This document shows positions 1 to 64,000 of a stretch of DNA of 64,000 nt, one piece after another; the first letter of the stretch is position 1; every line of letters starts with the position of its first letter. The stretch lies in the NCBI GenBank assembly GCA_963847595.1, contig CAWKAJ010000001.1, positions 601,258-665,257 of the forward strand, in the 5' to 3' direction. The position numbers and the translations under genes are program-made. This DNA comes from an uncultured Chloroflexia bacterium (GTDB taxonomy: Bacteria > Chloroflexota > Dehalococcoidia > SZUA-161). The notes below the pieces were generated by a model. The model ran no database searches and had not been told where the DNA came from. It saw only the letters and a program-made list of their open reading frames with translations.

Positions 1-632
1 TCTCGCTCCCGGCGGTGTGCGATCAGCTCCTTGATTTTCAGTTCCGGCTCATGTATCGGCGGGCCGTGCCCGGGGCATATCAGACGGACGTCGTATTTCA
101 GAAGCTTCTTCAGAGAATCTATGTACTGGGTCATATCGCCCTCAGGGGCATCGACGAAAGTAGTGCCGATACCCAGAATATGATCTCCGGTGAACAGAAC
201 CTTGTTCTCCCTCACATAGACGCAGATGCTGGCAGGGCTATGGCCCGGCGTATAGACCATTTCCAGGTGTATGCCGCCTATGTCCAAGACATCGCCGTCT
301 TCCACCAGAATATCCCCTGTCACCCGATACTTTCTTCTCGCCTCGCCAGCGGCAAGACGATGCATCACCACTTGAGCGCCGGTCGCCTTCCTGATTGCAC
401 GGCAGCCCCCGATGTGGTCAGGGTGAGGGTGAGTGACTATGATATATGCCAGCTTCAACGGGGCCAGCCGCCTGATGTACTCAACCCTGCTTTTAGCTGC
501 TTCTCTGTCCTCGAATCCCGAATCTATAAGCGCAGCCTCTTTGCCCACCACAAGGTAGACGTTGGGCACATATACCCCCATGAATGTCCAGGTGGACATC
601 GGAATCGAGTGAACGCCGGGAGCTATTTCCAT
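1..632 (-). CDS. MBL-fold metallo-hydrolase (metallo-beta-lactamase superfamily), C-terminus runs off the window start
   Basis: Minus-strand translation starting at ATG 632..630 reads MEIAPGVHSIPMSTWTFMGVYVPNVYLVVGKEAALIDSGF...AYIIVTHPHPDHIGG... with the canonical H-x-H-x-D-H motif (THPHPDHI). The ORF is open to coordinate 1. The track's plus-strand ORF 15..677 is its antisense shadow. Confidence 0.75.
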   Translation of the reverse strand, partial: MEIAPGVHSIPMSTWTFMGVYVPNVYLVVGKEAALIDSGFEDREAAKSRVEYIRRLAPLKLAYIIVTHPHPDHIGGCRAIRKATGAQVVMHRLAAGEARRKYRVTGDILVEDGDVLDIGGIHLEMVYTPGHSPASICVYVRENKVLFTGDHILGIGTTFVDAPEGDMTQYIDSLKKLLKYDVRLICPGHGPPIHEPELKIKELIAHRRER

Positions 633-657
633 CTTTTCTACTTTCCTGCTACTATCG

Positions 658-1644
658 CTAGCCCTTATCCTGGTTAGCTTGTGTCGGCCCTTTCCCCTCA
701 TCGGGCAACTCCGAGGGCACCGGCACAATCTCTTGCTTGCGCGGCCAGATAATGGATGCTATCACGGCAATCAATAGTACACCGGCAACCACGCCCAACG
801 CAATCTCCGTAGGAATCTTATAAAAGTGAGCGATCAGCATCTTAACCCCCACAAAGATGAGGACAGCTATGAGCCCGTAACGGAGATAATAGAACAGCCG
901 CATAACTCCGGCCAGCGCGAAATAGAGCGACCTCAGCCCCAGGATAGCGAAAATATTGGAGGTATAAACTATAAAGGGGTTCAACGTAATGCCGAGCACT
1001 GCCGGAATCGAGTCCAGGGCGAACACGACGTCCGTGGTCTCGACAATCAGCACCACAATCAACAGAGGCGTGACAAAGTAAAGCCCCGCCCTCTTTACCA
1101 GAAACTTGTCATCTTCGTAGCTCTCCGTTACCCGTACAAACCTCCGGAACAGCCTGAGCACTGGGTTCTTTTCCGGCTCTATCTTCTCGTGCTTCTGAAA
1201 AGCCATCCTTATGGCGGTTATGACCAGGAATGTTCCAAAGATGTAGAATACCCAGTCGAATCTGTTCAGCAATTCTATGCCGGCCACGATGAAAATCAAT
1301 CGCATGAAGATGGCGCCGATAATGCCCCAGTAAAGGACTTTATGTTGATACTTGGGAGCCACAGCAAAGTAGGCGAAAATCAGCAAAAAGACAAAGAGGT
1401 TGTCTACGCTGAGAGATTCCTCGATAATGTAGCAGGTCAAAAATTCCAGGGCATGTCCGTGGCCGCGCCACAGGTAAATACCTAGACAGAACAGGAGAGC
1501 CAGGGCAACCCAGAAGGCAGTCCACAGCAGAGCCTCTTTGATCTTGATCTCGTGAGCCCTGCGATTGAAAACCTTGAGGTCCAGCGTCAGCATCACGACC
1601 ACGAAGACGCCGAAGCCAACCCACCACAGAATTTGGCTCTCCAT
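658..1644 (-). CDS. TerC-family integral membrane protein
   Basis: 328 aa multi-pass hydrophobic protein. It has TerC-like motifs (ESLSVDNLFVFLLIF, VFALDSIPAV). RBS AAGGTG lies upstream of the ATG at 1644. Confidence 0.85.
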   Translation of the reverse strand: MESQILWWVGFGVFVVVMLTLDLKVFNRRAHEIKIKEALLWTAFWVALALLFCLGIYLWRGHGHALEFLTCYIIEESLSVDNLFVFLLIFAYFAVAPKYQHKVLYWGIIGAIFMRLIFIVAGIELLNRFDWVFYIFGTFLVITAIRMAFQKHEKIEPEKNPVLRLFRRFVRVTESYEDDKFLVKRAGLYFVTPLLIVVLIVETTDVVFALDSIPAVLGITLNPFIVYTSNIFAILGLRSLYFALAGVMRLFYYLRYGLIAVLIFVGVKMLIAHFYKIPTEIALGVVAGVLLIAVIASIIWPRKQEIVPVPSELPDEGKGPTQANQDKG

Positions 1645-1832
1645 TAAAGCTGCACCTTCTTCTCTGCACTGTGGCTGTCAGGCAAAATCTGCGGGGAGTA
1701 CAGAGGAGGCAATCCTTCAATGTCCGTGGGGGTAATCTCTGCAGCGATAGGAGATACCTGCGTCACAGCCACTATCGGGCTCATGGCATGCATCAAGAGG
1801 ATGTCCCGCTACCTTTACCTCTCACTCAGGGT

Positions 1833-3227
1833 TTAAGTGAATACCCCGGCCTTCTTAAGCTCGCGGAGCTTCTTCAATATCCCCTGTTCCTCCACAAAGT
1901 GGGTGGTGTAATCTCCTTTTCGGAACGACTCGTTGTCCAGGGCTACTATGTGGAACGGGATATTGGTCTTAACCCCTTCGATCTGGTATTCCTTGAGCGC
2001 CCTCTTCATAGTCTCAATAGCTTCAGTGCGGTTTCTGCCCCAGGACAGCAGCTTAGCTATCAAGGGGTCATATTCAAATGGTATGGCGTATCCTGCGTAG
2101 ACACCGCCATCCACTCTGACACCGAAACCGCCCGGCGGGTTGTAGGCTATAAGTTTAGCCGGGGCAGGCATGAAATTCATGAACGGGTCCTCGGCGTTGA
2201 TCCTGCATTCTATGCTCCAGCCCCGGAGCTTAATATCTTGTTGACTGTAGCCCAGCTCCTCGCCGGCAGCTATCCTTATCTGTTCCTTGACCAGATTGAT
2301 ACCGGTTAAAAGCTCACTGAGAGGATGTTCTACTTGAAGACGCGTGTTGACCTCGTTGAAGTAATATTCGTTGCGGTCCATAGAGTAGATGAACTCCACA
2401 GTGAGCGCATTCACATATTTTAGAATCTTGGCTACCTTAACAGCGTCGGAGCCCATCTTCTCTCTCAGTTGAGGGGTCATTATCGGAGAGGGGCCCTCCT
2501 CGATAAGCTTTTGATACCTTCTCTGCACTGAGCACTCGCGGTCGCTCACATAGACCGTGTTGCCCTTCTTGTCAGCCAGGATCTGAAACTCTATATGTTT
2601 AGCTCTGGTGATATATTTCTCGATATAGAACGCAGGCAGGCCGAAAGCCTCGCTGCCCAGCGATTTAGCGTAATCCATCGCCGCCTGCAGCTCTTCTTTG
2701 TTCTTGGCTACTTTCATGCCTATTCCGCCGCCCGCGCCGCTCGGTTTCACAATCACGGGATAGCCGATGCTATCCGCCACGTCGAAAGCCTTGACCATGC
2801 CGGCGGCATCATCGATAGCCCCATCCGAGCCGGGCGATACCGGAACGCCGTTCTTCTTCATCAGGTCGCGGGACTTATGCTTGGGTTTAGCCTCATGCAT
2901 GGAATAGCTGGGAGGGCCGATGAATACAATGCCCCGGGCTTCGCACGCCTCCACAAACTTCGGGTTTTCCGCGAGAAAACCATATCCCGGATAAATCGCT
3001 TCAGCCTGTGCCTTCTCAGCTATGCCCAGTATCTTCTCCATGTTCAGGTAGCTGGAATTGGGCTCCGGGTCTCCCAGGGGGTAGGACTCATCGGCATTTT
3101 TTACGAATAGCGCCGCAGCATCTTTGTCCGAGAAAACGGCCACAGACCGTATCCCCATCTCCCTGCATTCCCTTACTGCCCTGAGGGCGATTTCTCCACG
3201 GTTAGCTACCAGGATCTTTTTGAACAT
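1833..3227 (-). CDS. accC: biotin carboxylase (ATP-grasp) subunit of a biotin-dependent carboxylase
   Basis: 464 aa. N-terminus is MFKKILVANRGEIALRAVRECREMGIRSVAVFSDKDAAALFVKNADESY. ATP-grasp and biotin-carboxylase motifs are present throughout. Confidence 0.9.
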   Translation of the reverse strand: MFKKILVANRGEIALRAVRECREMGIRSVAVFSDKDAAALFVKNADESYPLGDPEPNSSYLNMEKILGIAEKAQAEAIYPGYGFLAENPKFVEACEARGIVFIGPPSYSMHEAKPKHKSRDLMKKNGVPVSPGSDGAIDDAAGMVKAFDVADSIGYPVIVKPSGAGGGIGMKVAKNKEELQAAMDYAKSLGSEAFGLPAFYIEKYITRAKHIEFQILADKKGNTVYVSDRECSVQRRYQKLIEEGPSPIMTPQLREKMGSDAVKVAKILKYVNALTVEFIYSMDRNEYYFNEVNTRLQVEHPLSELLTGINLVKEQIRIAAGEELGYSQQDIKLRGWSIECRINAEDPFMNFMPAPAKLIAYNPPGGFGVRVDGGVYAGYAIPFEYDPLIAKLLSWGRNRTEAIETMKRALKEYQIEGVKTNIPFHIVALDNESFRKGDYTTHFVEEQGILKKLRELKKAGVFT

Positions 3228-3264
3228 TATCCTTTACCTCTCTAAATTTGGAGGATTAAGCTCC

Positions 3265-3486
3265 TTAACATTCGATAAGTACGATAAGGTCTCCCGTTTC
3301 CACTGTCTGCCCTGCAGCGACCTTGACCTCTACCACCGTGCCCTCTACAGGCGACAATATCGGGTTTTGCATCTTCATCGATTGCAGTACGCAGATTTCG
3401 CCGTCCTCCGTTATCGAGCAGCCCGCAGTGACAGCCACACTGACTATTTTGCCCGGTATCGGAGCTTCGATTCTTTCCTGAGACAT
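3265..3486 (-). CDS. biotin carboxyl carrier domain protein (biotinyl/lipoyl attachment domain only)
   Basis: 73 aa. The biotinylation motif SMKM is followed by the hammerhead pattern ...PVEGTVVEVKVAAGQTVETGDLIVLIE. A GGAG RBS is present. It lies directly upstream of accC on the same strand. Confidence 0.8.
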   Translation of the reverse strand: MSQERIEAPIPGKIVSVAVTAGCSITEDGEICVLQSMKMQNPILSPVEGTVVEVKVAAGQTVETGDLIVLIEC

Positions 3487-3840
3487 CTCTAATTACACTC
3501 CTTTGCTACCCTAAGTTCTGCCTGGAAGTCCGTGCTAATGTCGGTGCCGCTCAGCTTGCGCCAGAGCAGACACAACTCAAATTAGTCTATACTTAGTGTC
3601 ATTCTATGTCAAGAGTAAACGTTCAAAGGCGAAGGGCAGGGCGCTTCTGCCAAGGCGGGCTCTCCCAACCTCTTTCAAGGCTCGGTCCCCAGGGAGTCCA
3701 GAGGGATTAAAAAGATATGGAGGATTGCCCTCGGCCGGTTTTTCATTGGTGGAGGATACGGTGTATCTATGTCACCCTGAGTGTAACGAAGGGTCTCTGA
3801 GATTCTTCGCTTTGCTCAGAATGACATCATAACCGGAGTG

Positions 3841-3935
3841 TGCAGAGGGGCAAAGCCCCTTTGCTGGGGGTTTGGGGGTATCCCCCAGTTTCTTAAAGTC
3901 CCCCAAGACTGGGGGATTTAGGGGGTTCAAGAAGA
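3841..3935. repeat. G-rich triple-hairpin repeat, family A copy 1 (aggggCAAAGcccct / tgggggtatccccca / cccccaagactggggg)
   Basis: Near-identical copies occur at 14858-14950, 39231-39330 and 53211-53320. Each contains three consecutive short perfect palindromes. Confidence 0.7.
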
Positions 3936-4029
3936 TGATTATAAACCTCTTCCAGGATAGTTGACGGCAATTCTATTAACACATAAAATTTATTCTAATG
4001 TCCGAATTTTACCGCGTTGTCCCGAAGTG

Positions 4030-5583
4030 ATGAGCATGGGTTCGAAGCCGCTAAGAGAGAAGCTGACAGCGCTCGACAAGATGGGCCACAGGCTCAGGCA
4101 GGGCGGCAGCCTGGCCAGAATAGAGAGACATCGCGCCAAAGGTAAACTCCTAGCGCGCGACAGGATAGAGAGGCTTCTCGACCCCGATACTTTCCAGGAG
4201 CTTGACCTCTGGGGCACCCCTATGGCTACAGGGACTCTCACCGACTATAAAAAGGGCCCTGCAGATGGCGTTGCTGTAGGCTACGGCCGGGTAAACGGAC
4301 GCCCTGTCTACGTCTGGTCGCAGGATGCCACCGTTTTCGGCGGCACCGTAGCCACAGTCCATGCCCGAAAGATAACCATGGTCATGGAGAAGGCCATACA
4401 GGCCAGGGTTCCGATTGTCGGCATCATCGACTCCGAGGGCCCGCGAATCGAGGACGCCATTCAGTATTATCGCTTCTATTCCCCCGAATCTATGGTCTAT
4501 TTTCAGACCCTGGCCTCAGGCGTAATTCCCCAGGTCTCTCTGATAATGGGGCCCTGCGTTGGCGAGATGGCCATCTCCGCCTCTTTAGCTGATTTCGTTT
4601 TCATGGTCAGGAATACCAGCCATATGCACGTAGCGCCGCTTCCTGAGCGCAAGGCTGCCGAGAAGGTGGGCAATGCCTCGGTACATGCTTACGATACCGG
4701 CTGCTGCGATGTGCTTGCTGAAGATGATGAAGAATGCCTGCGTAAATGTCGTGAGCTATTGAATTACCTGCCTTCGCATAACGCTGAGCCTGCTCCGGTC
4801 ATAGACACCGGCGACGACCCCGACCGCAGGGAGGAAGAGCTTCTGGAGATAGTCCCCTTCAATATGAAGAAGGCCTTCGACATGCACCGCATAATTTCCC
4901 TGATTGTAGACAACGGCAAGCTGTTTGAGATAAAGCAGCAGTGGGCAACCAACCTGATAACGTGTTTTGCACGGCTGGCCGGACAAACGGTGGGCTTCAT
5001 AGCCAATAACCCACAGTCCCTGGGAGGCTCCCTGACACTCGATGCTGCCGATAAGATGGCGCGCTTCGTCAGGTTCTGCGATGCTTTCAACATACCCCTG
5101 GTCTGGCTGGCAGATACCCCTGCCTTTCTGCCCGCAGTGGAAGAGGAGACCCGGGGCCTGATACGGCACGGCTGCAAAGTGGTATTCTCCAATGCCGAGG
5201 CTTCGGTGCCTCAAATCACCATCGCCATACGCAAGCTCTACGGAGGTGGAGGAGTAGCCATGCCCGGCACGACTCTGGGTGGCGACCTCGATGTGGCCTG
5301 GCCCTCTGTAGAACGCGGCCTCATGGGTCCGGAGGCGGCAGTATCCATCATCTACAGGAAAGAGCTGAGAGCCCTTAAGGACAAGGATGAAGCCGCATTA
5401 AAAGAACGGCATGCTCAGAGGGTCTTGGAGATGCAGCAGAGGCTGCGCCACCTTGAGCGCGAGTGGGGCCAAGAGTTTATCGACCCTCGTGACACCCGCC
5501 CTTTCCTTATCAAAGCCCTCAAGACATTTGCCCGCAGAGAAGAAGGCCGCCCTCCCCGCAAACACGAAAACATGCGCCTCTAA
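4030..5583 (+). CDS. acyl-CoA carboxylase carboxyltransferase subunit (PccB/MmdA/GcdA family), paralog 1
   Basis: Carboxyltransferase signature blocks (DSEGPRIEDAIQYYRFYSPES, GPCVGEMAISASLADF). Likely start MSMGSKPLREKL at 4030 or 4036. The track ORF starts further upstream at 3961. Confidence 0.88.
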   Translation: MSMGSKPLREKLTALDKMGHRLRQGGSLARIERHRAKGKLLARDRIERLLDPDTFQELDLWGTPMATGTLTDYKKGPADGVAVGYGRVNGRPVYVWSQDATVFGGTVATVHARKITMVMEKAIQARVPIVGIIDSEGPRIEDAIQYYRFYSPESMVYFQTLASGVIPQVSLIMGPCVGEMAISASLADFVFMVRNTSHMHVAPLPERKAAEKVGNASVHAYDTGCCDVLAEDDEECLRKCRELLNYLPSHNAEPAPVIDTGDDPDRREEELLEIVPFNMKKAFDMHRIISLIVDNGKLFEIKQQWATNLITCFARLAGQTVGFIANNPQSLGGSLTLDAADKMARFVRFCDAFNIPLVWLADTPAFLPAVEEETRGLIRHGCKVVFSNAEASVPQITIAIRKLYGGGGVAMPGTTLGGDLDVAWPSVERGLMGPEAAVSIIYRKELRALKDKDEAALKERHAQRVLEMQQRLRHLEREWGQEFIDPRDTRPFLIKALKTFARREEGRPPRKHENMRL

Positions 5584-5591
5584 ACCATGTA

Positions 5592-5720
5592 AATGTCATT
5601 CTGAGCTTTAGCGAAGAATCTCGGTATTTAGGCCTGCCTGCTATTTTCGTTCTTCGTGGTGCTGATTGCAGTCAGCATGACGGATTCCTGCTTACGCAGG
5701 AATCCAGTAGGCGCACAGCG
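5592..5720. repeat. composite hairpin repeat (modules tgtcattctgagc..gaagaatctc + tattttcgttcttcgtg + cggattcctgcNNgcaggaatccag)
   Basis: The same three-module arrangement recurs at 22268-22400 and, more diverged, at 42076-42250. The first module also occurs as a back-to-back inverted pair at 3776-3835. Confidence 0.6.
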
Positions 5721-5801
5721 TGATGTACCCTGGCGCTCCCGCTACTTCTCTTGAAAAGAGCTCGTATATTGAGCATTAATGGTCACCCAGAAGGCCACAA
5801 A

Positions 5802-6779
5802 TCAAGAGGTAAGAAAAGCTTCACGCAGCGCAGCGCTGGCTTCTTCAATGCCGTTTCTAGCTTGATTTAACAATCCATCCATACTCATGAACCCGTGGAT
5901 CATGCCCTTGTATCGTGTGCACTTAACAGAGACCCCTGCCTTTTTCAGCCTTTTCGCGTAAGATTCACCACCATCTCTCAACACATCGAACTCGGCTGTA
6001 ATCACAAGCGCAGGTGGCAGACCACTCAGGTCTGGAGCTAGTAATGGCGATGCCAGGGGGTTCAGTCTGTCCTCTTCGCAGTTTAGGTATTGCTCACAAA
6101 ACCATTCCCCATCACCCTTGGTTAAAAAATAGCCGTCTGCATAGTTACGGTATGAGTCAGTGTTAGATGATGAGACATCAGTCACGGGATACATCAGCAG
6201 TTGATATTTTAGGGTAGGTCCATCCTGGTCACGCGCCATAATAGCCACTACTGCCGCCAAATTGCCTCCGGCACTGTCCCCCCCCACAGCAATACGGGTG
6301 GGATCACCGTTAATGCGATGGGCATTCTTTGCCACCCATTGGGTAGCAGCGTATGCATCTTCTACCGCTGCCGGAAACTTGTGTTCCGGTGCAAGTCGAT
6401 AGTCAACGGAAACCACAACACAACAAGCCCTGTTTGCGAGAGAGCGGCACAGGTTGTCGTGGGTATCGAGGTCGCAGAGTACAAAACCACCTCCGTGGAA
6501 GAAGACAAATATAGGGAATGGGCTGTCACCTCCAGGTGTGTAGATTCGCAGGGGAATTTCCCCCCCGGGACCGGGAATTGTCAGGTTCTCTACATTGGCA
6601 ACTACTTCCGGTTCCGAGGAAAGTGCCGCCATACCCTTCATCGTCTCTCTGGCTTGAGTTGGTGCTAGCGTGTGAAAGGGTGGTAGATTCATCTGTGCCA
6701 TCTGTTGCAATAGAGCTTCAGCTTGGGGATCAAGTTGTTTCTTAGTCTTGGGTTTATGCTGTACTTTTTGGGATTCCAT
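5802..6779 (-). CDS. alpha/beta-hydrolase fold esterase/lipase (HSL-like family)
   Basis: Oxyanion-hole motif HGGGF and nucleophile elbow GDSAGG. RBS GAGGAGAAG precedes the ATG at 6779. Confidence 0.85.
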   Translation of the reverse strand: MESQKVQHKPKTKKQLDPQAEALLQQMAQMNLPPFHTLAPTQARETMKGMAALSSEPEVVANVENLTIPGPGGEIPLRIYTPGGDSPFPIFVFFHGGGFVLCDLDTHDNLCRSLANRACCVVVSVDYRLAPEHKFPAAVEDAYAATQWVAKNAHRINGDPTRIAVGGDSAGGNLAAVVAIMARDQDGPTLKYQLLMYPVTDVSSSNTDSYRNYADGYFLTKGDGEWFCEQYLNCEEDRLNPLASPLLAPDLSGLPPALVITAEFDVLRDGGESYAKRLKKAGVSVKCTRYKGMIHGFMSMDGLLNQARNGIEEASAALREAFLTS

Positions 6780-6934
6780 TTTGCTTCTCCTCGTAACCTT
6801 AGTATATATTGAGGTCGTCTATTAATCGTGTTAGAACTTGGTAGCCTTTTATACCACCGGTATAGTGACTTGTCAACTGCTCTGCAACCCCGCTTGAAAC
6901 GATGTCTCCTTGTAGCTCAACGCACCACGAGGGC

Positions 6935-6963
6935 TTGGTTTTGCAGGTGGCTGACCTTATAAT
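6935..6963 (+). promoter_or_regulatory. candidate sigma70-type promoter (TTGGTT -17- TATAAT) for the peptidase gene
   Basis: TATAAT at 6958-6963 and TTGGTT at 6935-6940 with a 17-nt spacer. Read by eye only. Confidence 0.3.
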
Positions 6964-7003
6964 GAGGAGACGCCGGTCACAGCGTTACCCGATTCCCGAG
7001 AAC

Positions 7004-8209
7004 ATGAAGATGTCTGCGGATAGATATACCGATTACATGTATGGCTTGGTCAAAAAGGTCATCAACGAAATCGGCCCGCGCCCGTCTTGCAGCGAACGGG
7101 AAAAGAAGCTGGGCCGCCTTCTGGTTGAGGAGTGGCAGCCCTTCTGCGACAGGGTCGAGGCGGAGACATTTACCTGCAGTCCCCACGCCTTCCTGGGCTT
7201 CATCCCTGTCTCAGTCTTGCTCTACTTTGCCGCCGTCGTCCTCTACTGGTTCTACCCGCTGGCCTCCTTCGTACTTATCGCCATCGGCTTCGGCACGTTG
7301 TTTTTCGAGCTCCTGCGGTACCGCGAGTTCGTTGATTTCCTGTTCCCCCGCAGACAGGGCGAGAACATCATGGGCACGATTCGACCTAAGGGCGAAGCTA
7401 CACGCAGGGTTATCGTCAGCGCCCACATGGATTCGGCTTACGAGTTCAACCTCATCTATTACCTGAAAAACGCGGTTATCCCGCTAGTAGAAATCGCCAT
7501 ATTAGGGCTGGTCATCGCCCTGGACGGCAGCCTGGCCAAAACCATCGCCTACTTTTATGGCTTCGCAGATTCCACCGCTTTCACGGTGGTTGGATACATC
7601 ATGATTGCGTTCACTCCCCTCATGGCGCTTGCCCTGTTTTTCCACACGTACAAGCCGGTCCCCGGAGCTATGGACGACATGGCAGGGGTTGCAGTCGTCG
7701 CCGGCCTGGGCAAGTACCTGCAGGAGGCGCGCAAGACCGGGGACTGGCTCCCCGAGAAAACCGAGGTAGTGCTGCTAGCGATGTCGTCCGAGGAGGCCGG
7801 GTTACGCGGCGCCAAACGGTACGTGGCTAAGCATCTGCAGGAGATGGTAACGACGCCGACGTACGGGTTGTTCCTGGACGGCATATACGATGAGAAGTTC
7901 CTGACCGTGACCAACCGCGAGCTTTGCACCGGGGCGAAACACGACCCCGGGCTGGTCAAGATGGCTCAGGATGCGGCGGCAAGCCATAACTGGCATATAG
8001 CCACCAGAATGATTCCGTTGGGCGGCACCGATGCCGCCGCCTTCTCAGTGAAGGGAGTCCCCGCCGTATGCCTGCATTGCCAGGATACCTCCCGAGCCGT
8101 GCCCAACTACCACACCCGGGACGACACCTACGAACACATCCGCCCGGAATCGCTTTCGGTATCGCTGCAGCTTGTTATCGATATGCTCCAGCAGATAGAC
8201 AAGAAGTAG
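7004..8209 (+). CDS. membrane-anchored M28-family metallopeptidase (aminopeptidase-like)
   Basis: N-terminal TM segments are followed by an M28-like catalytic region (SAHMDSAYEF...MDDMAGVAVV...SSEEAGLRGAKRY). The start is set at MKMSADRY (7004). The track ORF begins at 6902 but its first 34 residues look non-native. Confidence 0.65.
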   Translation: MKMSADRYTDYMYGLVKKVINEIGPRPSCSEREKKLGRLLVEEWQPFCDRVEAETFTCSPHAFLGFIPVSVLLYFAAVVLYWFYPLASFVLIAIGFGTLFFELLRYREFVDFLFPRRQGENIMGTIRPKGEATRRVIVSAHMDSAYEFNLIYYLKNAVIPLVEIAILGLVIALDGSLAKTIAYFYGFADSTAFTVVGYIMIAFTPLMALALFFHTYKPVPGAMDDMAGVAVVAGLGKYLQEARKTGDWLPEKTEVVLLAMSSEEAGLRGAKRYVAKHLQEMVTTPTYGLFLDGIYDEKFLTVTNRELCTGAKHDPGLVKMAQDAAASHNWHIATRMIPLGGTDAAAFSVKGVPAVCLHCQDTSRAVPNYHTRDDTYEHIRPESLSVSLQLVIDMLQQIDKK

Positions 8210-8215
8210 ATGATA

Positions 8216-8255
8216 CAGTTGTAGGGTGGGTGGGTTCCCTTCCATTTCACCGGCA
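8216..8255. repeat. repeat family H9 copy (gttgtagggtgggtg ... ccatttcaccg), left flank of ADH cassette
   Basis: Shares the core with 9349-9440 and 9711-9772. Confidence 0.6.
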
Positions 8256-8296
8256 TCCTTGCCAGTTGAAATTAAAAGTAAATTTGGAGGAAGCTT

Positions 8297-9286
8297 ATGA
8301 AAGCGATTGTATATACAAAATACGGACCACCCGATGTTCTTCAGCTCAAAGAGATAGCCAAACCTATTCCCAAGGACAATGAAGTACTAATAAAGATACA
8401 TGCCACAACAGTAAATAGAACCGACTGCGCAACAATTAGAGCAATACCTTTTTTCATGAGAATATTTACAGGACTACTCAAACCAAAAAAACAAATTCCC
8501 GGAACTGCATTTGCTGGAGAAATTGAAGCGGTTGGTAAAAGTGTATCGTCTCTAAAAGTAGGAGATAAAGTGTTTGGATTTGATGACCTGGGCTCAGGAT
8601 CTCAGGCCCAATACACGACAATATCAGAAGATAAAGCGCTGACAACAATACCAAGAAATACAACATTTGAGCAGGCTGCAGCTAGTACTGAAGGTGCGCA
8701 TTATGCGTATAATTTTATTAAAAAAGTGAACCTGAAAAGTGGTCAAAAAGTGCTCGTTAATGGCGCAACAGGAGCTATTGGTTCAGCAGCAGTTCAACTT
8801 CTAAAATACTTGGGCCTTAAAGTTACTGCAGTATGCAATACGAAAAACATAGAATTAGTAAAATCATTAGGAGCCGATAAAGTAATTGATTATACAAAAG
8901 AAGATTTTACGAAAGATGAAGAAAAATATAACTTCGTTTTTGATACTGTTGGGAAAAGTTCATTTTTCAAATGCAAACCATTGTTACAATCGGGCGGAAT
9001 TTATATTTCATCGGACTTAGGTTATATGGCTCAAAATGTTTTTTTACCACTTATTACACCGATTATTAAACCAATGATCGGTAATAAAAAAACCATATTT
9101 CCAGTTCCTACAGATATTAAAGGAAGTATACTTTTAATCAAAAAGCTCATTGAGGAAGGAAAATTCAAAGCGGTTATAGATAGAAAATATCCGCTGGAAC
9201 AAATTGTCGAGGCGTATAAGTATGTCGAAGCAGGGCACAAAACGGGAAATGTGGTCATTACTGTGGAGCATAACAACAAAACCTGA
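8297..9286 (+). CDS. zinc-type alcohol dehydrogenase / quinone oxidoreductase (MDR superfamily), low-GC (apparently foreign)
   Basis: 329 aa MDR pattern (NRTDCATIRA..., GATGAIGSAAVQL Rossmann). By eye the gene is roughly 40% GC against roughly 57% in the neighbouring genes. GGAGG RBS is present. Confidence 0.85.
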   Translation: MKAIVYTKYGPPDVLQLKEIAKPIPKDNEVLIKIHATTVNRTDCATIRAIPFFMRIFTGLLKPKKQIPGTAFAGEIEAVGKSVSSLKVGDKVFGFDDLGSGSQAQYTTISEDKALTTIPRNTTFEQAAASTEGAHYAYNFIKKVNLKSGQKVLVNGATGAIGSAAVQLLKYLGLKVTAVCNTKNIELVKSLGADKVIDYTKEDFTKDEEKYNFVFDTVGKSSFFKCKPLLQSGGIYISSDLGYMAQNVFLPLITPIIKPMIGNKKTIFPVPTDIKGSILLIKKLIEEGKFKAVIDRKYPLEQIVEAYKYVEAGHKTGNVVITVEHNNKT

Positions 9287-9348
9287 CAAAGCGCTATACC
9301 CGACCGGTATTCCGCTGCGCTTCATGGCGGCAGGCAAGCTCCATGAGA

Positions 9349-9440
9349 AGTTGTAGGGTGGGTGCAGTCCGTCTCAGGCAGGACGAAACCCACCATTTAC
9401 ATTCTGGGGATTGGTGGGTTACATTTCATTTCACCGCTCT
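9349..9440. repeat. repeat family H9 copy (agttgtagggtgggtgNagtcc...gacgaaacccaccatttacatt)
   Basis: Inverted gggtggg/cccaccc arms. A related copy is at 9711-9772. Confidence 0.65.
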
Positions 9441-9448
9441 ACGATACC

Positions 9449-9655
9449 TTATTGCGGAAACTCGCTCACTACTGCCAACCGTAACGTTGGTTCGTATTTT
9501 TTAAGACTTCCAAAAGCTATTCTTGCTGGGAAGCCATGACTTATGCGCCACTGTTCGTGTTCTGAATCACCAGCGTATGCAACATGTTTAACCATGTCTC
9601 CCCAAGGCCACCTCCGGTGGCACATAGGGCACATGAAAGGCTTACTGAGATTCAT
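9449..9655 (-). CDS. hypothetical small protein (68 aa, CPMC..H..H)
   Basis: ORF between two H9 repeat copies. No recognisable family. Coding status is uncertain. Confidence 0.25.
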   Translation of the reverse strand: MNLSKPFMCPMCHRRWPWGDMVKHVAYAGDSEHEQWRISHGFPARIAFGSLKKYEPTLRLAVVSEFPQ

Positions 9656-9710
9656 AGGTGCCTCCTCCCTGTTCGATGCCTAAATATCATGATTTTTCAA
9701 ATAGTTCACA

Positions 9711-9772
9711 GAAGTTGTAGGGTGGGTGTAGTCCTTCTTGGGAAAGACGAAACCCACCATTTACATTTTCAG
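9711..9772. repeat. repeat family H9 copy
   Basis: agaagttgtagggtgggtgtagtccttcttgggaaagacgaaacccaccatttacatt. Confidence 0.65.
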
Positions 9773-9773
9773 G

Positions 9774-10442
9774 CTATATTTCCTCTTTTGTCCTCGGAGG
9801 TAAGGGGGCAATTAACCATCCGCGTTTTGGATAGGCAAACCCGACGCTGTCTCTACTAAAAAGCATAGCGCGTCTGTACTGTGGTGAATGATTACACCAT
9901 TTCTTCAAATATGACTTTACTTGCCTATATCGGTTCCTTTTGGGTGTTCTATTCTCCCTTAAATCATCGTCGACATATTCCAAGAAGTAGAGAATCGGTT
10001 TTTGCAGGTTCTTGGATTTATAGACGTCTTTCAAGTCGCGAATATCCTTTTCGGTAAAGGTCAATGGGACAACTTGCCCACCACCACGTTTGATTTGGAC
10101 AGCGGCTAGGAGCGGTAATTCCTTTGCAAGTTCTCCTCTAGGGCGGTCCCAGTTGGACTGGGCCTCACTTGCTTTGCTCGGTGCCCACAGAACCAAGTCA
10201 ATGGGGCTTCTAGTCACGCAAGGCCATTCCAGCCGAGCCAAACATATCGTCGAATCTACCCCTGAGTTGGCTGCAAGTGACTCTCTCGTCCATGCCATTA
10301 AGCATGCAGCTATTTCGTGTTCATGGTAAAAATTAAAGGCATCATCACCTTGAAACTGAAATGCAAGCCGCTTCACGCTATTCTCAAATGCTCTCAGTAC
10401 TTCTAAAGACGTTGAATCCCTGTCTGCATAAAACTTTGACAT
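9774..10442 (-). CDS. hypothetical protein, possible PD-(D/E)xK nuclease-like fold
   Basis: 222 aa. The spacing HEHEI ... SPIDLVLW ... AAVQIKRGG fits the E / hhhD / (E/Q)xK pattern. GC is lower than in the core genes. Nothing else is recognisable. Confidence 0.4.
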   Translation of the reverse strand: MSKFYADRDSTSLEVLRAFENSVKRLAFQFQGDDAFNFYHEHEIAACLMAWTRESLAANSGVDSTICLARLEWPCVTRSPIDLVLWAPSKASEAQSNWDRPRGELAKELPLLAAVQIKRGGGQVVPLTFTEKDIRDLKDVYKSKNLQKPILYFLEYVDDDLRENRTPKRNRYRQVKSYLKKWCNHSPQYRRAMLFSRDSVGFAYPKRGWLIAPLPPRTKEEI

Positions 10443-10599
10443 TTCATCGTACTCCTTTATTTGTTAATCCCACCAAAGAACTTATCTGGCGATATTCTAC
10501 AGGGATATGCATATTCGTGCCAGAAGCCTCTTACAACCACCTGTTGACATACCTGGTTATCCAGAAGCATAATTGCCCTGGGAGCAGCAGTGTAAGTAT

Positions 10600-12159
10600 A
10601 TGGCCAAATACATCATAGCCCACGATGTAGGCACCAGCGGAAACAAGGCTGTCCTGGTAGATACCGAGGGGCATGTCCACGGCAAATGCTCCGAGCCCTA
10701 CAGGGTCTGCTATCCTAGGCCCGATTGGGCCGAGCAGGAGCCTGAGGACTGGTGGAAGGCAGTTACCCGCACCACCAGGCTCCTTCTGGAAAAGACAGGC
10801 GTATCGCCCGCCGATGTGCTCTGCGTGACACACTGCACACAGATGCTGGGCATCGTGCCTATAGACCCCCAAACGGGACCGCTCCGGCCCGGGATAATCT
10901 GGCTGGACAACAGGGCCTGCAATCAGGCGAATCGCGTCATGAGAAAGTTCATCAGCGCTCGCCTTTTCGCTCTTATCGCCGGTGCCGCCCTTTGCGGCAA
11001 GGACGGCATCCCCAAACTGCTCTGGCTGAAAGAGGAGGAGCCTGATATCTATAGTAAGATGAGCTGTTTCCTCGACGTCAACGGCTACCTTATCTATCGC
11101 AGCACCGGCAACATAGTCATGGAGTGGACCGGCGCCTCGGTGTTCGGGCTGGACCTCAAGAAAAAGCAGTGGCTTCGCAGCATCTTCCGCTACGTGGGGC
11201 TCGACCCCGCAAAGTTTCCGCCCCTGGTGCGGCCTATCGATAAGGTGGGAACGCTGTCCCGGGAAGCAGCCAGCGAATGCGGGCTGCTGCAGGGCACGCC
11301 TGTCATGGCAGGTGCGGGAGACGCCCCCTGCGCTGCGGTGGGCTCGGGCGCAGTCGGCGAAGGCGAGGGGCACGTCTACCTCGGCACATCGGGCTGGGTC
11401 GGCGTGGTCACAAAACGCACGCCCAAAGGCAAGTGCGGCGCAGCCTCGATACACTCGGCAGACCCCGATAAGGCGTTCCTGTTCGCTGAGACCGAGACCG
11501 CAGGGGCTTGCATGCAATGGATGGCCGAGCAGTTATACAGCTCCGAAAAGATAGACCCCAACATCGGCGATGTGTATGCCCTCATGGACGAGAGAGTTGC
11601 CCGCATACCGCCGGGTTCCGGCTATCTGCTCTTCACGCCCTGGATGTACGGAGAGAGGGCGCCCATCAGCGACTGCAACGTGCGCTCCAGCTTTCTGAAC
11701 CTGAGCGCCGAGCATACCCGCGACCACCTGCTCCGCGCCGTCTACGAGGGGATAGCTTACAATATCAGGTGGATCGTGGAAATCATCGAGAAGGAGTACA
11801 AATTCCCCCTTCCTGATCTCAGGGTAATCGGCGGAGGAGCCAAAGCTGCGCCTTTGATGCAGATTCTGTCAGATGTAACTCAACGAAAGGTGGAGACTGT
11901 CCGCTACCCGCAAGAAGCAGGCGCGGTAGGGGCAGCCATGGTGGCGGCGGTCGGCCTCGGTATCTATCCGAATTTCGAGGCACTAAAAAAGGTGGTGAAT
12001 GTGGACAAGGCCTTCGAGCCTGAGGAAAAGAACCGGGGTATCTACGATTCCCTCTACGGCTCTTACCGGGAGGCATACAGCAGCCTTCGCGGCTTCTATA
12101 AAAGGCTCAATGAGCGGAGAGCGATTCAGCAACGTTCCTGCAAGGAGGTGCGTGGATGA
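10600..12159 (+). CDS. FGGY-family carbohydrate kinase (xylulokinase/glycerol-kinase-like)
   Basis: MAKYIIAHDVGTSGNKAVLVD N-terminal phosphate-1 motif and a full-length FGGY architecture. The track ORF starts 27 nt earlier. Confidence 0.88.
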   Translation: MAKYIIAHDVGTSGNKAVLVDTEGHVHGKCSEPYRVCYPRPDWAEQEPEDWWKAVTRTTRLLLEKTGVSPADVLCVTHCTQMLGIVPIDPQTGPLRPGIIWLDNRACNQANRVMRKFISARLFALIAGAALCGKDGIPKLLWLKEEEPDIYSKMSCFLDVNGYLIYRSTGNIVMEWTGASVFGLDLKKKQWLRSIFRYVGLDPAKFPPLVRPIDKVGTLSREAASECGLLQGTPVMAGAGDAPCAAVGSGAVGEGEGHVYLGTSGWVGVVTKRTPKGKCGAASIHSADPDKAFLFAETETAGACMQWMAEQLYSSEKIDPNIGDVYALMDERVARIPPGSGYLLFTPWMYGERAPISDCNVRSSFLNLSAEHTRDHLLRAVYEGIAYNIRWIVEIIEKEYKFPLPDLRVIGGGAKAAPLMQILSDVTQRKVETVRYPQEAGAVGAAMVAAVGLGIYPNFEALKKVVNVDKAFEPEEKNRGIYDSLYGSYREAYSSLRGFYKRLNERRAIQQRSCKEVRG

Positions 12160-13469
12160 ATACTGAAGAAATCCTGAGCTTACCCTCGGCGCTGCCGGAC
12201 GGGGTGGACTACGATGAGTATCTCATCGCCACCTATCTGGCTTCTTTCGCGGCGGTATGGCCCATTCCCGTGCTTGCCGAGGCGCTCGCTATCGAGCAGA
12301 GCACAGGCACCTGGGTAGCAGTTCCGGGCGAGACCTCGGAGGTACGCTGCCAGCACGTAGCCAAGGTGTTGGGCGTATATGAGCTGCCTGACTACGAGTT
12401 CGAGGTGCCCCAGTCTCTGGAAACAAGGAACTGGATTATCCAGATAGCCTATCCTGAAGTTAACATCGGGGAACAGATACCCATGCTGCTGACTACAGTG
12501 GTAGGCAACATCTCGATGGGTGGAAATATAAAGCTGCTGGACATACGTTTCCCCAAGAAATTCGTCGCCGGGTTCAAGGGACCGAAATTCGGCATCGCAG
12601 GCATCAGGAAAATCCTGAAAATCCCCAAGCGGCCCCTGCTCAACAATATGATTAAGCCCTGCACAGGCTATAAGTTAGAGGTTGGCGCCGAGTTGTTCCG
12701 GAAAGCCGCCACGGGCGGCTGTGACATCATAAAGGACGATGAGCTCATCGCCGATGCCTCGTTCAACTCCATAAAAGGGCGCGTCAAGCGCTACATGGAG
12801 ATCGAGAAACAGGTCTACGAGGAGACCGGCGAGCATACCCTGTACACCGTGAACATAACGGACAAGATACCGAAGGTCTTTCAGAACGCCAAACGCGCGG
12901 TGGAGCTGGGCTGCAACGCCTTGATGATAAACTATCTCGCAGTGGGATTGCCCGTAATGCAGGCGCTGGCGGAGGACCCCAAGATAAATGTCCCTATCCT
13001 GGCGCATATGGATGTCGCCGGCGCCATGTATATGTCGCCGCTGCACGGCATGAGCTCCCATCTTGTGCTGGGCAAGCTGCCCCGCCTCGCCGGGGCCGAT
13101 GTCGTGGTCATACCGGCCCCCTACGGCAAAGCGCCGGTCATACCCGATAAGTTCCGCAACGTCGCCAAGAATCTGTCTTTCCCTTTGTACCATCTCAAGC
13201 CGACATTCCCCATGCCCTCCGGCGGAATCACGCCGTCCATGGTGCCGCAGGTAATCGCCGACCTGGGAACCGATATCGTAATCGGCTCGGGAGGCGGCAT
13301 TCACGCCCATCCCGGGGGGCCCATCGCAGGCGGGAAAGCATTCCGTCAGGCCATCGACGCTACACTGCAGGGCATTTCATTGGAGGAGTACGCTAAGGAC
13401 CACCCGGAGCTTGATACTGCACTCAAGGAATGGAGCGACCCGTTCGGCAAAGGGGTCGCCGCCCGGTAA
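12156..13469 (+). CDS. RuBisCO large-subunit-like protein (form IV RLP)
   Basis: The large-subunit core is conserved (GGCDIIKDDE, i.e. K201/D203/E204 equivalents, and SGGGIHAHPGG). The residues equivalent to K177 and R295 are replaced (MIKPCTG, ILAHMDV), arguing against a bona fide carboxylase. The start overlaps the kinase stop by 4 nt. Confidence 0.85.
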   Translation: MNTEEILSLPSALPDGVDYDEYLIATYLASFAAVWPIPVLAEALAIEQSTGTWVAVPGETSEVRCQHVAKVLGVYELPDYEFEVPQSLETRNWIIQIAYPEVNIGEQIPMLLTTVVGNISMGGNIKLLDIRFPKKFVAGFKGPKFGIAGIRKILKIPKRPLLNNMIKPCTGYKLEVGAELFRKAATGGCDIIKDDELIADASFNSIKGRVKRYMEIEKQVYEETGEHTLYTVNITDKIPKVFQNAKRAVELGCNALMINYLAVGLPVMQALAEDPKINVPILAHMDVAGAMYMSPLHGMSSHLVLGKLPRLAGADVVVIPAPYGKAPVIPDKFRNVAKNLSFPLYHLKPTFPMPSGGITPSMVPQVIADLGTDIVIGSGGGIHAHPGGPIAGGKAFRQAIDATLQGISLEEYAKDHPELDTALKEWSDPFGKGVAAR

Positions 13470-13486
13470 CAGGAAAGGAGGAGGAA

Positions 13487-14704
13487 ATGTCCAGGGTTAC
13501 AGTCTTAGGAGGCTCAGGAGCAGTCGGGAGCGTTGCCGCAGAAACCCTCGCTTCGAGCGGATTTTTTTCCGAAATAGTTCTCGCTGACGCCCGGCTGGAA
13601 CAGGCGAAGAAGCTGGCCGCAAAGCTCGGGGCGAAGAAGGTCTCCGCTGTCAAATTCGATGCGGCAGACCCCCGGAGTATCAAGGTAACGGTCGCCGGCT
13701 CGGCGGTCGTCCTGAACTGTGTCGGCCCGTTCTACAAGTACGGCCCCGTAATTTTGAAGGCGGTGATAGATTCTAAAATCAACTATGTCGATGTTTGCGA
13801 TGATTTCGATGCCACAGAGGAAATGCTGGGCATGGACAAGGCAGCGAAGAAGGCCGGCGTTTCAGCCCTCATCGGGATGGGCAGCTCGCCCGGCATCGCC
13901 AATGTCCTGGTCAGGTTCTGCGCCGATTCGATGCTCGACCGTGTGGAAGCGGTGGATATCTACCATGCCCACGGCGGCGAAAAGATAGAAGGCCCTGCGG
14001 TAGTCAAGCACAGAATCCACTCCATGAAAGCGGACGTGCCCATGTTCCTCAAAGGCAAGTTCACCACTGTCAGGCTCTTCGATGATAGCGGCAGGGCCTT
14101 AGAGGAGGAGGTCGAGTTCAGGGATGTGGGCACGTACGGCGTTTATGCCTATCCGCATCCGGAGACCATCACCCTGCCCCGGTATCTGAAGGGAGTGAAG
14201 CGGGTAACCAACCTGGGGCTGGTGCTGCCGCCTGCTTATGCAGAGCTGATAAAGGGGATGGTAAGGCTGGGCGTGACGGACGAGGAACCGGTTGAAGTCC
14301 AGGGACACAGCATCATCCCGCTCGAATTTGCGGTTGCCTTCATACTCTCCAGGCGGAAGAAGCTGATGCAAGAAGCCGGCCTCGCCGGGCCCATGGGCTG
14401 TCTCAAGATAGTAGTGAAAGGTTCCAAGGACGGCAAAAAGAGCACCTATATCTTCTCCATGTCCTCGAAGAGGCAGGGCATGGGCGAAGGCACAGGCATT
14501 CCCGCAGCGCTGGGTGCGATGCTGATGGGTACGGGCCGGATAAAAGGGAAAGGCGTCCTGCCGCCCGAAGCATGCATCGAGCCCATGGAACTGCTCGAGC
14601 TGGCACGCACCAAGGTCAGCGCCGGCGGAGGCAAAGGTTTTCCCATCGTTATCGAATATATAGACAGCTCCGGCAAATCGAAGACTGTGGACCTTTTTAA
14701 ATAA
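13487..14704 (+). CDS. saccharopine-dehydrogenase-like NAD(P)-binding protein
   Basis: MSRVTVLGGSGAVGSVAAETL Rossmann N-terminus and a Sacchrp_dh-like overall pattern. Strong RBS AGGAAAGGAGGAGG. It sits 18 nt after the RLP stop. Confidence 0.8.
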   Translation: MSRVTVLGGSGAVGSVAAETLASSGFFSEIVLADARLEQAKKLAAKLGAKKVSAVKFDAADPRSIKVTVAGSAVVLNCVGPFYKYGPVILKAVIDSKINYVDVCDDFDATEEMLGMDKAAKKAGVSALIGMGSSPGIANVLVRFCADSMLDRVEAVDIYHAHGGEKIEGPAVVKHRIHSMKADVPMFLKGKFTTVRLFDDSGRALEEEVEFRDVGTYGVYAYPHPETITLPRYLKGVKRVTNLGLVLPPAYAELIKGMVRLGVTDEEPVEVQGHSIIPLEFAVAFILSRRKKLMQEAGLAGPMGCLKIVVKGSKDGKKSTYIFSMSSKRQGMGEGTGIPAALGAMLMGTGRIKGKGVLPPEACIEPMELLELARTKVSAGGGKGFPIVIEYIDSSGKSKTVDLFK

Positions 14705-14738
14705 CTGTCCATCGTCCTGGGATATGCAAGCGTGATTA

Positions 14739-14850
14739 AGGGGGCGACCCGCCTTCGGCGGGTCGCCCCCTTAATATGTCATTGCGAGGAGTCCGCCTCT
14801 GGCGGACGACGTGGCAATCTCCCCGAGCCCGTGTAGCGCCGTGACAGGGA
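14739..14850. repeat. repeat family B copy 1: GC hairpin (ggggcgacccgccTTCGgcgggtcgcccc) + tgtcattgcgag..ccgccNNNNggcgg..gcaatctc hairpin
   Basis: Copies at 16135-16190, 23838-23950 and 58680-58950. The first hairpin may double as the operon terminator after 14704. Confidence 0.7.
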
Positions 14851-14857
14851 GTGCAGA

Positions 14858-14950
14858 GGGACAACAGTCCCTTTGCCGGGGGTTTGGGGGTGTCCCCCAA
14901 TTTCCTTTCCTCCCCCAAGACTGGGGGATACAGGGGGTTCAAGAAGGTTG
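14858..14950. repeat. G-rich triple-hairpin repeat, family A copy 2
   Basis: gtgcagagggacaacagtccctttgccgggggtttgggggtgtcccccaa...cccccaagactgggggatacagggggttcaagaag. Confidence 0.7.
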
Positions 14951-14966
14951 CCAAACACTCCCCCCA

Positions 14967-15275
14967 TTACATGGACATTAGCGGGTACACTGCCACCTGT
15001 CCGCCATTGGCTATGACCGGACAGCCTTTAGCCAGCGCAACCGCGGCATCGAGGCTTTTAGCCTGCAATATGCTGTACCCGGTGACAGGTTTAGCTCCAG
15101 TGCTCTTGACGCCGCCTTTACCGACGATTTTCCCCGGTTGAGCCGGGGCGCCTCCATCCACGACAGCCTTGCCGAGGTCTGCGAACCATTTCATCCACTT
15201 AGCCATCGTCTTCTCGACCAGTTTCGGATCGGTTTCCATTTCGCCACCGTAGTATACCAGTAAGTATTTCCCCAT
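14967..15275 (-). CDS. YciI-like (DGPF/YCII-related) small protein
   Basis: 102 aa. MGKYLLVYYGGEMETDPKL...W..W pattern typical of YciI-like proteins. Confidence 0.55.
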   Translation of the reverse strand: MGKYLLVYYGGEMETDPKLVEKTMAKWMKWFADLGKAVVDGGAPAQPGKIVGKGGVKSTGAKPVTGYSILQAKSLDAAVALAKGCPVIANGGQVAVYPLMSM

Positions 15276-15479
15276 CTTCTCCTCCCTTCAAGTGGCTTGC
15301 AGAAGCATCACCCGAATAGAAAGGTGCAGGCACTCTGCAACAGCCCTATAAAAAATTTTACGCAGCTAAAATAAAGAAGTCATAAAATTAAGGAAAAAAA
15401 GGTTAACAAGTTATGACATTTGAGGCAAGGTCTTTGCAGCTATGCGTGGGGGCGCTATAGATTGCTCGGCGCAGAGATA

Positions 15480-15899
15480 CTATAGTTGACCTCTGCTTGC
15501 CGTCTGCCTCTTATCGGGAGCCAGCCTCTTTCTCGCCATAGCAGCTTCGACTCGCTCGACTACATCGCGGGTGTCGAAGGGTTTTGTCACATAGTCACAG
15601 GCGCCCAGGCGGATACTCTCTTCTACTGCTTCCCTGTCCGGGGTTGGCTCGACCACAATAAACTGAGTCTCAGGACAACGCTCAACCAGCTTGGGCAGCA
15701 ATTCTGCCGCCGGCGTTCTCGACATCATAGCGTCCAGGATAACCACATCGAATTCGTACTCTGCGCACTTATCCAGAGCATCCAGTCCAGTCGACACAGC
15801 AACACAGTAATAGCACTCTCTAGACAGGCTCGACAAGAGCATTCTGCCTGCCGATGCGTCGCCTTCGACTATCAAGATAGAACCCTTAAATATGCTCAT
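15480..15899 (-). CDS. stand-alone response-regulator receiver domain protein (CheY-like)
   Basis: 139 aa with the ILIVEGD...DVVILD...K receiver pattern. No output domain. Confidence 0.85.
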   Translation of the reverse strand: MSIFKGSILIVEGDASAGRMLLSSLSRECYYCVAVSTGLDALDKCAEYEFDVVILDAMMSRTPAAELLPKLVERCPETQFIVVEPTPDREAVEESIRLGACDYVTKPFDTRDVVERVEAAMARKRLAPDKRQTASRGQL

Positions 15900-16106
15900 T
15901 ATGTCCTATTTCCGATCAGTCCCCGGAGAGCCTTCCCTAGCCCTAATTACGTTTTAGCACGATGGTACTGGGTGGTCAACCTCAAAGTACTTAATTCTTC
16001 ATCACTTTTCCCACCATTTTTGCGGCTCTCACACGCAAGATTATTAAGCAACACATGGCAATCCCGAGTCCTCTGGACGCTCAAAAAGACCTCTCAGCAA
16101 CCAGGG

Positions 16107-16190
16107 AGTAATGTAGGGGCGCACTGCAGTGCGCCCCTATAATATGTCATTGCGAGGAGTCCGCCCCAGGCGGACGACGCGGCAATCTCT
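16107..16190. repeat. repeat modules H4 (gtaggggcGCACTGCAGTGCgcccct) + family B hairpin (copy 3)
   Basis: taatgtaggggcgcactgcagtgcgcccctataatatgtcattgcgaggagtccgccccaggcggacgacgcggcaatctc. Confidence 0.7.
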
Positions 16191-16326
16191 CCCAGCCTTC
16201 CTCTTCCGCTCTGTGGTAAATTATCGCGTGTTCGAAAATCTATACTTTATAACGCGGAAGTAGATAGGGAAGCTGTCTCAAAAGCTCCTTGAGGAAACGG
16301 AGTTTCGACCTCAAAGCTAATACCTC

Positions 16327-17835
16327 CTATTTCTTTTCATGTTTCTCTACGAGGTCAGCCACGACTATTCCCGAGAGGATAGTGGAGGGGACACCGCCTC
16401 CTGAACATGTAGAAGCTCCTGCCAGATACAACCCCTTGATGCACTTCGATTTCGAGGAGGGACGGAACACGGTTATACTGGTGACATCCTGTCTCAAGGC
16501 ATAAATTGCGCCCTCGGGCGACAGCAGTCTCCTTTCAAAATCCACCGGCGTGCCAAATTCAGCCACTTTGACATGTTCTGCCAGGCCGGGGATGTACTTC
16601 TTTGAATAATAGTTGATTATATTTTCCTGGAGGCGCGGCTTCTCTTTGTCCCAGTCGGATTCCTTCAATTTGTACGGACCGGGAGCCAAGGTCAGGCATA
16701 TAATGTGATGACCTGGAGGGGCTAGAGCAGGGTCTGAAGCTGATGTCCAACTGATGATGCCGAACTGTTCAGTCGGGTAATAGCCCTTCTTATAGACATT
16801 CCACCAGAAGTCATTCAGCTCGTTCATCGGCAGCGTAGCGAGCGTATGATGGGATTCGAGGGGTGGCTTGTAGTCAACACCCAAATACATCATGGGAACG
16901 GCTATGGAATATTCATAGCTCTTCAGCCCCTTACGCACCAGCCAGGGCAAGTGTTCCTCTCCAATCATATTTAAATATAGTTGCTTGGCATTTATGTCGG
17001 ATACAACTATGTCCGAGGTAATCTCGGTCCCATCCGTTAAAGCTACTCCCATAGCTTTGCCGCGGTTTATCATCACCCGTTTGACACGGGTATTCAGTCT
17101 GACTTTCGCGCCCAATTTCTCTCCGCACCTCTGCAGGGCTGCGGGAATTTGTATCATGCCCCCCTTTGAATAGTACATCCCCCTCCGCTCCAGGCATGCC
17201 AGCATGGCTGCGTACCCGGGGCACAGCTCGGGAGGCAGTCCCAGATAGAAGGTTTGATAGCCTACAGATTCACGAACTCGAGCATCCTTGAAATATTTAT
17301 TTATTTCATCCTGATAGCTTCTCAGGAACATAGGCAGAAACGGGATAAGCCCGGGCGCGCGCCTTATTAGCCTGGACATGTCGCCTAATGTATTGGTCGG
17401 GCTTTGAAAAAAGCCGCCCGCAAAGGCATTGCCCAGGAATTTATTCATGTAATTGAAGTATTTGTACCAGCCTTTCTGGTCTTTGGCAGCTATCTTGCCG
17501 ATTTGCCTGGCTGTTTCCTCGCTGGACAGTGGGTACTTCAGTCTGGTGCCATCTTTCATAATCACACTGTAAACCGGATCGACCGATACCAGATTAACCT
17601 CCCGTTGCAACGAAGTCCCCAGCCTTTGGAATGCCAGGTCTATCTGATCGGCTGCTTCAATTAGAGAGGCACCTAAATCGAAGCGAAAACCATCCTTCTC
17701 GAAAGTTGAGCAACACCCTCCTACGCGCTCGCTTTGCTCGAGAATGAGCACTTTGCGCCCCTGTTTTGCCAGCAGGGCTCCTGAGCTGAGTCCTCCCAGC
17801 CCTGCACCGATGACGATGGCATCATAGTCCGACAT
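16327..17835 (-). CDS. FAD-dependent oxidoreductase, phytoene-desaturase (CrtI/amine-oxidase) family
   Basis: MSDYDAIVIGAGLGGLSSGALLAKQGRKVLILEQSERVGG dinucleotide-binding N-terminus. About 500 aa, CrtI-like. Confidence 0.85.
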   Translation of the reverse strand: MSDYDAIVIGAGLGGLSSGALLAKQGRKVLILEQSERVGGCCSTFEKDGFRFDLGASLIEAADQIDLAFQRLGTSLQREVNLVSVDPVYSVIMKDGTRLKYPLSSEETARQIGKIAAKDQKGWYKYFNYMNKFLGNAFAGGFFQSPTNTLGDMSRLIRRAPGLIPFLPMFLRSYQDEINKYFKDARVRESVGYQTFYLGLPPELCPGYAAMLACLERRGMYYSKGGMIQIPAALQRCGEKLGAKVRLNTRVKRVMINRGKAMGVALTDGTEITSDIVVSDINAKQLYLNMIGEEHLPWLVRKGLKSYEYSIAVPMMYLGVDYKPPLESHHTLATLPMNELNDFWWNVYKKGYYPTEQFGIISWTSASDPALAPPGHHIICLTLAPGPYKLKESDWDKEKPRLQENIINYYSKKYIPGLAEHVKVAEFGTPVDFERRLLSPEGAIYALRQDVTSITVFRPSSKSKCIKGLYLAGASTCSGGGVPSTILSGIVVADLVEKHEKK

Positions 17836-18161
17836 TTGGCACCTCACTTACCGCCGCAGTATAAATTACGTGACATTATCCGGGGCACTCTATTTTGCGT
17901 GCCTTTTGGCTTATTCTTCGCACTCGATATTTCAAAAGCATTATAGCCCTAACAGACCAATAATACACCCCAGCTACCGGGAAGAGATGAGTGAATGATA
18001 TCTTGCGGCAGGTTTCGGCTCCAGGACAAATCCTTGACTTTTTGAGGATTCGGATGATAATACTCAATAAAACACTTGAATAGACTTTGCTAGAAGTAGC
18101 TTGAGAAGCTATCTTTACGTTACATCAGTATATATGAAATAGTGATCGTACGGGAAAGCAT

Positions 18162-19334
18162 ATGAGACGCTCGACACCACGTGTAGCAAGAATCTTGGTT
18201 TATGCCTTGCTGACAGTTCTGGCCATTGTGCCCTTAGCAGCAGCGTCGCACTCGGCGGCATCACCAGCATCCCCGATTAGCCTGACTGGCTCTGTGCAGG
18301 TTTCATTTCCGAATTCAATCACTTTTGATGTTACGGCGCAAAGCGATGCCAACATCACTAAGCTCAGGCTGCATTACATTGTAGATGAGCAGAACTTTGC
18401 TCAGGTGGTTAGCGAGACTTGGCCGCAGTTTACTCCCTCAACATCGGTGGATACCCAGTGGGTCTGGAACATGCAAGAAAGTGGCGGACTCCCGCCGGGG
18501 GCACAGGTGGAATATTGGTGGACAGCCCAGGATGCAGCAGGCGACAGCGCTCAGACAGACACTTCCACGGTCTCTTTCGACGATAACAGATATAACTGGC
18601 AATCTATTACCACGGGGCCTGTTACCCTGCTATGGTATAGCGGAAATCAGCTGTTCGCGAACACACTCATGAACGCTGCCCAAGAGGGGTTGCAGAGGAT
18701 TCAAAACGATTTGGGCCTCACGCCCCAGGGCCACGTTCGCATCTACATCTATGCCAGTACCCAGGACCTGCAAGGAGCTATGCTTTTCGCGCAGCAATGG
18801 GAGGGTGGCGTGACCTTCGAGGGTTTTAACATCACCGCTATCGGCGTAGCCCCAGACCAGTTGTCTTTCGGCGAGGGGGCCATTCCCCACGAACTGACAC
18901 ACTGGGTTGTGCACCAGGTTACCTTCAATGACTATGGCGCCGGGCTGCCCCCCTGGCTGGATGAAGGCCTGGCCACTTACATCCAGGGCACTGTCCCTGA
19001 CTATCAGGATGCGCTCAATTACGCAATCCAACACAACCAGTTGATATCTGTGCGCAGCCTTTCCAGCCCTTTCTCTGCGATAACAGAACAAGCCCTGATA
19101 TCGTATGGGGAAAGCCAGAGCATCGTAACGTTTCTTCTCCAGACATATGGTAAGGATAAGATGGATCAATTGTTGAACGTGTTCCATCAGGGTGCCGGCT
19201 ACGACGACGCACTCAAACAGGTCTATGGCTTTGACCAGGACGGCCTCGAAGCTCTGTGGCTGCAGAGCCTGGGTATCAACATAGCGCTCGACCTCCAGCA
19301 AGAGCTTGCACTGGCCGCTGCCTCTCCGGCGTAG
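18162..19334 (+). CDS. secreted HExxH-motif protein (putative zinc metallopeptidase-like)
   Basis: Signal peptide (MRRSTPRVARILVYALLTVLAIVPLAAA) and a single HELTHWVVH motif. No further family assignment is possible by eye. Confidence 0.55.
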   Translation: MRRSTPRVARILVYALLTVLAIVPLAAASHSAASPASPISLTGSVQVSFPNSITFDVTAQSDANITKLRLHYIVDEQNFAQVVSETWPQFTPSTSVDTQWVWNMQESGGLPPGAQVEYWWTAQDAAGDSAQTDTSTVSFDDNRYNWQSITTGPVTLLWYSGNQLFANTLMNAAQEGLQRIQNDLGLTPQGHVRIYIYASTQDLQGAMLFAQQWEGGVTFEGFNITAIGVAPDQLSFGEGAIPHELTHWVVHQVTFNDYGAGLPPWLDEGLATYIQGTVPDYQDALNYAIQHNQLISVRSLSSPFSAITEQALISYGESQSIVTFLLQTYGKDKMDQLLNVFHQGAGYDDALKQVYGFDQDGLEALWLQSLGINIALDLQQELALAAASPA

Positions 19335-19399
19335 TTTTATGTGTCTAAAATCTGACTAAGTGTCGATATGCTAACGTGGAGGTTCCATTGAACCGTAAG

Positions 19400-20983
19400 A
19401 TGCCTTTCAGAAGCGCAAGCCGTAGGCTCGTGCTGCTTCTGCTCTGTCTCACGTTGCTTGCTCCAACAGCGACAGCTTGCCGTATCGGCAGCAGCGGCAC
19501 CACGCTGAACTTGGCTGGTGCCGGGCCCATCACGCTTGACCCGGCGCTGGCGGCTGATGCAACGTCCGATTCGTATATAGTACAGATTTTCGGCGGACTG
19601 GCACGGCTCGACCAGAACCTCCAGGTAGCGCCGGACATTGCCTCAAGCTGGGACATCAGCAGCGACAGCAAAACGTACACCTTCCATCTACGCCACGACG
19701 TAAAGTTTGACGATGGAAAGCCGGTCACAGCAGCCGATTTCAAGTATTCCTGGGAGCGCGCACTCAATCCGGCAACCGGTTCTTCTACGGCCGGGACGTA
19801 CCTGAGCGATATCGTAGGGGCAGCCGACGTGCTGTCAGGGAGAGCGACGCAGCTCAGCGGCGTTAAGGTCCTGGATGACTACACCATTCAAGTCACCATC
19901 GATGCCCCGAAACCCAATTTCCTGGAAAAGATGGCATTCCCAACTGCCTTCGTAGTGGACGAGACAAATGTCCAATCGGGCAGTACCTGGTGGCAACATC
20001 CCAACGGCACGGGGCCGTTTAAGCTGCAAAAATGGCAGCAGGGCCAGGTGCTTGTTTTGCAACGAAATGATAACTACTACGGGGAAGAGGCTAAGTTGAA
20101 CCAGGTGGTATTCAGTCTGACCGGCGAAAATCCGATGCAGTTGTATCAGGAAGGAAGTATAGATGTATCCTTCGTTAGCTCCGATTATATGGGATTGGTG
20201 ACTGATCCTAGCAATCCTATTTCAAAGGAACTGCAGGAGTTCCCCGAACTAAGCTTGTATTACATCGGCTTTAATTGTTCCGCACCACCCTTTGACGATG
20301 CCAGTATCAGACAGGCCTTTTCCTTAGCGGTGGATAAGTCGAAAGTGATCTCGCTTGCTGCAGATAATGTGGTGGCCGTAGCCAATGGCATCCTCCCACC
20401 CGGAATGCCCGGATACAACGCCAATCTCCAAGGGCTCCAATTCGACCCCGACAAGGCCAAGCAGCTCATTGCAGCCTCAAAATACGGTAACGTTTCAAAT
20501 TTGCCTCCGATAGTGCTGACCACATCCGGCGTGGGCGGGGGCATCTCAGGCATCCTCGGAGGTGTTATCGAACAGTGGAGGCAGAACCTCGGCGTTGAAG
20601 TAACCGTAAGGCAACTGGAGCCGGAAACATTCCTTTATGGAATCAACCAGGAGAAGGACCAGCTATTTGACAACGGCTGGCTCGCTGACTACCCCGACCC
20701 TCAGGACTTCCTTGACCTGCTGTTTCACAGCGGCGCCCAGAACAATATAGGAAATTACAGCAATTCACAATTAGACGCGTTGCTTGACCAGGCGGCAATT
20801 GAGCAGGACCCCAATGCCCGTTTACAGACCTATCAGGCTGCGGAACAGCTAATAGTCCAGGATGCCGCGGTATTGCCGTTGTACTTCGGTACCAACTATG
20901 TAGTGGTCGAGCCGTATGTCAAAGATTACGTGCTGAGCCCGCTGGGTTACCCCCTGCTGAGTCAAGTCAGTATTCAGAAGTAA
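19400..20983 (+). CDS. ABC transporter substrate-binding protein, family 5 (peptide/nickel type)
   Basis: Lipoprotein-like signal (LLLCLTLLAPTATAC) and a family-5 SBP pattern across about 520 aa. The start is uncertain (GTG 19376, TTG 19388 or ATG 19400). Confidence 0.85.
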   Translation: MPFRSASRRLVLLLLCLTLLAPTATACRIGSSGTTLNLAGAGPITLDPALAADATSDSYIVQIFGGLARLDQNLQVAPDIASSWDISSDSKTYTFHLRHDVKFDDGKPVTAADFKYSWERALNPATGSSTAGTYLSDIVGAADVLSGRATQLSGVKVLDDYTIQVTIDAPKPNFLEKMAFPTAFVVDETNVQSGSTWWQHPNGTGPFKLQKWQQGQVLVLQRNDNYYGEEAKLNQVVFSLTGENPMQLYQEGSIDVSFVSSDYMGLVTDPSNPISKELQEFPELSLYYIGFNCSAPPFDDASIRQAFSLAVDKSKVISLAADNVVAVANGILPPGMPGYNANLQGLQFDPDKAKQLIAASKYGNVSNLPPIVLTTSGVGGGISGILGGVIEQWRQNLGVEVTVRQLEPETFLYGINQEKDQLFDNGWLADYPDPQDFLDLLFHSGAQNNIGNYSNSQLDALLDQAAIEQDPNARLQTYQAAEQLIVQDAAVLPLYFGTNYVVVEPYVKDYVLSPLGYPLLSQVSIQK

Positions 20984-21048
20984 GGCTACAGGGGTATAAT
21001 CTACTTGAACTTTAGTCTTTCAGTAAAATGTTTTGAGGGGGTAGTGAT

Positions 21049-22200
21049 ATGCCGAAGAGTTTAAAGATTTCTCTGATAGTTGTCCTGTCTATCTGTGTGC
21101 TTGCCCTGGCTTTTAGTGCGGGATGCCTTACAAATACAGGGACACCCTCATCTACCCCGGGGCCTGATACGGGGTTGCTGGACCAGGCGTGGACTGATAT
21201 AACGCAGCACTATGTGGTGCCCTCTATAGCAAACTCAACTGCCCTTAACGAGGGAGCGGTCATGGGAATGGTGCAGGCATTAAATGACCCCTATTCGGCT
21301 TATCTGAGTCCGGATGAGTACAAATTGACCCAGAGTGCGTTGACAGGCACTTTCAGCGGCATCGGTGCTCAGGTAGAGCTGAACAATGCTAACCAACCGG
21401 TTATCCTGGCTCCCTTTGAGAATTCTCCGGCTGCAAAAGCCGGTATCAAGACCGGAGATGTGATTCTGGCCGTGAACGGCGAGTCCACCCAGGGGTTGAG
21501 CTTGACTGAGGTGATATTGCTTGTCCGCGGTCCCTCGGGTACCACAGTCAAACTGCTTATCCAGCACGCAGGCGAAACTACGCCTGTTGAGATAGATGTA
21601 GTCAGGGCGCAAATTAATGTTCCTGACGTCACCTATCGAATGATGGGGAATATATCTTATATCGACATTACCAGCTTTAGCGAAAATACCAACGCTGAAC
21701 TGAACACAGGTCTCCAGGCGCTGGACCTAAAAGATAGCACCGGTATTATTCTGGATTTACGCGACAACCCCGGTGGCCTTGTAACTGACGTAGTGGATGT
21801 CGCCAGCCATTTTATTAAAACGGGCGTCATCGTCACCCTGGTGGACAACAAGGGCGATCGGTCCTCCCAATCAGCCCACCCTAACGGCGTTTTCACCGAT
21901 CTCCCTATAGTGGTTTTGGTAAACCAATATACCGCAAGTGCTAGCGAGGTTCTCTCGGGGGCCTTACAGGATTATCACAGGGCCACTATCGCCGGTAACA
22001 CCACCTTAGGTAAGGGAAGCTATGATTCCTTCTTCCTGCTCAGCGATGGTTCAGCCATATACTTAACTATCGGCCGCTGGCTGACGCCTGACGGACGGGA
22101 GATTGAAGGGAAGGGTATCACTCCGGACTATGTGCTGACACAGACCGGTGATCAGGAGATCCAATGGGCAATCGATTTCTTAAACAAAGCCGGGCAATAG
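21049..22200 (+). CDS. S41-family C-terminal processing (tail-specific) peptidase with PDZ domain
   Basis: PDZ segment (GIGAQVELNN...PAAKAGIKTGDVILAVNG) and an S41 catalytic region (...NQYTASASEVLSGALQD...). Signal peptide. GAGGGGG RBS. Confidence 0.85.
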   Translation: MPKSLKISLIVVLSICVLALAFSAGCLTNTGTPSSTPGPDTGLLDQAWTDITQHYVVPSIANSTALNEGAVMGMVQALNDPYSAYLSPDEYKLTQSALTGTFSGIGAQVELNNANQPVILAPFENSPAAKAGIKTGDVILAVNGESTQGLSLTEVILLVRGPSGTTVKLLIQHAGETTPVEIDVVRAQINVPDVTYRMMGNISYIDITSFSENTNAELNTGLQALDLKDSTGIILDLRDNPGGLVTDVVDVASHFIKTGVIVTLVDNKGDRSSQSAHPNGVFTDLPIVVLVNQYTASASEVLSGALQDYHRATIAGNTTLGKGSYDSFFLLSDGSAIYLTIGRWLTPDGREIEGKGITPDYVLTQTGDQEIQWAIDFLNKAGQ

Positions 22201-22267
22201 TGATGGACAGTGACTCCTCTCGTCACTTCCTCATGCCATTGCTTTAAAAATAGAATACTGAGGGCTT

Positions 22268-22400
22268 AATGTCATTCTGACCCTGAGTGGAGCGAAGGGG
22301 AAGAATCTCAGTTTAGCCCTGCGCTACTATTTTCGTTCTTCGTGATGAACATTGTAATGCTCATGACGGATTCCTGCGCAAGCAGGAATCCAGGTGCCCT
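22268..22400. repeat. composite hairpin repeat (same three-module arrangement as 5592-5720)
   Basis: tgtcattctgaccctgagtggagcgaaggggaagaatctcag ... tattttcgttcttcgtgatg ... cggattcctgcgcaagcaggaatccaggtgccc. Confidence 0.65.
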
Positions 22401-22490
22401 CGCCCCAATCTTCTCGCCCCTGCTTCAATCAGCCTGTCCAGTGCCTTCCAGTCACGCCGAGTACTCTACCTAAGTTAACAAAAACCACTG

Positions 22491-22499
22491 TGGTATAAT
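22491..22499 (+). promoter_or_regulatory. candidate extended -10 promoter (TGgTATAAT) about 290 nt upstream of the 22792 gene
   Basis: cactgTGgTATAATatat in a 390-bp non-coding leader. No obvious -35. Confidence 0.3.
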
Positions 22500-22791
22500 A
22501 TATATACGTTTTGTTCAGATGTAGGGCATGCTAATGTTTTAGTATGGTAGTGTTGCAGCGGACGGGGTGGGATTTGTGGATAGCCTGTGAAAACGCGCCA
22601 TAAGACCTCACAATCCCCATTATCTTAATCCCCATTATAGGATACACCTTCCTGCTCTTCCCTACCTTGCTCTAAAGTCAAGTCTTTGGCGAATGTTGTT
22701 CTGTTCCGGGAGGACTCGGTTTGGGAATGCTATTCCCAGCGAAGAGCTCACTGCAGGTCTCTGAATTGCTGATTATGATTTAAGGAACACA

Positions 22792-23823
22792 ATGCCCAGA
22801 AAAAAACTGTTTACAGTGCTCTGGATAACCGCAGGCATCATTCTGGGTTTAGTATTAGGCTGGCTGGTGCTGCGGGGCGTTAACTGGAGCAGTATGGTGA
22901 GCGCCTTCGGCAGAGTGTCCTGGGACACGCTAATCCCGGCGGTATCCGCTGTCATCGCTTCACTGTTCTTGCAGGCGGTCCGGTGGAAGCTGATGCTCCC
23001 CCGCGAATCGGTCTCCACAACGCGGCTCTTCTTCGTACGGAATGCCGGCCTGAGCATCAACAACCTGAGTTTTGCGCAGGGTGGGGGTGTCCTGGGCGAT
23101 GCCTCAGAGCTCGCCATGCTGACCAGGTCCGACAAGATCGATGGCAGCAAGGTCGTCGCCAGTCTGTTCATGAGTCGTGCACTGGACTTTGTGATTACAT
23201 CGATATTCGTTCTTGTCGGCTTTTTCATCGTCCCTCAGCTCTCCGTATTCAAGCCAGTGATCATACCGCTGCTGGTCGTTATGGCTTTGCTCGTACTATT
23301 CGTGCTGTTCGCCACAAAAGTCGGCAGGTTCCCGCTGTTGAACAAGGTCAGGGTCCTCCAATCCTCGCTGCATGCAGTTGCTTCTCTGCGCGATCGCAAG
23401 CTTATTTTTTGGCTTTCGATATTTCTGACGGTCTTGGCCTGGATGCTTCTGGGCACTGCAGCCTGGCTCGTAGCTCAAGCCATCGGAATCCAACTGCCGT
23501 TCTGGGTAATGAGCATCCTCCTCGTCGGGATGACTCTATTCTCAGGGGCTATTCCGGCCGCACCGAGTGCCATAGGCACATACGAATTCGTTACTGTTTA
23601 CATATTGGGGTTGTTCTCTATCAACAGGTCGGATGCGCTTTGCTTCGCCTTGATAGTTCACGCGCTGGTTATGCTTCCTCCCAACCTTATCGGAATCCCG
23701 ACGATATCAAAGGAGTGGAAGACGTTCCGCCAGATCATAAGTCAAGCCAGTGCTATACTAAAGCAGCGGTTTTTCCGCCGCAGGGCCGTCGCGACCGCGC
23801 CCGCAGAGGATATCAGCGTGTAA
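22792..23823 (+). CDS. membrane protein of the lysylphosphatidylglycerol-synthase-TM / flippase-like (UPF0104) family
   Basis: 343 aa, about 8 TM segments. The N-terminal pattern ...GVNWSSMVSAFGRVSWDTLIPAVSAVIASLFLQAVRWKLML is typical of the family. Confidence 0.65.
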   Translation: MPRKKLFTVLWITAGIILGLVLGWLVLRGVNWSSMVSAFGRVSWDTLIPAVSAVIASLFLQAVRWKLMLPRESVSTTRLFFVRNAGLSINNLSFAQGGGVLGDASELAMLTRSDKIDGSKVVASLFMSRALDFVITSIFVLVGFFIVPQLSVFKPVIIPLLVVMALLVLFVLFATKVGRFPLLNKVRVLQSSLHAVASLRDRKLIFWLSIFLTVLAWMLLGTAAWLVAQAIGIQLPFWVMSILLVGMTLFSGAIPAAPSAIGTYEFVTVYILGLFSINRSDALCFALIVHALVMLPPNLIGIPTISKEWKTFRQIISQASAILKQRFFRRRAVATAPAEDISV

Positions 23824-23837
23824 GCAGCTATTTAACC

Positions 23838-24085
23838 AAGAGGGTGACCCGCCGAAGGCGGGTCACCCTTCATATGTCATTGCCGCGTCGTCCTTCCCGT
23901 ACGGGAAGGACGACGCGGCAATCCCCCCGAGCCCGCGTAACGTCGTGACTCTCAGACCGAACCACGACCGACGAAACGAGCAGCGCAACCCAAAGACCAT
24001 TGCCGTGAAATGTAGGGGCGCACTGCTGTGCGCCCTCTCCCAAATCCCCCCTTTTGCAAAGGGGGATACGGGGGGATTTCGCTCT
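23838..24085. repeat. mosaic of hairpin repeat modules (family B, H13 ccacgaccgacgaaacgagcagcg, H4, H5 cccccctTTTGCAAAgggggg)
   Basis: Each module has additional copies elsewhere in the window (14739-14850, 48226-48285, 16107-16133, 58499-58543). Confidence 0.7.
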
Positions 24086-24164
24086 CCACAATGCGCAAAG
24101 GGCGCTCCGAAACAGGTGATACCCGAACGGCCACTAACCAAACACTAATTCAGAAGCCACAGTC

Positions 24165-24470
24165 CTATTTCGATGCCCGGAAGGCACCCTCTTTAGCTAT
24201 GGCAAGTGTCTGGTCGAGCGTGAGAACAGGGCTGGTATGCCCGGCTCCAAGGCTATTCAGAGGCCCGAGTGCTCGCGCCAGAGTCGGATAATCGTCGGCC
24301 TCCACCGTAATGTAGAAGGTATGATCCATGAACGAGGTATACCCGGCCACCACTTTCACTCCCGGGGTCTTCTTTAAGGACTGCCACCAGTTAGCCAGGG
24401 TCTTTGTTCGCTCCGGCGAACCGCCCGGACAGGTTTCATTGGTATGAGTGTGAACCACCTGGAACAACAT
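24165..24470 (-). CDS. hypothetical protein (101 aa)
   Basis: Clean ORF in a coding-like context (MLFQVVHTHTNETCPGG...). No recognisable family. Confidence 0.45.
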   Translation of the reverse strand: MLFQVVHTHTNETCPGGSPERTKTLANWWQSLKKTPGVKVVAGYTSFMDHTFYITVEADDYPTLARALGPLNSLGAGHTSPVLTLDQTLAIAKEGAFRASK

Positions 24471-24566
24471 GTTAGCACCTCCCCCGTCATTCTTTTGACC
24501 GTATATCCACCGCTGCCCGCATTGCTGTGGCCCCGTCAGATGTTCTAAGCTTCAGATACGGAACAG

Positions 24567-24752
24567 CTATGTCTTTTTTATTAATTTCTTTAATTCCGCT
24601 ATAAATTTCGGGTCTTTAACCTGCTTATCCGTGTAGCCATGCACTTTCTTTGCGTGCTTTATAGCTTCTGCCAGCGCTTGCTCCTTCGTTTCACCCTTAG
24701 CCACGAAGTTGCAATCTACTCCTGCATCCCGACAAGCCAATGTGTAGGGCAT
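24567..24752 (-). CDS. DUF1059-like small metal-binding protein
   Basis: 61 aa. MPYTLACRDAGVDCNFVAKGETKEQALAEAIKHAKKVHG matches the DUF1059 consensus (C..G.DC.F...G.T.EE....A..HA...HG). Confidence 0.65.
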   Translation of the reverse strand: MPYTLACRDAGVDCNFVAKGETKEQALAEAIKHAKKVHGYTDKQVKDPKFIAELKKLIKKT

Positions 24753-24964
24753 CTCTTAACCTCCTTTCTCCTAGTAATTTCTTACAGGTGATGTATTACA
24801 ATAATAATGTAGCAACAATAGTCTCAAAATGTTATAAAATCGGCAGCGGAAAAGTTACAAATATATGCCATTTAGGGAGCAATGACTTAATTTTATAGAC
24901 AACAGTGTCTATGATGAAGCAGATTCAGGTTTAGTACGTGAAGTGAAACGTAACCCACCACTTA

Positions 24965-25010
24965 CACAAACAAACTAAAAAGGAGGAGTCCTTCCTGGGA
25001 AGGACTCCTC
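24965..25010 (-). terminator. intrinsic terminator of the minus-strand carboxyltransferase operon
   Basis: Perfect 13-bp stem GAGGAGTCCTTCC-cag-GGAAGGACTCCTC is followed on the minus strand by CTTTTTAGTTTGTTTG. It lies just after the stop at 25033. Confidence 0.6.
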
Positions 25011-25032
25011 GCTATGACAAAAGGGTCTGCCT

Positions 25033-26652
25033 CTACAGCGGAATCAGGGAATGCTTTCTCCACGGCCTCGCCGGCCCCGGACCCAGCTTTTCCCAGTGTT
25101 CCATCTTCTGGGATAGCCTCTCCAGGGCGTTGATCAGTATCGGCCGCGTCGTCCTGGGGTCGATGATATCGTCGGCGCCTTGAATCCCTGCCAGATGATA
25201 AGCTGTGGCGTACTTCTCGTGTATCTGCTCCATCAACTGACGCCGCAGCTCCTCAGGATGCTCGGCAGCCGCCAGCTCGCCCCTGTACAGCGCGTCGGCT
25301 GCTCTCTCGTAGCCCTCTATCCTGACGTCGGCAGTGGGCCAGGCGTATACGGCATCGACACCCATGCGCTCGGTGCCCATGACCATGCGGGCTGCGCCCC
25401 AGCACCTGCGTATATACACCGTGATCCTGGGCGTGGTCGCCTCGCAGATAGCGAACACCGGCTTGGCAGAGTTCCTCTCCAGTCCGTCCCTGTGCTGCTC
25501 CTGCTCCAGGCTGGGCAGGAACCCCGGGCTGTCCACGAGAGAGATTATCGGTATATTGAAGCAGTCGCAGAACCTGATGAACCGCGCCTGCTTGTCTCCG
25601 GTGTAAACATCGAGGCAGCCATCTCCGGCCGCCGGATTATTGGCTACAACGCCCACCGTCTTTCCTGCCATGCGGCCGAAGCCGATTATCATGCTGGGGG
25701 CATAGAGGGCCTGCAGCTCGAAGAAGTCTCCCTTGTCCACAATGGATGCGATGACCTTGTGCATGTCGTAGGGCTGGCTCACATCCGCAGGTACTATGTC
25801 CGAAAGATGCTCATCGGTACGGTTAGGGTCGTCGCCCGTATTAACTACAGGGGGCTTGTCTCTCCAGTTGGAGGGCAGGAAGCTGAGCAGCCTCTTGCTG
25901 GCGTCTATGGCCTCTTCATCGCTGTCCACGAGCAGGTCGTTCGAGCCGGTGACTGTGGAGTGCAGCAGCGCCCCGCCGATCTCCTCCTCGGTGACATCCC
26001 TGAAGGTAACCGCCTTCAAGATAGGCGGCGAGGCTACGGACATGAAGGCTATGTGATTGCGCATGATGACGAAGTCAGCCATTATCGGAGAGTAGGCCGA
26101 GCCAGCATAGCAGGGCCCCAGCATCAGGCTGATATGAGGCACCACGCCGGACATCAGCGGAGGATAGTACATGAACCCGCCGCCGCCGCCCACCGGGCTG
26201 CCGCGTACCGGCACCTTGAACCCGTTTCTGCCGAACAGGTCGTGGATTCTGATAGCGCCCGAGTCAATCATCCCCACCATGGGGATGCCCTCCTCCATCG
26301 CCTGTTCCATGGCCCGGGCCACCTTGCTGTTCTGAATCATGGACTGGGTGCCCGCCAGCACGGTGAAATCATGGGCATAGGAGTAAACAGTGCGCCCGTT
26401 GACCTTCCCGTAGCCCACAACCACGGCATCTCGGGGCAGCTCCCGATCATCTACATCGAAGCCGGTCTTCATCGCCTGCGTCCACAAGCCTATCTCATGA
26501 AATGTGCCGGGGTCGAAAAGCCTCTGAATCCTCTCCCAGGCCGTCAGCTTGCCTCGACCGTGCTGTTTATCTATCGCAGTCTTATCTCCACCGGGTAGCC
26601 AATGTTTCCTTTGCTCCTCAACCTTTTGCAGCTTTGCCTTCGCGTCAGCCAT
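25033..26652 (-). CDS. acyl-CoA carboxylase carboxyltransferase subunit (PccB/MmdA/GcdA family), paralog 2
   Basis: 539 aa. Two crotonase-like CT halves are conserved (GMIDSGAIRIHDLFG, GPCYAGSAYSPIMADF). Confidence 0.88.
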   Translation of the reverse strand: MADAKAKLQKVEEQRKHWLPGGDKTAIDKQHGRGKLTAWERIQRLFDPGTFHEIGLWTQAMKTGFDVDDRELPRDAVVVGYGKVNGRTVYSYAHDFTVLAGTQSMIQNSKVARAMEQAMEEGIPMVGMIDSGAIRIHDLFGRNGFKVPVRGSPVGGGGGFMYYPPLMSGVVPHISLMLGPCYAGSAYSPIMADFVIMRNHIAFMSVASPPILKAVTFRDVTEEEIGGALLHSTVTGSNDLLVDSDEEAIDASKRLLSFLPSNWRDKPPVVNTGDDPNRTDEHLSDIVPADVSQPYDMHKVIASIVDKGDFFELQALYAPSMIIGFGRMAGKTVGVVANNPAAGDGCLDVYTGDKQARFIRFCDCFNIPIISLVDSPGFLPSLEQEQHRDGLERNSAKPVFAICEATTPRITVYIRRCWGAARMVMGTERMGVDAVYAWPTADVRIEGYERAADALYRGELAAAEHPEELRRQLMEQIHEKYATAYHLAGIQGADDIIDPRTTRPILINALERLSQKMEHWEKLGPGPARPWRKHSLIPL

Positions 26653-26687
26653 CTGATCCCTCCGAAATTAATTACAGCGATTGCGAT

Positions 26688-28232
26688 TTACAATCTGATA
26701 TTTTCGTGTTTGCGTAGAGGCCTTCCCTCATCCCTGCTGGCAAATGTCTTCAGCGTCTGTATCAGGAAGGGTCTGGTGTCCCTGGGGTCGATGAAGCCCT
26801 GTCCCCATTCACGCTCCAGGGCCCGCAGCTTATGCCTCATCTCGACAGTCCGCTGTTCCAGTTTTTGCGCTCTCGCGGCTTCATCCTCGATGGCAGCGAG
26901 CTCCCTCCGGTAAATAATGGATACCGCACCCTCCGCTCCCATCAACCCGCGCTCCACAGAGGGCCAGGCCACGTCAACGTCGCCTCCCAGCGTCGTGCCT
27001 GGCATGGCCAACTGCCCGCCTCCGAAAAGCTTCCGTATAGCGATGGTTATCTGAGGCACGGTGCACTCGACATTGGAGAATACCAGCTTGCAGCCATGCC
27101 TGATAAGTCCTCTGGTCTCCTCATCGATGGCAGGCAAAAAGGCCGGGGTATCCGCCAGCCAGACCACGGCTATGTTGAAGGCATCGCAGAACCTGACGAA
27201 CCGCGCCATCTTATCAGCCGCGTCCAGGGTCAGCGCGCCGCCCATGGACTGGGGATTATTAGCTACAAAACCTACCGTCTCTCCGGCCAACCTGCCGAAG
27301 CCGGTTATCAGGTTGTTCGCCCACTGCCGTTTCAACTCCAGGAACTCGCCCTTGTCCACTACCAGCGAGATCAGCTTGGTCATACTGTACGGCTTATTTG
27401 TATCGAGAGGAGCCACGCTCAAAAGCTCCTCTTCCCTGCGATTGGGAGGGTCGCCGGTGTCCACCACAGGCGGCTTCTCCTTATTATTTGAGGGCAGGTA
27501 ACTCAGCAGCTTGCGGCAGTTCTCTATACACTCATTGTCGTCCTTGGCCAGGAAATCGCAGCATCCCGTCTTGCGGAAATGCCCCGAAGGATCGCCTGTT
27601 TCCTCGGAGGTCTTGCCCTGAGGCGGTAATGCTATGTGCATGTAGCTGGTCTTTCTGACCATGAACACGAAATCGGCCAGGGAGGCGGAGATAGCCATCT
27701 CGCCCACGCACGGCCCCATAATCAGAGAGATTTGGGGGATCACACCCGAGGCCATGGTCTGGAAATAGACCAGAGATTCGGGAGAGTAGAAGCGATAATA
27801 CTGAATGGCATCTTCGATTCTGGCGCCCTCGGAATCGATAATGCCCACGATAGGGATACGGGCATGGATGGCCTTCTCCATTGCCCCTGATATCTTGCGA
27901 GCATGGATGTTAGCCAGTGTCCCGCCGAAAACGGTGGCATCCTGCGCCCAGACGTAGATAGGGCGTCCATTTACCTGACCATATCCTACGGCAACGCCGT
28001 CTGCGGGGCCTTCCGTCTTATCGATATCGAACGCCGTAGCCATAGGCGTGCCGAACAGGTCAAGCTCCTGAAAAGTGCCGGGGTCGAGAAGCTTCTCAAT
28101 CCTCTCCCGCGCCGTGAGCTTCCCTTTCTTATGCTGCTTTTCAACCTCAGCGGGGCCACCGCCCTGCCTCAACTTGCCCCTCAACTCATCAATCTCGGAA
28201 ATCTTCTGTTTCATCATATCCAGATCGCTCAT
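26688..28232 (-). CDS. acyl-CoA carboxylase carboxyltransferase subunit, paralog 3 (close paralog of 4030-5583)
   Basis: 514 aa. Long blocks are identical to paralog 1 (IPIVGIIDSEG.RIEDAIQYYRFYSPES, GPCVGEMAISASLADFVFMVR). Confidence 0.88.
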   Translation of the reverse strand: MSDLDMMKQKISEIDELRGKLRQGGGPAEVEKQHKKGKLTARERIEKLLDPGTFQELDLFGTPMATAFDIDKTEGPADGVAVGYGQVNGRPIYVWAQDATVFGGTLANIHARKISGAMEKAIHARIPIVGIIDSEGARIEDAIQYYRFYSPESLVYFQTMASGVIPQISLIMGPCVGEMAISASLADFVFMVRKTSYMHIALPPQGKTSEETGDPSGHFRKTGCCDFLAKDDNECIENCRKLLSYLPSNNKEKPPVVDTGDPPNRREEELLSVAPLDTNKPYSMTKLISLVVDKGEFLELKRQWANNLITGFGRLAGETVGFVANNPQSMGGALTLDAADKMARFVRFCDAFNIAVVWLADTPAFLPAIDEETRGLIRHGCKLVFSNVECTVPQITIAIRKLFGGGQLAMPGTTLGGDVDVAWPSVERGLMGAEGAVSIIYRRELAAIEDEAARAQKLEQRTVEMRHKLRALEREWGQGFIDPRDTRPFLIQTLKTFASRDEGRPLRKHENIRL

Positions 28233-28313
28233 AAGACCTCCCTTGATTGCCGTTTAAGCCGACGGGCTAAATTTTAGACCTAATCGAAGCCATCGTCAAC
28301 CACGCCTACGAGC

Positions 28314-28342
28314 TTGACAAAAATCTGGCGACTGGTTACGAT
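28314..28342 (+). promoter_or_regulatory. candidate sigma70-type promoter TTGACA -17- TACGAT
   Basis: Consensus -35 and a reasonable -10. About 235 nt upstream of the CoA-transferase start at 28579. Confidence 0.35.
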
Positions 28343-28578
28343 TCTTTCACCTGACGCAATCATAATTCGCTCGGTTCTCCACATATTTCGCTATTTTTGC
28401 TCCGCTCCGAATACGGAGTGGACTGAGTTTACGAGCTGAGGCATCAGGCATCGCTAAGGGGATTCCCGCCCGGCTCGTGTCGCTTCGCTCAAAGGGGACA
28501 GGTCTGCCTTCTCTCTCAGTTCATTGCACTGTTTACGGAGTCAATTTTTCAGGTTTTCAGCAGTCAGGGAGTGGCACA

Positions 28579-30108
28579 ATGAGGATAACAGACGTCAATC
28601 AGCGCAGAGAGCATAAGAGAGATTGGAAAGAGGACTACAAGAGAAAAACGGTCTCGGCTGACGAGGCAGCCAGGGCGGTCAAGTCAGGCGATAGGGTTGC
28701 TTTACCTTTTGCGCATCCCACAGCGGTTCCGTTAGCCCTGGGGAAACGCAAAGATGAGCTGAAAAATGTATATCTGGAGATTAATGCGCCCTGGCTCGAC
28801 CCATGTTGGCTCCAACCGGGCTGCGAAGAGAATTTCTTCGTCGGTGCCATCCACTTCCTGGGACCGGTAGGCCGACCCTCTCACGATGCTAAGATATGCT
28901 CCTTCGTACCCTGTCTGATGTCGCTGCGGGCCAAGCTGTGCGACGAGGAAAGGCTGCATGGACGCAGGGATATCGACGTTTTCATGACCAACGTATCGCC
29001 TCCTGACAAGCATGGCTTTTGCAGCTTCGGCCCGCATATGTGGAACAAGAAGAGCTACGCCACGCGGGCTAAGGTGGTTATCGCCGAGATAGATGAGAAT
29101 ATGGTCTATCCTTACCGGGGCGACAATTTCATTCACGTATCGGATGTTGACTACTTTGTGGAAGCGCCTACGGCCCGCTTCACCGATGAGCAGCTCAGAA
29201 AGCTCGCTACAGAATCGGTTACAGATAAGAAAATGAGGCAGGCCTGGATAGAAGCCCTGCTAATGGGCAACAAGCACGAGCCGGAATACATCGGGCGCGC
29301 AGCCAACATGATAGCGCCGCTGATGAATCTGATGTCGCCCGATTTTTTTACCGGGCTCGTAGGGCTGGAAGAGCCCTATCCCGAGGCCAGGGCTATAGCA
29401 GGCTATGTGAGCGAGATAATCAAAAACGGCGATACCATCGAGATCGGTGCCGGCAGGCCCAGCACATGGCTGCCCCGGGTGGGACTCTTCGATAAATTCG
29501 AAGACCTGGGGATTCACTCCGAGATGTCGGCCTGGGGGCAACATGAGCTAATCAAGGCAGGGGTATTTAATGGGAAAAGGAAGACACTTCATCCGGGAAA
29601 AGCGATTTTCACGGCGCTCGATGGAGCCGGATGGGAAGGCTACCAGTGGATGAGCGATAACCCGCTTGTCGAGATGTACGATGCGGAGTACGTTCATCAC
29701 CCCACCGTCATCGCCCAAAACGAGAATATGGTAGCTATTAACAGCGTCCTTCAAGTCGACCTCACCGGCCAGATAACATGCGAGACGCAGTTCGGCCCCA
29801 GGATGATTAATGGGCCGGGGGGACAGCTAGACTTCCATCTCGGAGCTTTCATGGCGAAGGGGGGTCGAGCAATCAGCGTGTTGCGCACTCTGGCCTTCGG
29901 TGGGTGTTCCACTATTGTTCCCCAGATGCCCGAGGGCTCGTTGGTGACTATACCGCGTCAATTCGCTGATTATGTGGTCACCGAATACGGCATAGCCAGC
30001 CTGGCCGGCAAGAGCCATCGAGAGAGAGCTGAGGAGCTTATTGCCATCGCGCATCCCGATTTTCGTGCGGAGCTAAAAAAGGAAGCTCGTAAGTTGTTCT
30101 GGCCGTAG
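28579..30108 (+). CDS. acetyl-CoA hydrolase/transferase family CoA-transferase (4-hydroxybutyrate/butyryl-CoA:acetate CoA-transferase-like)
   Basis: About 510 aa with an AcetylCoA_hydro N/C two-domain pattern. The start is set at MRITDVNQ (RBS GGAG). The track ORF begins at 28477. Confidence 0.85.
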   Translation: MRITDVNQRREHKRDWKEDYKRKTVSADEAARAVKSGDRVALPFAHPTAVPLALGKRKDELKNVYLEINAPWLDPCWLQPGCEENFFVGAIHFLGPVGRPSHDAKICSFVPCLMSLRAKLCDEERLHGRRDIDVFMTNVSPPDKHGFCSFGPHMWNKKSYATRAKVVIAEIDENMVYPYRGDNFIHVSDVDYFVEAPTARFTDEQLRKLATESVTDKKMRQAWIEALLMGNKHEPEYIGRAANMIAPLMNLMSPDFFTGLVGLEEPYPEARAIAGYVSEIIKNGDTIEIGAGRPSTWLPRVGLFDKFEDLGIHSEMSAWGQHELIKAGVFNGKRKTLHPGKAIFTALDGAGWEGYQWMSDNPLVEMYDAEYVHHPTVIAQNENMVAINSVLQVDLTGQITCETQFGPRMINGPGGQLDFHLGAFMAKGGRAISVLRTLAFGGCSTIVPQMPEGSLVTIPRQFADYVVTEYGIASLAGKSHRERAEELIAIAHPDFRAELKKEARKLFWP

Positions 30109-30228
30109 CGTTTGACAAGGCCTTAAATATAGTGATAACTTGGAGTCGTCTAGAATACTATGGCGGACGGAAATTCAGGGCGCGGGAACTAATCAGGAGG
30201 GTGCCATCTAGAAAAGGTCAGGTGATTT

Positions 30229-31374
30229 GTGGCCAGAATAGCTCAGCGAGGGCTGGTAAAAGCCCAGGAGCTATACGAACATCGGGAGGCGAGAGCACAA
30301 GAGTTATCAAAAAAGGGCAAGAAGGTAATAGGGTATTTCTGTTCTTACACCCCTGTGGAGATTTTCACAGCCCTCGACGTGGTGCCCTACCGCATCCAGG
30401 GCAAGGTGGGTAAGCCGGTTGAGCAGGTCGGGCAATATCTTGAGTCAATTGTATGTCCCTACGTGCGCAGTTGCTTCGACCTCGCCCTGAGCGGCGATTT
30501 CAATTTTCTGTCCGGCGCCATTATCCCCCATACCTGCGATGCGATGCACCGCCTCTATGATATCTGGAAGTACCATCTCAAGCCGCCCTTTAGCTATCAA
30601 CTCTATGTGCCGCATATGACTCACCAGGCTTCTTACGAATTCTTCCAGAAGGAAATAGAGGGCCTCAAGACAGGCCTGGAGCAATTCATGGGGCGTTCGG
30701 CATCCGAGAAGGCCATAATTACGGCGATCAAACTCCATAACCGCAGTCGCGCCTTTCTCAGAGAGCTTTACAATCTGAGGAAAGCTGAGCCGCCGCTCAT
30801 CACAGGCACTGAGGTTATGTGGGTGCTGATCGCGGGGATGACCATACCTATCCAGGAATTCAACGAACTCCTGGAGGACGTCCTTGCGGAGGTCCGCCGC
30901 CGCAAGCCAGGCCCCGATACTAAGCCGCGTCTCCTCATCTCAGGCAGCGAGGTAGATGATGATTCATTGATACGCCTGGTCGAAGAATCCGGAGCCCATG
31001 TAGTAATGGATGACCTGTGCACGGGCACCCGCTTCTTCTGGCATGATGTTGACGCTTCGAAAGGCGCCATCCCTGGGCTCGCCGAACGCTACCTGGGAAT
31101 CACCTGCCCGCGCACTTACAGGCCGGGCAAAGTCCCGCAACGTTTCAGCTATCTGGGTGACTTCATCCGCGACTGGAAAGTACAAGGGGTTATCCTCTAC
31201 ACCATCAGATTCTGCGACACCTATCAATTAGATGCACCTGAGATGAAAGATTATATACAGAGCTTAGGTCTACCCGTGCTCTTCCTCGAGGATACCTACA
31301 TCACCTCTCCTTTAGGGCAGTGGAAGACCAGGGTCGAAGCCTTCCTGGAAACGATCGAGGCACGAAGGGAGTAA
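30229..31374 (+). CDS. 2-hydroxyacyl-CoA dehydratase family subunit (HgdB/HadC/BcrB-like, HGD-D family)
   Basis: 381 aa. GYFCSYTPVEIFTALDVVPYRIQG and HTCDAMHRLYDIWKY motifs characterise the D-component family. Confidence 0.8.
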   Translation: MARIAQRGLVKAQELYEHREARAQELSKKGKKVIGYFCSYTPVEIFTALDVVPYRIQGKVGKPVEQVGQYLESIVCPYVRSCFDLALSGDFNFLSGAIIPHTCDAMHRLYDIWKYHLKPPFSYQLYVPHMTHQASYEFFQKEIEGLKTGLEQFMGRSASEKAIITAIKLHNRSRAFLRELYNLRKAEPPLITGTEVMWVLIAGMTIPIQEFNELLEDVLAEVRRRKPGPDTKPRLLISGSEVDDDSLIRLVEESGAHVVMDDLCTGTRFFWHDVDASKGAIPGLAERYLGITCPRTYRPGKVPQRFSYLGDFIRDWKVQGVILYTIRFCDTYQLDAPEMKDYIQSLGLPVLFLEDTYITSPLGQWKTRVEAFLETIEARRE

Positions 31375-31378
31375 AGCC

Positions 31379-32707
31379 ATGGCGGAAGAGACCAAAACAG
31401 AACCCAAGCAAAAAACAAGCTCTGCCAAATCCACCGAGTCGGCAGGTAAAATACGCCTCATAGTTAAGCGCATGTATAAAAAGGCGCAGCAGGCTAAAGA
31501 GGAGAACCGCAAAGTAGCCTATTGCATGGTCATGTGCAACTACGAGGAAATCCTGGAGGCGATGGACGTTGTGCAGGTCTATACCGAGAACTACGCCGGC
31601 CTCTGCGCAGTCAAGAGAGAGGCCGAGCAATATATGAAGAAGGCGCAGGCTGAAGGATACTCCGATGTCCTGTGTGGTTACACTCAGGTAGGTATAGGCT
31701 TCGATGCCTGGCGACACGAACTGGGGGGAGCCATGCCGCCCGATGCCCCCGATGGGGGCATGCCGGAACCGGATATGCTTCTCGGGTGCAGTATGGGCTG
31801 CGACCCCCGCTGGAAATGGTACCAGGCTCTGGGGCGATACAAGGACACTCCAATCTATAACATGGAAGTCCTCATGCCACCCAGCGATGCCGATTTCGAC
31901 GCCATCAGGGATTACTACGTTCGCTACATGGCCGAGGAGCTCAGAGGGCTAATCGCATTCCTGGAAAAACTTACCAGCAAGAAGATGGACTACGACCGCC
32001 TCGCGTTAATCGTGAAGCAAGTGGAGGAAACAAGACAGTGGTGGCGCAAAGCCTACGACCTGAGAAAGGCCATCCCCTGCCCGATGTCCACCCAGGACCA
32101 CTTCGTCATTTTTGTGCCCCACCACATGCTGCTCACCGACCCCCTGACTCTGGATTTCTACAAAGGCCTTTACCAGGAGCTGAAAGAGAGAGTGGACAAT
32201 AAGATAGGCGTTATCGATGAGGAGAAGTATCGCCTGCTCTGGGGCGTGGGCATACCGCCCTGGCACAGCATGTATATACTCGACTACTTCCAGGAATTCG
32301 GTGCGGTCTTCGCCGCCGAGACCGCCTACATGATACCCGAACCCTTCGAGATGCCTAACCATATCAAGGATCCGGTGGAGCTAATCGCACTGCGCGCCTT
32401 TGAACGTAATAGCGCCTTGCAACGGAGGGGCAAAGAAGCAGGAGGAGTCCCTCCCCTCGCCCAGGCACACCTGGAGCGTATCAAGGACTTCAGCATCGAT
32501 GGAACAGTGATGCATGTCACACGCTCTTGCAGAGCGGCTACCATGGGTCAGATTCTGGTCAGACAGGTTATTCGTGACTACTATCCTCAAATGCCCGTGA
32601 TGTTCATGGAAAGCGACATCGTTGACGTCGATACTTACTCGGAAGCCGAGACGAAGAACCAGATAGATACTTTCATGGAGATGGTAGCCGCTTATAAGAA
32701 ATCCTAA
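31379..32707 (+). CDS. 2-hydroxyacyl-CoA dehydratase family subunit (HgdA/HadB/BcrC-like)
   Basis: 442 aa, partner of the preceding gene (4-nt intergenic gap). The Cys pattern (CNYEE...LCGYT...GCSMGCD) is HGD-D-like. Confidence 0.8.
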   Translation: MAEETKTEPKQKTSSAKSTESAGKIRLIVKRMYKKAQQAKEENRKVAYCMVMCNYEEILEAMDVVQVYTENYAGLCAVKREAEQYMKKAQAEGYSDVLCGYTQVGIGFDAWRHELGGAMPPDAPDGGMPEPDMLLGCSMGCDPRWKWYQALGRYKDTPIYNMEVLMPPSDADFDAIRDYYVRYMAEELRGLIAFLEKLTSKKMDYDRLALIVKQVEETRQWWRKAYDLRKAIPCPMSTQDHFVIFVPHHMLLTDPLTLDFYKGLYQELKERVDNKIGVIDEEKYRLLWGVGIPPWHSMYILDYFQEFGAVFAAETAYMIPEPFEMPNHIKDPVELIALRAFERNSALQRRGKEAGGVPPLAQAHLERIKDFSIDGTVMHVTRSCRAATMGQILVRQVIRDYYPQMPVMFMESDIVDVDTYSEAETKNQIDTFMEMVAAYKKS

Positions 32708-32728
32708 CAGATTGCAGAGGAGACGCAG

Positions 32729-33931
32729 ATGCCTAAGAGGCCATTGGAAGGTATCAGGGTACTGGACTGGACAGCCTGGCAGGCGGGACCCGTAGCAACT
32801 ACATTGCTGGCAGACATGGGCGCTGAGGTAATCAAGATAGAGCCGCCGGAGGGCGAGCCCGGCCGGGGTATGCTCAAGATGTACGGCGCAGATTTACCAC
32901 TGAACTTCTATTATCAGAGCCAAAATCGAGGCAAGAAAGGTATCGTTCTGAACCTGGCGACGGAGAAGGGCAAAAAGGTCCTTTATGAGCTGGTAAAGAA
33001 ATCCGATGTCTTCGTAACCAACTTCCGTGAAAGCGTGACCAAAAGGTTGAAGGTGGACTATAATACCTTAAAGAAGCACAATCCCAAACTCATCTACTGT
33101 TTGAGTTCGGGCCTCGGACCGAAGGGGCCTGAGGCCGATAGGATGTTCGCCGACTTCGCCGGTCAGGCAAGGGGCGGCTTGCTCAGCATCACTCAATCGG
33201 AAGACGATGTGCCGACATTTATAGGGGCTGGCTTTGCCGACGAGGTTGGCGGATTATTAGCAGCCTATGGAGTGCTGCTAGCCATCATCGCTAGAGAGCG
33301 GTTCGGCATAGGCCAGAGGGTGGACGCCTCTCTGCTGGGCGGGCAGATCGAGATGGGACGCCTTCAATTGCAGATGTACTTTATGATGGGCATCCTTCCC
33401 CCAACTTCAGTGATGAAAGCTATTAGAAATCCGCTATATTATGTCTACCAGGACTGCGATGGTAAATGGTTTGTTATCGCCGCACTTCAGGCAGACAGGT
33501 TCTGGTCTGATTTCTGCAAGGTATTCTGCATCGAAGGGCTGGAGAAAGATGAAAAATTCTGCAACCAGATATGCAGGGGGCAGAATTTCGATGAGCTTAA
33601 GCCCAGACTGTTTGAGATCGCTCGCTCTAAGCCCAGAAGCGAATGGCTGAAGAAGCTGGACGAGGCCGGAATTCCCGCAGCGCCGGTTAACGATTATGCC
33701 GATGTGGAGAAAGATCCTCAGGTGATACTCAACGAATACATCGTGGAAATAGACGACCCCATCCATGGAAAGGTCAAAGTGCCGGGCATCCCTGTGAAAC
33801 TGAGTAAGACACCGGGCAAGGTAGAGAAACTTGCCCCTGAGCTTGGCCAACATACAGAAGAGGTGTTAATGGAAGTTCTGGGCTATACCTGGGACGACCT
33901 GGCTAAATTGAGAGAAGCAGGAGTGTACTAA
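32729..33931 (+). CDS. family III CoA-transferase (CaiB/BaiF/Frc-like)
   Basis: MPKRPLEGIRVLDWTAWQAGPVATTLLADMGAEVIKIEPPEGEPGR is the canonical N-terminus. 400 aa. Confidence 0.9.
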   Translation: MPKRPLEGIRVLDWTAWQAGPVATTLLADMGAEVIKIEPPEGEPGRGMLKMYGADLPLNFYYQSQNRGKKGIVLNLATEKGKKVLYELVKKSDVFVTNFRESVTKRLKVDYNTLKKHNPKLIYCLSSGLGPKGPEADRMFADFAGQARGGLLSITQSEDDVPTFIGAGFADEVGGLLAAYGVLLAIIARERFGIGQRVDASLLGGQIEMGRLQLQMYFMMGILPPTSVMKAIRNPLYYVYQDCDGKWFVIAALQADRFWSDFCKVFCIEGLEKDEKFCNQICRGQNFDELKPRLFEIARSKPRSEWLKKLDEAGIPAAPVNDYADVEKDPQVILNEYIVEIDDPIHGKVKVPGIPVKLSKTPGKVEKLAPELGQHTEEVLMEVLGYTWDDLAKLREAGVY

Positions 33932-35007
33932 TGGCGAAGAGAATTCTTGCCGAGGGCAATGAGGCTGTAGGTTGGGGAGCGTTAAGCGCCGGATGCAAAT
34001 GCTTTTTCGGCTACCCCATAACACCGCAAAACGAAGTCATGGAGTTACTGGCAAAGGAGTTGCCTGACAGGGGCGGGGTTTTCATCCAGTCTCAGTGTGA
34101 GACTGGCGCGATAAACATGCTCTATGGGGCCGCTGCAGGCGGGGTCAGGGCCATGACCTCCACCGCCAGCCCGGGCTGGGCGTTGATGCAAGAAGGCTTG
34201 TCTGACATGGCTGGCGCCAACCTCCCGGGTGTAATCGTATTAGTACAGAGAATCGGGCCCGGTGTTCAAAGAGTGGAACATGCCCAGATGGACTACAACA
34301 GCGCTACCAAAGGCGGAGTCGGTGGCTATAAGAACATCGTTCTCGCTCCATCCTCCGTCCAGGAAACCCATGACCTTATGCAGCTTGCTTTCCATCTGGC
34401 AGACAAGTATCGGCATCCTACGGTGGTGCTGACCGAAGGAATAATGGGACATGTGATTGAGCCTCTAGAGATCAAAACGATAGACTTCGAACCCCTGCCT
34501 GAGAAGGACTGGGCACTACAAGGTCGCGGCAAACATAAAGATGGGAAATATCGTGAACTGGGGCCCAGCTACCATCCGCTGTACGATGGAACCTATCTTA
34601 ACTACCTTAACGCACTTCGAGAGAAATACAAGGCGATGGAGTCTGAACTGAGGTATGAAGAATACAAGATTCAAGGAGCCAAGGTTATTCTTGTCGCTTA
34701 TGGTTACTGCTCCAGGGTCGCCAAGGAAGCAGTAGATATGGCCCGGGCTGAAGGGCTCAAAGCAGGAATGTTGCGTCCCATAACGCTCTGGCCATTCCCA
34801 TACCAGCCACTTCGCGACAAGGCCGGTAAGGGGCGCAAATTTATCGCTGTTGAAGACAGCCTCGGCCAGATGGTCGATGATGTCAAGATGGCTGTCGAAG
34901 GTAAATCCGAGGTCTGCCTGGCAGACGTGACCTTCCGCCATATGCCTTCCGAGGAAGGCATGATCCTTCCGGGCAGGTTATTGCAGGAGATAAGGAGAAT
35001 GCTATGA
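33931..35007 (+). CDS. 2-oxoacid:ferredoxin oxidoreductase alpha subunit
   Basis: MAKRILAEGNEAVGWGALSAGCKCFFGYPITPQNEV... is the KorA/PorA-type N-terminus. The start overlaps the upstream stop (TAATG). Confidence 0.9.
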   Translation: MAKRILAEGNEAVGWGALSAGCKCFFGYPITPQNEVMELLAKELPDRGGVFIQSQCETGAINMLYGAAAGGVRAMTSTASPGWALMQEGLSDMAGANLPGVIVLVQRIGPGVQRVEHAQMDYNSATKGGVGGYKNIVLAPSSVQETHDLMQLAFHLADKYRHPTVVLTEGIMGHVIEPLEIKTIDFEPLPEKDWALQGRGKHKDGKYRELGPSYHPLYDGTYLNYLNALREKYKAMESELRYEEYKIQGAKVILVAYGYCSRVAKEAVDMARAEGLKAGMLRPITLWPFPYQPLRDKAGKGRKFIAVEDSLGQMVDDVKMAVEGKSEVCLADVTFRHMPSEEGMILPGRLLQEIRRML

Positions 35008-35795
35008 GCGAGAAGACAAAAGAAGTAGCGAAGCAAGTCGTTGTCGAAAAGCCGCTGCTTTTACGGGGCGAGGCCTGGATGGACATTATATGGGACCTTT
35101 TCTGCCCTGGCTGCCAGATACCGCTTGTGGGCCGCCTCGTCGCTGAGTCCCTCGAGGAACTAGGCATCGGGGATAAGGCTATTATGGTAGGCTGTGTTGG
35201 CTGCACGGGCATCTTGATAGCCAGTCTCACCATGGATAGAGTGAGCCCGGCCCACGGCCGGGGGCCCGATGTAGCCACCGCGCTCAAGCGTCTTCACCCG
35301 GACACGGTTGTCTTCACCGTGCAGGGTGACGGAGACTGTATCGCCATCGGGGCAGGCTCTCTGGTTGGTGCCTTAACCCGCGCTGAGAAGATTACCGTAA
35401 TCATGATTAACAATACCAACTACGGCACCACCGGCGGTCAGCTCGCGCCTACAACCCTCACCGGGCAGGTAACCAGCACCACCCCCAGGGGAAGAAACCC
35501 GAGCGTGGAGGGATATCCCATGCACACCGCTGAGATGGTAGCTACATTCAAAGGGGCTGCCTACAGCGCCCGGGGTTCGCTGCATACCCCTGCCGATTAC
35601 CAGAGAACAAAGAAATATATCAGGACTGCCTTCCAGAGGCAGATAGAGGGGGTGGGGCTCAGCTTCGTTGAAGTAATCGCAGCCTGCCCCGTTAATTGGC
35701 ATATGACTCCAGTGCAGGCCCTGGACTGGATAGGCGAAAAGGTAGTCCCTGAATTCCCTCTGGGCGAGTTCAAAAACGTCACTCATATCGAATAG
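35004..35795 (+). CDS. 2-oxoacid:ferredoxin oxidoreductase beta subunit (TPP-binding)
   Basis: CPGCQ...GCVGCTG and GDGD TPP-binding motifs. RBS AAGGAG. ATGA overlap with the alpha-subunit stop. Confidence 0.9.
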   Translation: MSEKTKEVAKQVVVEKPLLLRGEAWMDIIWDLFCPGCQIPLVGRLVAESLEELGIGDKAIMVGCVGCTGILIASLTMDRVSPAHGRGPDVATALKRLHPDTVVFTVQGDGDCIAIGAGSLVGALTRAEKITVIMINNTNYGTTGGQLAPTTLTGQVTSTTPRGRNPSVEGYPMHTAEMVATFKGAAYSARGSLHTPADYQRTKKYIRTAFQRQIEGVGLSFVEVIAACPVNWHMTPVQALDWIGEKVVPEFPLGEFKNVTHIE

Positions 35796-35817
35796 ACACG
35801 AAAGCGGGAGAAAAAGG

Positions 35818-36384
35818 ATGAAACAGACCAAAAATTCCAGAGGCGAGTTGATTATAGCCGGACTGGGCGGCATGGGCGTTCTCTCAGCCGGCCAGGTCTT
35901 GCTGGAGGCAGCCTTCCAGCAGTTCAAGTATGTATCCTATACTCCCACCTACGGTTTTGCCAAACGCGGCGGGCTTTGCCAGTGCACTGTTATCTTTTCC
36001 AATAAAGAGATCACCTCTCCGCTGATCGAGCAGGTACAGACGGTGATGTTTCTCGATAGCTCCCAGTTTGAGACTTTTGAGCCCAGGGTACGCCCCGGAG
36101 GGATTATTATTGCAGAGAAGGCCAGCATGTATGCTGAGAGAGGCAGGAAAGACTACAAGCTATATGAACTGCCCGGGCTTGAGATCGCCGTAAGCATGGG
36201 CGCGAGCCAGGTTAATAATTTCATCATGCTGGGTGCGTACGCTGCGATTACAGGGGCAGTCTCACCGGCGCATATCGAAGCCGAACTCGATAGGAGATAT
36301 GGAAAAGACAAGAAGGTATACGAGCGAAATCTGAGCGCCTTCAAGCGTGGCCTCGAGTTGGGGCAGAGCGCTGAATGCATGTAA
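35818..36384 (+). CDS. 2-oxoacid:ferredoxin oxidoreductase gamma subunit
   Basis: 188 aa. MKQTKNSRGELIIAGLGGMGVLSAGQVLLEAAF is the typical gamma-subunit N-terminus. Confidence 0.85.
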   Translation: MKQTKNSRGELIIAGLGGMGVLSAGQVLLEAAFQQFKYVSYTPTYGFAKRGGLCQCTVIFSNKEITSPLIEQVQTVMFLDSSQFETFEPRVRPGGIIIAEKASMYAERGRKDYKLYELPGLEIAVSMGASQVNNFIMLGAYAAITGAVSPAHIEAELDRRYGKDKKVYERNLSAFKRGLELGQSAECM

Positions 36385-36398
36385 GGTAAGAAGGTGAA

Positions 36399-38081
36399 AT
36401 GATAGGAGCAGAGGTCGTATGCAGCATCCTGAAAAATGAGGGTGTGAAGTATGTTTTTGGCGTTCCCGGCAACAGCGAAGTGCCCCTCCTGGATGCCCTG
36501 GCCCAGACCAAAGGAATAAGGTATATCAGCGCAATCCATGAGTCTGTCTCCATGGGGATGGCAGATGGCTACGCCCGAGCCTCAGAAAACGTGGGGGTGG
36601 TGCTGGTGCACACTACACCGGGAACTGCCAATATCATAGGGAACTTGAGCAATGCCTACGATGCCGGCACGCCCCTCGTAGTTATCGCAGGACAGCAGGA
36701 CTCGCGCCTCCAGTGGTGCGACTCTCTATTGGACTCCGACATTCTGCCCATGGTGAGCCAGCATACCAAAGACCGTTGGCGAGTGAACCGCGTCGAGGAT
36801 ATAGCTATAGCGCTGAACCGTGCATTCAAAGAAGCCTCGACTCCGCCGAGAGGGCCGGTATTTCTAGTAATTCCCCGGGACCTGCAGTCTCAGGCTTTGA
36901 CTACTGAGTACCACCCAACCCCGCGCCGCCAGGTGCCCATGTCCGTGAGACCAGATCAAGAGTATTTAAAAAAAGCAGCCCAGCTTCTAGTTGCCGCAAA
37001 GCAACCTGCCATCATGGCTGGTTCGCAGGTGCCCGGCGACGATGCCATTGCCGAGCTTACCGAATTGGCAGAGTTGCTCGGCGCCCCGGTATTTACCACC
37101 GGCCTGGTTCCCACGTTTATTTTCCCCACGAATCACCCGCTTTATTACGGCAGAGTACCGCCTATAGGTTTCGGTCTCCCCGGACTGGACAGCCCTGCCG
37201 ATGTGCTCGTGGCAGTGGGTAGCAGACTGTTCAAGCAGCTATTCTATATCGAGGGACCGATAATACCACCAAGCACTAAATTAATTCACATTGACCATGA
37301 CCCCAAAACGCTGTCCAGAGAATGTCCGGCAGAGGTAGCACTGGTAGGCAGCCCCAAGGCCATCCTTGCCGAACTGGCAACTGAGGTCAAGAAGCTCATG
37401 TCGCCCCGGCAGCGCCAGAGGAGCCAGCAAAGATTCAAAAAGCTGCAAAAGGGACATGAACAAGCCAAGGCAGCCTGTGCAGCGGACTTCAAGAAAGAAT
37501 GCAATGACGTGCCTATGCGGCCGTCGCGTGCCATCAAAGAGATCTCTAACGCTTTACCTCCAGACAGCGTAGTGGTAGATGAGGCCGTGATGCTTACCAG
37601 CTACGTGGCAAGCATCATGGAGTTCACCAAACCGGGAAGCTACTTCTGCTCCATCACTTCCCTGGGATGGGGCCTCCCCGCCTCACTTGGGGTGGGGTTG
37701 GCTAATTCTCGAAAGCCGGTGGTGGCGCTGGTGGGAGACGGCTCAGCTCTCTTCGGCATCCAGGCTTTGTGGTCGGCCGCCAAATACCGGATCCCCGTGG
37801 TCGTGGTAGTGCTCAACAACCGGGGCTATGCCGCCGTCAAGTGGGGTCTCGCCTCGTACCCGGACAGGAAATCAAGAGAAGGGGCTGACCTCGGCTACGA
37901 CCTGGGCAATGTCGATTTCCCTAAGCTGGCTCAATCCTTCGGTGTCAGTGGCCAACGCATCGAGAAGCCAGGCGAGATTGTGCCTGCATTGAAAAGAGCT
38001 ATCAGGGGCAGAAAGCCCGCCCTGCTCGACATTATGGTCGACCCCAGAGATGTAGGCTATGGCATGCCCCGCCTATCCTGA
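36399..38081 (+). CDS. thiamine-pyrophosphate enzyme of the ALS/POX/oxalyl-CoA-decarboxylase/2-hydroxyacyl-CoA-lyase superfamily
   Basis: 560 aa with a three-domain TPP pattern (GVPGNSEVPLLDAL, GTANIIGNL...PLVVIAGQQD, C-terminal GDG..N motif region). The specific function cannot be determined. Confidence 0.85.
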   Translation: MIGAEVVCSILKNEGVKYVFGVPGNSEVPLLDALAQTKGIRYISAIHESVSMGMADGYARASENVGVVLVHTTPGTANIIGNLSNAYDAGTPLVVIAGQQDSRLQWCDSLLDSDILPMVSQHTKDRWRVNRVEDIAIALNRAFKEASTPPRGPVFLVIPRDLQSQALTTEYHPTPRRQVPMSVRPDQEYLKKAAQLLVAAKQPAIMAGSQVPGDDAIAELTELAELLGAPVFTTGLVPTFIFPTNHPLYYGRVPPIGFGLPGLDSPADVLVAVGSRLFKQLFYIEGPIIPPSTKLIHIDHDPKTLSRECPAEVALVGSPKAILAELATEVKKLMSPRQRQRSQQRFKKLQKGHEQAKAACAADFKKECNDVPMRPSRAIKEISNALPPDSVVVDEAVMLTSYVASIMEFTKPGSYFCSITSLGWGLPASLGVGLANSRKPVVALVGDGSALFGIQALWSAAKYRIPVVVVVLNNRGYAAVKWGLASYPDRKSREGADLGYDLGNVDFPKLAQSFGVSGQRIEKPGEIVPALKRAIRGRKPALLDIMVDPRDVGYGMPRLS

Positions 38082-38166
38082 TCGTAGCAGATTGTAAGAG
38101 GTGCCCTCCTTCCCTGGAAGGATGGGGGACACAGGGGTTGAAGAACTTAGGCTGAAGGGAGGAACA

Positions 38167-39210
38167 ATGGCCTTTAAAGCGGTTGACATCCTGGGAATAT
38201 CCATGCTGCAGGACTATGCCAAGATGTTCAAAGATGCCGGGGTAGACGTTGAACTTGTGGTAAACGCCTGCCCTCTGGGGCCCACCGAGGACGAAATCAT
38301 CGCCGCAGCGAAAGATGCCGATGCTGTGATTGCGCAGGTTTCCTACCAGTGCCTTACCAGAAAAGTTCTGAGCAACTTGAAGACGTGTAAGTTAATTACC
38401 AGCATTGGCATTGGTTACGAGAATATAGATGTAGCAGCAGCCACTGAATTCGGTATCATGGCTGCCAACGTACCGGATGCCAACATAGAAGATGTGTCAG
38501 ACCATACCATGGGGCTTATACTGGCCTGCACCAGGCGGATTGTGCAGTTAAATAACGTCGTTAAAAAGGGAGGCTGGACCTCAGTAGCCTCTCCCCAAAT
38601 CATCGGAGATGTATGGCCGCATCTATCGAGGCTGAGGGGGCAAACTCTGGGGCTTATTGCCTTCGGCAAAATTCCGCGAGCTTTGGTACCCAAGGCCAGG
38701 GGCTTCGGGCTGAAGATTATGGTCTACGACCCCTACCTGCCGCCAGATATAATCCGCAGGTTCGATGTGGAACAGGTAGACCTGGACCGGTTGCTTGCGG
38801 ATTCCGACATCGTTTCCATACATACGCCGTTGACCGCGGAGACGAAACATATCCTGGGACTCAAGGAATTGAAGAAGATGAAACCCACCGCTTGCCTCAT
38901 CAATACCGCTCGCGGCGGTGTCGTTGACCATAAGGCGCTGTACACAGCCTTAACCAAAGGATACATTGCCGCAGCAGCCTTCGATGTCACCGAACCGGAA
39001 CCAATCAATCCGGATAACCCCTTGTTGAAGCTGGATAACTTCATCGTAACGGCCCACTCCGCTGGCCTGTCGCCACAGGCTCTCGCCGAAATGCAGCGCC
39101 GTCCCGGCGAGGAAATCATCAGGGTGGTTCAAGGTAGATGGCCCTTTGGGTTGGTCAACCCCGAGGTCAAAACCAAGTTCATCAAAAAGTGGGGGAAAGC
39201 TCTCAAGTAA
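38167..39210 (+). CDS. D-isomer-specific 2-hydroxyacid dehydrogenase (NAD-binding)
   Basis: About 347 aa with the 2-Hacid_dh pattern (GLIAFGKIPRAL...HTPLT...NTARGGVVD...TAHSAG). The start is set at MAFKAVD (RBS GGGAGG). The track ORF begins at 38101. Confidence 0.85.
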   Translation: MAFKAVDILGISMLQDYAKMFKDAGVDVELVVNACPLGPTEDEIIAAAKDADAVIAQVSYQCLTRKVLSNLKTCKLITSIGIGYENIDVAAATEFGIMAANVPDANIEDVSDHTMGLILACTRRIVQLNNVVKKGGWTSVASPQIIGDVWPHLSRLRGQTLGLIAFGKIPRALVPKARGFGLKIMVYDPYLPPDIIRRFDVEQVDLDRLLADSDIVSIHTPLTAETKHILGLKELKKMKPTACLINTARGGVVDHKALYTALTKGYIAAAAFDVTEPEPINPDNPLLKLDNFIVTAHSAGLSPQALAEMQRRPGEEIIRVVQGRWPFGLVNPEVKTKFIKKWGKALK

Positions 39211-39230
39211 CCGTGTCGTTTAGGAACTGA

Positions 39231-39330
39231 GGAGTCCAGAGGGGCTTTGCCCCTCTGGTGGGGGCCTGGGGGTATCCCCCAGCCTTAAAAGTCCCCCAAG
39301 ACTGGGGGATTTAGGGGGTTGAAAAGTGTC
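39231..39330. repeat. G-rich triple-hairpin repeat, family A copy 3 (within operon, between dehydrogenase and ferredoxin)
   Basis: ggagtccagaggggctttgcccctctggtgggggcctgggggtatcccccag...cccccaagactgggggatttagggggttgaaaag. Confidence 0.7.
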
Positions 39331-39368
39331 GCTAAATGCTCTCTCAAGTAACCGTTTTAGGGGGAAAC

Positions 39369-39599
39369 ATGGCTAAAGGTGAAATAACAATTAACGAAGC
39401 GGTTTGCAAAGGGTGTGGCTACTGCGCCAAATTCTGCTCCCGTGGGGGCATCGTGATGTCCAAGGATAAGTTCACACCCAAGGGTTATCTTCTCCCCACC
39501 TTCGCCAATCCCGAGAAGTGCAACGCCTGTGGTATTTGCGGCTGGATGTGCCCCCGCTTCGCTATCGAGGTTTATAAATACGTCGACGCGCCTTGTTGA
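39369..39599 (+). CDS. 2x[4Fe-4S] ferredoxin
   Basis: 76 aa with two CxxCxxCxxxCP motifs (CKGCGYCAKFC, CNACGICGWMCP). Confidence 0.85.
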   Translation: MAKGEITINEAVCKGCGYCAKFCSRGGIVMSKDKFTPKGYLLPTFANPEKCNACGICGWMCPRFAIEVYKYVDAPC

Positions 39600-39683
39600 C
39601 CATCTAAGCCAGCTACGATGACGATGCTGGAATCCTCTCTTTATATCCCTTAGTGGCTCAGCGCACTTACGGAGGGTTCAAAC

Positions 39684-40127
39684 ATGAGAAGTGTGGAGTT
39701 GACCGTCACCATCAAAGCACCCAGGGACATAGTTCTCAGGGAGATCTCGGAATATACCCATCCTCCGATACTCCACAAGCGCGTGATAAAGTCAGTCCGG
39801 GTGCTTGAGGATGCTAACAACGTCAGCGTCGCGCTGTGGCGACTTAAGGTGCTCGGATTCACACGCTCGGCGAAGCAAAGGCAGACTGTAATTCCGCCTG
39901 ACCGGATGACGAACGAGACTATCGAGGGATTCGCCAAGGGCACTTTGGAGAGCACCTCTCTCCAAGAGACAGGCGACACTACCGTAATTGTGGACAGGGT
40001 GGACGTGCGGGTGCCCTCTTGGGGTAAGCTGCTGGAGATACCGGTAGCCTGGTATACGAAGCGCCTGACTCTGGGAATACTTATGGACCATAAGAGAGAC
40101 CTGGAGTCTAGAAGCACATCCAGGTGA
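39684..40127 (+). CDS. SRPBCC (Bet v1/START-like, polyketide-cyclase-like) ligand-binding domain protein
   Basis: 147 aa. MRSVELTVTIKAPRDIVLREISEY resembles the N-terminus of SRPBCC family members. Moderate confidence. Confidence 0.45.
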   Translation: MRSVELTVTIKAPRDIVLREISEYTHPPILHKRVIKSVRVLEDANNVSVALWRLKVLGFTRSAKQRQTVIPPDRMTNETIEGFAKGTLESTSLQETGDTTVIVDRVDVRVPSWGKLLEIPVAWYTKRLTLGILMDHKRDLESRSTSR

Positions 40128-40170
40128 AAGGCCCGGTATGCCATTGTCAAATGAGAGGCGGAGGTCGAAC

Positions 40171-40725
40171 ATGAAGGAGAAACTGGGGACAAAGGTTGGC
40201 AAGGGAAAGGTTGACTCAGACGTCCTTAAGCTTTACGTTGAGACAGTCGGCCCATCCGTTCTTCCGAACCTGGTTCGGGGAATCATGAAGGGTGTTTTCA
40301 AGCTTGATGAGGAATCGCGAAACAAAGTGCTTGAGGAGATGGGCAAAGCTTGCTACGAGGGTTTCAAAGAGTTCGTCGGGACACCGCCTACCGGCATGGA
40401 TATCAAGAGTGCCTGCCAGTGGTTGGAAAAGACGGTGCCTCACCACAGACGCTTTCAGAAAGCAGGAGACACCCTTTATTGGGAGGCGGATGTGAAAGAC
40501 ACTTATGGAGGATGCATGTGTATCCTTGTTCGGCTCGGCATCGTGGAGCCCAGACCGGAATTATGCATCTGCTCCACTAACTATAACAAGAGTGCGCTTG
40601 AGCAGATGACCGGTGAGACTGTGGAGGGAGAGTTGGTGGAGAGTATAAATAGCGGCGCCCGGAATTGCGTTTATAGATACCACTTTAAGCCGACCCCCTA
40701 TAATTCCAGGTTGAAAAGCAGATAG
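40171..40725 (+). CDS. hypothetical Cys-rich protein
   Basis: 184 aa from MKEKLG (RBS GGAGG, 7-nt spacing). Contains GGCMCILVRLG...PELCICSTNY. No family recognised. Confidence 0.45.
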   Translation: MKEKLGTKVGKGKVDSDVLKLYVETVGPSVLPNLVRGIMKGVFKLDEESRNKVLEEMGKACYEGFKEFVGTPPTGMDIKSACQWLEKTVPHHRRFQKAGDTLYWEADVKDTYGGCMCILVRLGIVEPRPELCICSTNYNKSALEQMTGETVEGELVESINSGARNCVYRYHFKPTPYNSRLKSR

Positions 40726-40833
40726 ATACAATTTCCCCACTTGGTTGATAAGACCCTCTATCTCGACTTCGTGGTGTCTTGGTAAATGGTGTTGGGCACC
40801 CAAAATGCCCAACCTAGTTAGAGAGCAGAATTC

Positions 40834-42033
40834 ATGGCTAAAAAGGCTTTAGCAGGAATCAAGGTTGTGGAAGTAGCTCAGTGGGTGGCGGCTCCGGGTG
40901 CTGGCGCTCTGCTCGCCGATTGGGGGGCAGACGTGGTGCACATCGAGCACCCCGTGACGGGCGATTCGATGCGGGGCTTGTCGAATGCGGGTGGGTTGGC
41001 TGTTGACTGGTTGTTCGAACTGGATAACCGCAATAAGAGAAGTATAACTCTGGATATAAGCAAAAAAGAAGGTCAGCTTGTCCTTTACAAGTTACTGGAA
41101 GGAGCCGATGTGTTCATCACGAGCCTTCGCCCCAGCGAACTCAAGCGCTACCATCTGGAGTATTCTGTGCTTGCAAAGCTCAACCCCGGGCTTGTGTATG
41201 CCAGTTTAACAGGGTATGGGCACAAGGGCCCCGATAAAGAAAGGCGGGGATATGATGTGAGCGCCTTCTGGGCCCGGTCCGGCTTCATGGCTTCCATCAG
41301 AGAGCCGGACATGGCTCCACAATTCCCCAGAGGGGGCATGGGAGACCACACTGCCTCCATAGCGATGGCCTGTGGCATAACCACTGCCCTTTACGCCAGA
41401 GAGCGCACTGGCGTCGGGCAGGAGGTAGATGTCAGTCTGTACAACACCGGCGTTTGGGTATTGAGCATTGATATGAGCTGCGCGCTGGTGACGGGTGAAT
41501 ATGCTCCGTCGCGCCGAAGGTCGGAGACACCTGCCATGACCAATGTCTACCGTACCAAGGATAATAAGTGGATATACTTCGTGCATCTGCAGCAGGACCC
41601 TTACTGGCCGGGGTTTTGCCGGGCTCTGGGGCTGGAGCACCTCGAAAAGGATGACAGGTTCAACTCCATGATGTCGCGGATGATGAACAATGATGAGCTT
41701 TTTGCTATGGCGGAGCAAGCCATGGCTAAACGGACATTGGAAGAATGGAAACCGATACTCGACGAGTATGAGCTAATCTATGCACCGGTACAGGACCCTA
41801 CAGATGTAGCTAAGGATGAGCAGGCATGGGCGAACGACTTCTTTGCCACTGTAGAACATCCTACCTTGGGCAAGATAAAACTGGTGGCTAACCCGATAAA
41901 ACTGAGCAAAATGCCTTCCTCTATCAAGACAACGGCACCCCAGTCCGGGCAGCATACAGAGGAAGTCCTGCTGGAGAACGGCTACAGTTGGGACGACATC
42001 GCACGTTTTAAAGAGCAAGGTCTCATCGCCTAG
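40834..42033 (+). CDS. family III CoA-transferase (CaiB/BaiF-like)
   Basis: MAKKALAGIKVVEVAQWVAAPGAGALLADWGADVVHIEHP is the canonical N-terminus. 399 aa. Confidence 0.9.
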   Translation: MAKKALAGIKVVEVAQWVAAPGAGALLADWGADVVHIEHPVTGDSMRGLSNAGGLAVDWLFELDNRNKRSITLDISKKEGQLVLYKLLEGADVFITSLRPSELKRYHLEYSVLAKLNPGLVYASLTGYGHKGPDKERRGYDVSAFWARSGFMASIREPDMAPQFPRGGMGDHTASIAMACGITTALYARERTGVGQEVDVSLYNTGVWVLSIDMSCALVTGEYAPSRRRSETPAMTNVYRTKDNKWIYFVHLQQDPYWPGFCRALGLEHLEKDDRFNSMMSRMMNNDELFAMAEQAMAKRTLEEWKPILDEYELIYAPVQDPTDVAKDEQAWANDFFATVEHPTLGKIKLVANPIKLSKMPSSIKTTAPQSGQHTEEVLLENGYSWDDIARFKEQGLIA

Positions 42034-42075
42034 CTTCGTACATGTCATTCCTTTGAAAATCGAGGGCTGAGGACT

Positions 42076-42250
42076 CAATGTCATTCTGACCCTGAACGGA
42101 GTGAAGGGGAAGAATCTCAGTACTTAGAGAGTAGGGCGGGTTCCCCAACCCGCCCTCACCAGATGTCGTATCTTCGAAGACACGTTATTTTCATTCTTGG
42201 TGGTGAACGGAGCAACATAGGGTAGGTGCTCCGTCACCTACCCTGGAATG
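42076..42250. repeat. diverged composite hairpin repeat (cf. 5592-5720, 22268-22400) plus GC hairpin agggcgggttCCCCaacccgccct
   Basis: tgtcattctgaccctgaacggagtgaaggggaagaatctcag ... ttattttcattcttggtggtg ... Confidence 0.55.
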
Positions 42251-42506
42251 CGGGTGACTCAAATCCCCCCTTTACCAATTCGTACAGTGACACTCGACAT
42301 TTTCTCCGATAGCCAAATGACAGAAAAGCGATATTGACTTAACTAATATCAGGTGCTAGGATAACTCCGCCATGACCTTCCCTCAATACTTAGTGGCGGT
42401 TTTGCTCTGCTCCCGCTGAGGGGCAGACCTGCTGGGGGCAAGGGTTTAATATCTGTTGTGGCAGAATATTGCCAGCTTTGGCTAATCTAAATACTGGGAG
42501 GACAAG

Positions 42507-43574
42507 ATGAGAAAAGTCTTGTGGAGCGTACTTGTCGTAGCACTATTGCTGACTATGCTGGTATCAGGGAGCTCGTGCAGTAAGACGGCCTCTGTGACGG
42601 CGACGCCAACGCCAACACTCACCCTTACACCAACACCTGCACCTGCAATTACATCTACATCTACACCAACGCCAACACCCAAGTCGACTTCCACGCCTAA
42701 GGCCGCACCAGTCTCTGGCTGGAGCGCCATGAGCAGCAGCACCCACTCAGTCCTTTATAGTGTCTGGGGCAGTTCCTCCTCCGACATCTTCGCGGTCGAT
42801 GAAGATGGAGGTATCCAGCACTACAACGGCAAGACCTGGAGCACCATGTACACCAGCACCATACAGTACCTTTATGGTGTCTGGGGCAGCTCTTCCTCCG
42901 ATGTCTTCGTTGTGGGGGGAGCTAATGGCGATATCCTGCACTATGACGGCAGCGCCTGGAGCACCATGCACACCGGCTTCCTAGTCTACCTTCATGCTGT
43001 CTGGGGCAGCTCCTCTTCCGATGTCTTCGCCGTGGGGGATGGTGGCACCATCCTGCACTACGACGGAAGCGCCTGGAGCGCCATGACTAGCGGCACCGAC
43101 GAAGGTCTTGATGGTGTCTGGGGCAGTTCCTCCTCCGATGTCTTCGCCGTGGGATGGGATGCGTCGACTAACAATGGTATCATCCTGCACTACGACGGAA
43201 GCGCCTGGAGCACCATGACCGGCGACACCACGAACTTGGTTTTGTATGGTGTCTGGGGCAGCTCCTCCTCCGATGTCTTCGCCGTGGGATCCCCTGGATT
43301 GAGTCAGTCAACTGAAAATACAACTATCCTGCACTATGACGGCAGCGCCTGGAGCACCATGAGCGGTGGCAGTATAAATGGCCTGCAGGGAGTTTGGGGC
43401 AGCTCCTCCTCCGATGTCTTCGCCGTGGGGGGAAGTGGCGCTATCGTGCACTATGACGGCAGCGCCTGGAGCGCCATGAATAGCGGCACCGAAGAGTCGT
43501 TTAATGGTGTCTGGGGCAGTTCTGCCTCCAATGTCTTCGCCGTGGGGAGTGATGGCATTATCCTGCACTATTGA
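42507..43574 (+). CDS. secreted beta-propeller repeat protein (BNR/Asp-box, Ycf48-like) with Thr/Pro-rich linker
   Basis: Signal peptide and a TPTPTLTLTPTPAP linker. Nine to ten tandem units of the form GVWGSSSSDVFAVG..G.ILHYDGSAWS.M. HYDGSAWS fits the Asp-box x-D-G-x-x-W. Confidence 0.75.
   Translation: MRKVLWSVLVVALLLTMLVSGSSCSKTASVTATPTPTLTLTPTPAPAITSTSTPTPTPKSTSTPKAAPVSGWSAMSSSTHSVLYSVWGSSSSDIFAVDEDGGIQHYNGKTWSTMYTSTIQYLYGVWGSSSSDVFVVGGANGDILHYDGSAWSTMHTGFLVYLHAVWGSSSSDVFAVGDGGTILHYDGSAWSAMTSGTDEGLDGVWGSSSSDVFAVGWDASTNNGIILHYDGSAWSTMTGDTTNLVLYGVWGSSSSDVFAVGSPGLSQSTENTTILHYDGSAWSTMSGGSINGLQGVWGSSSSDVFAVGGSGAIVHYDGSAWSAMNSGTEESFNGVWGSSASNVFAVGSDGIILHY
42750..43570 (+). repeat. tandem DNA repeats of about 117-130 bp encoding the propeller blades
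   Basis: Stretches such as cagctcctcctccgatgtcttcgccgtgggg and atcctgcactacgacggaagcgcctggagc recur nearly verbatim. Confidence 0.75.
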
Positions 43575-43756
43575 GGTAAAGCACAGCCTATGATAATCTC
43601 TGTTGGCACCAATCTGGGGCATCTACTTTTAGACGCCGTTACGTTTGGCTGAATTTACGGACTATAAGGCCGCGGCTTAGATAAGTTGATAATATCCATG
43701 TTTGGTAGATACCAGAGCAAGGTAATTATAACCTGAGTACCCTATGCTAGTCCTTT

Positions 43757-43960
43757 TCGAGCCCCCGGAATAAAACCCTCTCTCCGATAGCCCCTGCGGG
43801 GTCTCATTCTCGAGGCAGGGCAAGGGAACCTCGTTCCTGCACTCGTCGTGGCTCCCGTCACAACGAGTAGGGGCACAGTGCACTGTGCCCTCGCCCAATT
43901 CCCCTTTTGTAAACTTGTCCCTGACTCGTTCAGGGAGGGGGCAAGAGGGATTTAAACCTC
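43757..43960. repeat. mosaic of hairpin modules (H11 ccggaataaaaccctctc..., H4 gtaggggcACAGTGCACTGTgccc, H5 cccctTTTGtAAAc...)
   Basis: H11 has a second copy at 50100-50180. H4 and H5 have copies at 53150-53178, 58892-58918 and 59210-59270. Confidence 0.65.
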
Positions 43961-43963
43961 CGA

Positions 43964-45898
43964 TCAGAGGACAGCCAGGAGCTTCCGTTTCTCTAGGTCA
44001 TCTGCCACTTCGGCGAGCCCCAGCTCCTCGAGCTTTGTCCTCGTTTGCAGACCGGTGACGACATCCCATCCCCTAAGAGGATAATACTCGTCCTTCATCC
44101 CTTCGAATCTCTCCCGCTCGACTACCGCTCCCTTTCGTGAGATTACCTCACCATCCTTCCCCGGTGCCAGGCATTCGGGGTTCAGGGTGCCGAACTTGAG
44201 CGGTTTTGTGTAGAAAGGCTCGGGGAGCACGTCATCTTCCCTTCCTCGATGACCTTCCCTGACCAGTATGGCCCTCTGCAGATTGAAAACCCGTTCACCG
44301 ATCCGGTAAAGACCCTGCTCGTCTACCTCTCTTCCGGTAACCGCGGAAAGAAGCTTGCTTTCAACACCGGGGTCTCCGACGTGATCCTCCGAATGTCTGA
44401 CCTGTGTAATCGGCCACAGTACATCGCAAAGAATCAGACTCTCTTTCGCATAGGCTCGGTCTTGGATCTTTGTTGTGGCCAGGGCTTTGCCGTCATAGGT
44501 AGAGAAATCAGCGGCAAGCTCACCCCCCCAGAACCTCCTTGCGATTTTGCGGAAGGCCTCACTGGAGAGGTAGGAGCCCTCAACCTTGTTAGCCCAGTTC
44601 AGCCAATCGAACAGAGCAATGCCCACCTCATGAAGCTGGTGCATAGGCAGCGTCGGTTCCATAGCGTACATCAAACCTGATACAATGTACATTCTCGGAC
44701 AGTATGCCGAAATCCGCCCTGCTTTTGAAACGTAGTCAGTGATTAGTTCCTGTGATCCCTTTCCCACAGAATCCGCCGCCTTGACGAGGCCCTGTGCCAG
44801 GATTTCGCCGAAACCCTCTCTGAATGTGATCTTCCTTAGCAATGTCTCTATGAATTCGAGGCTCCCCAGCTTGGATATAGGTATCCCGATACTCTCGTCA
44901 TCCAGGATACCGGCTTTATAGCACCTGGACAGCCACGCAATCAAAGTGTGAACCGGATACACATCAAGGCCATAGCCATCGCAGAGTACTGTCGCCAGGA
45001 ATGGGACCTCGTTCACTTCGCCGTAGTGTCTCACCGCCCACTCGTGATAATAGACCGCAGAGCCGCAGAAGAACTTGTGCCGCGTTCCATCTTCAGTGGC
45101 CCGGGTGGCCCTGATGCAGCCGCTTCCACCGATGCAGCCATAGCATGGGTCCAGCTTCATCTCAGTATCTGTCGTCGGTCTTTCGTCGTGCAGCGTTGAG
45201 AAGCCGGTCTTCAGTTCATGGACATATCTCCTCAGTTCCTCAAGTTTCTTCGGGTTGGCTGCAGTCGCTTTCTTTGAACCCCTCACAGCAATGGCCTTCA
45301 GCTTCTTGGCGCCCATAACCGCCCCAAAGCCATTGGAACCGCTGGCATCGTTATCAGCAATAAGGCCGGCAAAGGTTACCATATTTTCACCTGCAGGTCC
45401 GCAGGCTACCACCCTTGCGGAGCTTCCGAGCTCTGTTTTCAGCGTCTCTCGCGCCTGAACTGTGCTCTGGCGCCAGAGGGTGGACGCATCTCTGATCTCG
45501 GCGACACCATCCTGGATGGACAGATAGACTGGCCTGTCAGATTCCCCCTTAATCACAATGCCGTCATAGCCTGCGAATTTAAGTTGGGCCCCCCAGCTGC
45601 CGCCCATATTGGTATAGGAGAAGTGCTCGGGGTTGGTCGCCGGTGATTTTCCGCAAACGGTCCACCTGGAACCAGCGATACCGGAGAAGCCTGCAAGCGG
45701 CCCGGTCATGAACAGGAGCCGGTTCTCAGGATCCAGGGCGCCTGTCTGTGGTGATACCTCATCCCAGTAGATCTTGGCAGCAATGCCCCTGCCGCCCAGA
45801 AACCTGTCGGCGTAGTCTGCCGTGGGCAGATCCGTCGTGCTCCCCGAGCTTAGATCAACCTTCAGGATCTTTCCGGCATATCCATATTGCACTGCCAT
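43964..45898 (-). CDS. aldehyde:ferredoxin oxidoreductase family tungsto/molybdo-pterin enzyme (AOR), paralog 1
   Basis: MAVQYGYAGKILKVDLSSG...DRFLGGRGIAAKIYWDEV N-terminus is typical of the AOR family. About 644 aa. RBS AAAAGGGG. Confidence 0.9.
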   Translation of the reverse strand: MAVQYGYAGKILKVDLSSGSTTDLPTADYADRFLGGRGIAAKIYWDEVSPQTGALDPENRLLFMTGPLAGFSGIAGSRWTVCGKSPATNPEHFSYTNMGGSWGAQLKFAGYDGIVIKGESDRPVYLSIQDGVAEIRDASTLWRQSTVQARETLKTELGSSARVVACGPAGENMVTFAGLIADNDASGSNGFGAVMGAKKLKAIAVRGSKKATAANPKKLEELRRYVHELKTGFSTLHDERPTTDTEMKLDPCYGCIGGSGCIRATRATEDGTRHKFFCGSAVYYHEWAVRHYGEVNEVPFLATVLCDGYGLDVYPVHTLIAWLSRCYKAGILDDESIGIPISKLGSLEFIETLLRKITFREGFGEILAQGLVKAADSVGKGSQELITDYVSKAGRISAYCPRMYIVSGLMYAMEPTLPMHQLHEVGIALFDWLNWANKVEGSYLSSEAFRKIARRFWGGELAADFSTYDGKALATTKIQDRAYAKESLILCDVLWPITQVRHSEDHVGDPGVESKLLSAVTGREVDEQGLYRIGERVFNLQRAILVREGHRGREDDVLPEPFYTKPLKFGTLNPECLAPGKDGEVISRKGAVVERERFEGMKDEYYPLRGWDVVTGLQTRTKLEELGLAEVADDLEKRKLLAVL

Positions 45899-45997
45899 CT
45901 CGCCCCTTTTCATCTTCCCGTGATTATCCGCAACTTAATGCGAACTTATACGATTATCTACCGGCCTCGCTGGAGCTAATAAGCACAGGCCGGCATC

Positions 45998-47950
45998 TCA
46001 GGGGACAGCGATGAGTTTCCGTTGCTCTAGGTCCTGTGCCACCTCGTTGAGCCCCAGCTCCTCGAGCTTCTTCCTCGTCTGCAGGCCGGTGGCAGCGTCC
46101 CACCCTCTTAGCTGATAGTATTTGTCCTTCATCCGCTCGAATTCGGTTCTGTCGACAACCTCACCTTTCCGTGAAATTACTTCCCCGTTCTTTCCCGGCA
46201 AGAGGCACTCAGGGTCGTGGACGTTTGTTTCCAGGGGGGTATTGAAGTAGACCTCCGGAAGCACATCGCTCTCCCTTCCCCTGTGACCTTCCCGGACCCG
46301 TATGGCTCTCTCCAGATTGAAAATTACCTCTCCCATCCTGCGGAGCCCCTCCTCGTCCACCTGTTTTCCAGTTACTGCTGATAGGAGCTTGCTTTCAAGT
46401 GCCGGGTCGCCCACATGGTGAGCCGAGTTCTTGACCGTCATTATCGGGAAGACGTATATGCAGAGAATCAGGCTTGCGATTGCAGACTCGCGATCCTGGA
46501 CCATCTTGGCAGCCAGGGCTTTGCCGTCATAGGTGGAGAAATCCGCGGCGATCTCGCCCCCCAGGAACTCTCTGGCTACGGCGCGCCATACGTCGCTCGT
46601 AACATATGCTCCTTCATCCTTGTGGACCCAGGCCAGCCATCCGCTTAGAGGCTTGATTGTCTCCGCATACTGGTATCTAGCCACTCTCGGTTCCATAGCA
46701 TGGAAAAACGCTATTGGTGAGAAGAGCCTGGGGTCTCCGCCCGGGGGCTCTTCAGCTTTGATGGTGTGTTCGGTAATCATTCCTTCAAGCAGCTCCTTTG
46801 ACCCCCCGCCCACTACGTTGGCAGCGCGGGCTATTCCCAGGGCAAGGGTATCTCCAAAGCCCTCCCTCAGTGATATCTTCTTCACCAGAGTTTGAATAAA
46901 CGCAAGACTCCCCTTTTCAGATATAGGAATGCCTGTACCTTCATCTGTCAGAATGCCCGCTCTCCGGCATCTCCGGAGCCAGGTAATCGATGTCGCGATA
47001 CCGAAAGCATCCAGTCCGTAGTCATCGCAGAGCTTGGTGGCAAGGAACGGCACCTCATTAGCCTCCCCGTAGTATTTGTGGGCCAGCCCCTGATAGAACA
47101 TCGAAGAGCCGCACATGAATTTCCCTTTGGTGCCATCCGATGCTTCGTAGGTTTCTCGCCAGCAACCGTTGCCCCTGCAGCCATAGCAGACCTGTTTCTT
47201 CATGTTCGGGCCGGGTGGAAGTCCCCTGAGAATCATTGTGAGTGGCAGCGGCCCGCCGCTGGTATACTCGCGAATGATATCCGCGAGCTGTCGAAGGCCC
47301 TCCGGATTGGCCGCAGTTGGCCTGTTGCCGCCTCTGACCACGATGGCCTTCAATCTCTTGGAGCCCATAACAGCTCCGAAGCCCCCTGAACCGCTGGCGT
47401 CCTCATCGGCCAGAAGACTGGCAAAGAGCACCCCATTCTCGCCGGCGGGGCCACAAGCCACAACCCTCACCGAGCTTCCCAGTTCCCTCTTTAGAGTGTC
47501 GCGCACCTCGAAGATCCCCTTGCCCCATAGGGCCGAGGCATCCCTCAACTCAATAGTGTCATTCTGTACGAAGAGATAGACCGGTTTGTCCGACCTGCCC
47601 TGGACCACGATCCCGTCATATCCGGCAAGCTTGAGTTGGGCACCCCAGCTTCCCCCAAGATTGCAGGTGCAGAATTGCTCCGGGTTGGTGACCGGTGATT
47701 TTCCGCAAACTGTCCACCTGGAGCCCGATACCCCGGGAAACCCCGCGAGCGGCCCGGTCATGAACATTAGCCGGCTTTCAGGATCCAGGGCGCCTGTCTG
47801 CGGTGAAACCTCATCCCAGTAGATCTTGGCGGCGATGCCCCTTCCGCCTAGAAACCTGTCGGTGTATTCTACTGTTCTCACGTGTGTTATTTCGCCGGAG
47901 GGTAAGTCCACCCTCAGGATTTTTCCGGCATATCCATATCGCGCTGTCAT
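45998..47950 (-). CDS. aldehyde:ferredoxin oxidoreductase family enzyme, paralog 2 (tandem with paralog 1)
   Basis: MTARYGYAGKILRVDLPSGEITHV...DRFLGGRGIAAKIYWDEV. About 650 aa. Confidence 0.9.
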   Translation of the reverse strand: MTARYGYAGKILRVDLPSGEITHVRTVEYTDRFLGGRGIAAKIYWDEVSPQTGALDPESRLMFMTGPLAGFPGVSGSRWTVCGKSPVTNPEQFCTCNLGGSWGAQLKLAGYDGIVVQGRSDKPVYLFVQNDTIELRDASALWGKGIFEVRDTLKRELGSSVRVVACGPAGENGVLFASLLADEDASGSGGFGAVMGSKRLKAIVVRGGNRPTAANPEGLRQLADIIREYTSGGPLPLTMILRGLPPGPNMKKQVCYGCRGNGCWRETYEASDGTKGKFMCGSSMFYQGLAHKYYGEANEVPFLATKLCDDYGLDAFGIATSITWLRRCRRAGILTDEGTGIPISEKGSLAFIQTLVKKISLREGFGDTLALGIARAANVVGGGSKELLEGMITEHTIKAEEPPGGDPRLFSPIAFFHAMEPRVARYQYAETIKPLSGWLAWVHKDEGAYVTSDVWRAVAREFLGGEIAADFSTYDGKALAAKMVQDRESAIASLILCIYVFPIMTVKNSAHHVGDPALESKLLSAVTGKQVDEEGLRRMGEVIFNLERAIRVREGHRGRESDVLPEVYFNTPLETNVHDPECLLPGKNGEVISRKGEVVDRTEFERMKDKYYQLRGWDAATGLQTRKKLEELGLNEVAQDLEQRKLIAVP

Positions 47951-48039
47951 CTCGCTCCTTTTCCCAGGATATCTAGAGGGTAGCATGCGCCCATCTGACT
48001 GTCAATCAGCCTCGTCGGTTCATTGTGCCACAAACACTG

Positions 48040-48290
48040 GAGATGAAGGAATAAAATTTCCCTCCCCTCGAGGGAGGGATTAAAGGGAGGGGGATCTAGC
48101 ATCCGTTTCTGGTGAGCCTTGTCCTGAACTTGCCGAAGGATCGTCGAAGGATGAGGGGGAAGAATTCAACCATAGGGACACAGGGTGCCGTGCCCTTCAC
48201 TTTGCCTTTCGAATTCGTTCATAGCCCCGAAACCCACGACGATAGACGAAACAAGCAGCGTAACCGGACGACGAACCACTCCCTCATCTG
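48040..48290. repeat. mosaic hairpin-repeat region (ccctcccCTCGAGggaggg, cctgtcctga..gtcgaagga, ccacgacgatagacgaaacaagcagcg)
   Basis: Modules match 58551-58566, 59300-59345 and 23945-24000 respectively. Confidence 0.55.
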
Positions 48291-48592
48291 TGTAAAATGT
48301 CGCACCTTCAAGCTGTCACCGGCCAGACTTCCGGATATCGAGTTGGAAACAAGAAAGGTCAAGAGTAGGAACTTCTAAACACACTAGATTCTGAAGCATT
48401 AGCCCAGATTTGACGGGCAATCTCTTACGGCCGATTATCAGGTTCACGCGAGCAGTCGCTTGAGGTCTTCAATAAATTTGTTAAAGTTTTTCACTTTATT
48501 ACTTTCTTCAACATCGTCTTCACAAAGTACATGGCTTCCGTCAAGATGTAGCTCTAGAACAGCTCTGCCATTCTTCATTGGTTCTTTGGGGG

Positions 48593-48820
48593 CTAATCCT
48601 TTGAGTATTTTTCAATGCGCTCTTTAACCCAAACCCAATCTGGGTCGCCGTAATTGAAAAAACATTTGAAATTATCCTTGAGCCACTCGTAATAGTCGTC
48701 TTCAACATATTTGCAGAAAGTCTCGATAAGCACATCCCCAATAATATCCTTAGGTATCCTTATTTCTAAGTCTTCGAGTTGTTCATCTAGGAATTCTTTC
48801 ACAACTTGTCTATCAAGCAT
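48593..48820 (-). CDS. hypothetical small acidic protein (75 aa), AT-rich
   Basis: Sits 24 nt downstream of the 48845-49834 gene on the same strand. No family recognised. Confidence 0.3.
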   Translation of the reverse strand: MLDRQVVKEFLDEQLEDLEIRIPKDIIGDVLIETFCKYVEDDYYEWLKDNFKCFFNYGDPDWVWVKERIEKYSKD

Positions 48821-48844
48821 CTTACAACCTCCCCATATTCCAGA

Positions 48845-49834
48845 CTAATCATGTATTTCTTCCAGAACTAGAGCATTCTTTTGGGGATTGACTTTGTATT
48901 TGATGAGCCTCACCGTTTTTTCTTCAATCGCTTTTCTTTTCCTCCAATATTCGAGCACTCTTTCATCAAATCCAAATCCTACTAGGATGCTCTGAACCAT
49001 TTCAGAATCTCCATCGGCGAGTTTTCTGACTATCCAGTTTTCATATTTTATGATTTGATTAAGGTCTTCTTCGGAAATTTTGCCCGCTTTTAGCTCCATG
49101 CATGTGAACTTATGCAGAATATCAACAGAGTCAATTGTAGTTACATGTGTAAGGAATATATCCATTACCTTGTTAAACGAGGTGGGCACATAATTCAAAT
49201 AGTCTCTATAATCACCAATGAGTTCTTTCAATTTACCGTTTGAAAAGGCCCGCATAAACCAGGCATTAAGACATCCTTCGTATCTTAAGTGACCACTTTT
49301 ATCGGATTCAAGACTCAGAGGTAAGGGTACCTTTTTCGTCAGCAAATAAGGTTGTGGTATGATATCTGGCTTTGCGAAAATAGGATTATTCCTAAGTAAT
49401 AGTCGGATTAACTCTTTTCCCTCATCAGTGGTGATCGGATTGTGTGATTTTTTCGTAACGGTTCCCAAATCAAAGGTCCATATCTTGCCTTTATCTTTTA
49501 AATCCAAAATATCAGCCATCGCAATGGGGGCCGAAAATCTTCTGATTGTTGGTTCAAAGCATACTCTGAACGGGTAAAGTTGGTCTGGATCATCCCAAAC
49601 AGGTGTTGTATCATAGAATGAGTCAGTGGTAATCCTCCACAATCCATAGATGCCTCTATTCTTTACATAGAAGAATACAAAGTCCCCAATCTTGATTCCG
49701 GCAAATCCAGAAATAACTTCTGAATTCGTTTGCTCCGATTTGGCTGAGCCGTGAAATTCAATACCACCATAGACTCCTTTCCTTAAGCAAACGCCAAAGT
49801 TGCTTTCCCCAGCGAGAAAAATGTGATACCCCAT
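48845..49834 (-). CDS. PUA/EVE-like N-terminal domain protein with possible PD-(D/E)xK nuclease C-terminal domain
   Basis: N-terminus MGYHIFLAGESNFGVCLRKGVYGG...IKIGDFVFFYVKNRGIYGLWRITTD resembles EVE/PUA-like domains. The C-terminus contains D...VDILHKFTCMELKAGK, which is (D)-x-ELK-like. The gene lies in an AT-rich islet. The domain calls are by eye only. Confidence 0.5.
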   Translation of the reverse strand: MGYHIFLAGESNFGVCLRKGVYGGIEFHGSAKSEQTNSEVISGFAGIKIGDFVFFYVKNRGIYGLWRITTDSFYDTTPVWDDPDQLYPFRVCFEPTIRRFSAPIAMADILDLKDKGKIWTFDLGTVTKKSHNPITTDEGKELIRLLLRNNPIFAKPDIIPQPYLLTKKVPLPLSLESDKSGHLRYEGCLNAWFMRAFSNGKLKELIGDYRDYLNYVPTSFNKVMDIFLTHVTTIDSVDILHKFTCMELKAGKISEEDLNQIIKYENWIVRKLADGDSEMVQSILVGFGFDERVLEYWRKRKAIEEKTVRLIKYKVNPQKNALVLEEIHD

Positions 49835-50099
49835 AATTAATTCTCTCCTTTTCCGCTAGACTTCAGCAATATAGTGAGCTAATGAAAACCATATCTACAC
49901 TATCATTCGCAAGCGGAATCTTTCTCGCCTCACTGGGGTTATGTCATAACCGATGGCTCTTCTCTTTTCTTCCCCGCATCCCAAACCTCCCCTTCAACTA
50001 AGCATCGGCTCCTTTGCATAGCACATGTTTATTAAGTCTTGTTTTCGCAGACATTATACAGCATGCGTCGAGTTTCAAAAAGAAGTCGTTCCCGAGCGG

Positions 50100-50180
50100 C
50101 CGGAATAAGACCCTCTCGCTAGTAAAATGATAGACCCGACGGGGTATCGTTCTCGGGTCAGGGCGAGAAGGTCTCTCCAG
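50100..50180. repeat. repeat module H11 copy (ccggaataagaccctctcgctagtaaaatgatagacccgacggggtatcgttctcgggtcagggcgagaag)
   Basis: Aligns with 43757-43830. Confidence 0.55.
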
Positions 50181-50313
50181 GGAGACATCTCACTTCTTCG
50201 AGATACATAAACGGCCCCAGCGGTGTGTACCCTCGCCGGATAGCTTCATTACGCCGACGCATTAGCACAGATATGCCGAAGTTGCCAATCCGGTGGGCGT
50301 GTAGTAGAATTGT

Positions 50314-50694
50314 GTGCGTAGAAGCAGTAGATTCGTGAAAGAGCGAGACAATTACCCGCTGAGCCAACGGGAGCGAGAAGCACTTATTCTCGCCGCTCGA
50401 GGTATGACTAATAAGGACATCGCTGAACGCTTGTGTACCAGCACAAGCACGGTAAAAGCTATCATACATCAGGCATGCGTTAAGCTCGGAGCACGCAGCA
50501 GAGGGCAGGCGATCGTCATAGTCTTGAAACGGGGCATCGTGCGTACGGACGAGATGTATACCCTGGATGAACTGGCAGATATGCTCTGCTCCCTCGGCTC
50601 ACAAACGATAGAGTCCATAGCTGAAATCGTGAAGCAAAAGTTCGAACAGGTTCGACTGCCTCTGGATGTCGAATCATCCCCTTCCCGACGATAA
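50314..50694 (+). CDS. LuxR/GerE-type HTH transcriptional regulator (small)
   Basis: LSQREREALILAARGMTNKDIAERLCTSTSTVKAIIHQACVKLGA is a clear LuxR-type HTH. GTG start per track. The true start is uncertain. Confidence 0.7.
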   Translation: MRRSSRFVKERDNYPLSQREREALILAARGMTNKDIAERLCTSTSTVKAIIHQACVKLGARSRGQAIVIVLKRGIVRTDEMYTLDELADMLCSLGSQTIESIAEIVKQKFEQVRLPLDVESSPSRR

Positions 50695-50969
50695 TAGAGT
50701 CTCACCAACAACCCATACCCCTTCCTTGCCCCAATTTCCTTTACAAATTATTTAACCATTCCGACCATCTACCACGAAGACCATTCGAAGCTAAACCAAA
50801 GTTATGAACCGAAGTTACTTGAAAATAACGCAGCAATGTGCTATTTCTGTAATCGCCTGCATCAGAGCCAACAATCGGCCCTCATTAGCTTTCAACTGGC
50901 CTCAGTCAGATAGCAGTTGATTTGATTCGATCGAGTTGGAGGAGCACAGAGTCTTCGGAGGTGCGAGCA

Positions 50970-53141
50970 ATGGCAACCGCGGAAAAGGCGTACTACGTTG
51001 GGACCGATATGAATTGCGGCGGGGCCTGCCTGCTGAAGGTGCATGTGAAAGACGGCGTGATCACACGCCTGGAGACTGACGACGGCGATGAGCCGCAGCT
51101 CAGGAACTGCCTCCGCTGCCGGGCATATCGCCAGAGGGTATATGCCCCTGACCGGCTTCTCTACCCGATGAAAAGGGTGGGCGAGCGCGGCGAAGGCAAG
51201 TTCAAGCGGATATCGTGGGACGAGGCGCTTGATACCGTAGCCAGCCAGTACAAGAGAGTCAAGGAGACCTATGGCCCTGCAGCGATGATATATCTCACCA
51301 CGGGTGGTGACATCGGTCAGGTGCACAACACCAGGACTGCAGTGCGAGTCTTCTGCCTGGCTGGAGGTTGCACCCTGATGTGGGGCGTAGCCTCTAACGA
51401 GGGATGGATGTTTGCCTGCCAGGCCACCTACGGCTATCCGGTAGGCAACGACCATCGCGACCTGCCGAACTCCAAGCTTGTGATCCTGTGGGGCATGAAT
51501 CCGGCCGTTATCATCGATGGCTGTGGCACGGCCTACCATCTCGCTCTTGCCAGAGAGAAAGGCACGAGATTTATCGTAGTCGATCCCAGATATACCGATA
51601 CAGCGGCCCTGGTCGCTGACCGCTGGGTTCCCATCAGGCCGGGCACAGATGCCGCCGCCATGATCGCCATGGCCTATGTCATGATTACCGAAGACCTCTA
51701 CGACAAGGAGTTTATTAACAAGTACACCGTAGGCTTCGATAAGTTCAAGGATTACGTCCTCGGCCGGGAAGACGGCGTGCCCAAGACACCAAAGTGGGCC
51801 GAGGCTATCACCGGCGTCCCTGCCCGTACCATAGTCGAGGTAGCCAGGGAATACGCCACCATTAAGCCGGCGGCCTTGTTGCCCAGCAAAGGCCCCGGGC
51901 GCACAGCCTTCGGTGAGCAGTTCCATCGCGCAGCCTTCACGCTTGCGGCGATGACAGGCAACATCGGCAAAAGCGGAGGCAGCGCAGGTTCTGAAATTAC
52001 GCAGCGTGGCGAGATCCCGTTCGCCATGGGACCGGCCATGAAAACGGGAGGCAACCCGGTTGATGCTGGCTCGCCGATGCGCAAAGACGCCCTTCCTACG
52101 CCGATCTCGAAGGGGCCCGGGCTGGTGGCGCGGCTGCATAATTCTGAGATTTGGGATGCCATACTCAAAGGCAAAGCCGGCGGCTACTACAGCGACTACA
52201 AGATAGTGTACATCGCCAACTGCAACTACCTCAATCAATACCCCAACGTGAACAAAGCGGTTGAGGCGATGAAATCCCTGGAGTTCATCGCTGCGCAGGA
52301 GCAGTTCATGACTCCCACGGCGAAGTTCGCCGATATTATTCTGCCTACCTGCACCTTCCTCGAGCGCAACGATGCCGTATGGGGCGCGGGACCGCATGTT
52401 GCCTATCAACCGAAGGTCATCGAGCCCCTTGGCGAATCGCGTTCGCACCTGTCGATATGCGATGACCTTGCTGCGAAATTGGGCATCGTCGGCTACAACG
52501 ACAAGACCGACGAACAGTGGCTGGAACAGATAATGACACCATGTGTTGGCGACTTCGAGAAATTCAAAGAGACCGGCGTGAAGAAATACTATAATCCGCC
52601 GTCCATCCCGTTCAAGAAGGAGATCGGGGACATCGAGAATAGCCCCTTCCCCACGCCATCGGGGAAGATTGAAATCTTCAGCCAGCAAATCGCTGACATG
52701 AACAACCCGTTAATACCTCCCATCCCGAAATATATAGAAACTTGGGAGAGCCGCAACGACCCGTTGGCGAAGAAGTATCCTATCCAGATGACCAGCACGC
52801 ACCCCAAGAGACGCTCCCACAGCCAGTTCGACAACATACCCTGGCTACGGGAGGTCGATCCTCAGGTGATATGGCTGAATGGGAAAGATGCCAAAGCCAG
52901 AGGAATAAAGGACGGAGACCTGGTGAAAGTTTTCAATGACAGGGGCCAGGTTATAATAAAGGCCAAGATTACCGAGAGAATCATGCCCGGCGTCGCCGAC
53001 CTGCCCGAAGGTGCATGGTATAATCCCGACAAGAAGGGCGTCGATCACGGGGGCTGTGCCAACGTGCTGACCATCGACAAGCGCTCTCCCGGTGGCGCGT
53101 TTACCAGTAACTCATGCCTGGTACAAGTAGAGAAAGCATAG
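50970..53141 (+). CDS. molybdopterin (bis-PGD) oxidoreductase catalytic subunit, DMSO-reductase superfamily, cytoplasmic
   Basis: 723 aa. N-terminal Cys cluster (NCGGAC...RNCLRCRAY). No twin-arginine signal. Molybdopterin-binding and C-terminal beta-barrel regions. RBS GGAGG. Confidence 0.85.
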   Translation: MATAEKAYYVGTDMNCGGACLLKVHVKDGVITRLETDDGDEPQLRNCLRCRAYRQRVYAPDRLLYPMKRVGERGEGKFKRISWDEALDTVASQYKRVKETYGPAAMIYLTTGGDIGQVHNTRTAVRVFCLAGGCTLMWGVASNEGWMFACQATYGYPVGNDHRDLPNSKLVILWGMNPAVIIDGCGTAYHLALAREKGTRFIVVDPRYTDTAALVADRWVPIRPGTDAAAMIAMAYVMITEDLYDKEFINKYTVGFDKFKDYVLGREDGVPKTPKWAEAITGVPARTIVEVAREYATIKPAALLPSKGPGRTAFGEQFHRAAFTLAAMTGNIGKSGGSAGSEITQRGEIPFAMGPAMKTGGNPVDAGSPMRKDALPTPISKGPGLVARLHNSEIWDAILKGKAGGYYSDYKIVYIANCNYLNQYPNVNKAVEAMKSLEFIAAQEQFMTPTAKFADIILPTCTFLERNDAVWGAGPHVAYQPKVIEPLGESRSHLSICDDLAAKLGIVGYNDKTDEQWLEQIMTPCVGDFEKFKETGVKKYYNPPSIPFKKEIGDIENSPFPTPSGKIEIFSQQIADMNNPLIPPIPKYIETWESRNDPLAKKYPIQMTSTHPKRRSHSQFDNIPWLREVDPQVIWLNGKDAKARGIKDGDLVKVFNDRGQVIIKAKITERIMPGVADLPEGAWYNPDKKGVDHGGCANVLTIDKRSPGGAFTSNSCLVQVEKA

Positions 53142-53149
53142 AGGTATCC

Positions 53150-53380
53150 CTGTAGGGGCACAGTGCACTGTGCCCTGTAAGTCTCCCAAGACTGGAATTA
53201 ATGGATTGTTACTGAAAGGGGAGTGCAGAGGGGAAAGTCCCCTCTGCCAGGGGTTTGGGGGTGTCCCCCAACCCCAAAATCCCCCAAGACTGGGGGACAC
53301 AGGGGGTTGAAAAGGCCTTATCGAAGACCTAGTCGATTAACAATTAGGGGAGTCCGGAGGGGAAAAGCCCTTCTGGCGGA
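53150..53380. repeat. H4 hairpin (gtaggggcACAGTGCACTGTgccct) + family A triple hairpin copy 4 + partial extra copy, within operon
   Basis: ggggagtgcagaggggaaagtcccctctgccaggggtttgggggtgtcccccaa...cccccaagactgggggacacagggggttgaaaagg ... ggagtccggaggggaaaagcccttctggcgg. Confidence 0.7.
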
Positions 53381-53388
53381 GGAATACG

Positions 53389-53967
53389 ATGCAAACAGGA
53401 TTTTATTTTGACCAGACACGGTGCACCGGCTGCTACACTTGCGTGATAGCCTGCAAAGACTGGCACGACGTGCCGGCCGGCCCGGCCAGTTGGAGAAGGG
53501 TTCTAACCATAGAAGAAGGCAAATTCCCGGATGTGTTTGTCGCCTGGCTTGCCACCTCCTGCTATCACTGCGCCAAGCCTGCCTGCGTCGCAGCGTGTCC
53601 TGCCGGAGCTATCACGAAAAGGAAAGAGGATGGCATTGTAGTCGTTGACCCGGCTAAGTGCCTGGGCAAAGACAAGTGCGACCTCTGCCTGCAATCGTGT
53701 CCCTATGGCGCTCCGCAGTTCGGGGCCGAGGTGAACGCCAAGATGCAAATGTGCAACCTATGCTTTGACCGGCTGAAGGAAGGGAAGAAACCCATCTGCG
53801 TGGCCGGATGCCCCATGAGAGCGCTGGACGCCGGCCCCATTGATGAGCTTCGAGCGCGGTATGGGGATAAGACTGAGGCCGTGGCCTTCACCTGTTCTGC
53901 CGACTTGAAGCCGTCAGTTATCTTCAAGCCCAAGCCTAGAAAGAGCGTGGTGGGGGCAAGAAAATGA
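53389..53967 (+). CDS. 4Fe-4S dicluster electron-transfer subunit (DmsB/HybA-like)
   Basis: 192 aa with several CxxCxxCxxxCP-type motifs (CTGCYTCVIAC, CYHCAKPACVAACP, CDLCLQSCP, CVAGCP). Confidence 0.85.
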   Translation: MQTGFYFDQTRCTGCYTCVIACKDWHDVPAGPASWRRVLTIEEGKFPDVFVAWLATSCYHCAKPACVAACPAGAITKRKEDGIVVVDPAKCLGKDKCDLCLQSCPYGAPQFGAEVNAKMQMCNLCFDRLKEGKKPICVAGCPMRALDAGPIDELRARYGDKTEAVAFTCSADLKPSVIFKPKPRKSVVGARK

Positions 53968-55910
53968 AGGAGCACTACGGATACGCCGGGAAAATCCTGA
54001 GGGTGGACCTGTCCTCAAAGAAGATAACCACCGTGCCCACCGCACAGTATTCCGATAGGTTCCTCGGGGGCAGAGGTATCGCCGCCAAGATTTACTGGGA
54101 CGAAGTGCCGGCTAAAGTCAAGGCCTTCGACCCCGAGAACCGCTTAATATTCGTCACCGGGCCGCTGGCCGGAATCGGCGGGCTGTCCGGCTCAAGGTGG
54201 CAGGTTTGCGGCAAGGCACCCGCCATGTATCCGGAGGAGTTCTCCTACTGCAACCTCGGCGGCAGATGGGGCTGGCAGCTCAAGTGCGCCGGGTACGATG
54301 CCCTCGTCATTGCGGGAAAATCTGAAAAGCCCGTCTATCTGTTTATCCAGGACGACAAAGTGGAGATAAGGGACGCTTCCGCACTCTGGGGCAAGAGCAC
54401 AGTCGAGACTCGCGAAACCCTGAAGAGCCAGTTCGGTAGCAGCTTCGCAGTGGTGGCCTGCGGCCCTGCGGGGGAGAACCTTGTATCATACGCCATCGTT
54501 CTCGCCGACAACGACGCCAGTGGCTCCAGCGGCTTCGGCGCAGTCATGGGTTCCAAGAACCTCAAGGCCATCGCGGTGAGAGGCCAGGGAAAAGTGAACG
54601 CAGCCAATCCTGAGAGGCTGACTGAGGTAAAGAAGAACGTCCGCCAGTTGTTGTGGAAGGGGCCGGATTATCAAAAAGAGATTGGCAAACCCGAGGCCCA
54701 TATCGAGGTCGTATCCGGTCAGAAAACGAAGCTCGACCTTTGCCTGGGCTGCGCCGGATTCGATGGAAGGATAACTATAGAATCCCGGGACGGCACAAAG
54801 AAGGGCAAGTCCCTCTGCGGCTCCTCGCTGTTCTACCTCGATAAGGTCAACAAGTACTACCCTGAACCGACGGAGACTACTTTTTATGTCAACAGGCTCT
54901 GCGATGAGTACGGCGTTGATGCTCTCGCCATCGAATCGATGATGAAATGGCTCTCGAGGTGCCGACATACAGGAATCCTGACGGACGAAAATACCGGCAT
55001 CCCCCTGTCCAAGCTGGGAAGCTGGGAGTACATGGAAGCGCTGGTCAGGAAAATGGCGCTCCGCGAAGGCTTCGGCGACGTCCTGGCCCTGGGCATACAG
55101 AGGGCAGCCGCAACTCTGGGCCCTAAAGCCGAGGAACTGGTCGGCGACTATATATCGAAGGCCGGTCACCTGCTCAGCTATTGCCCGCGCACCTTCCCGG
55201 CTCACGGCCTGCTCTACGCGATGGAGCCGAGACAGGCTGTGAACCAGTTGCACGAGATGGGACTTGTCCTGTTCCAGTGGGTCAACTGGGCCAATAATCC
55301 CGAAAACTCCTATCTCTCCAGTGACGTATTCCACAAGATAGCTGCCAGGTTCTGGGGCAGCGAGCTTGCGGCTGATTTCTCGACGTACGATGGCAAGGCT
55401 CTGGCAGCGGCCGCCATTCAGGACCGCGAGTACGCCAAGGAATGCCTCATCCTCTGCGACTTCACCTGGCCGGTAACGCATACTATGGAAGGAGACCACA
55501 TAGGCGATCCCTCCATAGACAGCAAGATGCTTGCCGCAGTCACCGGACGCGATATAGACGAACGCGGACTCTACCGCATCGGGGAAAGAGTGTTCAACAT
55601 GCAGCGCGCCATACACATCAGGGAAGGACACAAAGGCAGGGAAAGCGACATGATTCCCGAAGCCCTTTTCACTACCCCGCTCAAGGGCAACGAGATGAAT
55701 CCCAAAGCCCAGGCCCCGGGCAAAGACGGTGCGATTACCTCGAGGGTCGGCGTGGTGGTGGACAGAGCGGAGTTCGAGCGGATGAAGAGCGAGTATTATC
55801 AGCTCAGGGGATGGGACGTGGCCAGCGGCCTGCAAACCGTAAAGAGGCTGAAGGAACTCGACCTCGCCGAAGTCGCTCATGACCTGGGGCGCATGGGCCT
55901 CGCCCTGTAG
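53964..55910 (+). CDS. aldehyde:ferredoxin oxidoreductase family enzyme, paralog 3 (start overlaps FeS-subunit stop)
   Basis: MKEHYGYAGKILRVDLSSKKITTV...DRFLGGRGIAAKIYWDEV. 648 aa. Confidence 0.9.
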   Translation: MKEHYGYAGKILRVDLSSKKITTVPTAQYSDRFLGGRGIAAKIYWDEVPAKVKAFDPENRLIFVTGPLAGIGGLSGSRWQVCGKAPAMYPEEFSYCNLGGRWGWQLKCAGYDALVIAGKSEKPVYLFIQDDKVEIRDASALWGKSTVETRETLKSQFGSSFAVVACGPAGENLVSYAIVLADNDASGSSGFGAVMGSKNLKAIAVRGQGKVNAANPERLTEVKKNVRQLLWKGPDYQKEIGKPEAHIEVVSGQKTKLDLCLGCAGFDGRITIESRDGTKKGKSLCGSSLFYLDKVNKYYPEPTETTFYVNRLCDEYGVDALAIESMMKWLSRCRHTGILTDENTGIPLSKLGSWEYMEALVRKMALREGFGDVLALGIQRAAATLGPKAEELVGDYISKAGHLLSYCPRTFPAHGLLYAMEPRQAVNQLHEMGLVLFQWVNWANNPENSYLSSDVFHKIAARFWGSELAADFSTYDGKALAAAAIQDREYAKECLILCDFTWPVTHTMEGDHIGDPSIDSKMLAAVTGRDIDERGLYRIGERVFNMQRAIHIREGHKGRESDMIPEALFTTPLKGNEMNPKAQAPGKDGAITSRVGVVVDRAEFERMKSEYYQLRGWDVASGLQTVKRLKELDLAEVAHDLGRMGLAL

Positions 55911-55934
55911 TAGCTTTAGACCAAGGAGGTATTT

Positions 55935-57140
55935 ATGCCCAAGCAACCTCTATCAGACGTTCGAGTGCTCGACCTGACCTGGCACATAGCCGGGCCTGCC
56001 TGCACCAAGTTCTTTGCCGACTACGGTGCTGACGTCATCAAAATTGAAAGGCCGGATGGGGGAGATCCGTCCCGGAGCCTGGGCCCCTTCTACAAGGACG
56101 ACCCTCATCCCGAGAAGAGCGGCCTGTTCCTGTTCCTCAACACCAACAAGCGCAGCATCACCCTGAACCTGAAAACCCATACGGGGCAGAAGATACTCAA
56201 AGAGCTTGTCAAGGATGTGGATATCCTGGTCGAGAACTTCAGCCCCCGTGTCATGCCCGGCCTCGGCCTGGACTACGAGACCCTGGAGAAGCTTAACCCC
56301 GAACTAGTCATGACCTCCATCTCCAACTTCGGACAGACCGGCCCGTATCGCGATTTCAAAGCGTCGGAAGCCATCATCTATGGCATGGGCGGGGCCATGT
56401 GCAGCACCGGAGTCGGTGACTGCGAGCCTGTCAAGAAGGGCATGAACGTCATCCAGCACCAGGGAGGGTACATGGCGGCTACGGCTACCATGATTGCATT
56501 TTATGCTGCCAGGATGCAGGGAGTTGGAGAGCATATTGACGTCTCGCTGATGGAGACCCAGATGGCCGCCATCGATAGAAGGATGAGCGAACTCCTGGCC
56601 TACGAGTATAACAAAGAGCTGACCCCCCGGATGGACATAGCGGGGATGCTTCAGTATCCCTACGGCATCTTCCCCTGCAAAGACGGCTACGTCGATGTCG
56701 CGGGCGGCTTTATGTTCCTGGACCGTATCGAAAGGGTGCTCAAGATGGCCCTCATGGAGACCTACGGCGGGGCGAATCAGTTCGACGAGGCACGCAGAGA
56801 GGAGTTTCTGGGCACTATCTGGTACCCCTGGCTGATGGAGCGAAGCCGGAAAGAGATTGTTGAGGTCTGCCAGGAAGGGCGCGTTTTGAGCGCTCCCATC
56901 AATACCACCGAAGACCTCGTGGCTGACCCCCAGTTCCGTGAGAGGGGCTTCTGGGCCGAGGCCGAGCACCCCGTGGTGGGCAAGCTGACCTATCCCGGCA
57001 GGCCCGCCATATGCTCGGAGTTGCCCTGGAAGATAAGGCATCCCGCGCCGCTGCTGGGTCAGCACAACGCAGAGGTCTATACCTCCCTGGGGTACTCGAA
57101 GGGGGACCTGGTGAAACTGAGGGAAGGGGGTATCATCTAA
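55935..57140 (+). CDS. family III CoA-transferase (CaiB/BaiF-like)
   Basis: MPKQPLSDVRVLDLTWHIAGPACTKFFADYGADVIKIERP. RBS AAGGAGG. Confidence 0.9.
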   Translation: MPKQPLSDVRVLDLTWHIAGPACTKFFADYGADVIKIERPDGGDPSRSLGPFYKDDPHPEKSGLFLFLNTNKRSITLNLKTHTGQKILKELVKDVDILVENFSPRVMPGLGLDYETLEKLNPELVMTSISNFGQTGPYRDFKASEAIIYGMGGAMCSTGVGDCEPVKKGMNVIQHQGGYMAATATMIAFYAARMQGVGEHIDVSLMETQMAAIDRRMSELLAYEYNKELTPRMDIAGMLQYPYGIFPCKDGYVDVAGGFMFLDRIERVLKMALMETYGGANQFDEARREEFLGTIWYPWLMERSRKEIVEVCQEGRVLSAPINTTEDLVADPQFRERGFWAEAEHPVVGKLTYPGRPAICSELPWKIRHPAPLLGQHNAEVYTSLGYSKGDLVKLREGGII

Positions 57141-57141
57141 G

Positions 57142-58473
57142 ATGGCTAAGCTACCGCTGGAAGGCGTAAGGGTTGTGGGCATGACCCAGATGTGGGCCGG
57201 CCCCATCGTCGAGATGCACCTGGCCGACTGGGGTGCCGAGATAATCAAGGTCGAGTCCATTCACTATCTCGCCGTCGGCACCAGGGGCCCCGCTCCCAGG
57301 CATCCCAAGTTCGCTGTTGATTTCGTCAAGGGCGGCTATGCCGCCTATCTCAAAGAGGGTTACGACGAGACCAAATGCAGGCCCTGGAATCTGAGCTGCA
57401 TGTTCAATGTGCATGGCCGCAACAAATATTCCTGCACCGTGGACTCCGTCAAGCCCGAGGGCAAGGAAATAATCAAGCGCCTGATACAGGTGAGCGACGT
57501 TTTCATCGAGAACAGCCAGCCCGCCGTCATGGAGGACTTCGGCCTCACCTACGACGTCATCAGCGCCTGGAACCCGAATATCATCATGCTCTCCATGTCC
57601 GGCTTCGGCCAGACCGGCCCCTACAAGTACTTTCGCTCTCTCGGCGCCCATCAGGATGCCTTCCTGGGGCATACCTATCTCAGGGGCTATGCGGACCGGG
57701 ACGTGACGGCAAACTCGGCAATCTACCATTGCGACGAAGCTTCAGGAACAATCGGTGCCTTCATGGTTGTTATGGCGCTGCACCAGCGCAACAAGACAGG
57801 CAAGGGCATGTTCATCGACATGGCGCAGACCGAGGCCACCATGATCCAACTGGGTGAGGCCATCATGGACTACACCATGAACAGTCGCATCACCGAGAGG
57901 ACCGGGAACCGCGACCTCTACGGCGGCATCCAGGGCTGCTACCGCTGCCGCGGCGAGGACAGATGGGTAACCATCGCCATCCGCACCGATGAGGAATGGC
58001 AGGGCTTCTGCCGTGCCCTGGGCAATCCCGGGTGGACCAAGGACGACAGGTTCGCCGATAGCCTGAGCAGGTGGCGTAATCAGGAAGAGTTGGACAAACA
58101 CATCGGCGAATGGACCGGCCGGCATGAAGCCTTCAAGGTCATGAACACCCTGCAGAAAGAAGGCGTAGCTGCCGGCCCGGTAGAGCACCCGGACGATGCC
58201 TACAACGACCCGCAGATGAAAGCGCGGGGCTTTTTCGAAACGGTAACTCAGGCTGAATGCGGGACACACAGATACCCCGGCCTGGCATTCAGGATGTCCA
58301 AGGCGCCCAACCATTTCCGGCTTCCTCCCGTCCGTCTGGGCGAGCACAACGAATACGTCTATAAGAAGCTTCTCGGCTTCTCCGACGCAGAGTATGCTCG
58401 CCTGGAAAAAGAGGGGCACATAGGGATGGACCTGGTGCCCGATATCGTAATCGGCAAATACAAGCCCGAATAA
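57142..58473 (+). CDS. family III CoA-transferase (CaiB/BaiF-like), 443 aa with insertion
   Basis: MAKLPLEGVRVVGMTQMWAGPIVEMHLADWGAEIIKVES. Starts 2 nt after the previous stop. Confidence 0.88.
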   Translation: MAKLPLEGVRVVGMTQMWAGPIVEMHLADWGAEIIKVESIHYLAVGTRGPAPRHPKFAVDFVKGGYAAYLKEGYDETKCRPWNLSCMFNVHGRNKYSCTVDSVKPEGKEIIKRLIQVSDVFIENSQPAVMEDFGLTYDVISAWNPNIIMLSMSGFGQTGPYKYFRSLGAHQDAFLGHTYLRGYADRDVTANSAIYHCDEASGTIGAFMVVMALHQRNKTGKGMFIDMAQTEATMIQLGEAIMDYTMNSRITERTGNRDLYGGIQGCYRCRGEDRWVTIAIRTDEEWQGFCRALGNPGWTKDDRFADSLSRWRNQEELDKHIGEWTGRHEAFKVMNTLQKEGVAAGPVEHPDDAYNDPQMKARGFFETVTQAECGTHRYPGLAFRMSKAPNHFRLPPVRLGEHNEYVYKKLLGFSDAEYARLEKEGHIGMDLVPDIVIGKYKPE

Positions 58474-59546
58474 TGTAGGGGCGACCGGCTGGTCGCCCTC
58501 TCCCAAATCCCCCCTTTTGCAAAGGGGGCAAGGGGGATTTTAGCCTCCTCTCGCCCCTGGAGGGAGAGATAAGAGTGAGAGGGATAATCCGTTCGCCCTG
58601 AATCCTTCTGTGGTAGGACAGGCTCCCCAGCCTGTCCCTGACCTGATCAGGGAGCACGAATCCAGGTGCCCTTCTCTTGTCATTGCGAGTCCTTCTCTGG
58701 AAGGACGAAGCAATCTCACCGCGCCTGTCTTGAGCCCCTGACAACGTACAACATGCCATTCCTGCGCAAGCAGGAATCCAGGTGCCCCCATATGTCATTG
58801 CGAGGAGTCCTTCAAGGAAGGACGACGCGGCAATCTCACCGGCCCCGCGTGACGCCCTAACGGGTAGGTTGGAGCACCCGCTCCAACCAGGTAGGGGCAC
58901 AGTGCACTGTGCCCTTCTGTATGTCATTGCGAGTCCGCCTCGGGCGGACGAAGCAATCTCCTCGTCATCATTCCGTAGGGGCAGACCCATGTGTCTGCCC
59001 GAATCTGAGAATAGGGTCGGTGCTCCGCAACCGACCCTTTCGTAGGGGCAATTCATGAATTGCCCCTTTAATGTCATTCCTGCGCAAGCAGGAATCCAGG
59101 CGCCCCTAATTTTCCCTCCCCTGGAGAGAGAGAAAAGCCTGTCCTGAGCCCCTGACAACGTACAACATATCATTCCTGCCCTGAGCAGGAATCCAGGCGC
59201 GCCACGAACCAATCCCCCCTTTTGCAAACTTGTCCCTAACTCGTTCAGGGAGGGGGCAAGGGGGATTTTAGCCTCCTCTCGCCCCTGGAGGGAGGGGGAT
59301 AATCCGTTCGCCCTTAGCCCTGTCCTGAGCCCCGTCGAAGGACTGTCGAAGGGCTATCCTTAATTGGGTAGCTTGGAGCACCCGCTCCAACCTCGTAGGG
59401 GCACAAGGCATTGTGCCCAAAAACGTAGGGGCGAGGGCCCTCGCCCCGGGATCCGAAGAGCGACTTCTTTACTGCTGATCGGGGTATCGCAGCATGTTAC
59501 TGATCTCCCGTTAAAATAACCTTTCGCATTAAATCCGACTAGTTCG
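58474..59546. repeat. about 1.07 kb ORF-free array of more than 20 short hairpin-repeat modules (H1, H3, H4, H5, H6, H7 families)
   Basis: Examples: gtaggggcGACCGGCTGGTCgccctc, tgtcattgcgag..gcaatctc (x3), cattcctgcgcaagcaggaatccagg (x3), gtaggggcACAGTGCACTGTgccc, gtaggggcAGACCCATGTGTCTgccc, gtaggggcAATTCATGAATTgcccct, ggtaggttggagcacccgctccaacc (x2), cccccctTTTGCAAA...gggggg (x2). The track's 312-aa ORF here is repeat-derived. Confidence 0.85.
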
Positions 59547-60998
59547 CTACGCTGCGCTGCAATATTCGCTATATCTTACCAGGTGAGCAAGTATTTTAGC
59601 TGATTCTTCCGGGTCAGGGTAGAGATTTAGATGGCTCTGCTTCAATGTCAGAGGAACCGTGCCCTGAGTTTCGAAACGCGCTGCTCCAACGGTGAAAAGG
59701 ACGGGCTTACGGTGTTTTGCCATAAGCTCAATAGTCGTCTTTATGTTCTCAAGCTCAGGTTCCTCCATTTGCATTCCCACCTCTTGAGTAGCCTTTTTCA
59801 TCAACGGTGGTGCCCACGTAGCGTAGCCGGAGGTCATCGCGACACCGCCGATAACCAATATGGCGTCGAAATTCTCATCCTCTATCATTGGCCAGAGAGC
59901 CTGGTAGCTGACGAAGTCCCCGGCAGGATCGACTGGGTTTCCTCCGGACCACCTTCGCGACATCATAGACTCCAATTTCTCCATAGTAGCTGCTGACAGA
60001 GGGGGCAGTTCTAAACCCTCTTTCCTCAAGGCGTCTGCGGCGATGACTGCCATCCCACCGCTCATAGACAGCACTCCTACCCTTCTCCCCCGGGGCAGCG
60101 ACTGACCCAGCAAAGCCACAGCGACATCTATCATTTCGTGAAGCTTCTCCACCCGGATCACACCGCACTGCTTGAACGCAGAATCGAGCGTTGCATCCGA
60201 TCCTGCCAGAGCAGAGGAGTGAGACCGCGCTGCCCTGCTCCCGACATCCGTACGCCCCACCTTCATAATGACCATGGGCTTCTTTTTTGTTATTTCCCTT
60301 GCCAGTTCAAGGAAACGCTTGCCTTCTCTGAAGCCTTCTACGTAACCCAGGACAACCTCGGTTTTCTCATCCTGAGCCAGATACTCCAGATAGTCTTCGA
60401 AGCGCAGGTCGCCCTCGTTTCCGCTGCTGATAAACTTGCTAAACCCGACTCCCATCTGCAGCCCGTAATCGAGTATTGCCTGGCCCGAGTTCCCGCTTTG
60501 AGAGATGAGCGCCACATGACCTCTCTCGATAGGGGGCATGAAAGGCACAGTGCAGAATTCTGCGTACGGGTTACAAAACCCCAGGCAGTTCGGACCTATG
60601 AAGCGTATACCGCCTCGCCGGGCGATTTCAACCGCCTCCCGTTGTATTCTTGCGCCTTCTTCACCTGTCTCGGCAAGACCGCCGGAGATAATGACAGCGC
60701 TCTTGACTCCCTTTCTAACGCAGTCTTCCATAGCAGCGGGGACATCCTGAAACGGGACCGTTATCACAGCAAAATCCACTGGCCCGGGCACTTCAACCAC
60801 GCTCATATAAGCTTTCATCCCCATCACTTCGGCTTCCCTGTTGTTGACCGCGTAAATCTCTCGCCCCTGCTTATGGCTCAGTACGCGGCTTAGCACGTTG
60901 TATCCCCACTTACCGAAGTTGTTAGAAGCCCCGATGACCGCCACTGCCCTAGGATTGAACAAATTATCCAACTGCTCTTTTAGACTCATGTTGCTCAT
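59547..60998 (-). CDS. NDP-forming acyl-CoA synthetase alpha-domain protein (CoA-binding + succinyl-CoA-ligase-like domains)
   Basis: NPRAVAVIGASNNFGKWGYNVLSRVL...RFIGPNCLGF pattern of ADP-forming acetyl-CoA synthetase and related enzymes. The start is set at MSNMSLKEQ (RBS GGGAGAGG). The track ORF begins at 61052. Confidence 0.85.
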   Translation of the reverse strand: MSNMSLKEQLDNLFNPRAVAVIGASNNFGKWGYNVLSRVLSHKQGREIYAVNNREAEVMGMKAYMSVVEVPGPVDFAVITVPFQDVPAAMEDCVRKGVKSAVIISGGLAETGEEGARIQREAVEIARRGGIRFIGPNCLGFCNPYAEFCTVPFMPPIERGHVALISQSGNSGQAILDYGLQMGVGFSKFISSGNEGDLRFEDYLEYLAQDEKTEVVLGYVEGFREGKRFLELAREITKKKPMVIMKVGRTDVGSRAARSHSSALAGSDATLDSAFKQCGVIRVEKLHEMIDVAVALLGQSLPRGRRVGVLSMSGGMAVIAADALRKEGLELPPLSAATMEKLESMMSRRWSGGNPVDPAGDFVSYQALWPMIEDENFDAILVIGGVAMTSGYATWAPPLMKKATQEVGMQMEEPELENIKTTIELMAKHRKPVLFTVGAARFETQGTVPLTLKQSHLNLYPDPEESAKILAHLVRYSEYCSAA

Positions 60999-61095
60999 GC
61001 TACCTCTCCCACCCTGGGTTGACGTTTCCCCCGAAAACAGTAGCACCGCCATTTAGAGTCCTCCGCTATAATAAAACGAAAGAGGAGGGCTCATC

Positions 61096-61362
61096 ATGGT
61101 ACGCAAGAGGTACACCGAGGAACAGATCATCGCCGTGCTCAGGGAGGCAGAGGCCGGAGCTAAAGTAACCGATCTCTGCCGTAAATATGGGATGAGCGAT
61201 GCCACCTATTACAACTGGAAAGCCAGGTATGCCGGACTGACCGTCAGTGAACTGAAAAGGTTGAAAGCCTTAGAAGAGGAAAACCGGCGTCTCAAGCAAA
61301 TCGTGGGCGAGCAAGCACTGGACATCAGAGCGCTCAAGGATCTGCTATCAAAAAACTTCTAA
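61096..61362 (+). CDS. IS3-family transposase OrfA (HTH)
   Basis: MVRKRYTEEQIIAVLREAEAGAKVTDLCRKYGMSDATYYNWKARYAG...LKRLKALEEENRRLKQIV (leucine zipper). Slippery heptamer A AAA AAC at 61350-61356 in the OrfA frame. Confidence 0.9.
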   Translation: MVRKRYTEEQIIAVLREAEAGAKVTDLCRKYGMSDATYYNWKARYAGLTVSELKRLKALEEENRRLKQIVGEQALDIRALKDLLSKNF

Positions 61363-62183
61363 AGCCCGGGGCCAAACGCCTGGCAGTTTCCCATGCCAGG
61401 GAGAGTCTTGGGCTGAGCGAAAGGAAAGCCTGCCTGCTGGTCAATATTTCGGCTTCGGTATATCGCTATAGGCCGAAATCGGATAGTGATGTTGCCCTGC
61501 GTCAGCGTTTACGGGAGCTGGCAGGACAGAGAAAACGGTTTGGCAGTCCCCGGCTCCACATTTTGCTGAGAAGGGAGGGGCTGGTGATTAATCACAAGCG
61601 GACAGAGAGGATCTATCATGAAGAGGGATTGGCGCTGAGGAGAAAGAGGCGTAGGAAAGGTGCTGCCGGGTTGAGGGTAATCATGCCATCACCGCAGAGG
61701 CCAAACCAGCGCTGGTCCATGGATTTTGTTACTGACAGCATCGTCACCGGGCGGCGTTTTCGCGCCCTTGCCATCGTGGATGACTACTCCCGGGAATGTC
61801 CCGTCATCGAGGTGGACACTTCACTGGGTGGTGCCAGAGTGGTGAGTGTGCTGGAAAGGCTAGCTGAAACGAGGGGATTGCCTAACGTAATTACCACGGA
61901 CAATGGGCCGGAATTCGCAGGGCGGGCACTCGATGAATGGGCATACTGTAAGGGCGTGAAGCTGAACTTCATCCGGCCGGGAAAGCCAATTGAGAATGCC
62001 TATGCCGAGAGCTTCATCGGCAGGCTCAGGGACGAGTGTTTGAACGAGAACTGGTTTATGAACCTGAAGCATGCCCGGGACATCATCGAAGACTGGAGGA
62101 GGGATTACAACGAGGTCAGGCCACACAGCTCATTGCACGGTAGGGCTCCCATGGAGTATGCTGAAACAGCGGCTGGGCTCTAA
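61353..62183 (+). CDS. IS3-family transposase OrfB (integrase/DDE rve core), expressed as an OrfAB fusion by -1 frameshift
   Basis: The -1 frame reads KLLKPGAKRLAVSHARESLGLSERKACLLVNISASVYRYRPK... It continues into the listed ORF (61563-62183), which has DDE-integrase hallmarks (WSMDFVTD, ITTDNGPEF, ENAYAESFIGRLRDECLN). No internal stops are seen. Confidence 0.85.
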   Translation, partial: KLLKPGAKRLAVSHARESLGLSERKACLLVNISASVYRYRPKSDSDVALRQRLRELAGQRKRFGSPRLHILLRREGLVINHKRTERIYHEEGLALRRKRRRKGAAGLRVIMPSPQRPNQRWSMDFVTDSIVTGRRFRALAIVDDYSRECPVIEVDTSLGGARVVSVLERLAETRGLPNVITTDNGPEFAGRALDEWAYCKGVKLNFIRPGKPIENAYAESFIGRLRDECLNENWFMNLKHARDIIEDWRRDYNEVRPHSSLHGRAPMEYAETAAGL

Positions 62184-62212
62184 TAGCCGGTGATACTAAT
62201 ACCGGGGGAAGG

Positions 62213-63106
62213 TCATACTTCCTGATAACTATCTAGATAATCGATGAATTGTATCTCATATTTTGGTGGTGGGTCATTTTGTCTCAATCTAGTGGTGGTA
62301 TGTAGAAGAGAAAGTACACTAAAATCATTGGTATTTAAGGAGCAACCGATTATCCGTAATATATCACATTTCAGGCAAGATCTTGCTTTCCCCCAGATAG
62401 CGTTAAACGGGTAATAGTCATTCCTTTTGATTACACCTGGAGGAACCCAGAGTATATGATCTCTATCGTCGTTCATATTGATAAGATTTTCATTAATTCT
62501 TACTGGATTTGTATTTTCCCAATTAAAAGAACCGTGTAATTTACATAGGGCTGGAATACCTGTATTATTCGTAATTTCACCGTTTTCTGGTATTACTTCA
62601 AACGGGATATTTAGGCTCGCGTAATTCTCAAACATAGCCTTTTCTATAAAGTTGTCGTAGTTTAAAGTAAGAATTGCACACAATTCTTCGTTAAAATCCG
62701 GTAACGAATACATATCAAGCAGTGCAGTTATTAGGTTTGGAGATTGTTTTTCATTCCTTAGCCCATTTTTAATCCTATTATTTATCGATTTTCTAAAGTA
62801 ATTTCGTAATTTGTTAGTACGCTCCTTGTCTTTAAAAGTGCCGGAGGATTCATAAAGGGTTATTATCTCTTCAATATCAACGTTTCGGTGTATTTTTCGT
62901 TCATCTAACCATGTAATATTGCTCAAGTCTCTCAATGAAACATCTTCTTCATTTTTACAAGCTAATAAGACATCTTCAGCTATATCGGCCATTAATATTC
63001 CATCATTTGTTGGATCGAGATGTTTAATGACAGCATGACTCGCACCAGCGCCCAAGAGATATACAACTTTCTTCTTTTCGTCAGGCATCTTTTCTCCAAA
63101 AAACAA
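62213..63106 (-). CDS. SIR2_2-family (ThsA/DSR-like sirtuin) domain protein, AT-rich
   Basis: VVYLLGAGASHA (G-A-G-x-S), ILTLNYDNFIE (xNYD..hE) and LCKLHGS (K-h-H-G) match the three signature motifs of defence-type SIR2 domains. The stop codon (TGA, 62215..62213) is formed by the first bases of the IS3 right terminus. Confidence 0.75.
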   Translation of the reverse strand: MFFGEKMPDEKKKVVYLLGAGASHAVIKHLDPTNDGILMADIAEDVLLACKNEEDVSLRDLSNITWLDERKIHRNVDIEEIITLYESSGTFKDKERTNKLRNYFRKSINNRIKNGLRNEKQSPNLITALLDMYSLPDFNEELCAILTLNYDNFIEKAMFENYASLNIPFEVIPENGEITNNTGIPALCKLHGSFNWENTNPVRINENLINMNDDRDHILWVPPGVIKRNDYYPFNAIWGKARSCLKCDILRIIGCSLNTNDFSVLSLLHTTTRLRQNDPPPKYEIQFIDYLDSYQEV

Positions 63107-64000
63107 TGCTTTCTCGGGACGGACTTCTCATATAGTCTCTCATTTGTTGAGAGCTATTTCCCCTATATCTTACAGCCCATATATTTTCCGGACTTAAGCC
63201 CACTTGTAATCCAATTTCAGATAATATTTCATCGACAAGGATGTCAACTCCTGCAAATCGAACATTACTAATGACCATAGCCACTTTCCCGCCATTTCTT
63301 AGGCACCTGTGTATCTCAGAAAGAGATAAATACATATCTTCAAAATAACCTTCTAACATCTTGATCACTTGCGGATTATTAGCACCATTCCTTTTGACTT
63401 GGGCGATTAAGGACTCAAGTGTATCTGGTATTTGATAGCCGATAGCTTCATATTTTTCCCTTGCCTCGACATGTGACCGGATCGTTTCATAACGTATCCT
63501 TTTAAGTTGATCGTTATCTGATATAAAATCGAACATCATCTCTAGAGAATATATTCTAGTATAATCATGCCGGTTGGGGTATGGAGGAGAAGTGATAACA
63601 GCATCATATTTTCTTTGAGTAGGAAGTTTTCTCGCATCGCCTATCTTGGCCAATGAACTTACATTTTTGCCTTTCTCGTATTTGAATTCAAGTACATCTT
63701 GAATCATGGACTCTACTTTGTTTAAAAACTCACCCATTATCTCATTTGGGTTCACCTGACGATTTATTATGCGAAGAAACCCCCCATCCTTCGAGGTATT
63801 GCTTGCAGACTCAATAATACTTAGGAATCCAAGGTTGAAAAAAGCCCTAATCTTAGGATTTTCAATATTGTCTTCGATTCTAGATTTTATCGACAACAAT
63901 TCTTTTGCTACGTCTGTGCTAAAAGCTTTTTTAACTATAGGGATATTAGGTAGAACTCTATTATCATTACTTATTACATCTTTTGTTTTTAGCACTTCAA
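63081..64000 (-). CDS. DNA amino-methyltransferase (N4-cytosine/N6-adenine type, SPPY motif IV); N-terminus lies beyond the window end
   Basis: DAVITSPPYPNRHDY is a classic motif IV. CLRNGGKVAMVIS is downstream. The reading frame is still open at 64000, so the ORF is 5'-truncated by the window. Its 3' end overlaps the SIR2 gene start by 26 nt. Confidence 0.7.
   Translation of the reverse strand, partial: EVLKTKDVISNDNRVLPNIPIVKKAFSTDVAKELLSIKSRIEDNIENPKIRAFFNLGFLSIIESASNTSKDGGFLRIINRQVNPNEIMGEFLNKVESMIQDVLEFKYEKGKNVSSLAKIGDARKLPTQRKYDAVITSPPYPNRHDYTRIYSLEMMFDFISDNDQLKRIRYETIRSHVEAREKYEAIGYQIPDTLESLIAQVKRNGANNPQVIKMLEGYFEDMYLSLSEIHRCLRNGGKVAMVISNVRFAGVDILVDEILSEIGLQVGLSPENIWAVRYRGNSSQQMRDYMRSPSRESIVFWRKDA

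Follow-up and report, generated by a model that had tools for sequence, protein, structure and literature searches.

The G-rich triple hairpin that recurs in the window (the whole 64,000-nt stretch of DNA analysed here) is very probably a non-autonomous MITE inserted between genes (probability roughly 0.9). MITEs are generally shorter than 200 bp, carry terminal inverted repeats, are flanked by target duplications and encode no transposase (PMC3184786), and the present element combines a comparable size and the lack of a transposase gene with terminal inverted repeats, target duplication and dispersed, polymorphic copies. Copy 3 of the window is an insertion polymorphism that is found in some populations and is missing from the identical site in others.

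Copies in the window and their insertion sites

With filters off, a covariance-model scan across the window returned exactly four full copies (3813-3958, 14824-14970, 39207-39351 and 53196-53339 when flanks are counted), every one in + orientation and at the four places listed by the initial annotation. The core of copy 1 lies at 3836-3935 (127.6 bits), with degenerate terminal repeats at about 3821-3951, and that of copy 2 at 14847-14947, or 14847-14963 with its 3' arm GGTTGCCAAACACTCCCC (115.6 bits). Copy 3 is a complete 129-nt element at 39215-39343 and the top covariance-model match of the window (136.8 bits), and the core of copy 4 occupies 53219-53316 (136.4 bits) within arms spanning about 53201-53328. 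The earlier coordinates covered the core and fell short of the full element, which measures about 129 nt once the terminal repeats are counted in. Similarly, 'near-identical' was too strong a term for four copies that are real: their ~98-nt cores share 71-85% pairwise identity, with stems nearly invariant and loops and spacers variable. The three palindromes described are present, hairpin 1 being longer than first thought (GCAGAGGGG-loop-CCCCTCTGC, 9-10 bp). The 16-mer CCCCCAAGACTGGGGG has four exact occurrences in the window, and five matches when up to three mismatches are allowed, compared with 0.9 expected; five were reached in 0 of 100 shuffles.

At least four fragments were detected in the window besides the full copies. 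A partial copy limited to hairpin 1 (GGGGAGTCCGGAGGGGAAAAGCCCTTCTGGCGGAGG, 53347-53382, + strand) corresponds to the partial fifth copy already reported, and adjoins the ancestral Shine-Dalgarno of the beta-subunit gene. A decayed hairpin-3 remnant, TCTCCCAAGACTGGAAT (53182-53198, + strand), was read directly off the sequence. Further, a 5'-part fragment, GGGAGTCCAGAGGGA (3692-3706, + strand), has one mismatch to the head motif, for which the window holds seven matches against 0.43 expected. The fourth, a strongly decayed copy, GGGGAGTACAGAGGAGG...GTGGGGGTAATCTC (1692-1745, + strand), is antisense to its neighbours since both flanking genes are on the minus strand.

Pfam assignments bore out the gene contexts that had been claimed for copies 1, 3 and 4. 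Copy 1 occupies the divergent gap that separates the genes of biotin carboxylase (-) and carboxyltransferase (+), in sense to the latter, and copy 2 in the convergent gap between saccharopine dehydrogenase (+) and a YCII protein (-). Copy 3 separates a 2-hydroxyacid dehydrogenase (+) from a ferredoxin (+), and copy 4 the alpha subunit of a molybdopterin oxidoreductase (+) from its 4Fe-4S (beta) subunit (+). Another hairpin repeat (14774-14851) sits immediately before copy 2, and in a contig of the same strain (L234) the assembly breaks inside copy 2. Repeat mosaics are seen at 53142-53388 and 58465-59550, and GTAG-REPs, a separate true family, adjoin copies of the present family (family A) in the window.

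The history of copy 3 can be read from its alignment with empty sites. An identical ferredoxin protein is encoded in six contigs, three of which (L229, L230 and L233) have an empty site of 17 nt from the dehydrogenase stop to the ferredoxin ATG, with a single copy of the 12-bp sequence TCAAGTAACCGT. The window and contig L228 carry TCAAGTAACCGT twice and have 141 nt extra at this site, equal to the 129-nt element plus a 12-bp target duplication. Filled alleles come from the samples ERR11594402 and ERR10755942, empty ones from SRR18214653, SRR18214612 and SRR18214623. The left duplication (39203-39214, + strand) contains the TAA stop of the dehydrogenase gene, and the right one (39344-39355, + strand) ends just 5' of the ferredoxin Shine-Dalgarno AGGGGG, the ferredoxin ATG being at 39369.

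Between these duplications, copy 3 opens on the + strand with the 5' terminal inverted repeat GTCGTTTAGGAAC (39215-39227), whose first three consensus bases are missing or replaced, and closes with the 3' repeat GTCGCTAAATGCTCTC (39328-39343; reverse complement GAGAGCATTTAGCGAC), which agrees with the 5' consensus in about 12 of its 16 bases. In the RNAalifold consensus, hairpin 1 is CCAGAGGGGC-TTT-GCCCCTCTGG (39236-39258). Hairpin 2 (39261-39286) has the perfect palindrome TGGGGGTATCCCCCA (39267-39281) as its inner stem and an outer stem in which the linker G-run pairs with a pyrimidine run. Hairpin 3 (39291-39310) is built on the core CCCCCAAGACTGGGGG (39293-39308). It is followed by the conserved tail AGGGGGTTGAAAAG (39313-39326), a fifth G-run that has no Watson-Crick partner and is invariant in two alignments.

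At the site of copy 4, the alpha-beta spacer measures 247 nt in the window and 10 nt in relatives, as judged from homologues at 79% and 87% protein identity. Copy 4 was the only copy for which such homologue comparison gave an element-free spacer, and exact-protein look-ups of the genes beside copies 1, 2 and 4 gave no further empty sites (matches were unrecorded or from the same strain). The ends of copies 1, 2 and 4 are degenerate, so we infer their mobility from family membership, with the spacer comparison in addition for copy 4. The beta-subunit gene has GGAGG before its ATG in the window and GGAGAG in the element-free contigs L235 and L236, L235 being a locus of the complete Dehalococcoidia chromosome CP070667.1. 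Donation of a Shine-Dalgarno by the tail or linker of the element was considered as a general role and rejected, because AGGGGG stands 3-13 nt before a long ORF in about 3-5 of 155 copies and because the Shine-Dalgarno of the beta-subunit gene is ancestral.

Spread, ends and kinship of the element

The element was found at at least 107 genome loci, all in MAGs of Dehalococcoidia/Chloroflexota (at least 28 MAGs among the 80 loci listed), and at at least 120 metagenome loci. The copy count and preferred context, proposed earlier as a check, agree with intergenic placement: nhmmer detected 345 copies in 1.4 Mb of sequence from MAGs and metagenomes, and 327 of the 343 copies analysed are not deep inside an ORF (about 95-98% intergenic). 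Distances from stop codons, obtained with a crude ORF caller, gave no sharp peak. The copy 3 empty site, the 10-nt spacer at the site of copy 4 and the hundreds of unrelated sites indicate that placement inside operons results from transposition. The element is therefore not a gene-specific regulator, being placed by transposition and scattered over unrelated intergenic sites in many species, and operon placement loses the regulatory meaning that the initial annotation had given it. A weaker, RNA-level form of that idea survives, based on compensatory hairpins, tolerance of G.U over A.C and 76% sense copies.

The element has a layout of terminal repeats around three independent hairpins and a G5 tail, with a non-coding core; spacer lengths within the element differ by non-multiples of three. 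In subfamily A, the window type, the element is about 130 nt long and ends in imperfect 16-nt terminal inverted repeats, GAGGTCGTTTAnnAAC ... GTTnnTAAACGnCCTC, a consensus drawn from the alignment of 29 full-length copies. These repeats are near perfect in L186 and L131 and degenerate in window copies 1, 2 and 4. Flush direct repeats of at least 5 bp flank 13 of the 29 full-length copies compared with 4% of controls, and a clear duplication is absent in the other 16. The target duplications range from 5 to 12 bp without a constant length, which is unusual for one transposase and counts against the MITE reading.

The sister subfamily B is 123 nt long, with the ends GAGACyGCTGAAAAAG / CTnTTTCAGCAkTCTC, and its duplication is regular. 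A 5-bp AT-rich duplication is perfect in 18/49 copies and matches at four of five positions in 14/49 (0.4% and 5.7%, respectively, in shuffled-pair controls), and flank identity peaks at length 5 only. High-GC relatives have hairpins 1 and 2 in common with these subfamilies, end in GCAGGGTGCTGAAAAAG...CTTTTTCAGCACCCTGC and, judged by eye, have TA on both flanks in most copies. The terminal repeats of the element also frame other cargo, and chimeras exist.

The TA flanks of the high-GC relatives are a point of likeness to MITEs derived from IS630/Tc1-mariner elements (e.g. RUP of Streptococcus pneumoniae). TA duplication is a hallmark of the IS630/Tc1-mariner superfamily, whereas 5-12 bp are duplicated in the window subfamily and 5 bp in subfamily B, and no IS630-like transposase was found linked to either subfamily or to the high-GC relatives. 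A search for an autonomous partner in the 1.4 Mb of loci gave none with matching terminal repeats, a point against the MITE reading; inverted pairs of terminal-repeat motifs there were MITE-sized, belonged to other MITE variants or came from separate copies, and a generic search of those loci for long-range inverted repeats gave noise only. Among the 20 window proteins checked there was no transposase, including RAYT (an IS200/IS605-like tyrosine transposase).

Correia/NEMIS of Neisseria and ERIC of Enterobacteria are similar in being 100-160 bp long, with terminal inverted repeats and target duplications, and in lying near or between genes. They differ in folding into one long hairpin in which long terminal repeats are paired, whereas the present element forms three local internal hairpins; further, they duplicate TA, unlike the window subfamily, and neither an IHF site nor a promoter was seen in scans of copies 3 and 4. 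Cleavage by RNase III or RNase E and orientation-dependent effects have reportedly been described for Correia/NEMIS and ERIC by De Gregorio et al. Both are co-transcribed, and their stable RNA fold alters mRNA stability (PMC3184786, PMC3733652). Another of the closest known systems (PMC3184786) is likewise a non-autonomous mobile repeat of similar size, and its genomic sites differ from one related strain to the next. Direct repeats of 5 bp flank it, as they do subfamily B, and it is transcribed, with a cruciform-like predicted RNA whose independent stem-loops are kept by compensatory changes. It has two stem-loops instead of three plus a G5 tail and is unrelated in sequence and phylum; the Dehalococcoidia element is also distinguished by its G-rich sequence with G5/C5 stems and by the 5 to 12 bp duplication of the window subfamily. 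REP/BIME elements share with family A the G+C-rich intergenic hairpins, the many copies and the mosaics with other repeats, and roles in mRNA stabilization have been proposed for them (PMC3184786, PMC3733652). REPs are single 20-40-nt palindromes with a GTAG or CGTC tag and without terminal inverted repeats or target duplication (PMC3733652). Family A is thus unlike the RAYT-mobilised REP/BIME elements: it has three hairpins in about 130 nt, lacks the GTAG tag, and possesses both terminal repeats and target duplications.

These features suggest how the element may spread. A transposase encoded elsewhere would recognize the terminal repeats, and insertion would take place into short AT-rich spacers, often right after a stop codon, with duplication of 5-12 bp. 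An insertion would be tolerated where it spares both the stop codon before it and the ribosome-binding site after it, which would explain why copies are found within operons. The inserted element is presumably transcribed along with its neighbours, and its RNA would fold into three stable G-C hairpins. Most likely, this structure either keeps the insert from harming the mRNA or lends it a slight benefit, e.g. as an RNase barrier or RNase processing site, or else the element needs it for its own spread.

Hairpin conservation, orientation and possible roles

The compensatory changes indicate that the hairpins are kept by selection. Between 96.4 and 96.9% of cells are paired compared with 48-66% when partners are slid, and compensatory double changes occur in 23 of 28 pairs among 141 independent copies, a level reached by 0 of 500 shuffles. 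The closing pair of hairpin 1 covaries in both alignments counted (GC 19 / CG 5 / UA 2 in one; GC 81 / CG 34 / AU 7 / UA 7 in another). The outer stem of hairpin 2 has only C or U on its 3' side, with G.U in 15-17 and G-C in 6-11 of 27 copies. Over the element, G.U outnumbers A.C by 82:11 and 314:28, or by 59:25 when four polymorphic positions are left out. In relatives, hairpins 1 and 3 are replaced by hairpins of other sequence and length, hairpin 3 by longer C5...G5 hairpins of different sequence, which points to conservation of structure rather than sequence in these two. Compensatory conservation spans diverged subfamilies and contigs of 45% to 69% G+C, and folding z-scores range from -2.2 to -3.8. 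That internal hairpins outdo the terminal repeats in conservation would be unexpected for a purely selfish MITE, an impression partly due to the search patterns. The broader notion of a core more conserved than the ends was set aside as partly an artefact of those patterns, with an exact hairpin 3 in no more than 17% of the copies that were picked on hairpins 1 and 2.

Orientation is biased as well. In co-directional gaps, copies are sense to the flanking genes in 105 cases and antisense in 34 (76% sense, p = 1e-9), and in convergent or divergent gaps the majority gene strand predicts orientation in 23/37, which is not significant. Neighbouring copies co-orient in 70 of 86 pairs compared with 45 +/- 5 expected from gene orientation alone; where the two conflict, 11 copies agree with their neighbours and 4 with the local gene. 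This co-orientation beyond gene orientation is not explained by classical cut-and-paste transposition and is a further point against the MITE reading. In the window, all family-A copies, 10/10 GTAG-REPs and most ATGTCATT hairpin repeats are on the + strand. Co-orientation of GTAG-REPs with family A is 12:1 in the window and 49:43 outside it, and its use as a proxy of replication polarity was dropped for that reason; GC skew was also dropped as a leading-strand marker in the window, where it tracks gene orientation and is thus uninformative. The compensatory changes, the 76% sense copies and the co-orientation of neighbours together make a constraint on the single strand, probably as RNA, likely from the sequence data.

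A less likely rival reading makes the element first and foremost a host-selected cis-acting RNA module (an mRNA stabilizer, an RNase processing site or an insulator between cistrons), with transposition as a mere vehicle. The hairpins would either bar the way to 3'-5' exonucleases or attract an endonuclease, setting the ratio of upstream to downstream product. The compensatory conservation across subfamilies of widely different G+C content, the excess of G.U over A.C, the sense bias in co-directional gaps and the folding z-scores are consistent with this, as is the decay of the only clearly antisense window copy (1692-1745). Other bacterial MITEs are transcribed and stabilize or destabilize mRNAs (PMC3733652), and bcr1 offers a precedent of RNA structure maintained through compensatory changes (PMC3184786). 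However, the neighbours are unrelated genes, convergent and divergent gaps are also occupied, and element-free sites function in related lineages. The G.U excess could also stem from transcription-linked C-to-T mutation of the coding strand, and the sense bias might be a side effect of chromosome-scale polarity or reflect selection against C-rich antisense RNA.

A bolder and more doubtful proposal is that the G-rich multi-hairpin core is itself a selected, portable single-strand module with chromosome-scale polarity, carried in several transposon shells as a mobile cis-regulatory RNA. Its parts would be hairpin 1, the linker G5, hairpin 2 and a variable 3' module, either a C5...G5 hairpin with a G5 tail or a canonical G-quadruplex motif. 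The shells would be the ends that duplicate TA, 5 bp or 5-12 bp across Chloroflexota. Such a module, with swappable domains, would most likely work at the RNA level and control how mRNA decays or is processed between cistrons.

The co-orientation of neighbours raises an improbable alternative, in which mobilization of the element takes place on single-stranded DNA as the fork replicates it, much as for REP/RAYT- or IS200/IS605-type elements, with orientation set by replication direction and the hairpins serving as recognition signals. The 70/86 co-oriented pairs, the conflicts resolved 11 to 4 in favour of neighbours and the shared + strand of family-A copies, GTAG-REPs and most ATGTCATT repeats in the window would fit, as would the strand-specific pairing tolerance and the conservation of hairpins 1 and 3 in structure and not in sequence. 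However, the element has terminal inverted repeats and target-site duplications, which REPs lack (PMC3733652) and IS200/IS605-type elements are not known to have. In addition, its hairpins have no GTAG/CGTC tag, the GTAG hairpins outside the window are not co-oriented with family A (49:43), and a sense bias of roughly 90% masked by noisy ORF calls could give equal neighbour concordance.

It is very unlikely that a G-quadruplex (or a C-run i-motif), in DNA or RNA, is the functional form. The sense strand has five G-runs and three C-runs, so that the linker and tail G5 runs are left without partners. Further, 27 high-GC (type-ii) relatives carry the canonical GGGCGGGCGGGTGGG in place of hairpin 3 and tail, with a predicted quadruplex and a gain of 17-34 kcal/mol in G4-aware folding. 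In the window copies, though, G4-aware folding (G4 energy models being crude) returns the ordinary hairpin fold in all four, G-C stems conserved by covariation tie up two of the four G-runs that could be used, and the middle loop would be about 32 nt. The quadruplex suggested by the initial annotation is thus not favoured in these copies.

Equally slim are the chances that the palindromes are recognized by a dimeric DNA-binding protein, for instance one of the nucleoid or a transposase partner. Within the window type, the perfect palindromes of 15-16 bp, TGGGGGTRTCCCCCA and CCCCCAAGACTGGGGG, show very high conservation, but this apparent sequence conservation comes largely from the search patterns (hairpin 3 exact, 17%), and the different sequence and length of hairpins 1 and 3 in relatives point to structure.

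The attenuator suggested at first found no support. Hairpin 3 is followed by AUUUAGGGGG and not by the U-run of an intrinsic terminator, terminator-like sites (hairpin plus T-run) number zero in 38900-39700 and 52900-53700, and copies 3 and 4 have no promoter consensus or IHF site. Rfam 15 (including Chloroflexi-1) gave no match in the window at the gathering threshold, chance-level matches only (E of at least 0.56) when copy 3 was scanned with permissive filters and, on 18 related loci, RNase P and tRNA-Sec only, away from the elements. Stable hairpins do lie between cistrons and alternative pairings of the unpaired G-runs are conceivable. However, no such sites or Rfam family were found, the downstream genes are unrelated, and the element is mobile and missing from the corresponding operon of relatives, so that control of downstream genes by attenuation, termination or a riboswitch-like mechanism is extremely unlikely.

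Significance for Dehalococcoidia

Dehalococcoidia abound in the subsurface; most are uncultured, and their genomes are small and streamlined. MITEs as a class are known; this hairpin-rich MITE family of Dehalococcoidia is new, and no comparable repeat family for the group was found in the literature searched. It accounts for puzzling long operon spacers, in which coupled junctions of 10-17 nt have become structured spacers of 160-250 nt. Its copies break assemblies and can seed spurious ORF calls, and they can be used as strain-level presence/absence markers. If the hairpins do work at the RNA level, nature would in effect have tested one structured insert across several hundred operons, and alleles with and without it could be compared because both occur in the populations sampled. 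If the core is in addition a portable module, these genomes would harbour a mobile cis-regulatory RNA with swappable domains rather than a passive MITE.

Copies and anatomy of family A

All four regions named in the initial annotation carry the same G-rich three-hairpin element on the + strand (copies 1–4, at about 3836–3935, 14847–14947, 39215–39343 and 53219–53316), and the gene contexts guessed for them are borne out by Pfam. A covariance model run over the whole window with filters off finds exactly four full copies (116–137 bits) and beyond these matches only palindromes read backwards. The hairpin-3 16-mer also occurs exactly four times, and its number of near-matches was reached by 0 of 100 shuffles. 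The partial fifth copy is real (53347–53382), and additional fragments lie at 53182–53198, 3692–3706 and about 1692–1745. Described as near-identical, the copies are so in their stems only, with 71–85% pairwise identity between cores. Hairpin 1 is present and longer than first given (GCAGAGGGG-loop-CCCCTCTGC); the intervals originally assigned cover the core only, as alignments with flanks show. A same-strain contig (L234) ends inside copy 2 (L234:1288–1380 against window 14875–14967), a break of the kind that repeats often cause, and two other loci (L231 and L232) start within copy 3, showing that the repeat fragments short-read assemblies.

Subfamily A, the window type, measures ~130 nt and reads 5'-GAGGTCGTTTAnnAAC, GGGGAGTG, hairpin 1, G5 linker, hairpin 2, hairpin 3, AGGGGGTTGAAAAG, GTTnnTAAACGnCCTC-3'. 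Its sister subfamily B (123 nt in total; absent from the window) has hairpins 2 and 3 and the tail in common with it and differs in hairpin 1 (GCAGGA-tact-TCCTGC); it is bounded by GAGACyGCTGAAAAAG ... CTnTTTCAGCAkTCTC. Other cargo is framed by the same ends too, including one other hairpin repeat of the window; at locus L087, one ATGTCATT-type hairpin lies between subfamily-A terminal repeats. Short (~70 nt) and variant elements with subfamily-B ends and other internal hairpins, e.g. GCCCCGATTATATCGGGGC, occur at L032:1029–1100, L058:258 (−), L078:4318 (−) and L023:1037, and point to a modular MITE family. In a chimera at L158:303–447 (−), a subfamily-A-type 5' arm GATGTTTACTAAC is joined to a subfamily-B-type 3' end GACTATTTCAGCATTCTC, which implies recombination between the subfamilies.

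Among copies picked by hairpins 1 and 2, the 3' module is window-type hairpin 3 plus tail in 50 (contigs about 54% G+C), longer C5...G5 hairpins with a similar tail in 23, and the canonical quadruplex motif GGGCGGGCGGGTGGG in 27 (contigs about 66% G+C). The high-GC relatives (L108–L227, e.g. L116, L120, L172, L162) keep hairpins 1 and 2 and carry GGGCGGGCGGGTGGG(AAGAACCAC) in place of hairpin 3 and tail; G4-aware folding predicts a quadruplex for this motif. For the window copies, the same kind of folding retains the hairpins in 4/4 and does not favour the quadruplex suggested for them. Many high-GC copies end in GCAGGGTGCTGAAAAAG ... CTTTTTCAGCACCCTGC, with TA on the flanks, and these ends look related to those of subfamily B. 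Among relatives whose ends are alike, duplications vary in length: TA in some, 5 bp or 5–12 bp in others.

With one genome per species, the hairpin 2 + hairpin 3 pattern was found at no fewer than 107 loci, and the matches listed are all from Dehalococcoidia/Chloroflexota MAGs, with many copies per MAG. The hairpin 1 + hairpin 2 pattern yielded at least 120 loci in metagenomes, and nhmmer recovered 345 copies in the sequence of the retrieved loci. The intergenic habit seen in the window holds more widely, 327 of 343 analysed copies lying outside the deep interior of an ORF as judged by a crude ORF caller; apparent coding matches are mostly start-codon over-extensions or short spurious ORFs. 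That hairpins 2 and 3 appear extremely conserved is in part a product of the search patterns used.

Evidence for transposition

The 76-aa ferredoxin downstream of copy 3 has an identical protein on six public contigs. In L229, L230 and L233, 17 nt (...AAAGCTCTCAAGTAACCGTTTTAGGGGGAAACATG) separate the dehydrogenase stop from the ferredoxin ATG. At exactly that point the window and L228 are longer by 141 nt, made up of the 129-nt element (39215–39343) and a second copy of TCAAGTAACCGT, with the dehydrogenase stop codon and the ferredoxin ribosome-binding site both intact. We regard this comparison of filled and empty sequences as decisive for transposition. At the copy-4 site, relatives whose 4Fe-4S subunit is 79% and 87% identical leave 10 nt between the genes, with an overlap of stop codon and ribosome-binding site. 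In the window this spacer measures 247 nt and is composed of a GTAG-REP, a remnant of hairpin 3, copy 4 and a fragment of hairpin 1.

Copies of subfamily B lie between 5-bp AT-rich direct repeats, which are perfect in 18/49 and match at four of five positions in 14/49, against 0.4% and 5.7% for shuffled flank pairings; flank identity peaks at length 5 only. Flush direct repeats of 5–12 bp flank 13 of 29 full-length subfamily-A copies vs 4% of controls. Taken together, these results give family A the defining features of MITEs (PMC3184786), except an identified autonomous partner; none was found in the sequence of the retrieved loci.

Hairpin constraint and orientation

RNAalifold recovered the three hairpins from 27 subfamily-A copies, with 96.4% of cells paired vs 48–66% with slid partners, and double changes occur at 5 pairs. 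A second set, 141 distinct metagenome copies that were aligned to the model but formed no part of its seed, gave 96.9% vs 52–66%, with compensatory changes at 23 of 28 pairs (302 cells), a level reached by 0/500 shuffles. Versions of hairpins 1 and 3 of quite different sequence and length exist, so it is the structure that is kept, not the sequence. G·U outnumbers A·C by 82:11 in one count and by 314:28 in another (59:25 in the latter outside four polymorphic positions), and the 3' strand of the hairpin 2 outer stem holds pyrimidines only. Such strand-specific wobble is what would be expected if the G-rich strand folds, either as RNA or as single-stranded DNA; the G·U excess could instead stem from a C-to-T mutation bias linked to transcription.

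Where the flanking genes are co-directional, sense copies outnumber antisense ones by 105 to 34 (p = 1e-9, from crude, noisy ORF calls). Adjacent copies on a locus are co-oriented in 70/86 pairs, vs 45 ± 5 (maximum 62) simulated from gene-orientation bias alone; where neighbours and local gene conflict, 11 copies agree with the neighbours and 4 with the gene. The + strand of the window carries every family-A copy, the ten GTAG-REPs and the majority of ATGTCATT repeats. Neither of two proxies for the direction of replication was informative, and the polarity may stem from transcription, from replication or from both.

The attenuator proposed initially finds no support, scans at copies 3 and 4 detecting neither terminator-like nor promoter-like sites. 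Supply of the beta-subunit ribosome-binding site by the element was rejected on comparison with homologues without it. In a few 3'-truncated copies (L089:1348–1470, L095:6578–6725, L103:1527–1672, L019), the tail AGGGGG lies 3–11 nt 5' of a long-ORF start codon and may act as a ribosome-binding site; such candidates are rare (9/155, several doubtful).

Neighbouring repeats and the place of family A

The window also contains a second repeat family, made of palindromes with a GTAG tag (GTAGGGGC-stem-loop-stem-GCCC, stems varying), with 10 copies vs 0.15 expected, all + (16113–16136, 24012–24035, 43867–43896, 53152–53175, 58475–58498, 58891–58914, 58975–59000, 59042–59065, 59395–59418 and 59425–59446). 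These agree with the GTAG-REP class, which is on record for several phyla, Chloroflexi among them (PMC3733652). Additional hairpin families start with ATGTCATT(G/C)C, e.g. GTCATTGCGAGGAGTCCGCC...GGCGGACGACGCGGCAATC and GTCATTCCTGCGCAAGCAGGAATCC; ATGTCATTSC heads (5593, 14776, 16144, 22269, 23874, 42042, 42078, 58677–59176 and others) give 21 matches vs 7.7 expected, the intergenic ones nearly all +. Between convergent genes, a 1.1-kb intergenic 'repeat island' (58465–59550) consists almost wholly of GTAG-REPs, ATGTCATT hairpins and other short repeats. A 355-aa ORF without Pfam match (42507–43574, +) is made up of 117-nt (39-aa) tandem repeats (at least seven units, 60–84% identity) and possibly encodes a repeat or propeller-like protein. 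Tandem paralogue pairs encode aldehyde:ferredoxin oxidoreductases (43964–45913/45998–47986, −; a third at 53964–55910) and carboxyltransferases (25033–26652/26688–28232, −; a third at 3961–5583).

Family A matches no Rfam family, and its assignment to GTAG/CGTC REPs was rejected; only the hairpin-rich intergenic habit is in common with REP/BIME (PMC3733652). Correia, ERIC and RUP belong to the same class of element and differ in architecture. Among described elements, bcr1 of the Bacillus cereus group comes closest: it is about 155 bp long, has direct repeats of 5 bp, varies in distribution between strains and is transcribed into a cruciform-like RNA maintained by compensatory changes (PMC3184786). 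Neither the family-A sequence nor MITEs in Dehalococcoidia or Chloroflexi were found in the literature searched. We consider family A a real and well-supported mobile element, apparently new, of the known MITE kind. Its location inside operons reflects insertion and tolerance, which suffice without the regulatory role initially suggested and do not contradict it. An RNA-level effect is plausible because of the conserved structure and orientation bias, and could be tested directly, since sequenced samples hold both filled and empty alleles.

Follow-up and report, generated by a model that had tools for sequence, protein, structure and literature searches.

The locus described here lies in a 64-kb stretch of DNA, called the window below. 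Judged by the names attached to homologues, the host is probably a Dehalococcoidales-like member of the Chloroflexota. Between the stop codon TAG of an M28 peptidase gene (8207-8209, plus strand) and the -35 box of the promoter of an FGGY-kinase operon (TTGACA-18-CATAAT, 10544-10573, plus strand, 11 of 12 consensus positions matched), the window carries an accessory islet of 2.33 kb (8210-10543); stop codon and promoter are the left and right edges of the slot. The operon to the right of the slot is of the FGGY-kinase/RuBisCO-like kind. The islet has a GC content of 42.0%, as compared to 54-57% in the 5 kb on either side, 57.6% in the M28 gene (GC3 0.76), 59.3% in the FGGY gene (GC3 0.73) and 53.2% in the window. 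A previous reading, made from the letters of this DNA (the sequence-only reading), had placed a low-GC alcohol dehydrogenase gene in GC-richer surroundings. This was borne out, since the gene has 36.2% GC and a GC3 of 0.27. Of the two figures given at that time, roughly 40% was too high for the gene, and roughly 57% suits the neighbouring genes and not the window.

The first islet gene (8297-9286, plus strand), called ADH for short, codes for an NAD(P)-dependent oxidoreductase of the MDR family, which according to its domains and its PDB relatives is of the quinone/enone-reductase type. A GroES-like ADH_N domain and a Rossmann domain are present (Pfam ADH_N PF08240, ADH_zinc_N PF00107, ADH_zinc_N_2 PF13602), and the best NCBIfam match is quinone_pig3; none of the NCBIfam models is matched above its curated cut-off. 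The closest solved relatives are the enone/quinone oxidoreductases 4ida, 5a3j, 1yb5 and 3tqh, which match over the full length with E values from 1e-37 to 1e-29. An exact look-up of the protein returned no record. Zinc-dependent alcohol dehydrogenases carry the motifs C-H-x-D and GHE, with Cys, the His of GHE and Cys as the catalytic ligand pattern; the islet protein reads ...TVNRTDCA... and ...GTAFAGEIEAVG.... With the zinc ligands absent and quinone/enone oxidoreductases as best relatives, the earlier assignment to the zinc type had to be given up, and judged by its residues ADH is a zinc-free MDR enzyme of the quinone/enone-reductase type. It has the same MDR domain set as zeta-crystallin-type quinone and plant alkenal-enone oxidoreductases; unlike in these relatives, its gene is unusually poor in GC and exists in near-identical copies in MAGs of several phyla. 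These copies are 84-98% identical, come from MAGs labelled Chloroflexota, Dehalococcoidales, Aminicenantaceae and Planctomycetes, and are low in GC in each context examined. In a strain with 94-96% identity ADH is found at the same locus, and the recent changes are located to the right of the gene. A 329-aa ORF in another low-GC islet of the window (48845-49834) was considered as a further copy of ADH and turned out to encode an EVE-domain protein instead.

Conserved non-coding sequences accompany ADH on both sides. Its leader (8258-8296, plus strand), which contains an imperfect hairpin and the ribosome binding site GGAGGAA, is shared among relatives: it is identical or nearly so in the related loci L009, L142, L143, L145, L150, L152 and L160, also where the gene behind it is another ADH paralogue. 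The 3'-UTR (9287-9346, plus strand) is GC-rich (60%), forms a bulged hairpin (CTGCGC-TTCATG-GCGGCAG) and is kept behind ADH genes in L016 (a Planctomycetes MAG), L017 to L020 and L160.

Two further ORFs, of 68 and 222 aa, exist as proposed in the sequence-only reading, and since both have conserved homologues we regard them as real genes. The first (9449-9655, minus strand) encodes a CCHH zinc-finger-like protein with a beta-beta-alpha unit and additional helices, predicted by AlphaFold2 with a pLDDT of 91.6. Its 15 homologues are 75-88% identical and have invariant residues C9, C12, H24 and H33. Homologues adjoin an OLD-type ATPase gene and IS110 and rve genes, which are unrelated accessory contexts. 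No match was obtained for it in Pfam, NCBIfam, PADLOC or PHROGs, and no significant fold match with Foldseek against the PDB.

The second ORF (9774-10442, minus strand) encodes a protein with the alpha-beta-beta-beta-alpha-beta core of the PD-(D/E)xK superfamily and the residues E41, D82 and Q116-x-K118, in agreement with the fold suggested for it previously. The protein belongs to a rare, unannotated family with 51 cluster representatives among 1.84 billion proteins. E41 and D82 are present in all 29 members of the wider family and K118 in 24 of 29; at position 116, 22 of the 29 have E, the glutamine being found in the islet protein and its close relatives. Searches in Pfam, NCBIfam, PADLOC and PHROGs yielded nothing for this protein, nor did a Pfam search with ten distant members; its profile did not match PDB sequences, and Foldseek hits in the PDB were not significant. 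We classify it as a BamHI/NucC-like PD-(D/E)xK protein and a putative nuclease. It differs from BamHI, OkrAI, BglII and NucC in that sequence similarity to them is not detectable and its subfamily has Q116 in place of E; unlike genes of type II restriction systems and NucC, the gene has no methyltransferase or cyclase partner in the contexts read. A leader with a promoter-like region (10443-10500, minus strand) travels with it, as seen in L225, which has a different context and matches exclusively positions 9774-10500 of the window, with 91% nucleotide identity. The promoter-like sequence CTGGCA-18-TAGAAT is located at 10523-10494 on the minus strand.

The sequence-only reading had further noticed three copies of a hairpin repeat, H9, two of them bracketing ADH. 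A search of the window with a profile of the composite copies (nhmmer) located them at 8215-8257, 9347-9445 and 9711-9772, all on the plus strand; outside the islet the profile gives one weak match (24931-25008). Copy 1 is a short form (E value 2e-3, model positions 53-95, right half only), in which the GTAG head, exact over 15 nt, and GGTGGGT are fused to the right half GGGTTCCCTTCCATTTCACC. This element directly follows the M28 stop codon also in L009, L142, L143, L145, L147, L150, L152 and L156. Copy 2 (E value 4e-30) is a composite of approximately 99 nt, an inverted dimer with its heads outside, in the order GTAGGGTGGGT, nested hairpin, ACCCACC, spacer, GGTGGGT and a degenerate second head (...CTCTACGATA); its counterpart in L009 has an intact second head (ACCCACCCTAC). 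The composite is also found behind an ADH operon in L017, L018 and L020. Copy 3 (E value 2e-15) is a single nested hairpin with a GTAG head, beginning 1-2 nt past the stop codon of the 222-aa gene. The sequence GTTGTAGGGTGGGTG occurs exactly three times in the 64 kb (8218, 9350 and 9714), always on the plus strand, as compared to 0.13 expected occurrences and none of 100 shuffled sequences reaching three; CCCACCATTTACATT is found at 9389 and 9753. None of the three copies lies within a gene; each is found 1-60 nt away from a stop codon (M28; ADH/68-aa gene; 222-aa gene), and a repeat is present at every module boundary of the islet. Their folding z-scores are -1.6 (copy 2) and -2.2 (copy 3). 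A scan for intrinsic terminators did not score them because they lack a T-run, and in Rfam no family reached the gathering score in the 64 kb, with chance-level matches alone in 8100-10700.

These properties identify H9 as a member of the published class of GTAG-tagged REPs (GTAGGGTGGGT...ACCCACC), partly in the form of an inverted dimer. PMC2817692 (Nunvar et al. 2010) lists REPs of the type GTAGGGTGGGT..ACCCACC from H. parasuis, H. influenzae and C. sakazakii, and they are also listed in PMC4690160; GTAG REPs in Chloroflexi, as well as inverted dimers and positions 3' of ORFs, were described by Di Nocera et al. 2013 (PMC3733652). In published work, REPs are assigned mainly to core regions and to sites 3' of ORFs. 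In copies 2 and 3 an unpaired GTAG at the foot of the stem-loop is followed by GGTGGGT...ACCCACC, all three copies are extragenic and downstream of ORFs, and copy 2 and its counterpart in L009 (GTAGGGTGGGT...ACCCACCCTAC) are inverted dimers with outside heads. The H9 pattern was found at more than 120 loci from many phyla, among which the complete inverted-dimer layout recurs; the inner segments of these loci, 96 of them distinct, still fold (median z -1.75). It is multi-copy in other genomes. The window contains 20 GTAG hairpins of all stem types, as compared to 3.3 expected, most of them in surroundings with 50-59% GC, and approximately 16 are REPs with other stems in intergenic DNA of normal GC content. 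In other Dehalococcoidales and Chloroflexia MAGs, H9-type REPs are located between ordinary genes and not beside low-GC genes. An H9 REP that the window lacks is found in L146, 1.3 kb upstream of M28, so the family is mobile by itself.

Comparison with relatives showed that the block is foreign and accessory, as had been suspected: besides its deviant composition, there is an exact empty site, and close relatives carry alternative cargo. The slot is empty in three independent related metagenome contigs (L154, L157 and L159), where the M28 TAG abuts TTGACA (...AAGAAGTAG|TTGACAT..CATAAT..ATGGCC) and neither ADH nor a REP head is present. Thus, the block 8210-10543 is an insertion/deletion polymorphism. 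The point of insertion is base-exact in every haplotype. In addition to the empty state and the cargo of the window, at least six other cargo sets were found: ADH with ORFs of 117, 185 and 166 aa in L009; a 341-aa ORF in L146; a 391-aa repeat protein in L148 and L149; a CoA-transferase and an ADH of type B in L142 and L147; ADH type B in L143, L145, L150 and L160; and tandem ADHs in L153. The islets span 1.3-3.3 kb. No integrase or recombinase gene was detected in any islet read, including that of the window. The slot shows the marks of a minimal-mobile-element-like hotspot, with conserved flanks, an empty site or alternative cargo and no mobility genes inside. For the empty-site contigs the identities are 78-82% (M28) and 87-92% (FGGY), for the island-bearing L149 88% in both genes; since these ranges overlap, the vacant slot may represent either the ancestral or a derived condition. 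In summary, the islet genes are low in GC and horizontally acquired, and their slot, flanked by a core gene on each side, varies from strain to strain.

Two junctions connect the REPs with changes in cargo. The extra segment of L142, a CoA-transferase module, is bounded by two direct copies of the 23-nt REP right half GGTGGGTTCCATTTCATTTCACC. Between the window and L009, divergence begins at 9450, just after ...CTACGATACCT, meaning that the cargo is swapped 4 nt past the REP composite, and homology is resumed at 10486. Since one indel ends in REPs and the swap starts 4 nt behind a REP, we infer from these two junctions at one locus that REPs take part in the rearrangement. The proposal of repeat-mediated capture is thereby upheld in one respect, the repeats being at module boundaries and two breakpoints in or next to a repeat; the junctions fall short of capture, and a special capture device is contradicted by the membership of H9 in a published class found in many phyla, by the approximately 16 GTAG REPs in normal-GC DNA and by the cargo genes elsewhere, since homologues of the 68-aa and 222-aa proteins have no such REP alongside.

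Based on these observations, our preferred account, which we believe to be correct with somewhat better than even chances, is that of a strain-variable islet composed of three independent, horizontally circulating modules with GTAG REPs as separators and a turnover by recombination. The modules are ADH with its own leader and 3'-UTR, the small CCHH protein, and the 222-aa PD-(D/E)xK protein, which brings along a promoter of its own. Their gain and loss would occur by homologous recombination, either via the conserved flanking genes, as in the minimal mobile elements of Neisseria, or via REP copies serving as short portable homologies. The REPs could at the same time act as 3' hairpins of the adjacent genes, and a dedicated capture enzyme would not be required.

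A causal role of the REPs is open to objection, since they could just as well build up wherever non-coding DNA tolerates them. According to this explanation, which we hold to be possible but rather unlikely, homologous recombination in the flanking core genes or unrelated mechanisms alone built the islet and account for its exchange, and the REPs, as pure passengers, settled later in non-coding stretches of the islet, where an insertion does no harm, the junctions being incidental. The excess of GTAG hairpins in the window, mostly at 50-59% GC, the H9-type REPs between normal genes of other Chloroflexota MAGs, the extra REP upstream of M28 in L146 and the published placement of REPs mainly 3' of ORFs and in core regions are all in line with it. 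Against it are the 23-nt direct REP halves at the ends of the indel between L142 and the window, the proximity of the L009 swap to the REP, the concentration of all three H9 copies of the 64 kb in a 2.3-kb islet, and the joint occurrence of the ADH 3'-UTR and the REP composite at a second locus.

It is tempting to go in the other direction and to speculate that GTAG REP dimers in Dehalococcoidales-like bacteria are portable recombination sites, by which arrays of single-gene modules (REP-gene-REP-gene) are assembled and reshuffled at fixed intergenic slots without a recombinase or with the assistance of a RAYT. We consider this decidedly unlikely.

Very unlikely, too, is the origin of the islet from one or more decayed small integrative elements, which entered the 3' end of M28 in a site-specific or Campbell-type manner and then lost their integrase. 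The base-exact insertion point would fit, and so would the right end of the L146 islet, where a 37-nt copy of the M28 3' end (33 of 37 positions identical; 0 of 2000 shuffles reach the score) abuts TTGACA. This duplicate hints at site-specific or Campbell-type integration, which the recombination model does not require. The right-end segment of the window islet (10486-10543), found in L009 and L149 and missing from the empty sites, was tried as a decayed duplicate of this kind: its score was reached by 171 of 2000 shuffles and is not significant, and the bases resembling the M28 3' end are part of the leader/promoter module of the 222-aa gene seen in L225. In L009 the likeness of the right end to the M28 3' end is weak (3 of 2000 shuffles reach the score). 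The small size of the islets and their lack of integrase or recombinase genes also speak against such a remnant.

That a RAYT or another enzyme acting on single-stranded DNA actively moves modules bounded by REP heads, as an integron-like platform, can hardly be expected: the uniform, array-like orientation of the REPs, the sharp module ends at stop codon and leader, and the L146 cargo, with a GTAG head on its left and an inverted, degenerate one on its right, would suit it, but a crude motif search for Y1 HUH transposases (Y..NP/HUH motif) found none in the window and approximately 200 fetched loci, cargo genes lie in both orientations and occur elsewhere without REPs, the integron core sites RYYYAAC/GTTRRRY are absent when the sequence is read directly, and to our knowledge no capture activity of this sort is on record for RAYTs.

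The preferred account, a modular islet with recombination turnover, is built from ordinary and well documented kinds of elements, the repeats being REP hairpins already described and not a new device for gene capture, and none of these results overturns the current understanding. The identification of the locus is of use for several reasons. It is now a well-resolved case, with an empty site known to the base, at least seven haplotypes at a single hotspot and a repeat assigned to a known REP class. It offers a natural test bed for the question whether REPs contribute when uncultivated Chloroflexota gain and lose genes. The rare and unannotated 222-aa family is a candidate for a defence or restriction nuclease, and the oxidoreductase gene passes with hardly any change between MAGs that carry the labels of several sediment phyla. 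Should REPs prove to be recombination sites, they would have a direct role in horizontal gene acquisition and would constitute a gene-capture platform functionally comparable to an integron.

Compared with known systems, H9 corresponds to the GTAG REPs, BIMEs and REPINs (GTAG-3-like family, PMC3733652) in the GTAG head abutting a GGTGGGT/ACCCACC stem, in the nested GC-rich inner hairpin with unpaired bases between it and the stem, and in being extragenic, mostly 3' of ORFs, and able to form inverted dimers with outside heads. Unlike published REPs, the H9 subfamily has three copies in one islet and one weak match in 64 kb, a Chloroflexota-like host, one short fusion copy and no cognate RAYT recognised by motif in the window or the fetched loci. 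Integron cassettes likewise have short, structured imperfect palindromes between compact modules arrayed in one orientation. We rejected an integron/attC reading, since the core sites RYYYAAC...GTTRRRY are absent, the ends reading GTTGTAG and TTACATT, since the 68-aa and 222-aa genes are on the strand opposite to ADH, and since there is no integrase in the islet; unlike in an integron, there is no intI in the islet, genes are in both orientations and the 222-aa gene has its own promoter, and unlike attC sites the repeat belongs to a REP class and is probably dispersed genome-wide. A further parallel is provided by the minimal mobile elements of Neisseria, such as the one at the leuS/dam slot with the low-GC drg endonuclease (PMC3787668, PMC4269198). 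They too occupy a fixed slot between conserved genes and carry small strain-specific cargo without mobility genes; the cargo is GC-poor and has a restriction-type nuclease among its genes, a putative one in our case. Unlike the elements described there, the islet has modules separated by REPs, and at least one of its indels ends in REP copies.

The low-GC islet at 8210-10543 represents an insertion/deletion polymorphism whose position is exact: it lies between the stop codon of an M28 peptidase gene and the promoter (TTGACA) of an FGGY-kinase operon. When metagenomes were searched with the M28 protein as query, 80 loci were obtained. At the empty sites L154, L157 and L159, which contain neither the low-GC oxidoreductase gene (ADH; 8297-9286, plus strand) nor the head of a repetitive extragenic palindrome (REP), the FGGY promoter directly follows the M28 stop (...AAGAAGTAG/TTGACAT...CATAAT...ATGGCC); in the window the two are 2,334 bp apart. 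These contigs are 78-82% (M28), 87-92% (FGGY) and 96-97% (RuBisCO-like protein) identical to the window. Since these values overlap with those of some filled contigs, the polarity of the change, insertion or deletion, is uncertain.

In L009, the flanks of which are 94-96% identical to the window at the nucleotide level, REP1-ADH-REP2 are arranged as in the window, and ORFs of 117, 185 and 166 aa replace the 68-aa ORF, REP3 and the 222-aa ORF. In L146 a REP overlaps the M28 stop codon, and the slot further contains a 341-aa ORF, a REP composite and a duplicated M28 3' end. In L142/L147 a family III CoA-transferase gene (53% GC) lies between a short REP dimer and a REP composite, and a different ADH paralogue follows. 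L143, L145, L150 and L160 contain a REP and, preceded by the same leader as in the window, an ADH of type B, which shares 48-59% identity with that of the window; L153 contains tandem ADHs, and in L144 the REP and the leader are deleted. The comparison of synteny suggested by the sequence-only reading was informative: the block is absent from the three empty sites, and closer relatives carry other cargo. The cargo of L148/L149 is a 391-aa repeat protein (L149 1272-2447), a paralogue of the beta-propeller-like protein encoded at 42507-43574 in the window (117-nt DNA period, motif ILHYDG..W..M; no Pfam match). D...E-x-K-like motifs are present in cargo adjoining the FGGY promoter in L009 (10564-11064, EDV...WKIECKG) and L146 (4467-5492, DIVV...YEIK). 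Judging from these motifs, different nuclease-like genes may recur in the slot; Pfam gave no support for this.

The ADH gene, the repeats and the two small ORFs were all found where the sequence-only reading had placed them. The ADH ORF has a GC content of 36.2% and a GC3 of 0.27, the flanking M28 (6902-8209) and FGGY genes have 57.6% and 0.76, and 59.3% and 0.73, respectively, and the overall GC content of the window is 53.2%. The low GC content of the proposed zinc-type ADH is thus confirmed, but the zinc type is not: zinc-dependent ADHs carry a GHE ligand motif, at the position of which this protein with MDR (oxidoreductase family) domains reads GTAFAGE, the zinc-ADH ligand motifs are absent, and enone/quinone oxidoreductases are the best matches of solved structure (E 1e-37 to 1e-29). 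It falls below every curated NCBIfam cut-off, and its homologues number in thousands. Copies sharing 84-87% identity occur in MAGs labelled Chloroflexota, Dehalococcoidales, Aminicenantaceae and Planctomycetes, and the GC content of the gene is 32-36% wherever it was read, a Planctomycetes contig with 41% GC being one such case. The first 110-140 nt and the last 160 nt of ADH paralogues are 80-88% identical and their middles divergent, a pattern that suggests recombination between paralogues. Tandem-operon paralogues with near-identical 5' and 3' ends (window 8297-8416 and 9129-9346; L010, L017-L020, L153) form a mosaic which would be consistent with gene conversion.

The two minus-strand ORFs, of 68 aa (9449-9655) and 222 aa (9774-10442), are genuine, as judged from 15 and 56 length-matched homologues, respectively. 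The 222-aa protein, for which a confident structure model was obtained (pLDDT 91.6, pTM 0.91), has the PD-(D/E)xK fold that had been proposed. All 29 family representatives compared have E41 and D82, and 24 have K118; at position 116, 22 have E and 6 have Q, as does the window protein. The family is rare (51 cluster representatives among 1.84 billion proteins), and no Pfam model matched it, distant members included. Its gene neighbours elsewhere vary (XRE regulator and PLD-like protein; large AAA protein and glycosylase; IS21). The match between the window and L225 is confined to 9774-10500, which covers the gene down to its stop codon and 58 nt ahead of its start; the gene therefore moves with its own leader. 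In the 68-aa protein, C9, C12, H24 and H33 are invariant and the predicted start is beta-beta-alpha; a structure search gave no match. Its homologues adjoin OLD-type ATPase, IS110 and rve genes.

Further features of the window were observed. A second low-GC islet (48000-50900, 40-44% GC), with an EVE-domain protein of 329 aa (48845-49834, minus strand; PF01878, E 3e-6) and small ORFs of no assigned family, looks like a defence-type accessory region. A third low-GC region (61563-64000, 37-38%) harbours an IS3-type rve integrase ORF (61563-62183, plus strand), a SIR2_2-domain ORF (62213-63106, minus strand) and a 304-aa ORF of no assigned family. A long inverted repeat (4138-5584 versus 26687-28127), with arms of 1127, 157 and 92 nt that lie 21 kb apart and share 73-83% identity, points to oppositely oriented paralogous genes.

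The hairpin repeat of the islet, H9, is present in three uniformly oriented copies on the plus strand: a short form in which head and right half are fused (8215-8257), a composite of approximately 99 nt (9347-9445) and a single nested hairpin (9711-9772). The 15-mer GTTGTAGGGTGGGTG occurs three times (8218, 9350, 9714), all on the plus strand, with 0.13 expected, and a profile built from composite copies recovered the three copies and one weak match in the rest of the 64 kb. H9 belongs to a known, widespread class of REPs and is not peculiar to foreign genes, because it matches published REPs, loci of this pattern occur in many phyla, the closest variants have neighbours of normal GC content, and the window contains other GTAG hairpins. 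In head and stem (GTAGGGTGGGT...ACCCACC) it agrees with REPs associated with RAYTs (Y1 HUH transposases), among them GTAGGGTGGGTCTTGACCCACC (Haemophilus parasuis), GTAGGGTGGGCTTCAGCCCACC (H. influenzae) and GTAGGGtGGGTAAGCGcAGCGCACCCaCC (Cronobacter sakazakii) (Nunvar et al., PMC2817692; also PMC4690160). The GTAG-tagged superfamily is known from Proteobacteria, Cyanobacteria, Chloroflexi and the PVC group; its members have loops with self-complementary inner regions, form inverted dimers spaced by 20-100 bp and are preferentially located downstream of ORFs (Di Nocera et al., PMC3733652). Scanning TGTAGGGTGGGT-N15-40-ACCCACCATT against one genome per species yielded at least 120 loci. The matches listed include Thiomargarita, Parabeggiatoa, Anabaena/Nostoc, Pirellulaceae, Phycisphaerales, Chloroflexi and others; many show the complete inverted-dimer layout with the end ACCCACCCTAC, and their 96 distinct inner segments differ in sequence while the folding tendency is kept (median z -1.75). 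The closest variants among them share the right half (GGTGGGTTCCATTTCATTTCACC) and lie between ordinary, normal-GC genes of a Dehalococcoidales MAG. In the window, 20 GTAG-headed hairpins were found versus 3.3 expected, approximately 16 of them with other stems and in surroundings of 50-59% GC. Thus, the idea that such repeats also flank foreign genes elsewhere was not borne out: other class members, in the window and in the Dehalococcoidales MAG, reside in normal-GC surroundings. The hairpins with other stems (16113, 24012, 42131, 43867, 53152 and 58475-59447; GTAGGGGCGCAC.., GTAGGGGCACAG.., GTAGGGCGGGTT.., GTAGGACAGGCT.., GTAGGTTGGAGC..), with a dense cluster at 58.4-59.5 kb, are all on the plus strand, which may reflect a replication-strand bias of REP insertion. 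Other intergenic hairpin-repeat families, such as ATGTCATTGCGAGGAG...GCAATCTC and GGGGGTATCCCCCA..., form mosaics with REPs (3835-3934, 5592-5714, 14742-14946, 16142-16219, 22232-22400, 23838-24073, 39229-39327, 53218-53314, 58753-59106).

In two structural differences, one end falls within a REP or next to it. A 1.36-kb segment that L142 has in addition to the window sequence is bounded by two direct copies of the right half, and the short REP copy 1 of the window is the exact fused product of these two. The divergence between the window and L009 starts at 9450, 4 nt past the end of the REP composite (...CTACGATACCT). Furthermore, the ADH 3'-UTR and the REP composite occur together at a second locus, after an ADH-ADH-DUF4386-ADH operon (L017-L020), the second gene of which is 96% identical to the window ADH at the nucleotide level. 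From these sequence comparisons we conclude that the REP copies here probably act as short direct repeats for recombination. The best-supported explanation is a minimal-mobile-element-like slot, in which modules would be swapped by homologous recombination via the conserved flanks or REP copies, and the REPs would double as 3' hairpins.

Passive colonisation of the islet by REPs is a rival explanation, to be set beside the two differences ending at REPs. Alternatively, the islet could be a decayed integrative element, as suggested by the duplicate of the M28 3' end in L146: these 37 nt (33/37 identical; 5625-5670), with the right REP composite on one side and the FGGY promoter on the other, resemble an att-like or Campbell-type footprint. 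Active, REP/RAYT-dependent capture would need to be reconciled with the result that no integrase was found in the islets read and no RAYT in the window and about 200 fetched loci, the RAYT motif search being a crude one. In addition, no H9-type repeat accompanies the homologues of the 68-aa and 222-aa ORFs in other contigs. Accordingly, of the repeat-mediated capture of foreign genes proposed at the outset, the participation of REPs in recombination probably stands, and an import of genes by them would be less likely, considering also the ordinary sites of other class members. An integron was rejected, since its defining features fail.

Compared with known systems, none of the elements is of a novel type: the repeat is a GTAG REP, the block a hotspot islet, and its products include an MDR oxidoreductase and a PD-(D/E)xK protein. 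New are a nuclease-like protein family without prior annotation and a clean multi-haplotype case, from an uncultivated lineage, of cargo turnover punctuated by REPs.

Follow-up and report, generated by a model that had tools for sequence, protein, structure and literature searches.

An operon on the forward strand of a Dehalococcoidia-type genome raises the question of what a form-IV RuBisCO-like protein (RLP) does in the company of an FGGY kinase and a saccharopine-dehydrogenase-fold enzyme. The three genes are tightly packed at positions 10600-14704 (+) of the window, that is, the whole 64,000-nucleotide stretch of DNA analysed. The first (10600..12159) encodes a 519 aa FGGY-family carbohydrate kinase of a xylulokinase/gluconokinase-like subfamily, identified by Pfam (FGGY_N, E 7e-48; FGGY_C, E 7e-33). 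The second (12156..13469) encodes the 437 aa RLP (Pfam PF00016/PF02788: RuBisCO_large, E 7e-47, plus RuBisCO_large_N), which belongs to a clade close to MtnW but without its Lys98 and scores below the MtnW, form III and OiaX cut-offs. The third (13487..14704) encodes a 405 aa NAD(P) enzyme, a putative amine/aldehyde oxidoreductase (Pfam Sacchrp_dh_NADP, E 1e-18; Sacchrp_dh_C, E 5e-12). The original prediction placed the kinase in the operon but gave a span, 12156-14704, that omits it; the 4-nt overlap that it described is there, the kinase stop TGA (12157-12159) and the RLP start ATG (12156) sharing the letters ATGA.

The RLP start is preceded, 6 nt upstream, by the Shine-Dalgarno sequence AAGGAGGTG. 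A gap of 17 nt separates the RLP stop from the dehydrogenase start, most likely ATG 13487, which has a strong Shine-Dalgarno sequence, GGAAAGGAGGAGG, ahead of it and yields the 405 aa length of the homologues; 13430 is the less likely start. The mechanical open reading frame of the kinase begins at TTG 10573, but ATG 10600 is the most likely start given the homologue N-termini (MAKYIIAHDVG) and a promoter-like site. This site, a sigma-70-like promoter candidate (10544..10573, +; TTGACA-18-CATAAT, 11 of 12 matches), is a consensus match in a region with five such sites against 3.2 expected by chance, and its one further support is its position just 5' of the homologue-backed kinase start. A weak terminator-like hairpin 3' of the third gene (14878..14900, +) is likewise a consensus match, with nine hairpins observed against 5.6 expected.

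Is the RLP a RuBisCO? It keeps the GGCDIIKDDE (aa 187-196, nt 12714-12743) and SGGGIH (aa 378-383, nt 13287-13304) motifs on which the prediction was built. An alignment of 103 sequences, bona fide RuBisCOs among them, places Cys169 at the K177 position and Met285 at that of R295, just as had been read by eye. H298 and H327 are replaced as well, by Ala and Val, and all four substitutions are essentially invariant in 81 orthologues (63-100% identity), so the catalytic set is indeed not intact. The active-site string, ETWNMKCKDEHMAVKSGGGG, is identical or nearly identical throughout these orthologues. Equivalents of E60, T65, W66, N123, K175, K201, D203, E204, H294 and K334 are invariant in them, as are those of G380, G381, G403 and G404, with S379 retained in 80 of the 81; loop 6 has the same GxD-to-GK spacing as RuBisCO. 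Following the RuBisCO site assignment, we take the P1 phosphate-site residues to be retained and those of the P2 site to be lost, the replaced residues being presumably for the most part second-phosphate-site ligands. This pattern is consistent with a monophosphate substrate. The protein very likely does not fix CO2 on ribulose bisphosphate, and to that extent the earlier verdict of 'not a CO2-fixing RuBisCO' stands; it was silent, however, on the retained E60, N123 and K334 equivalents, which might allow carboxylation-type chemistry on a monophosphate.

The phosphate would come from the kinase, whose gene lies immediately 5' of the RLP gene in all 54 loci with sufficient flanking sequence. 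XylB gives its top NCBIfam match, 330.8 bits against a cut-off of 380.25, and its top PDB matches are XylB (2itm) and a gluconate kinase (3gbt). XylB, GntK, LsrK and glycerol kinase, its nearest characterised relatives, phosphorylate a CH2OH that adjoins a CHOH, whereas in the known RLP substrates the phosphate adjoins a carbonyl. Either the RLP would catalyse the R. rubrum reaction in 'reverse', or the regiochemistry of this kinase differs from that of its relatives.

The third enzyme points to nitrogen. Its nearest sequence and fold relatives are PF03435-fold enzymes, namely L-lysine 6-dehydrogenase, saccharopine reductase and carboxyspermidine dehydrogenase, the last two being among its PDB sequence relatives. 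The top 18 fold matches of its predicted model (pLDDT 67.8, with low confidence at residues 163-247) comprise carboxyspermidine dehydrogenase, L-lysine dehydrogenase (3abi), saccharopine reductase and two unnamed structural-genomics proteins; all the named ones form or cleave a C-N bond at an aldehyde or a terminal amine. Identity to these relatives is just ~20%, the carboxynorspermidine synthase model gives 53 bits against a cut-off of 800, and the context here is a phospho-sugar one rather than that of an amino acid or polyamine.

This gene is a variable part of the module: in roughly half of the lineages aminotransferases stand in for it. The saccharopine-dehydrogenase-like assignment is upheld by Pfam, but its place 3' of the RLP gene is not general. 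A dehydrogenase gene adjoins the RLP gene or lies within 4.5 kb of it in 31 of 82 scored loci, or 32 with locus L042, where it falls just past this limit. Among the 54 well-flanked loci the third gene is a dehydrogenase in 25, a GABA-aminotransferase-like gene in 12 and a HemL-like aminotransferase in ten; seven, L042 included, have none within the limit. The dehydrogenase and the two class-III aminotransferase lineages never co-occur at a locus, and the RLP tree shows several such swaps, within Caldisericota, Dehalococcoidia and Actinomycetota. Both saccharopine-dehydrogenase-fold enzymes and class-III aminotransferases (lysine epsilon-aminotransferase) are known to interconvert aldehydes and terminal amines. 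Mutual exclusion and family chemistry together suggest that the two are equivalent here, although the dehydrogenase might rather act in the opine-like manner of carboxyspermidine dehydrogenase and produce a secondary amine.

The module recurs in at least 80 species of uncultured anaerobes. A scan of genome contigs found 80 loci, at 63-97% RLP identity, in Dehalococcoidia, Anaerolineae, Thermoflexales, Caldisericota, Actinomycetota and Bacillota. The same three genes lie in a Dehalococcoidia contig with 87% RLP identity and unrelated flanks; the dehydrogenase gene is 5' in Actinomycetota and 3' in Dehalococcoidia, contiguous in both. In sister RLP clades (47-60% identity), which look archaeal, the retained aminotransferase shares 48-55% identity with the bacterial GABA-aminotransferase-like type, and one of these clades additionally has an FGGY kinase together with a class II aldolase. 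We found no description of a kinase/RLP/dehydrogenase module in the literature searched, and this trio, conserved across phyla, matched none of the RLP pathways that we could identify, in line with the original proposal. Given this recurrence and the lack of a match to known RLP pathways, the operon is probably the signature of a pathway not yet described, acting on a sugar-like phosphorylated compound that either bears an amino group or acquires one.

Whether the three genes form one functional module, in which a phosphorylated ketose-like compound has nitrogen removed or added, we judge to be an even bet. The identities of the genes, their operon layout, the conserved residues, the linkage across phyla and the mutual exclusion at the third position are observed directly; from them we infer substrate, step order and reaction type as follows. 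The kinase would phosphorylate the terminal CH2OH of a small ketose, deoxy-ketose or polyol-like substrate, and the resulting monophosphate would be bound through the intact P1 site of the RLP. Judging by the conserved residues and by characterised RLPs, the RLP would then employ a carbamylated Lys193-Mg2+ centre (Asp195, Glu196), Lys167 and His284, with loop-6 Lys325 latching to Glu47 of the partner subunit, to enolise the ketose phosphate and shift its carbonyl by a 1,2- or 1,3-proton-transfer isomerisation that fixes no CO2. Finally, the dehydrogenase or a class-III aminotransferase, in a case of non-orthologous displacement, would interconvert carbonyl and amine on the same carbon skeleton, either making the kinase substrate from an imported amino-polyol or amino-sugar, or disposing of or aminating an aldehyde or ketone from downstream. 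The regiochemistry of the kinase's relatives and the seven well-flanked loci with no amine enzyme inside 4.5 kb count against this reading.

For the second step we favour as a model the DeepYkr RLP of Rhodospirillum rubrum and Rhodopseudomonas palustris, a 5-methylthioribulose-1-phosphate 1,3-isomerase (PMC5893883), over the MtnW enolase. The DeepYkr reaction is a Mg2+/carbamate-dependent enolisation that walks the carbonyl along a pentulose monophosphate without carboxylation. The two proteins are distant in sequence, and their substrate supply differs: an FGGY kinase here, MtnP/MtnA there. The match to PDB 3qfw, which we take to be R. palustris RLP1, reaches 94 bits. Unlike the DeepYkr case, no cupin methylsulfurylase was found among the tested recurrent neighbours of the module.

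In some lineages a class II aldolase would finish the route, and its presence near the module suggests that a ketose-1-phosphate is split into dihydroxyacetone phosphate and a short aldehyde. In deoxy-sugar routes of the fuculose/rhamnulose, DHAP-shunt and sulfoquinovose type, a sugar kinase, which for fuculose and rhamnulose belongs to the FGGY family, acts ahead of a class II aldolase, and the aldehyde formed along with DHAP goes to an aldehyde-disposal enzyme. The resemblance runs from kinase through ketose phosphate and aldolase to an aldehyde-acting enzyme, but here the RLP sits between kinase and aldolase, the handler is an aminotransferase or saccharopine-dehydrogenase-fold enzyme instead of an alcohol/aldehyde dehydrogenase, and the aldolase is inconstant. 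It adjoins the module in four loci only (L081, L083, L052 and L087), which also weighs against the one-module reading.

The direction of the route might be the opposite one: starting from a common pentulose or tetrulose, kinase and RLP would produce a keto- or aldo-phosphate, and its amination would give an amino-polyol phosphate, for instance as precursor of a lipid head-group or cofactor. The amine enzymes belong to amination-prone types (carboxyspermidine dehydrogenase, GntE-like and HemL-like aminotransferases), many loci have no transporter beside the module, and in L042 a sugar-phosphate nucleotidyltransferase-like gene follows 3' of the dehydrogenase gene. Still, we regard biosynthesis as unlikely: the commonest recurrent neighbours are transporters (MFS, an Opp-type ABC system and a TIGR00529 membrane protein) and substrate-type repressors (TetR, Rrf2 or TrmB), which adjoin the module in several loci and favour uptake and catabolism; the variable, island-like contexts with integrases or insertions are more typical of accessory catabolism; and no downstream transferase is conserved.

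We give a slim chance to the RLP carboxylating, decarboxylating or transcarboxylating a monophosphorylated substrate through its retained RuBisCO set. OiaC/OiaX, the 3-oxo-isoapionate-4-phosphate decarboxylase and transcarboxylase/hydrolase of the apiose pathway, show that RLPs are capable of carboxyl-transfer chemistry, and each likewise shares a sugar catabolic operon with its own kinase. The retained E60, N123 and K334 equivalents could mean chemistry beyond plain isomerisation; the invariant carbamylated Lys, the K175 and H294 equivalents, the RuBisCO-like loop 6 and the bias of the losses toward presumed second-phosphate ligands also speak for this reading. Yet the K334/E60 pair possibly just closes the active site, and the lost K177 and H327 belong to the canonical catalytic/binding set. 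The apiose-pathway kinase belongs to family DUF1537 and acts on an acid sugar; the present module has neither such a kinase nor an acid-sugar context, and adds an amine enzyme that the apiose pathway lacks. On the OiaX model the RLP reaches 193 bits (cut-off 700), and no CO2-related neighbour is recurrent.

Many automatic annotations, including the JGI label 2,3-diketo-5-methylthiopentyl-1-phosphate enolase on many orthologues, would make the RLP a divergent MtnW of methionine salvage. MtnW/YkrW (DK-MTP-1-P enolase of Bacillus and Geobacillus; PDB 2oek, 2zvi, 3fk4) is indeed its closest characterised relative and provides its top NCBIfam and PDB matches (~300 bits, nearly full-length, to 3fk4 and 2oek). 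The two share the carbamylated-Lys/Asp/Glu metal site, the K175 and H294 equivalents and the P1 glycine loops, and both lack K177, R295, H298 and H327. We nevertheless consider this reading very improbable. The RLP scores 400.5 on NF007095 (cut-off 409) and 360.7 on TIGR03332 (513.6), whereas MtnW-motif proteins all clear at least the former, save P0155 (408.7). Lys98 of Geobacillus MtnW, reportedly the general base, aligns with Asn118, invariant in the 81 orthologues. A neighbour-joining tree keeps the RLP apart from the K98-type clade, and E60, N123 and K334, none of which the K98-type proteins aligned here possess, set it apart further. No methionine-salvage family was recognised by Pfam in the window genes scanned (~0-31 kb), nor mtnK/A/B/X/D there or among the recurrent neighbours tested; its conserved partners are the FGGY kinase and the amine enzymes.

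Inherited synteny without any common pathway is a hardly credible explanation of the adjacency: most loci do come from related Chloroflexota, but the kinase-RLP pair is retained in at least five phyla with unrelated flanks, contiguity survives rearranged gene order, the genes show start/stop overlaps, and aminotransferase-RLP linkage extends to archaeal-like contigs with RLP identity as low as 47%. Some flanking genes (PlsY, radical SAM, thiolase), on the other hand, are plainly mere synteny.

Three tightly packed ORFs lie on the + strand between 10.5 and 14.7 kb: an FGGY carbohydrate kinase gene (10600-12159, +; Pfam FGGY_N 7e-48, FGGY_C 7e-33), the gene of a RuBisCO large-chain homologue, the form-IV RuBisCO-like protein (RLP; 12156-13469, +; 437 aa), and one encoding a saccharopine-dehydrogenase-fold protein (start 13487, +; 405 aa). 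A promoter-like TTGACA-18-CATAAT ends at 10573, ahead of the kinase gene. We place the kinase start at ATG 10600, matching the homologue N-termini MAKYIIAHDVG; the mechanical ORF opens with TTG at 10573. The kinase stop codon (TGA, 12157-12159) overlaps the RLP ATG at 12156, with AAGGAGGTG 6 nt 5' of this start, and 17 nt containing GGAAAGGAGGAGG separate the RLP stop (13469) from the dehydrogenase start. For the latter, the longest ORF (start at 13430) was rejected, as homologues are 405 aa long. Rfam yields zero families at gathering score across the whole window and no riboswitch near the operon: at E ≤ 1 within 9300-15600 the sole match is a chance one to ROSE_3. The kinase, the RLP and the amine/aldehyde enzyme are predicted from sequence to be one co-transcribed unit. 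Such an operon, put forward as a possible new phospho-sugar route, was the subject of the original prediction; its interpretation is supported overall and its observation holds in substance, including the motifs GGCDIIKDDE (aa 187-196 of the RLP) and SGGGIH (aa 378-383), although the interval it assigned to the operon leaves out the kinase.

Both RuBisCO large-chain domains are present in the RLP (PF00016, 160.5 bits against a cut-off of 30.1; PF02788, 38.5 against 20.7). We aligned the protein with 99 full-length superfamily representatives, bona fide RuBisCOs included, retrieved by searching 1.84 billion cluster representatives. At the positions of spinach E60, T65, W66, N123, T173, K175, K177, K201, D203 and E204 the RLP has E, T, W, N, M, K, C, K, D and E, and at H294, R295, H298, H327, K334, S379, G380, G381, G403 and G404 it has H, M, A, V, K, S, G, G, G and G. 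The metal/carbamate site (K201-D203-E204, in DIIKDDE at aa 190-196 and invariant in 81 orthologues), K175, H294 and the glycine loops are retained and so, unusually among RLPs, are E60, N123 and the loop-6 residue K334; the loop-6 GxD-to-GK spacing is identical to that of RuBisCO, which makes the K334 assignment independent of any gap. Replaced are K177 (Cys), R295 (Met), H298 (Ala) and H327 (Val), and the alignment thus bears out the earlier by-eye judgement that the catalytic set is incomplete. The protein does not carry the residue set of bona fide RuBisCOs (forms I-III) and scores below the RuBisCO model cut-offs (rubisco_III, 269 against 497; PRK04208, 245 against 438; PRK13475, 118 against 489). 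Across the 81 orthologues, all near full length with more than 400 aligned residues and two redundant loci left out, no substitution occurs at 16 of the 20 active-site positions, and the remaining four are nearly invariant. The RLP has an intact Mg2+/carbamate centre and loop-6 latch and, if we take the glycine loops to be the first (P1) phosphate site and R295, H298 and H327 to be ligands of the second phosphate, one intact phosphate site. Its active site is nearer to that of true RuBisCO than MtnW's is.

MtnW, the DK-MTP-1-P enolase of methionine salvage, provides the nearest characterised proteins (PDB 3fk4, 2oek and 2zvi; ~300 bits). The RLP falls below both MtnW equivalog cut-offs, scoring 400.5 against 409 on NF007095 and 360.7 against 513.6 on TIGR03332. 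Of five control proteins with the MtnW motif including Lys98 (K98-type), which reach 408.7-677 on NF007095, just two also exceed the TIGR03332 cut-off; the MtnW-type motif G-x-W-K-I-K...S-S-A-G goes with a score above at least the NF007095 cut-off, with the exception of one protein (P0155, 408.7). Lys98 of Geobacillus MtnW (2oek), reportedly recognised as the general base by Imker and colleagues in 2007, pairs in the HMMER alignment with Asn118 of the RLP, and this Asn is invariant in the 81 orthologues. Neighbour-joining places the RLP among N123-type proteins, apart from the K98-type clade; the trees, computed from BLOSUM distances without reference RLP sequences, speak to this separation rather than to formal placement among the form-IV clades. 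Nor are methionine-salvage genes found nearby, which the original prediction had named as a sign of MtnW: the Pfam families that we recognised as such (mtnK, mtnA, mtnB, mtnX and mtnD) are absent from the scanned window genes (~0-31 kb) and from the scanned recurrent neighbour clusters.

Other assigned RLPs seem more distant. [quoted passage not shown] The model for OiaX, which with OiaC represents the apiose-pathway RLPs, scores the protein at 193.4 against a cut-off of 700; the partner of OiaC/OiaX is an acid-sugar kinase (DUF1537), whereas here it is an FGGY kinase. Judged by such tests, the RLP would belong to no functionally assigned RLP family. Its database label as DK-MTP-1-P enolase appears wrong by cut-off and residues, its other labels being generic, and the clade is routinely mis-annotated in this way.

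With 163.8 bits for FGGY_N and 114.5 for FGGY_C, the kinase is a member of the FGGY carbohydrate kinases, and it lies below the models for D-xylulokinase XylB (TIGR01312, 330.8 against 380.25; PRK15027, 197 against 912). The dehydrogenase has the PF03435/PF16653 NADP-binding and C-terminal domains (68.2 and 47 bits) and scores 53.3 against 800 on the carboxy(nor)spermidine dehydrogenase equivalog NF043000. Its AlphaFold model is mediocre (pLDDT 67.8, residues 163-247 below 50) and served fold-level matching only, with matches to 8deb, 8h4z, 3abi and 1ff9. Sequence and fold relatives comprise carboxyspermidine dehydrogenase, L-lysine dehydrogenase, saccharopine reductase and two unnamed structural-genomics proteins; each of the named enzymes makes or cleaves a C-N bond, at an aldehyde or a terminal amine.

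A Dehalococcoidia MAG with an 87% identical RLP keeps the kinase-RLP-dehydrogenase trio between a glycyl-radical enzyme/methyltransferase on one side and an integrase on the other. Scanning one genome per species, we found 80 loci with RLP identities of 63-97% in Dehalococcoidia, Anaerolineae, Thermoflexales, Caldisericota (including Ca. Cryosericum septentrionale), Bacillota and Actinomycetota (Ca. Geothermincola, Ca. Solincola and relatives); hundreds of metagenome clusters also carry the clade. By tblastn, an FGGY gene is immediately upstream of the RLP in all 54 well-flanked loci, that is, those with at least 3.6 kb upstream and at least 1.7 kb downstream of it, and the kinase/RLP context is strongly conserved. 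Gaps of 0.9-1.3 kb between the two genes in some loci do not mark an additional conserved gene; they hold unrelated inserts (a TetR gene, two short reverse-strand ORFs, a repeat protein). Clusters of PlsY, radical SAM, thiolase, MaoC, rhodanese and STAS genes were dismissed as plain synteny, recurring only among closely related genomes. We likewise rejected the module as a property of the whole supergroup defined by ETWNMKC, the residues at RuBisCO E60-K177, since some sister clades have unrelated contexts: those in Anaerofustis (a SorC regulator only) and Massilistercora and those of the RLP-family proteins P0306 and P0316.

The third gene varies. Within 4.5 kb, 25 of the 54 well-flanked loci have a saccharopine-dehydrogenase-fold gene, 10 a HemL/GSA-aminomutase-like and 12 a GABA-aminotransferase-like class-III aminotransferase; seven have neither, one of them with a dehydrogenase gene just past the limit (L042, a Caldisericota MAG), and dehydrogenase and aminotransferase never occur together (0/54). 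The type switches repeatedly on the RLP tree: within Caldisericota, within Dehalococcoidia and between Actinomycetota lineages. Position varies too: in Dehalococcoidia the dehydrogenase gene is found downstream, in Actinomycetota upstream; the GABA-type aminotransferase gene precedes the kinase, and the HemL-type one usually follows the RLP. Class-III aminotransferases perform the same type of transformation as the named relatives of the dehydrogenase, as with lysine epsilon-aminotransferase versus lysine 6-dehydrogenase/saccharopine. Since the third genes are mutually exclusive and share C-N chemistry, we read the pattern as non-orthologous displacement of a single amine/carbonyl step; the alternation points to nitrogen chemistry. 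Further afield, an aminotransferase gene precedes a 60% identical RLP on an archaeal-looking contig; downstream of a 47% identical RLP come genes for an FGGY kinase, a class II aldolase, an Rrf2 regulator and, again, an aminotransferase. The bacterial GABA-type partner shares 48-55% identity with these two aminotransferases, and the association of RLP and amine enzyme extends beyond the 63-97% clade.

MFS transporters, a TIGR00529 membrane protein and TetR regulators recur as neighbours, though not in every locus. The module has a class II aldolase gene beside it in four loci: two from Actinomycetota, one from Ca. Cryosericum and the archaeal-like sister locus. In L042 a complete Opp-type ABC importer lies between RLP and dehydrogenase, in a co-directional string (7999-16242) of FGGY kinase, RLP, family-5 binding protein, two Opp-type permeases, metallo-beta-lactamase-fold protein, dehydrogenase and GlmU-like nucleotidyltransferase; this expanded module is the best single hint of substrate import.

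How might these enzymes work together? The kinase would produce a ketose (or deoxy- or amino-ketose) monophosphate, which the RLP would enolise, shifting its carbonyl; the model here is the MTRu-1-P 1,3-isomerase of R. rubrum (PMC5893883) and not the MtnW enolase. In the amine step, dehydrogenase or aminotransferase would interconvert amine and carbonyl on the same skeleton, and would either supply the kinase with a substrate derived from an imported amino-polyol or amino-sugar, or act on an aldehyde that is set free later. In loci that have a class II aldolase, it could release that aldehyde by splitting a ketose-1-phosphate into DHAP and aldehyde. We give this general scheme of kinase, RLP enolisation and amine step roughly even credence. 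A tension remains between kinase regiochemistry and RLP substrate type: the kinase's nearest relatives XylB, GntK and LsrK phosphorylate a CH2OH next to a CHOH, and in known RLP substrates the phosphate is next to a carbonyl. One way out would be for the RLP to convert a xylulose-5-phosphate-like isomer into a ribulose-1-phosphate-like one, which would fit the occasional aldolase.

Catabolism or salvage ranks above biosynthesis because transporters and repressors are among the neighbours; that the module is a biosynthetic route to an amino-polyol phosphate is doubtful. It is distinctly unlikely that the RLP carboxylates, decarboxylates or transcarboxylates a monophosphate, an activity favoured by its E60/N123/K334 set and disfavoured by Cys177 and Val327. 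We regard as very unlikely a reading of the clade as a living RLP-RuBisCO intermediate, with the full enolisation and CO2-addition apparatus (carbamate, K175, H294 and K334-E60-N123) and one phosphate site, that carboxylates or reversibly decarboxylates a monophosphorylated, possibly amino-substituted ketose from the FGGY kinase while the amine enzyme processes a non-phosphorylated cleavage product; if true, RuBisCO-type carboxylation would have a second natural substrate. A plain divergent MtnW is extremely improbable: MtnW is the nearest characterised relative, yet the RLP is outside its clade by both cut-offs, the Asn at Lys98 and the tree. Meaningless synteny of kinase and RLP is barely credible beside a pairing kept across at least five phyla with unrelated flanks.

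To our knowledge only a handful of RLP functions are established, namely the MtnW enolase, the MTRu-1-P isomerase and the apiose-pathway (de/trans)carboxylases. Each altered views of how RuBisCO chemistry evolved. The fold, the superfamily and the idea of pairing an RLP with a kinase are already known; none of the papers found describes the clade signature, its conserved FGGY partner or the exchange of one amine enzyme for another, and searches combining RLP with kinase, aminotransferase, neighbourhood or lineage gave no description of the module. The clade is common, with at least 80 species-level genomes of abundant subsurface and sediment anaerobes (Dehalococcoidia, Anaerolineae, Caldisericota and deep-branching Actinomycetota) and archaeal-like relatives, and its three-gene context is sharply defined and testable. 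Once its substrate is assigned, the list of RLP reactions would grow by one and many "methionine salvage" and "RuBisCO" annotations in metagenomes could be put right; such an assignment might also uncover an amino-sugar/amino-polyol (or sugar-aldehyde) pathway so far unrecognised in the carbon and nitrogen cycles of anoxic settings. The unusual retention of E60/N123/K334 makes a test case for which residues serve carboxylation versus enolisation.

Several loci merit separate mention. In Desulfosporosinus sp. (L088) a sister RLP (P0271, 46% identity) sits inside an apparent anaerobic glycerol operon, ordered by Pfam as glpA-like, RLP, glpB-like, glpC-like, pyruvate kinase, enolase, FGGY kinase (glpK) and MIP channel (glpF): a different, equally unexplained RLP context. 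One contig (L036) has the RLP-dehydrogenase pair twice, at 1893-4444 and, inverted, at 9347-11898, with identical similarity values, probably an assembly palindrome rather than a true duplication. Beside the aminotransferase and the 60% identical RLP (P0121) of L086, a set resembling ubiquitin, ThiF (E1-like), UQ_con (E2-like) and JAB deubiquitinase (1334-4385) suggests that the host is archaeal and that its ubiquitin system is eukaryote-like.

Elsewhere in the window, a ~2.3 kb low-GC stretch (8214-10542; GC 0.425 against ~0.55) is missing from the closest relative (L004), where an M28 peptidase gene abuts the kinase gene. It holds a Zn-ADH/quinone-oxidoreductase-like gene (8297-9286) and a 222-aa ORF without Pfam match (9774-10442, -), and probably represents recently inserted DNA immediately 5' of the operon promoter. 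Two more low-GC islands lie at 48001-50000 (0.419) and 62001-64000 (0.378), the rest of the window being at 0.51-0.59. Downstream, ~1.6 kb (14705-16326) between the dehydrogenase gene and a convergent FAD amine-oxidase-like gene (16327-17847, -) has weak ORFs only (15486-16142, unconvincing by eye) and is possibly non-coding or a decayed gene. Three co-directional ORFs at 18162-22200, two with N-terminal hydrophobic/lipoprotein-like leaders by eye, encode a Peptidase_MA_2 protein, an orphan family-5 solute-binding protein (19376-20983), for which no permease is seen in adjacent ORFs, and a product that looks by eye like a tail-specific protease. An acyl-CoA metabolism gene cluster (1833-5583 and 25033-31374) includes biotin carboxylase, three paralogous carboxyltransferases (3961-5583, 25033-26652 and 26688-28232), an acetyl-CoA hydrolase/transferase and a homologue of the 2-hydroxyglutaryl-CoA dehydratase D-component.
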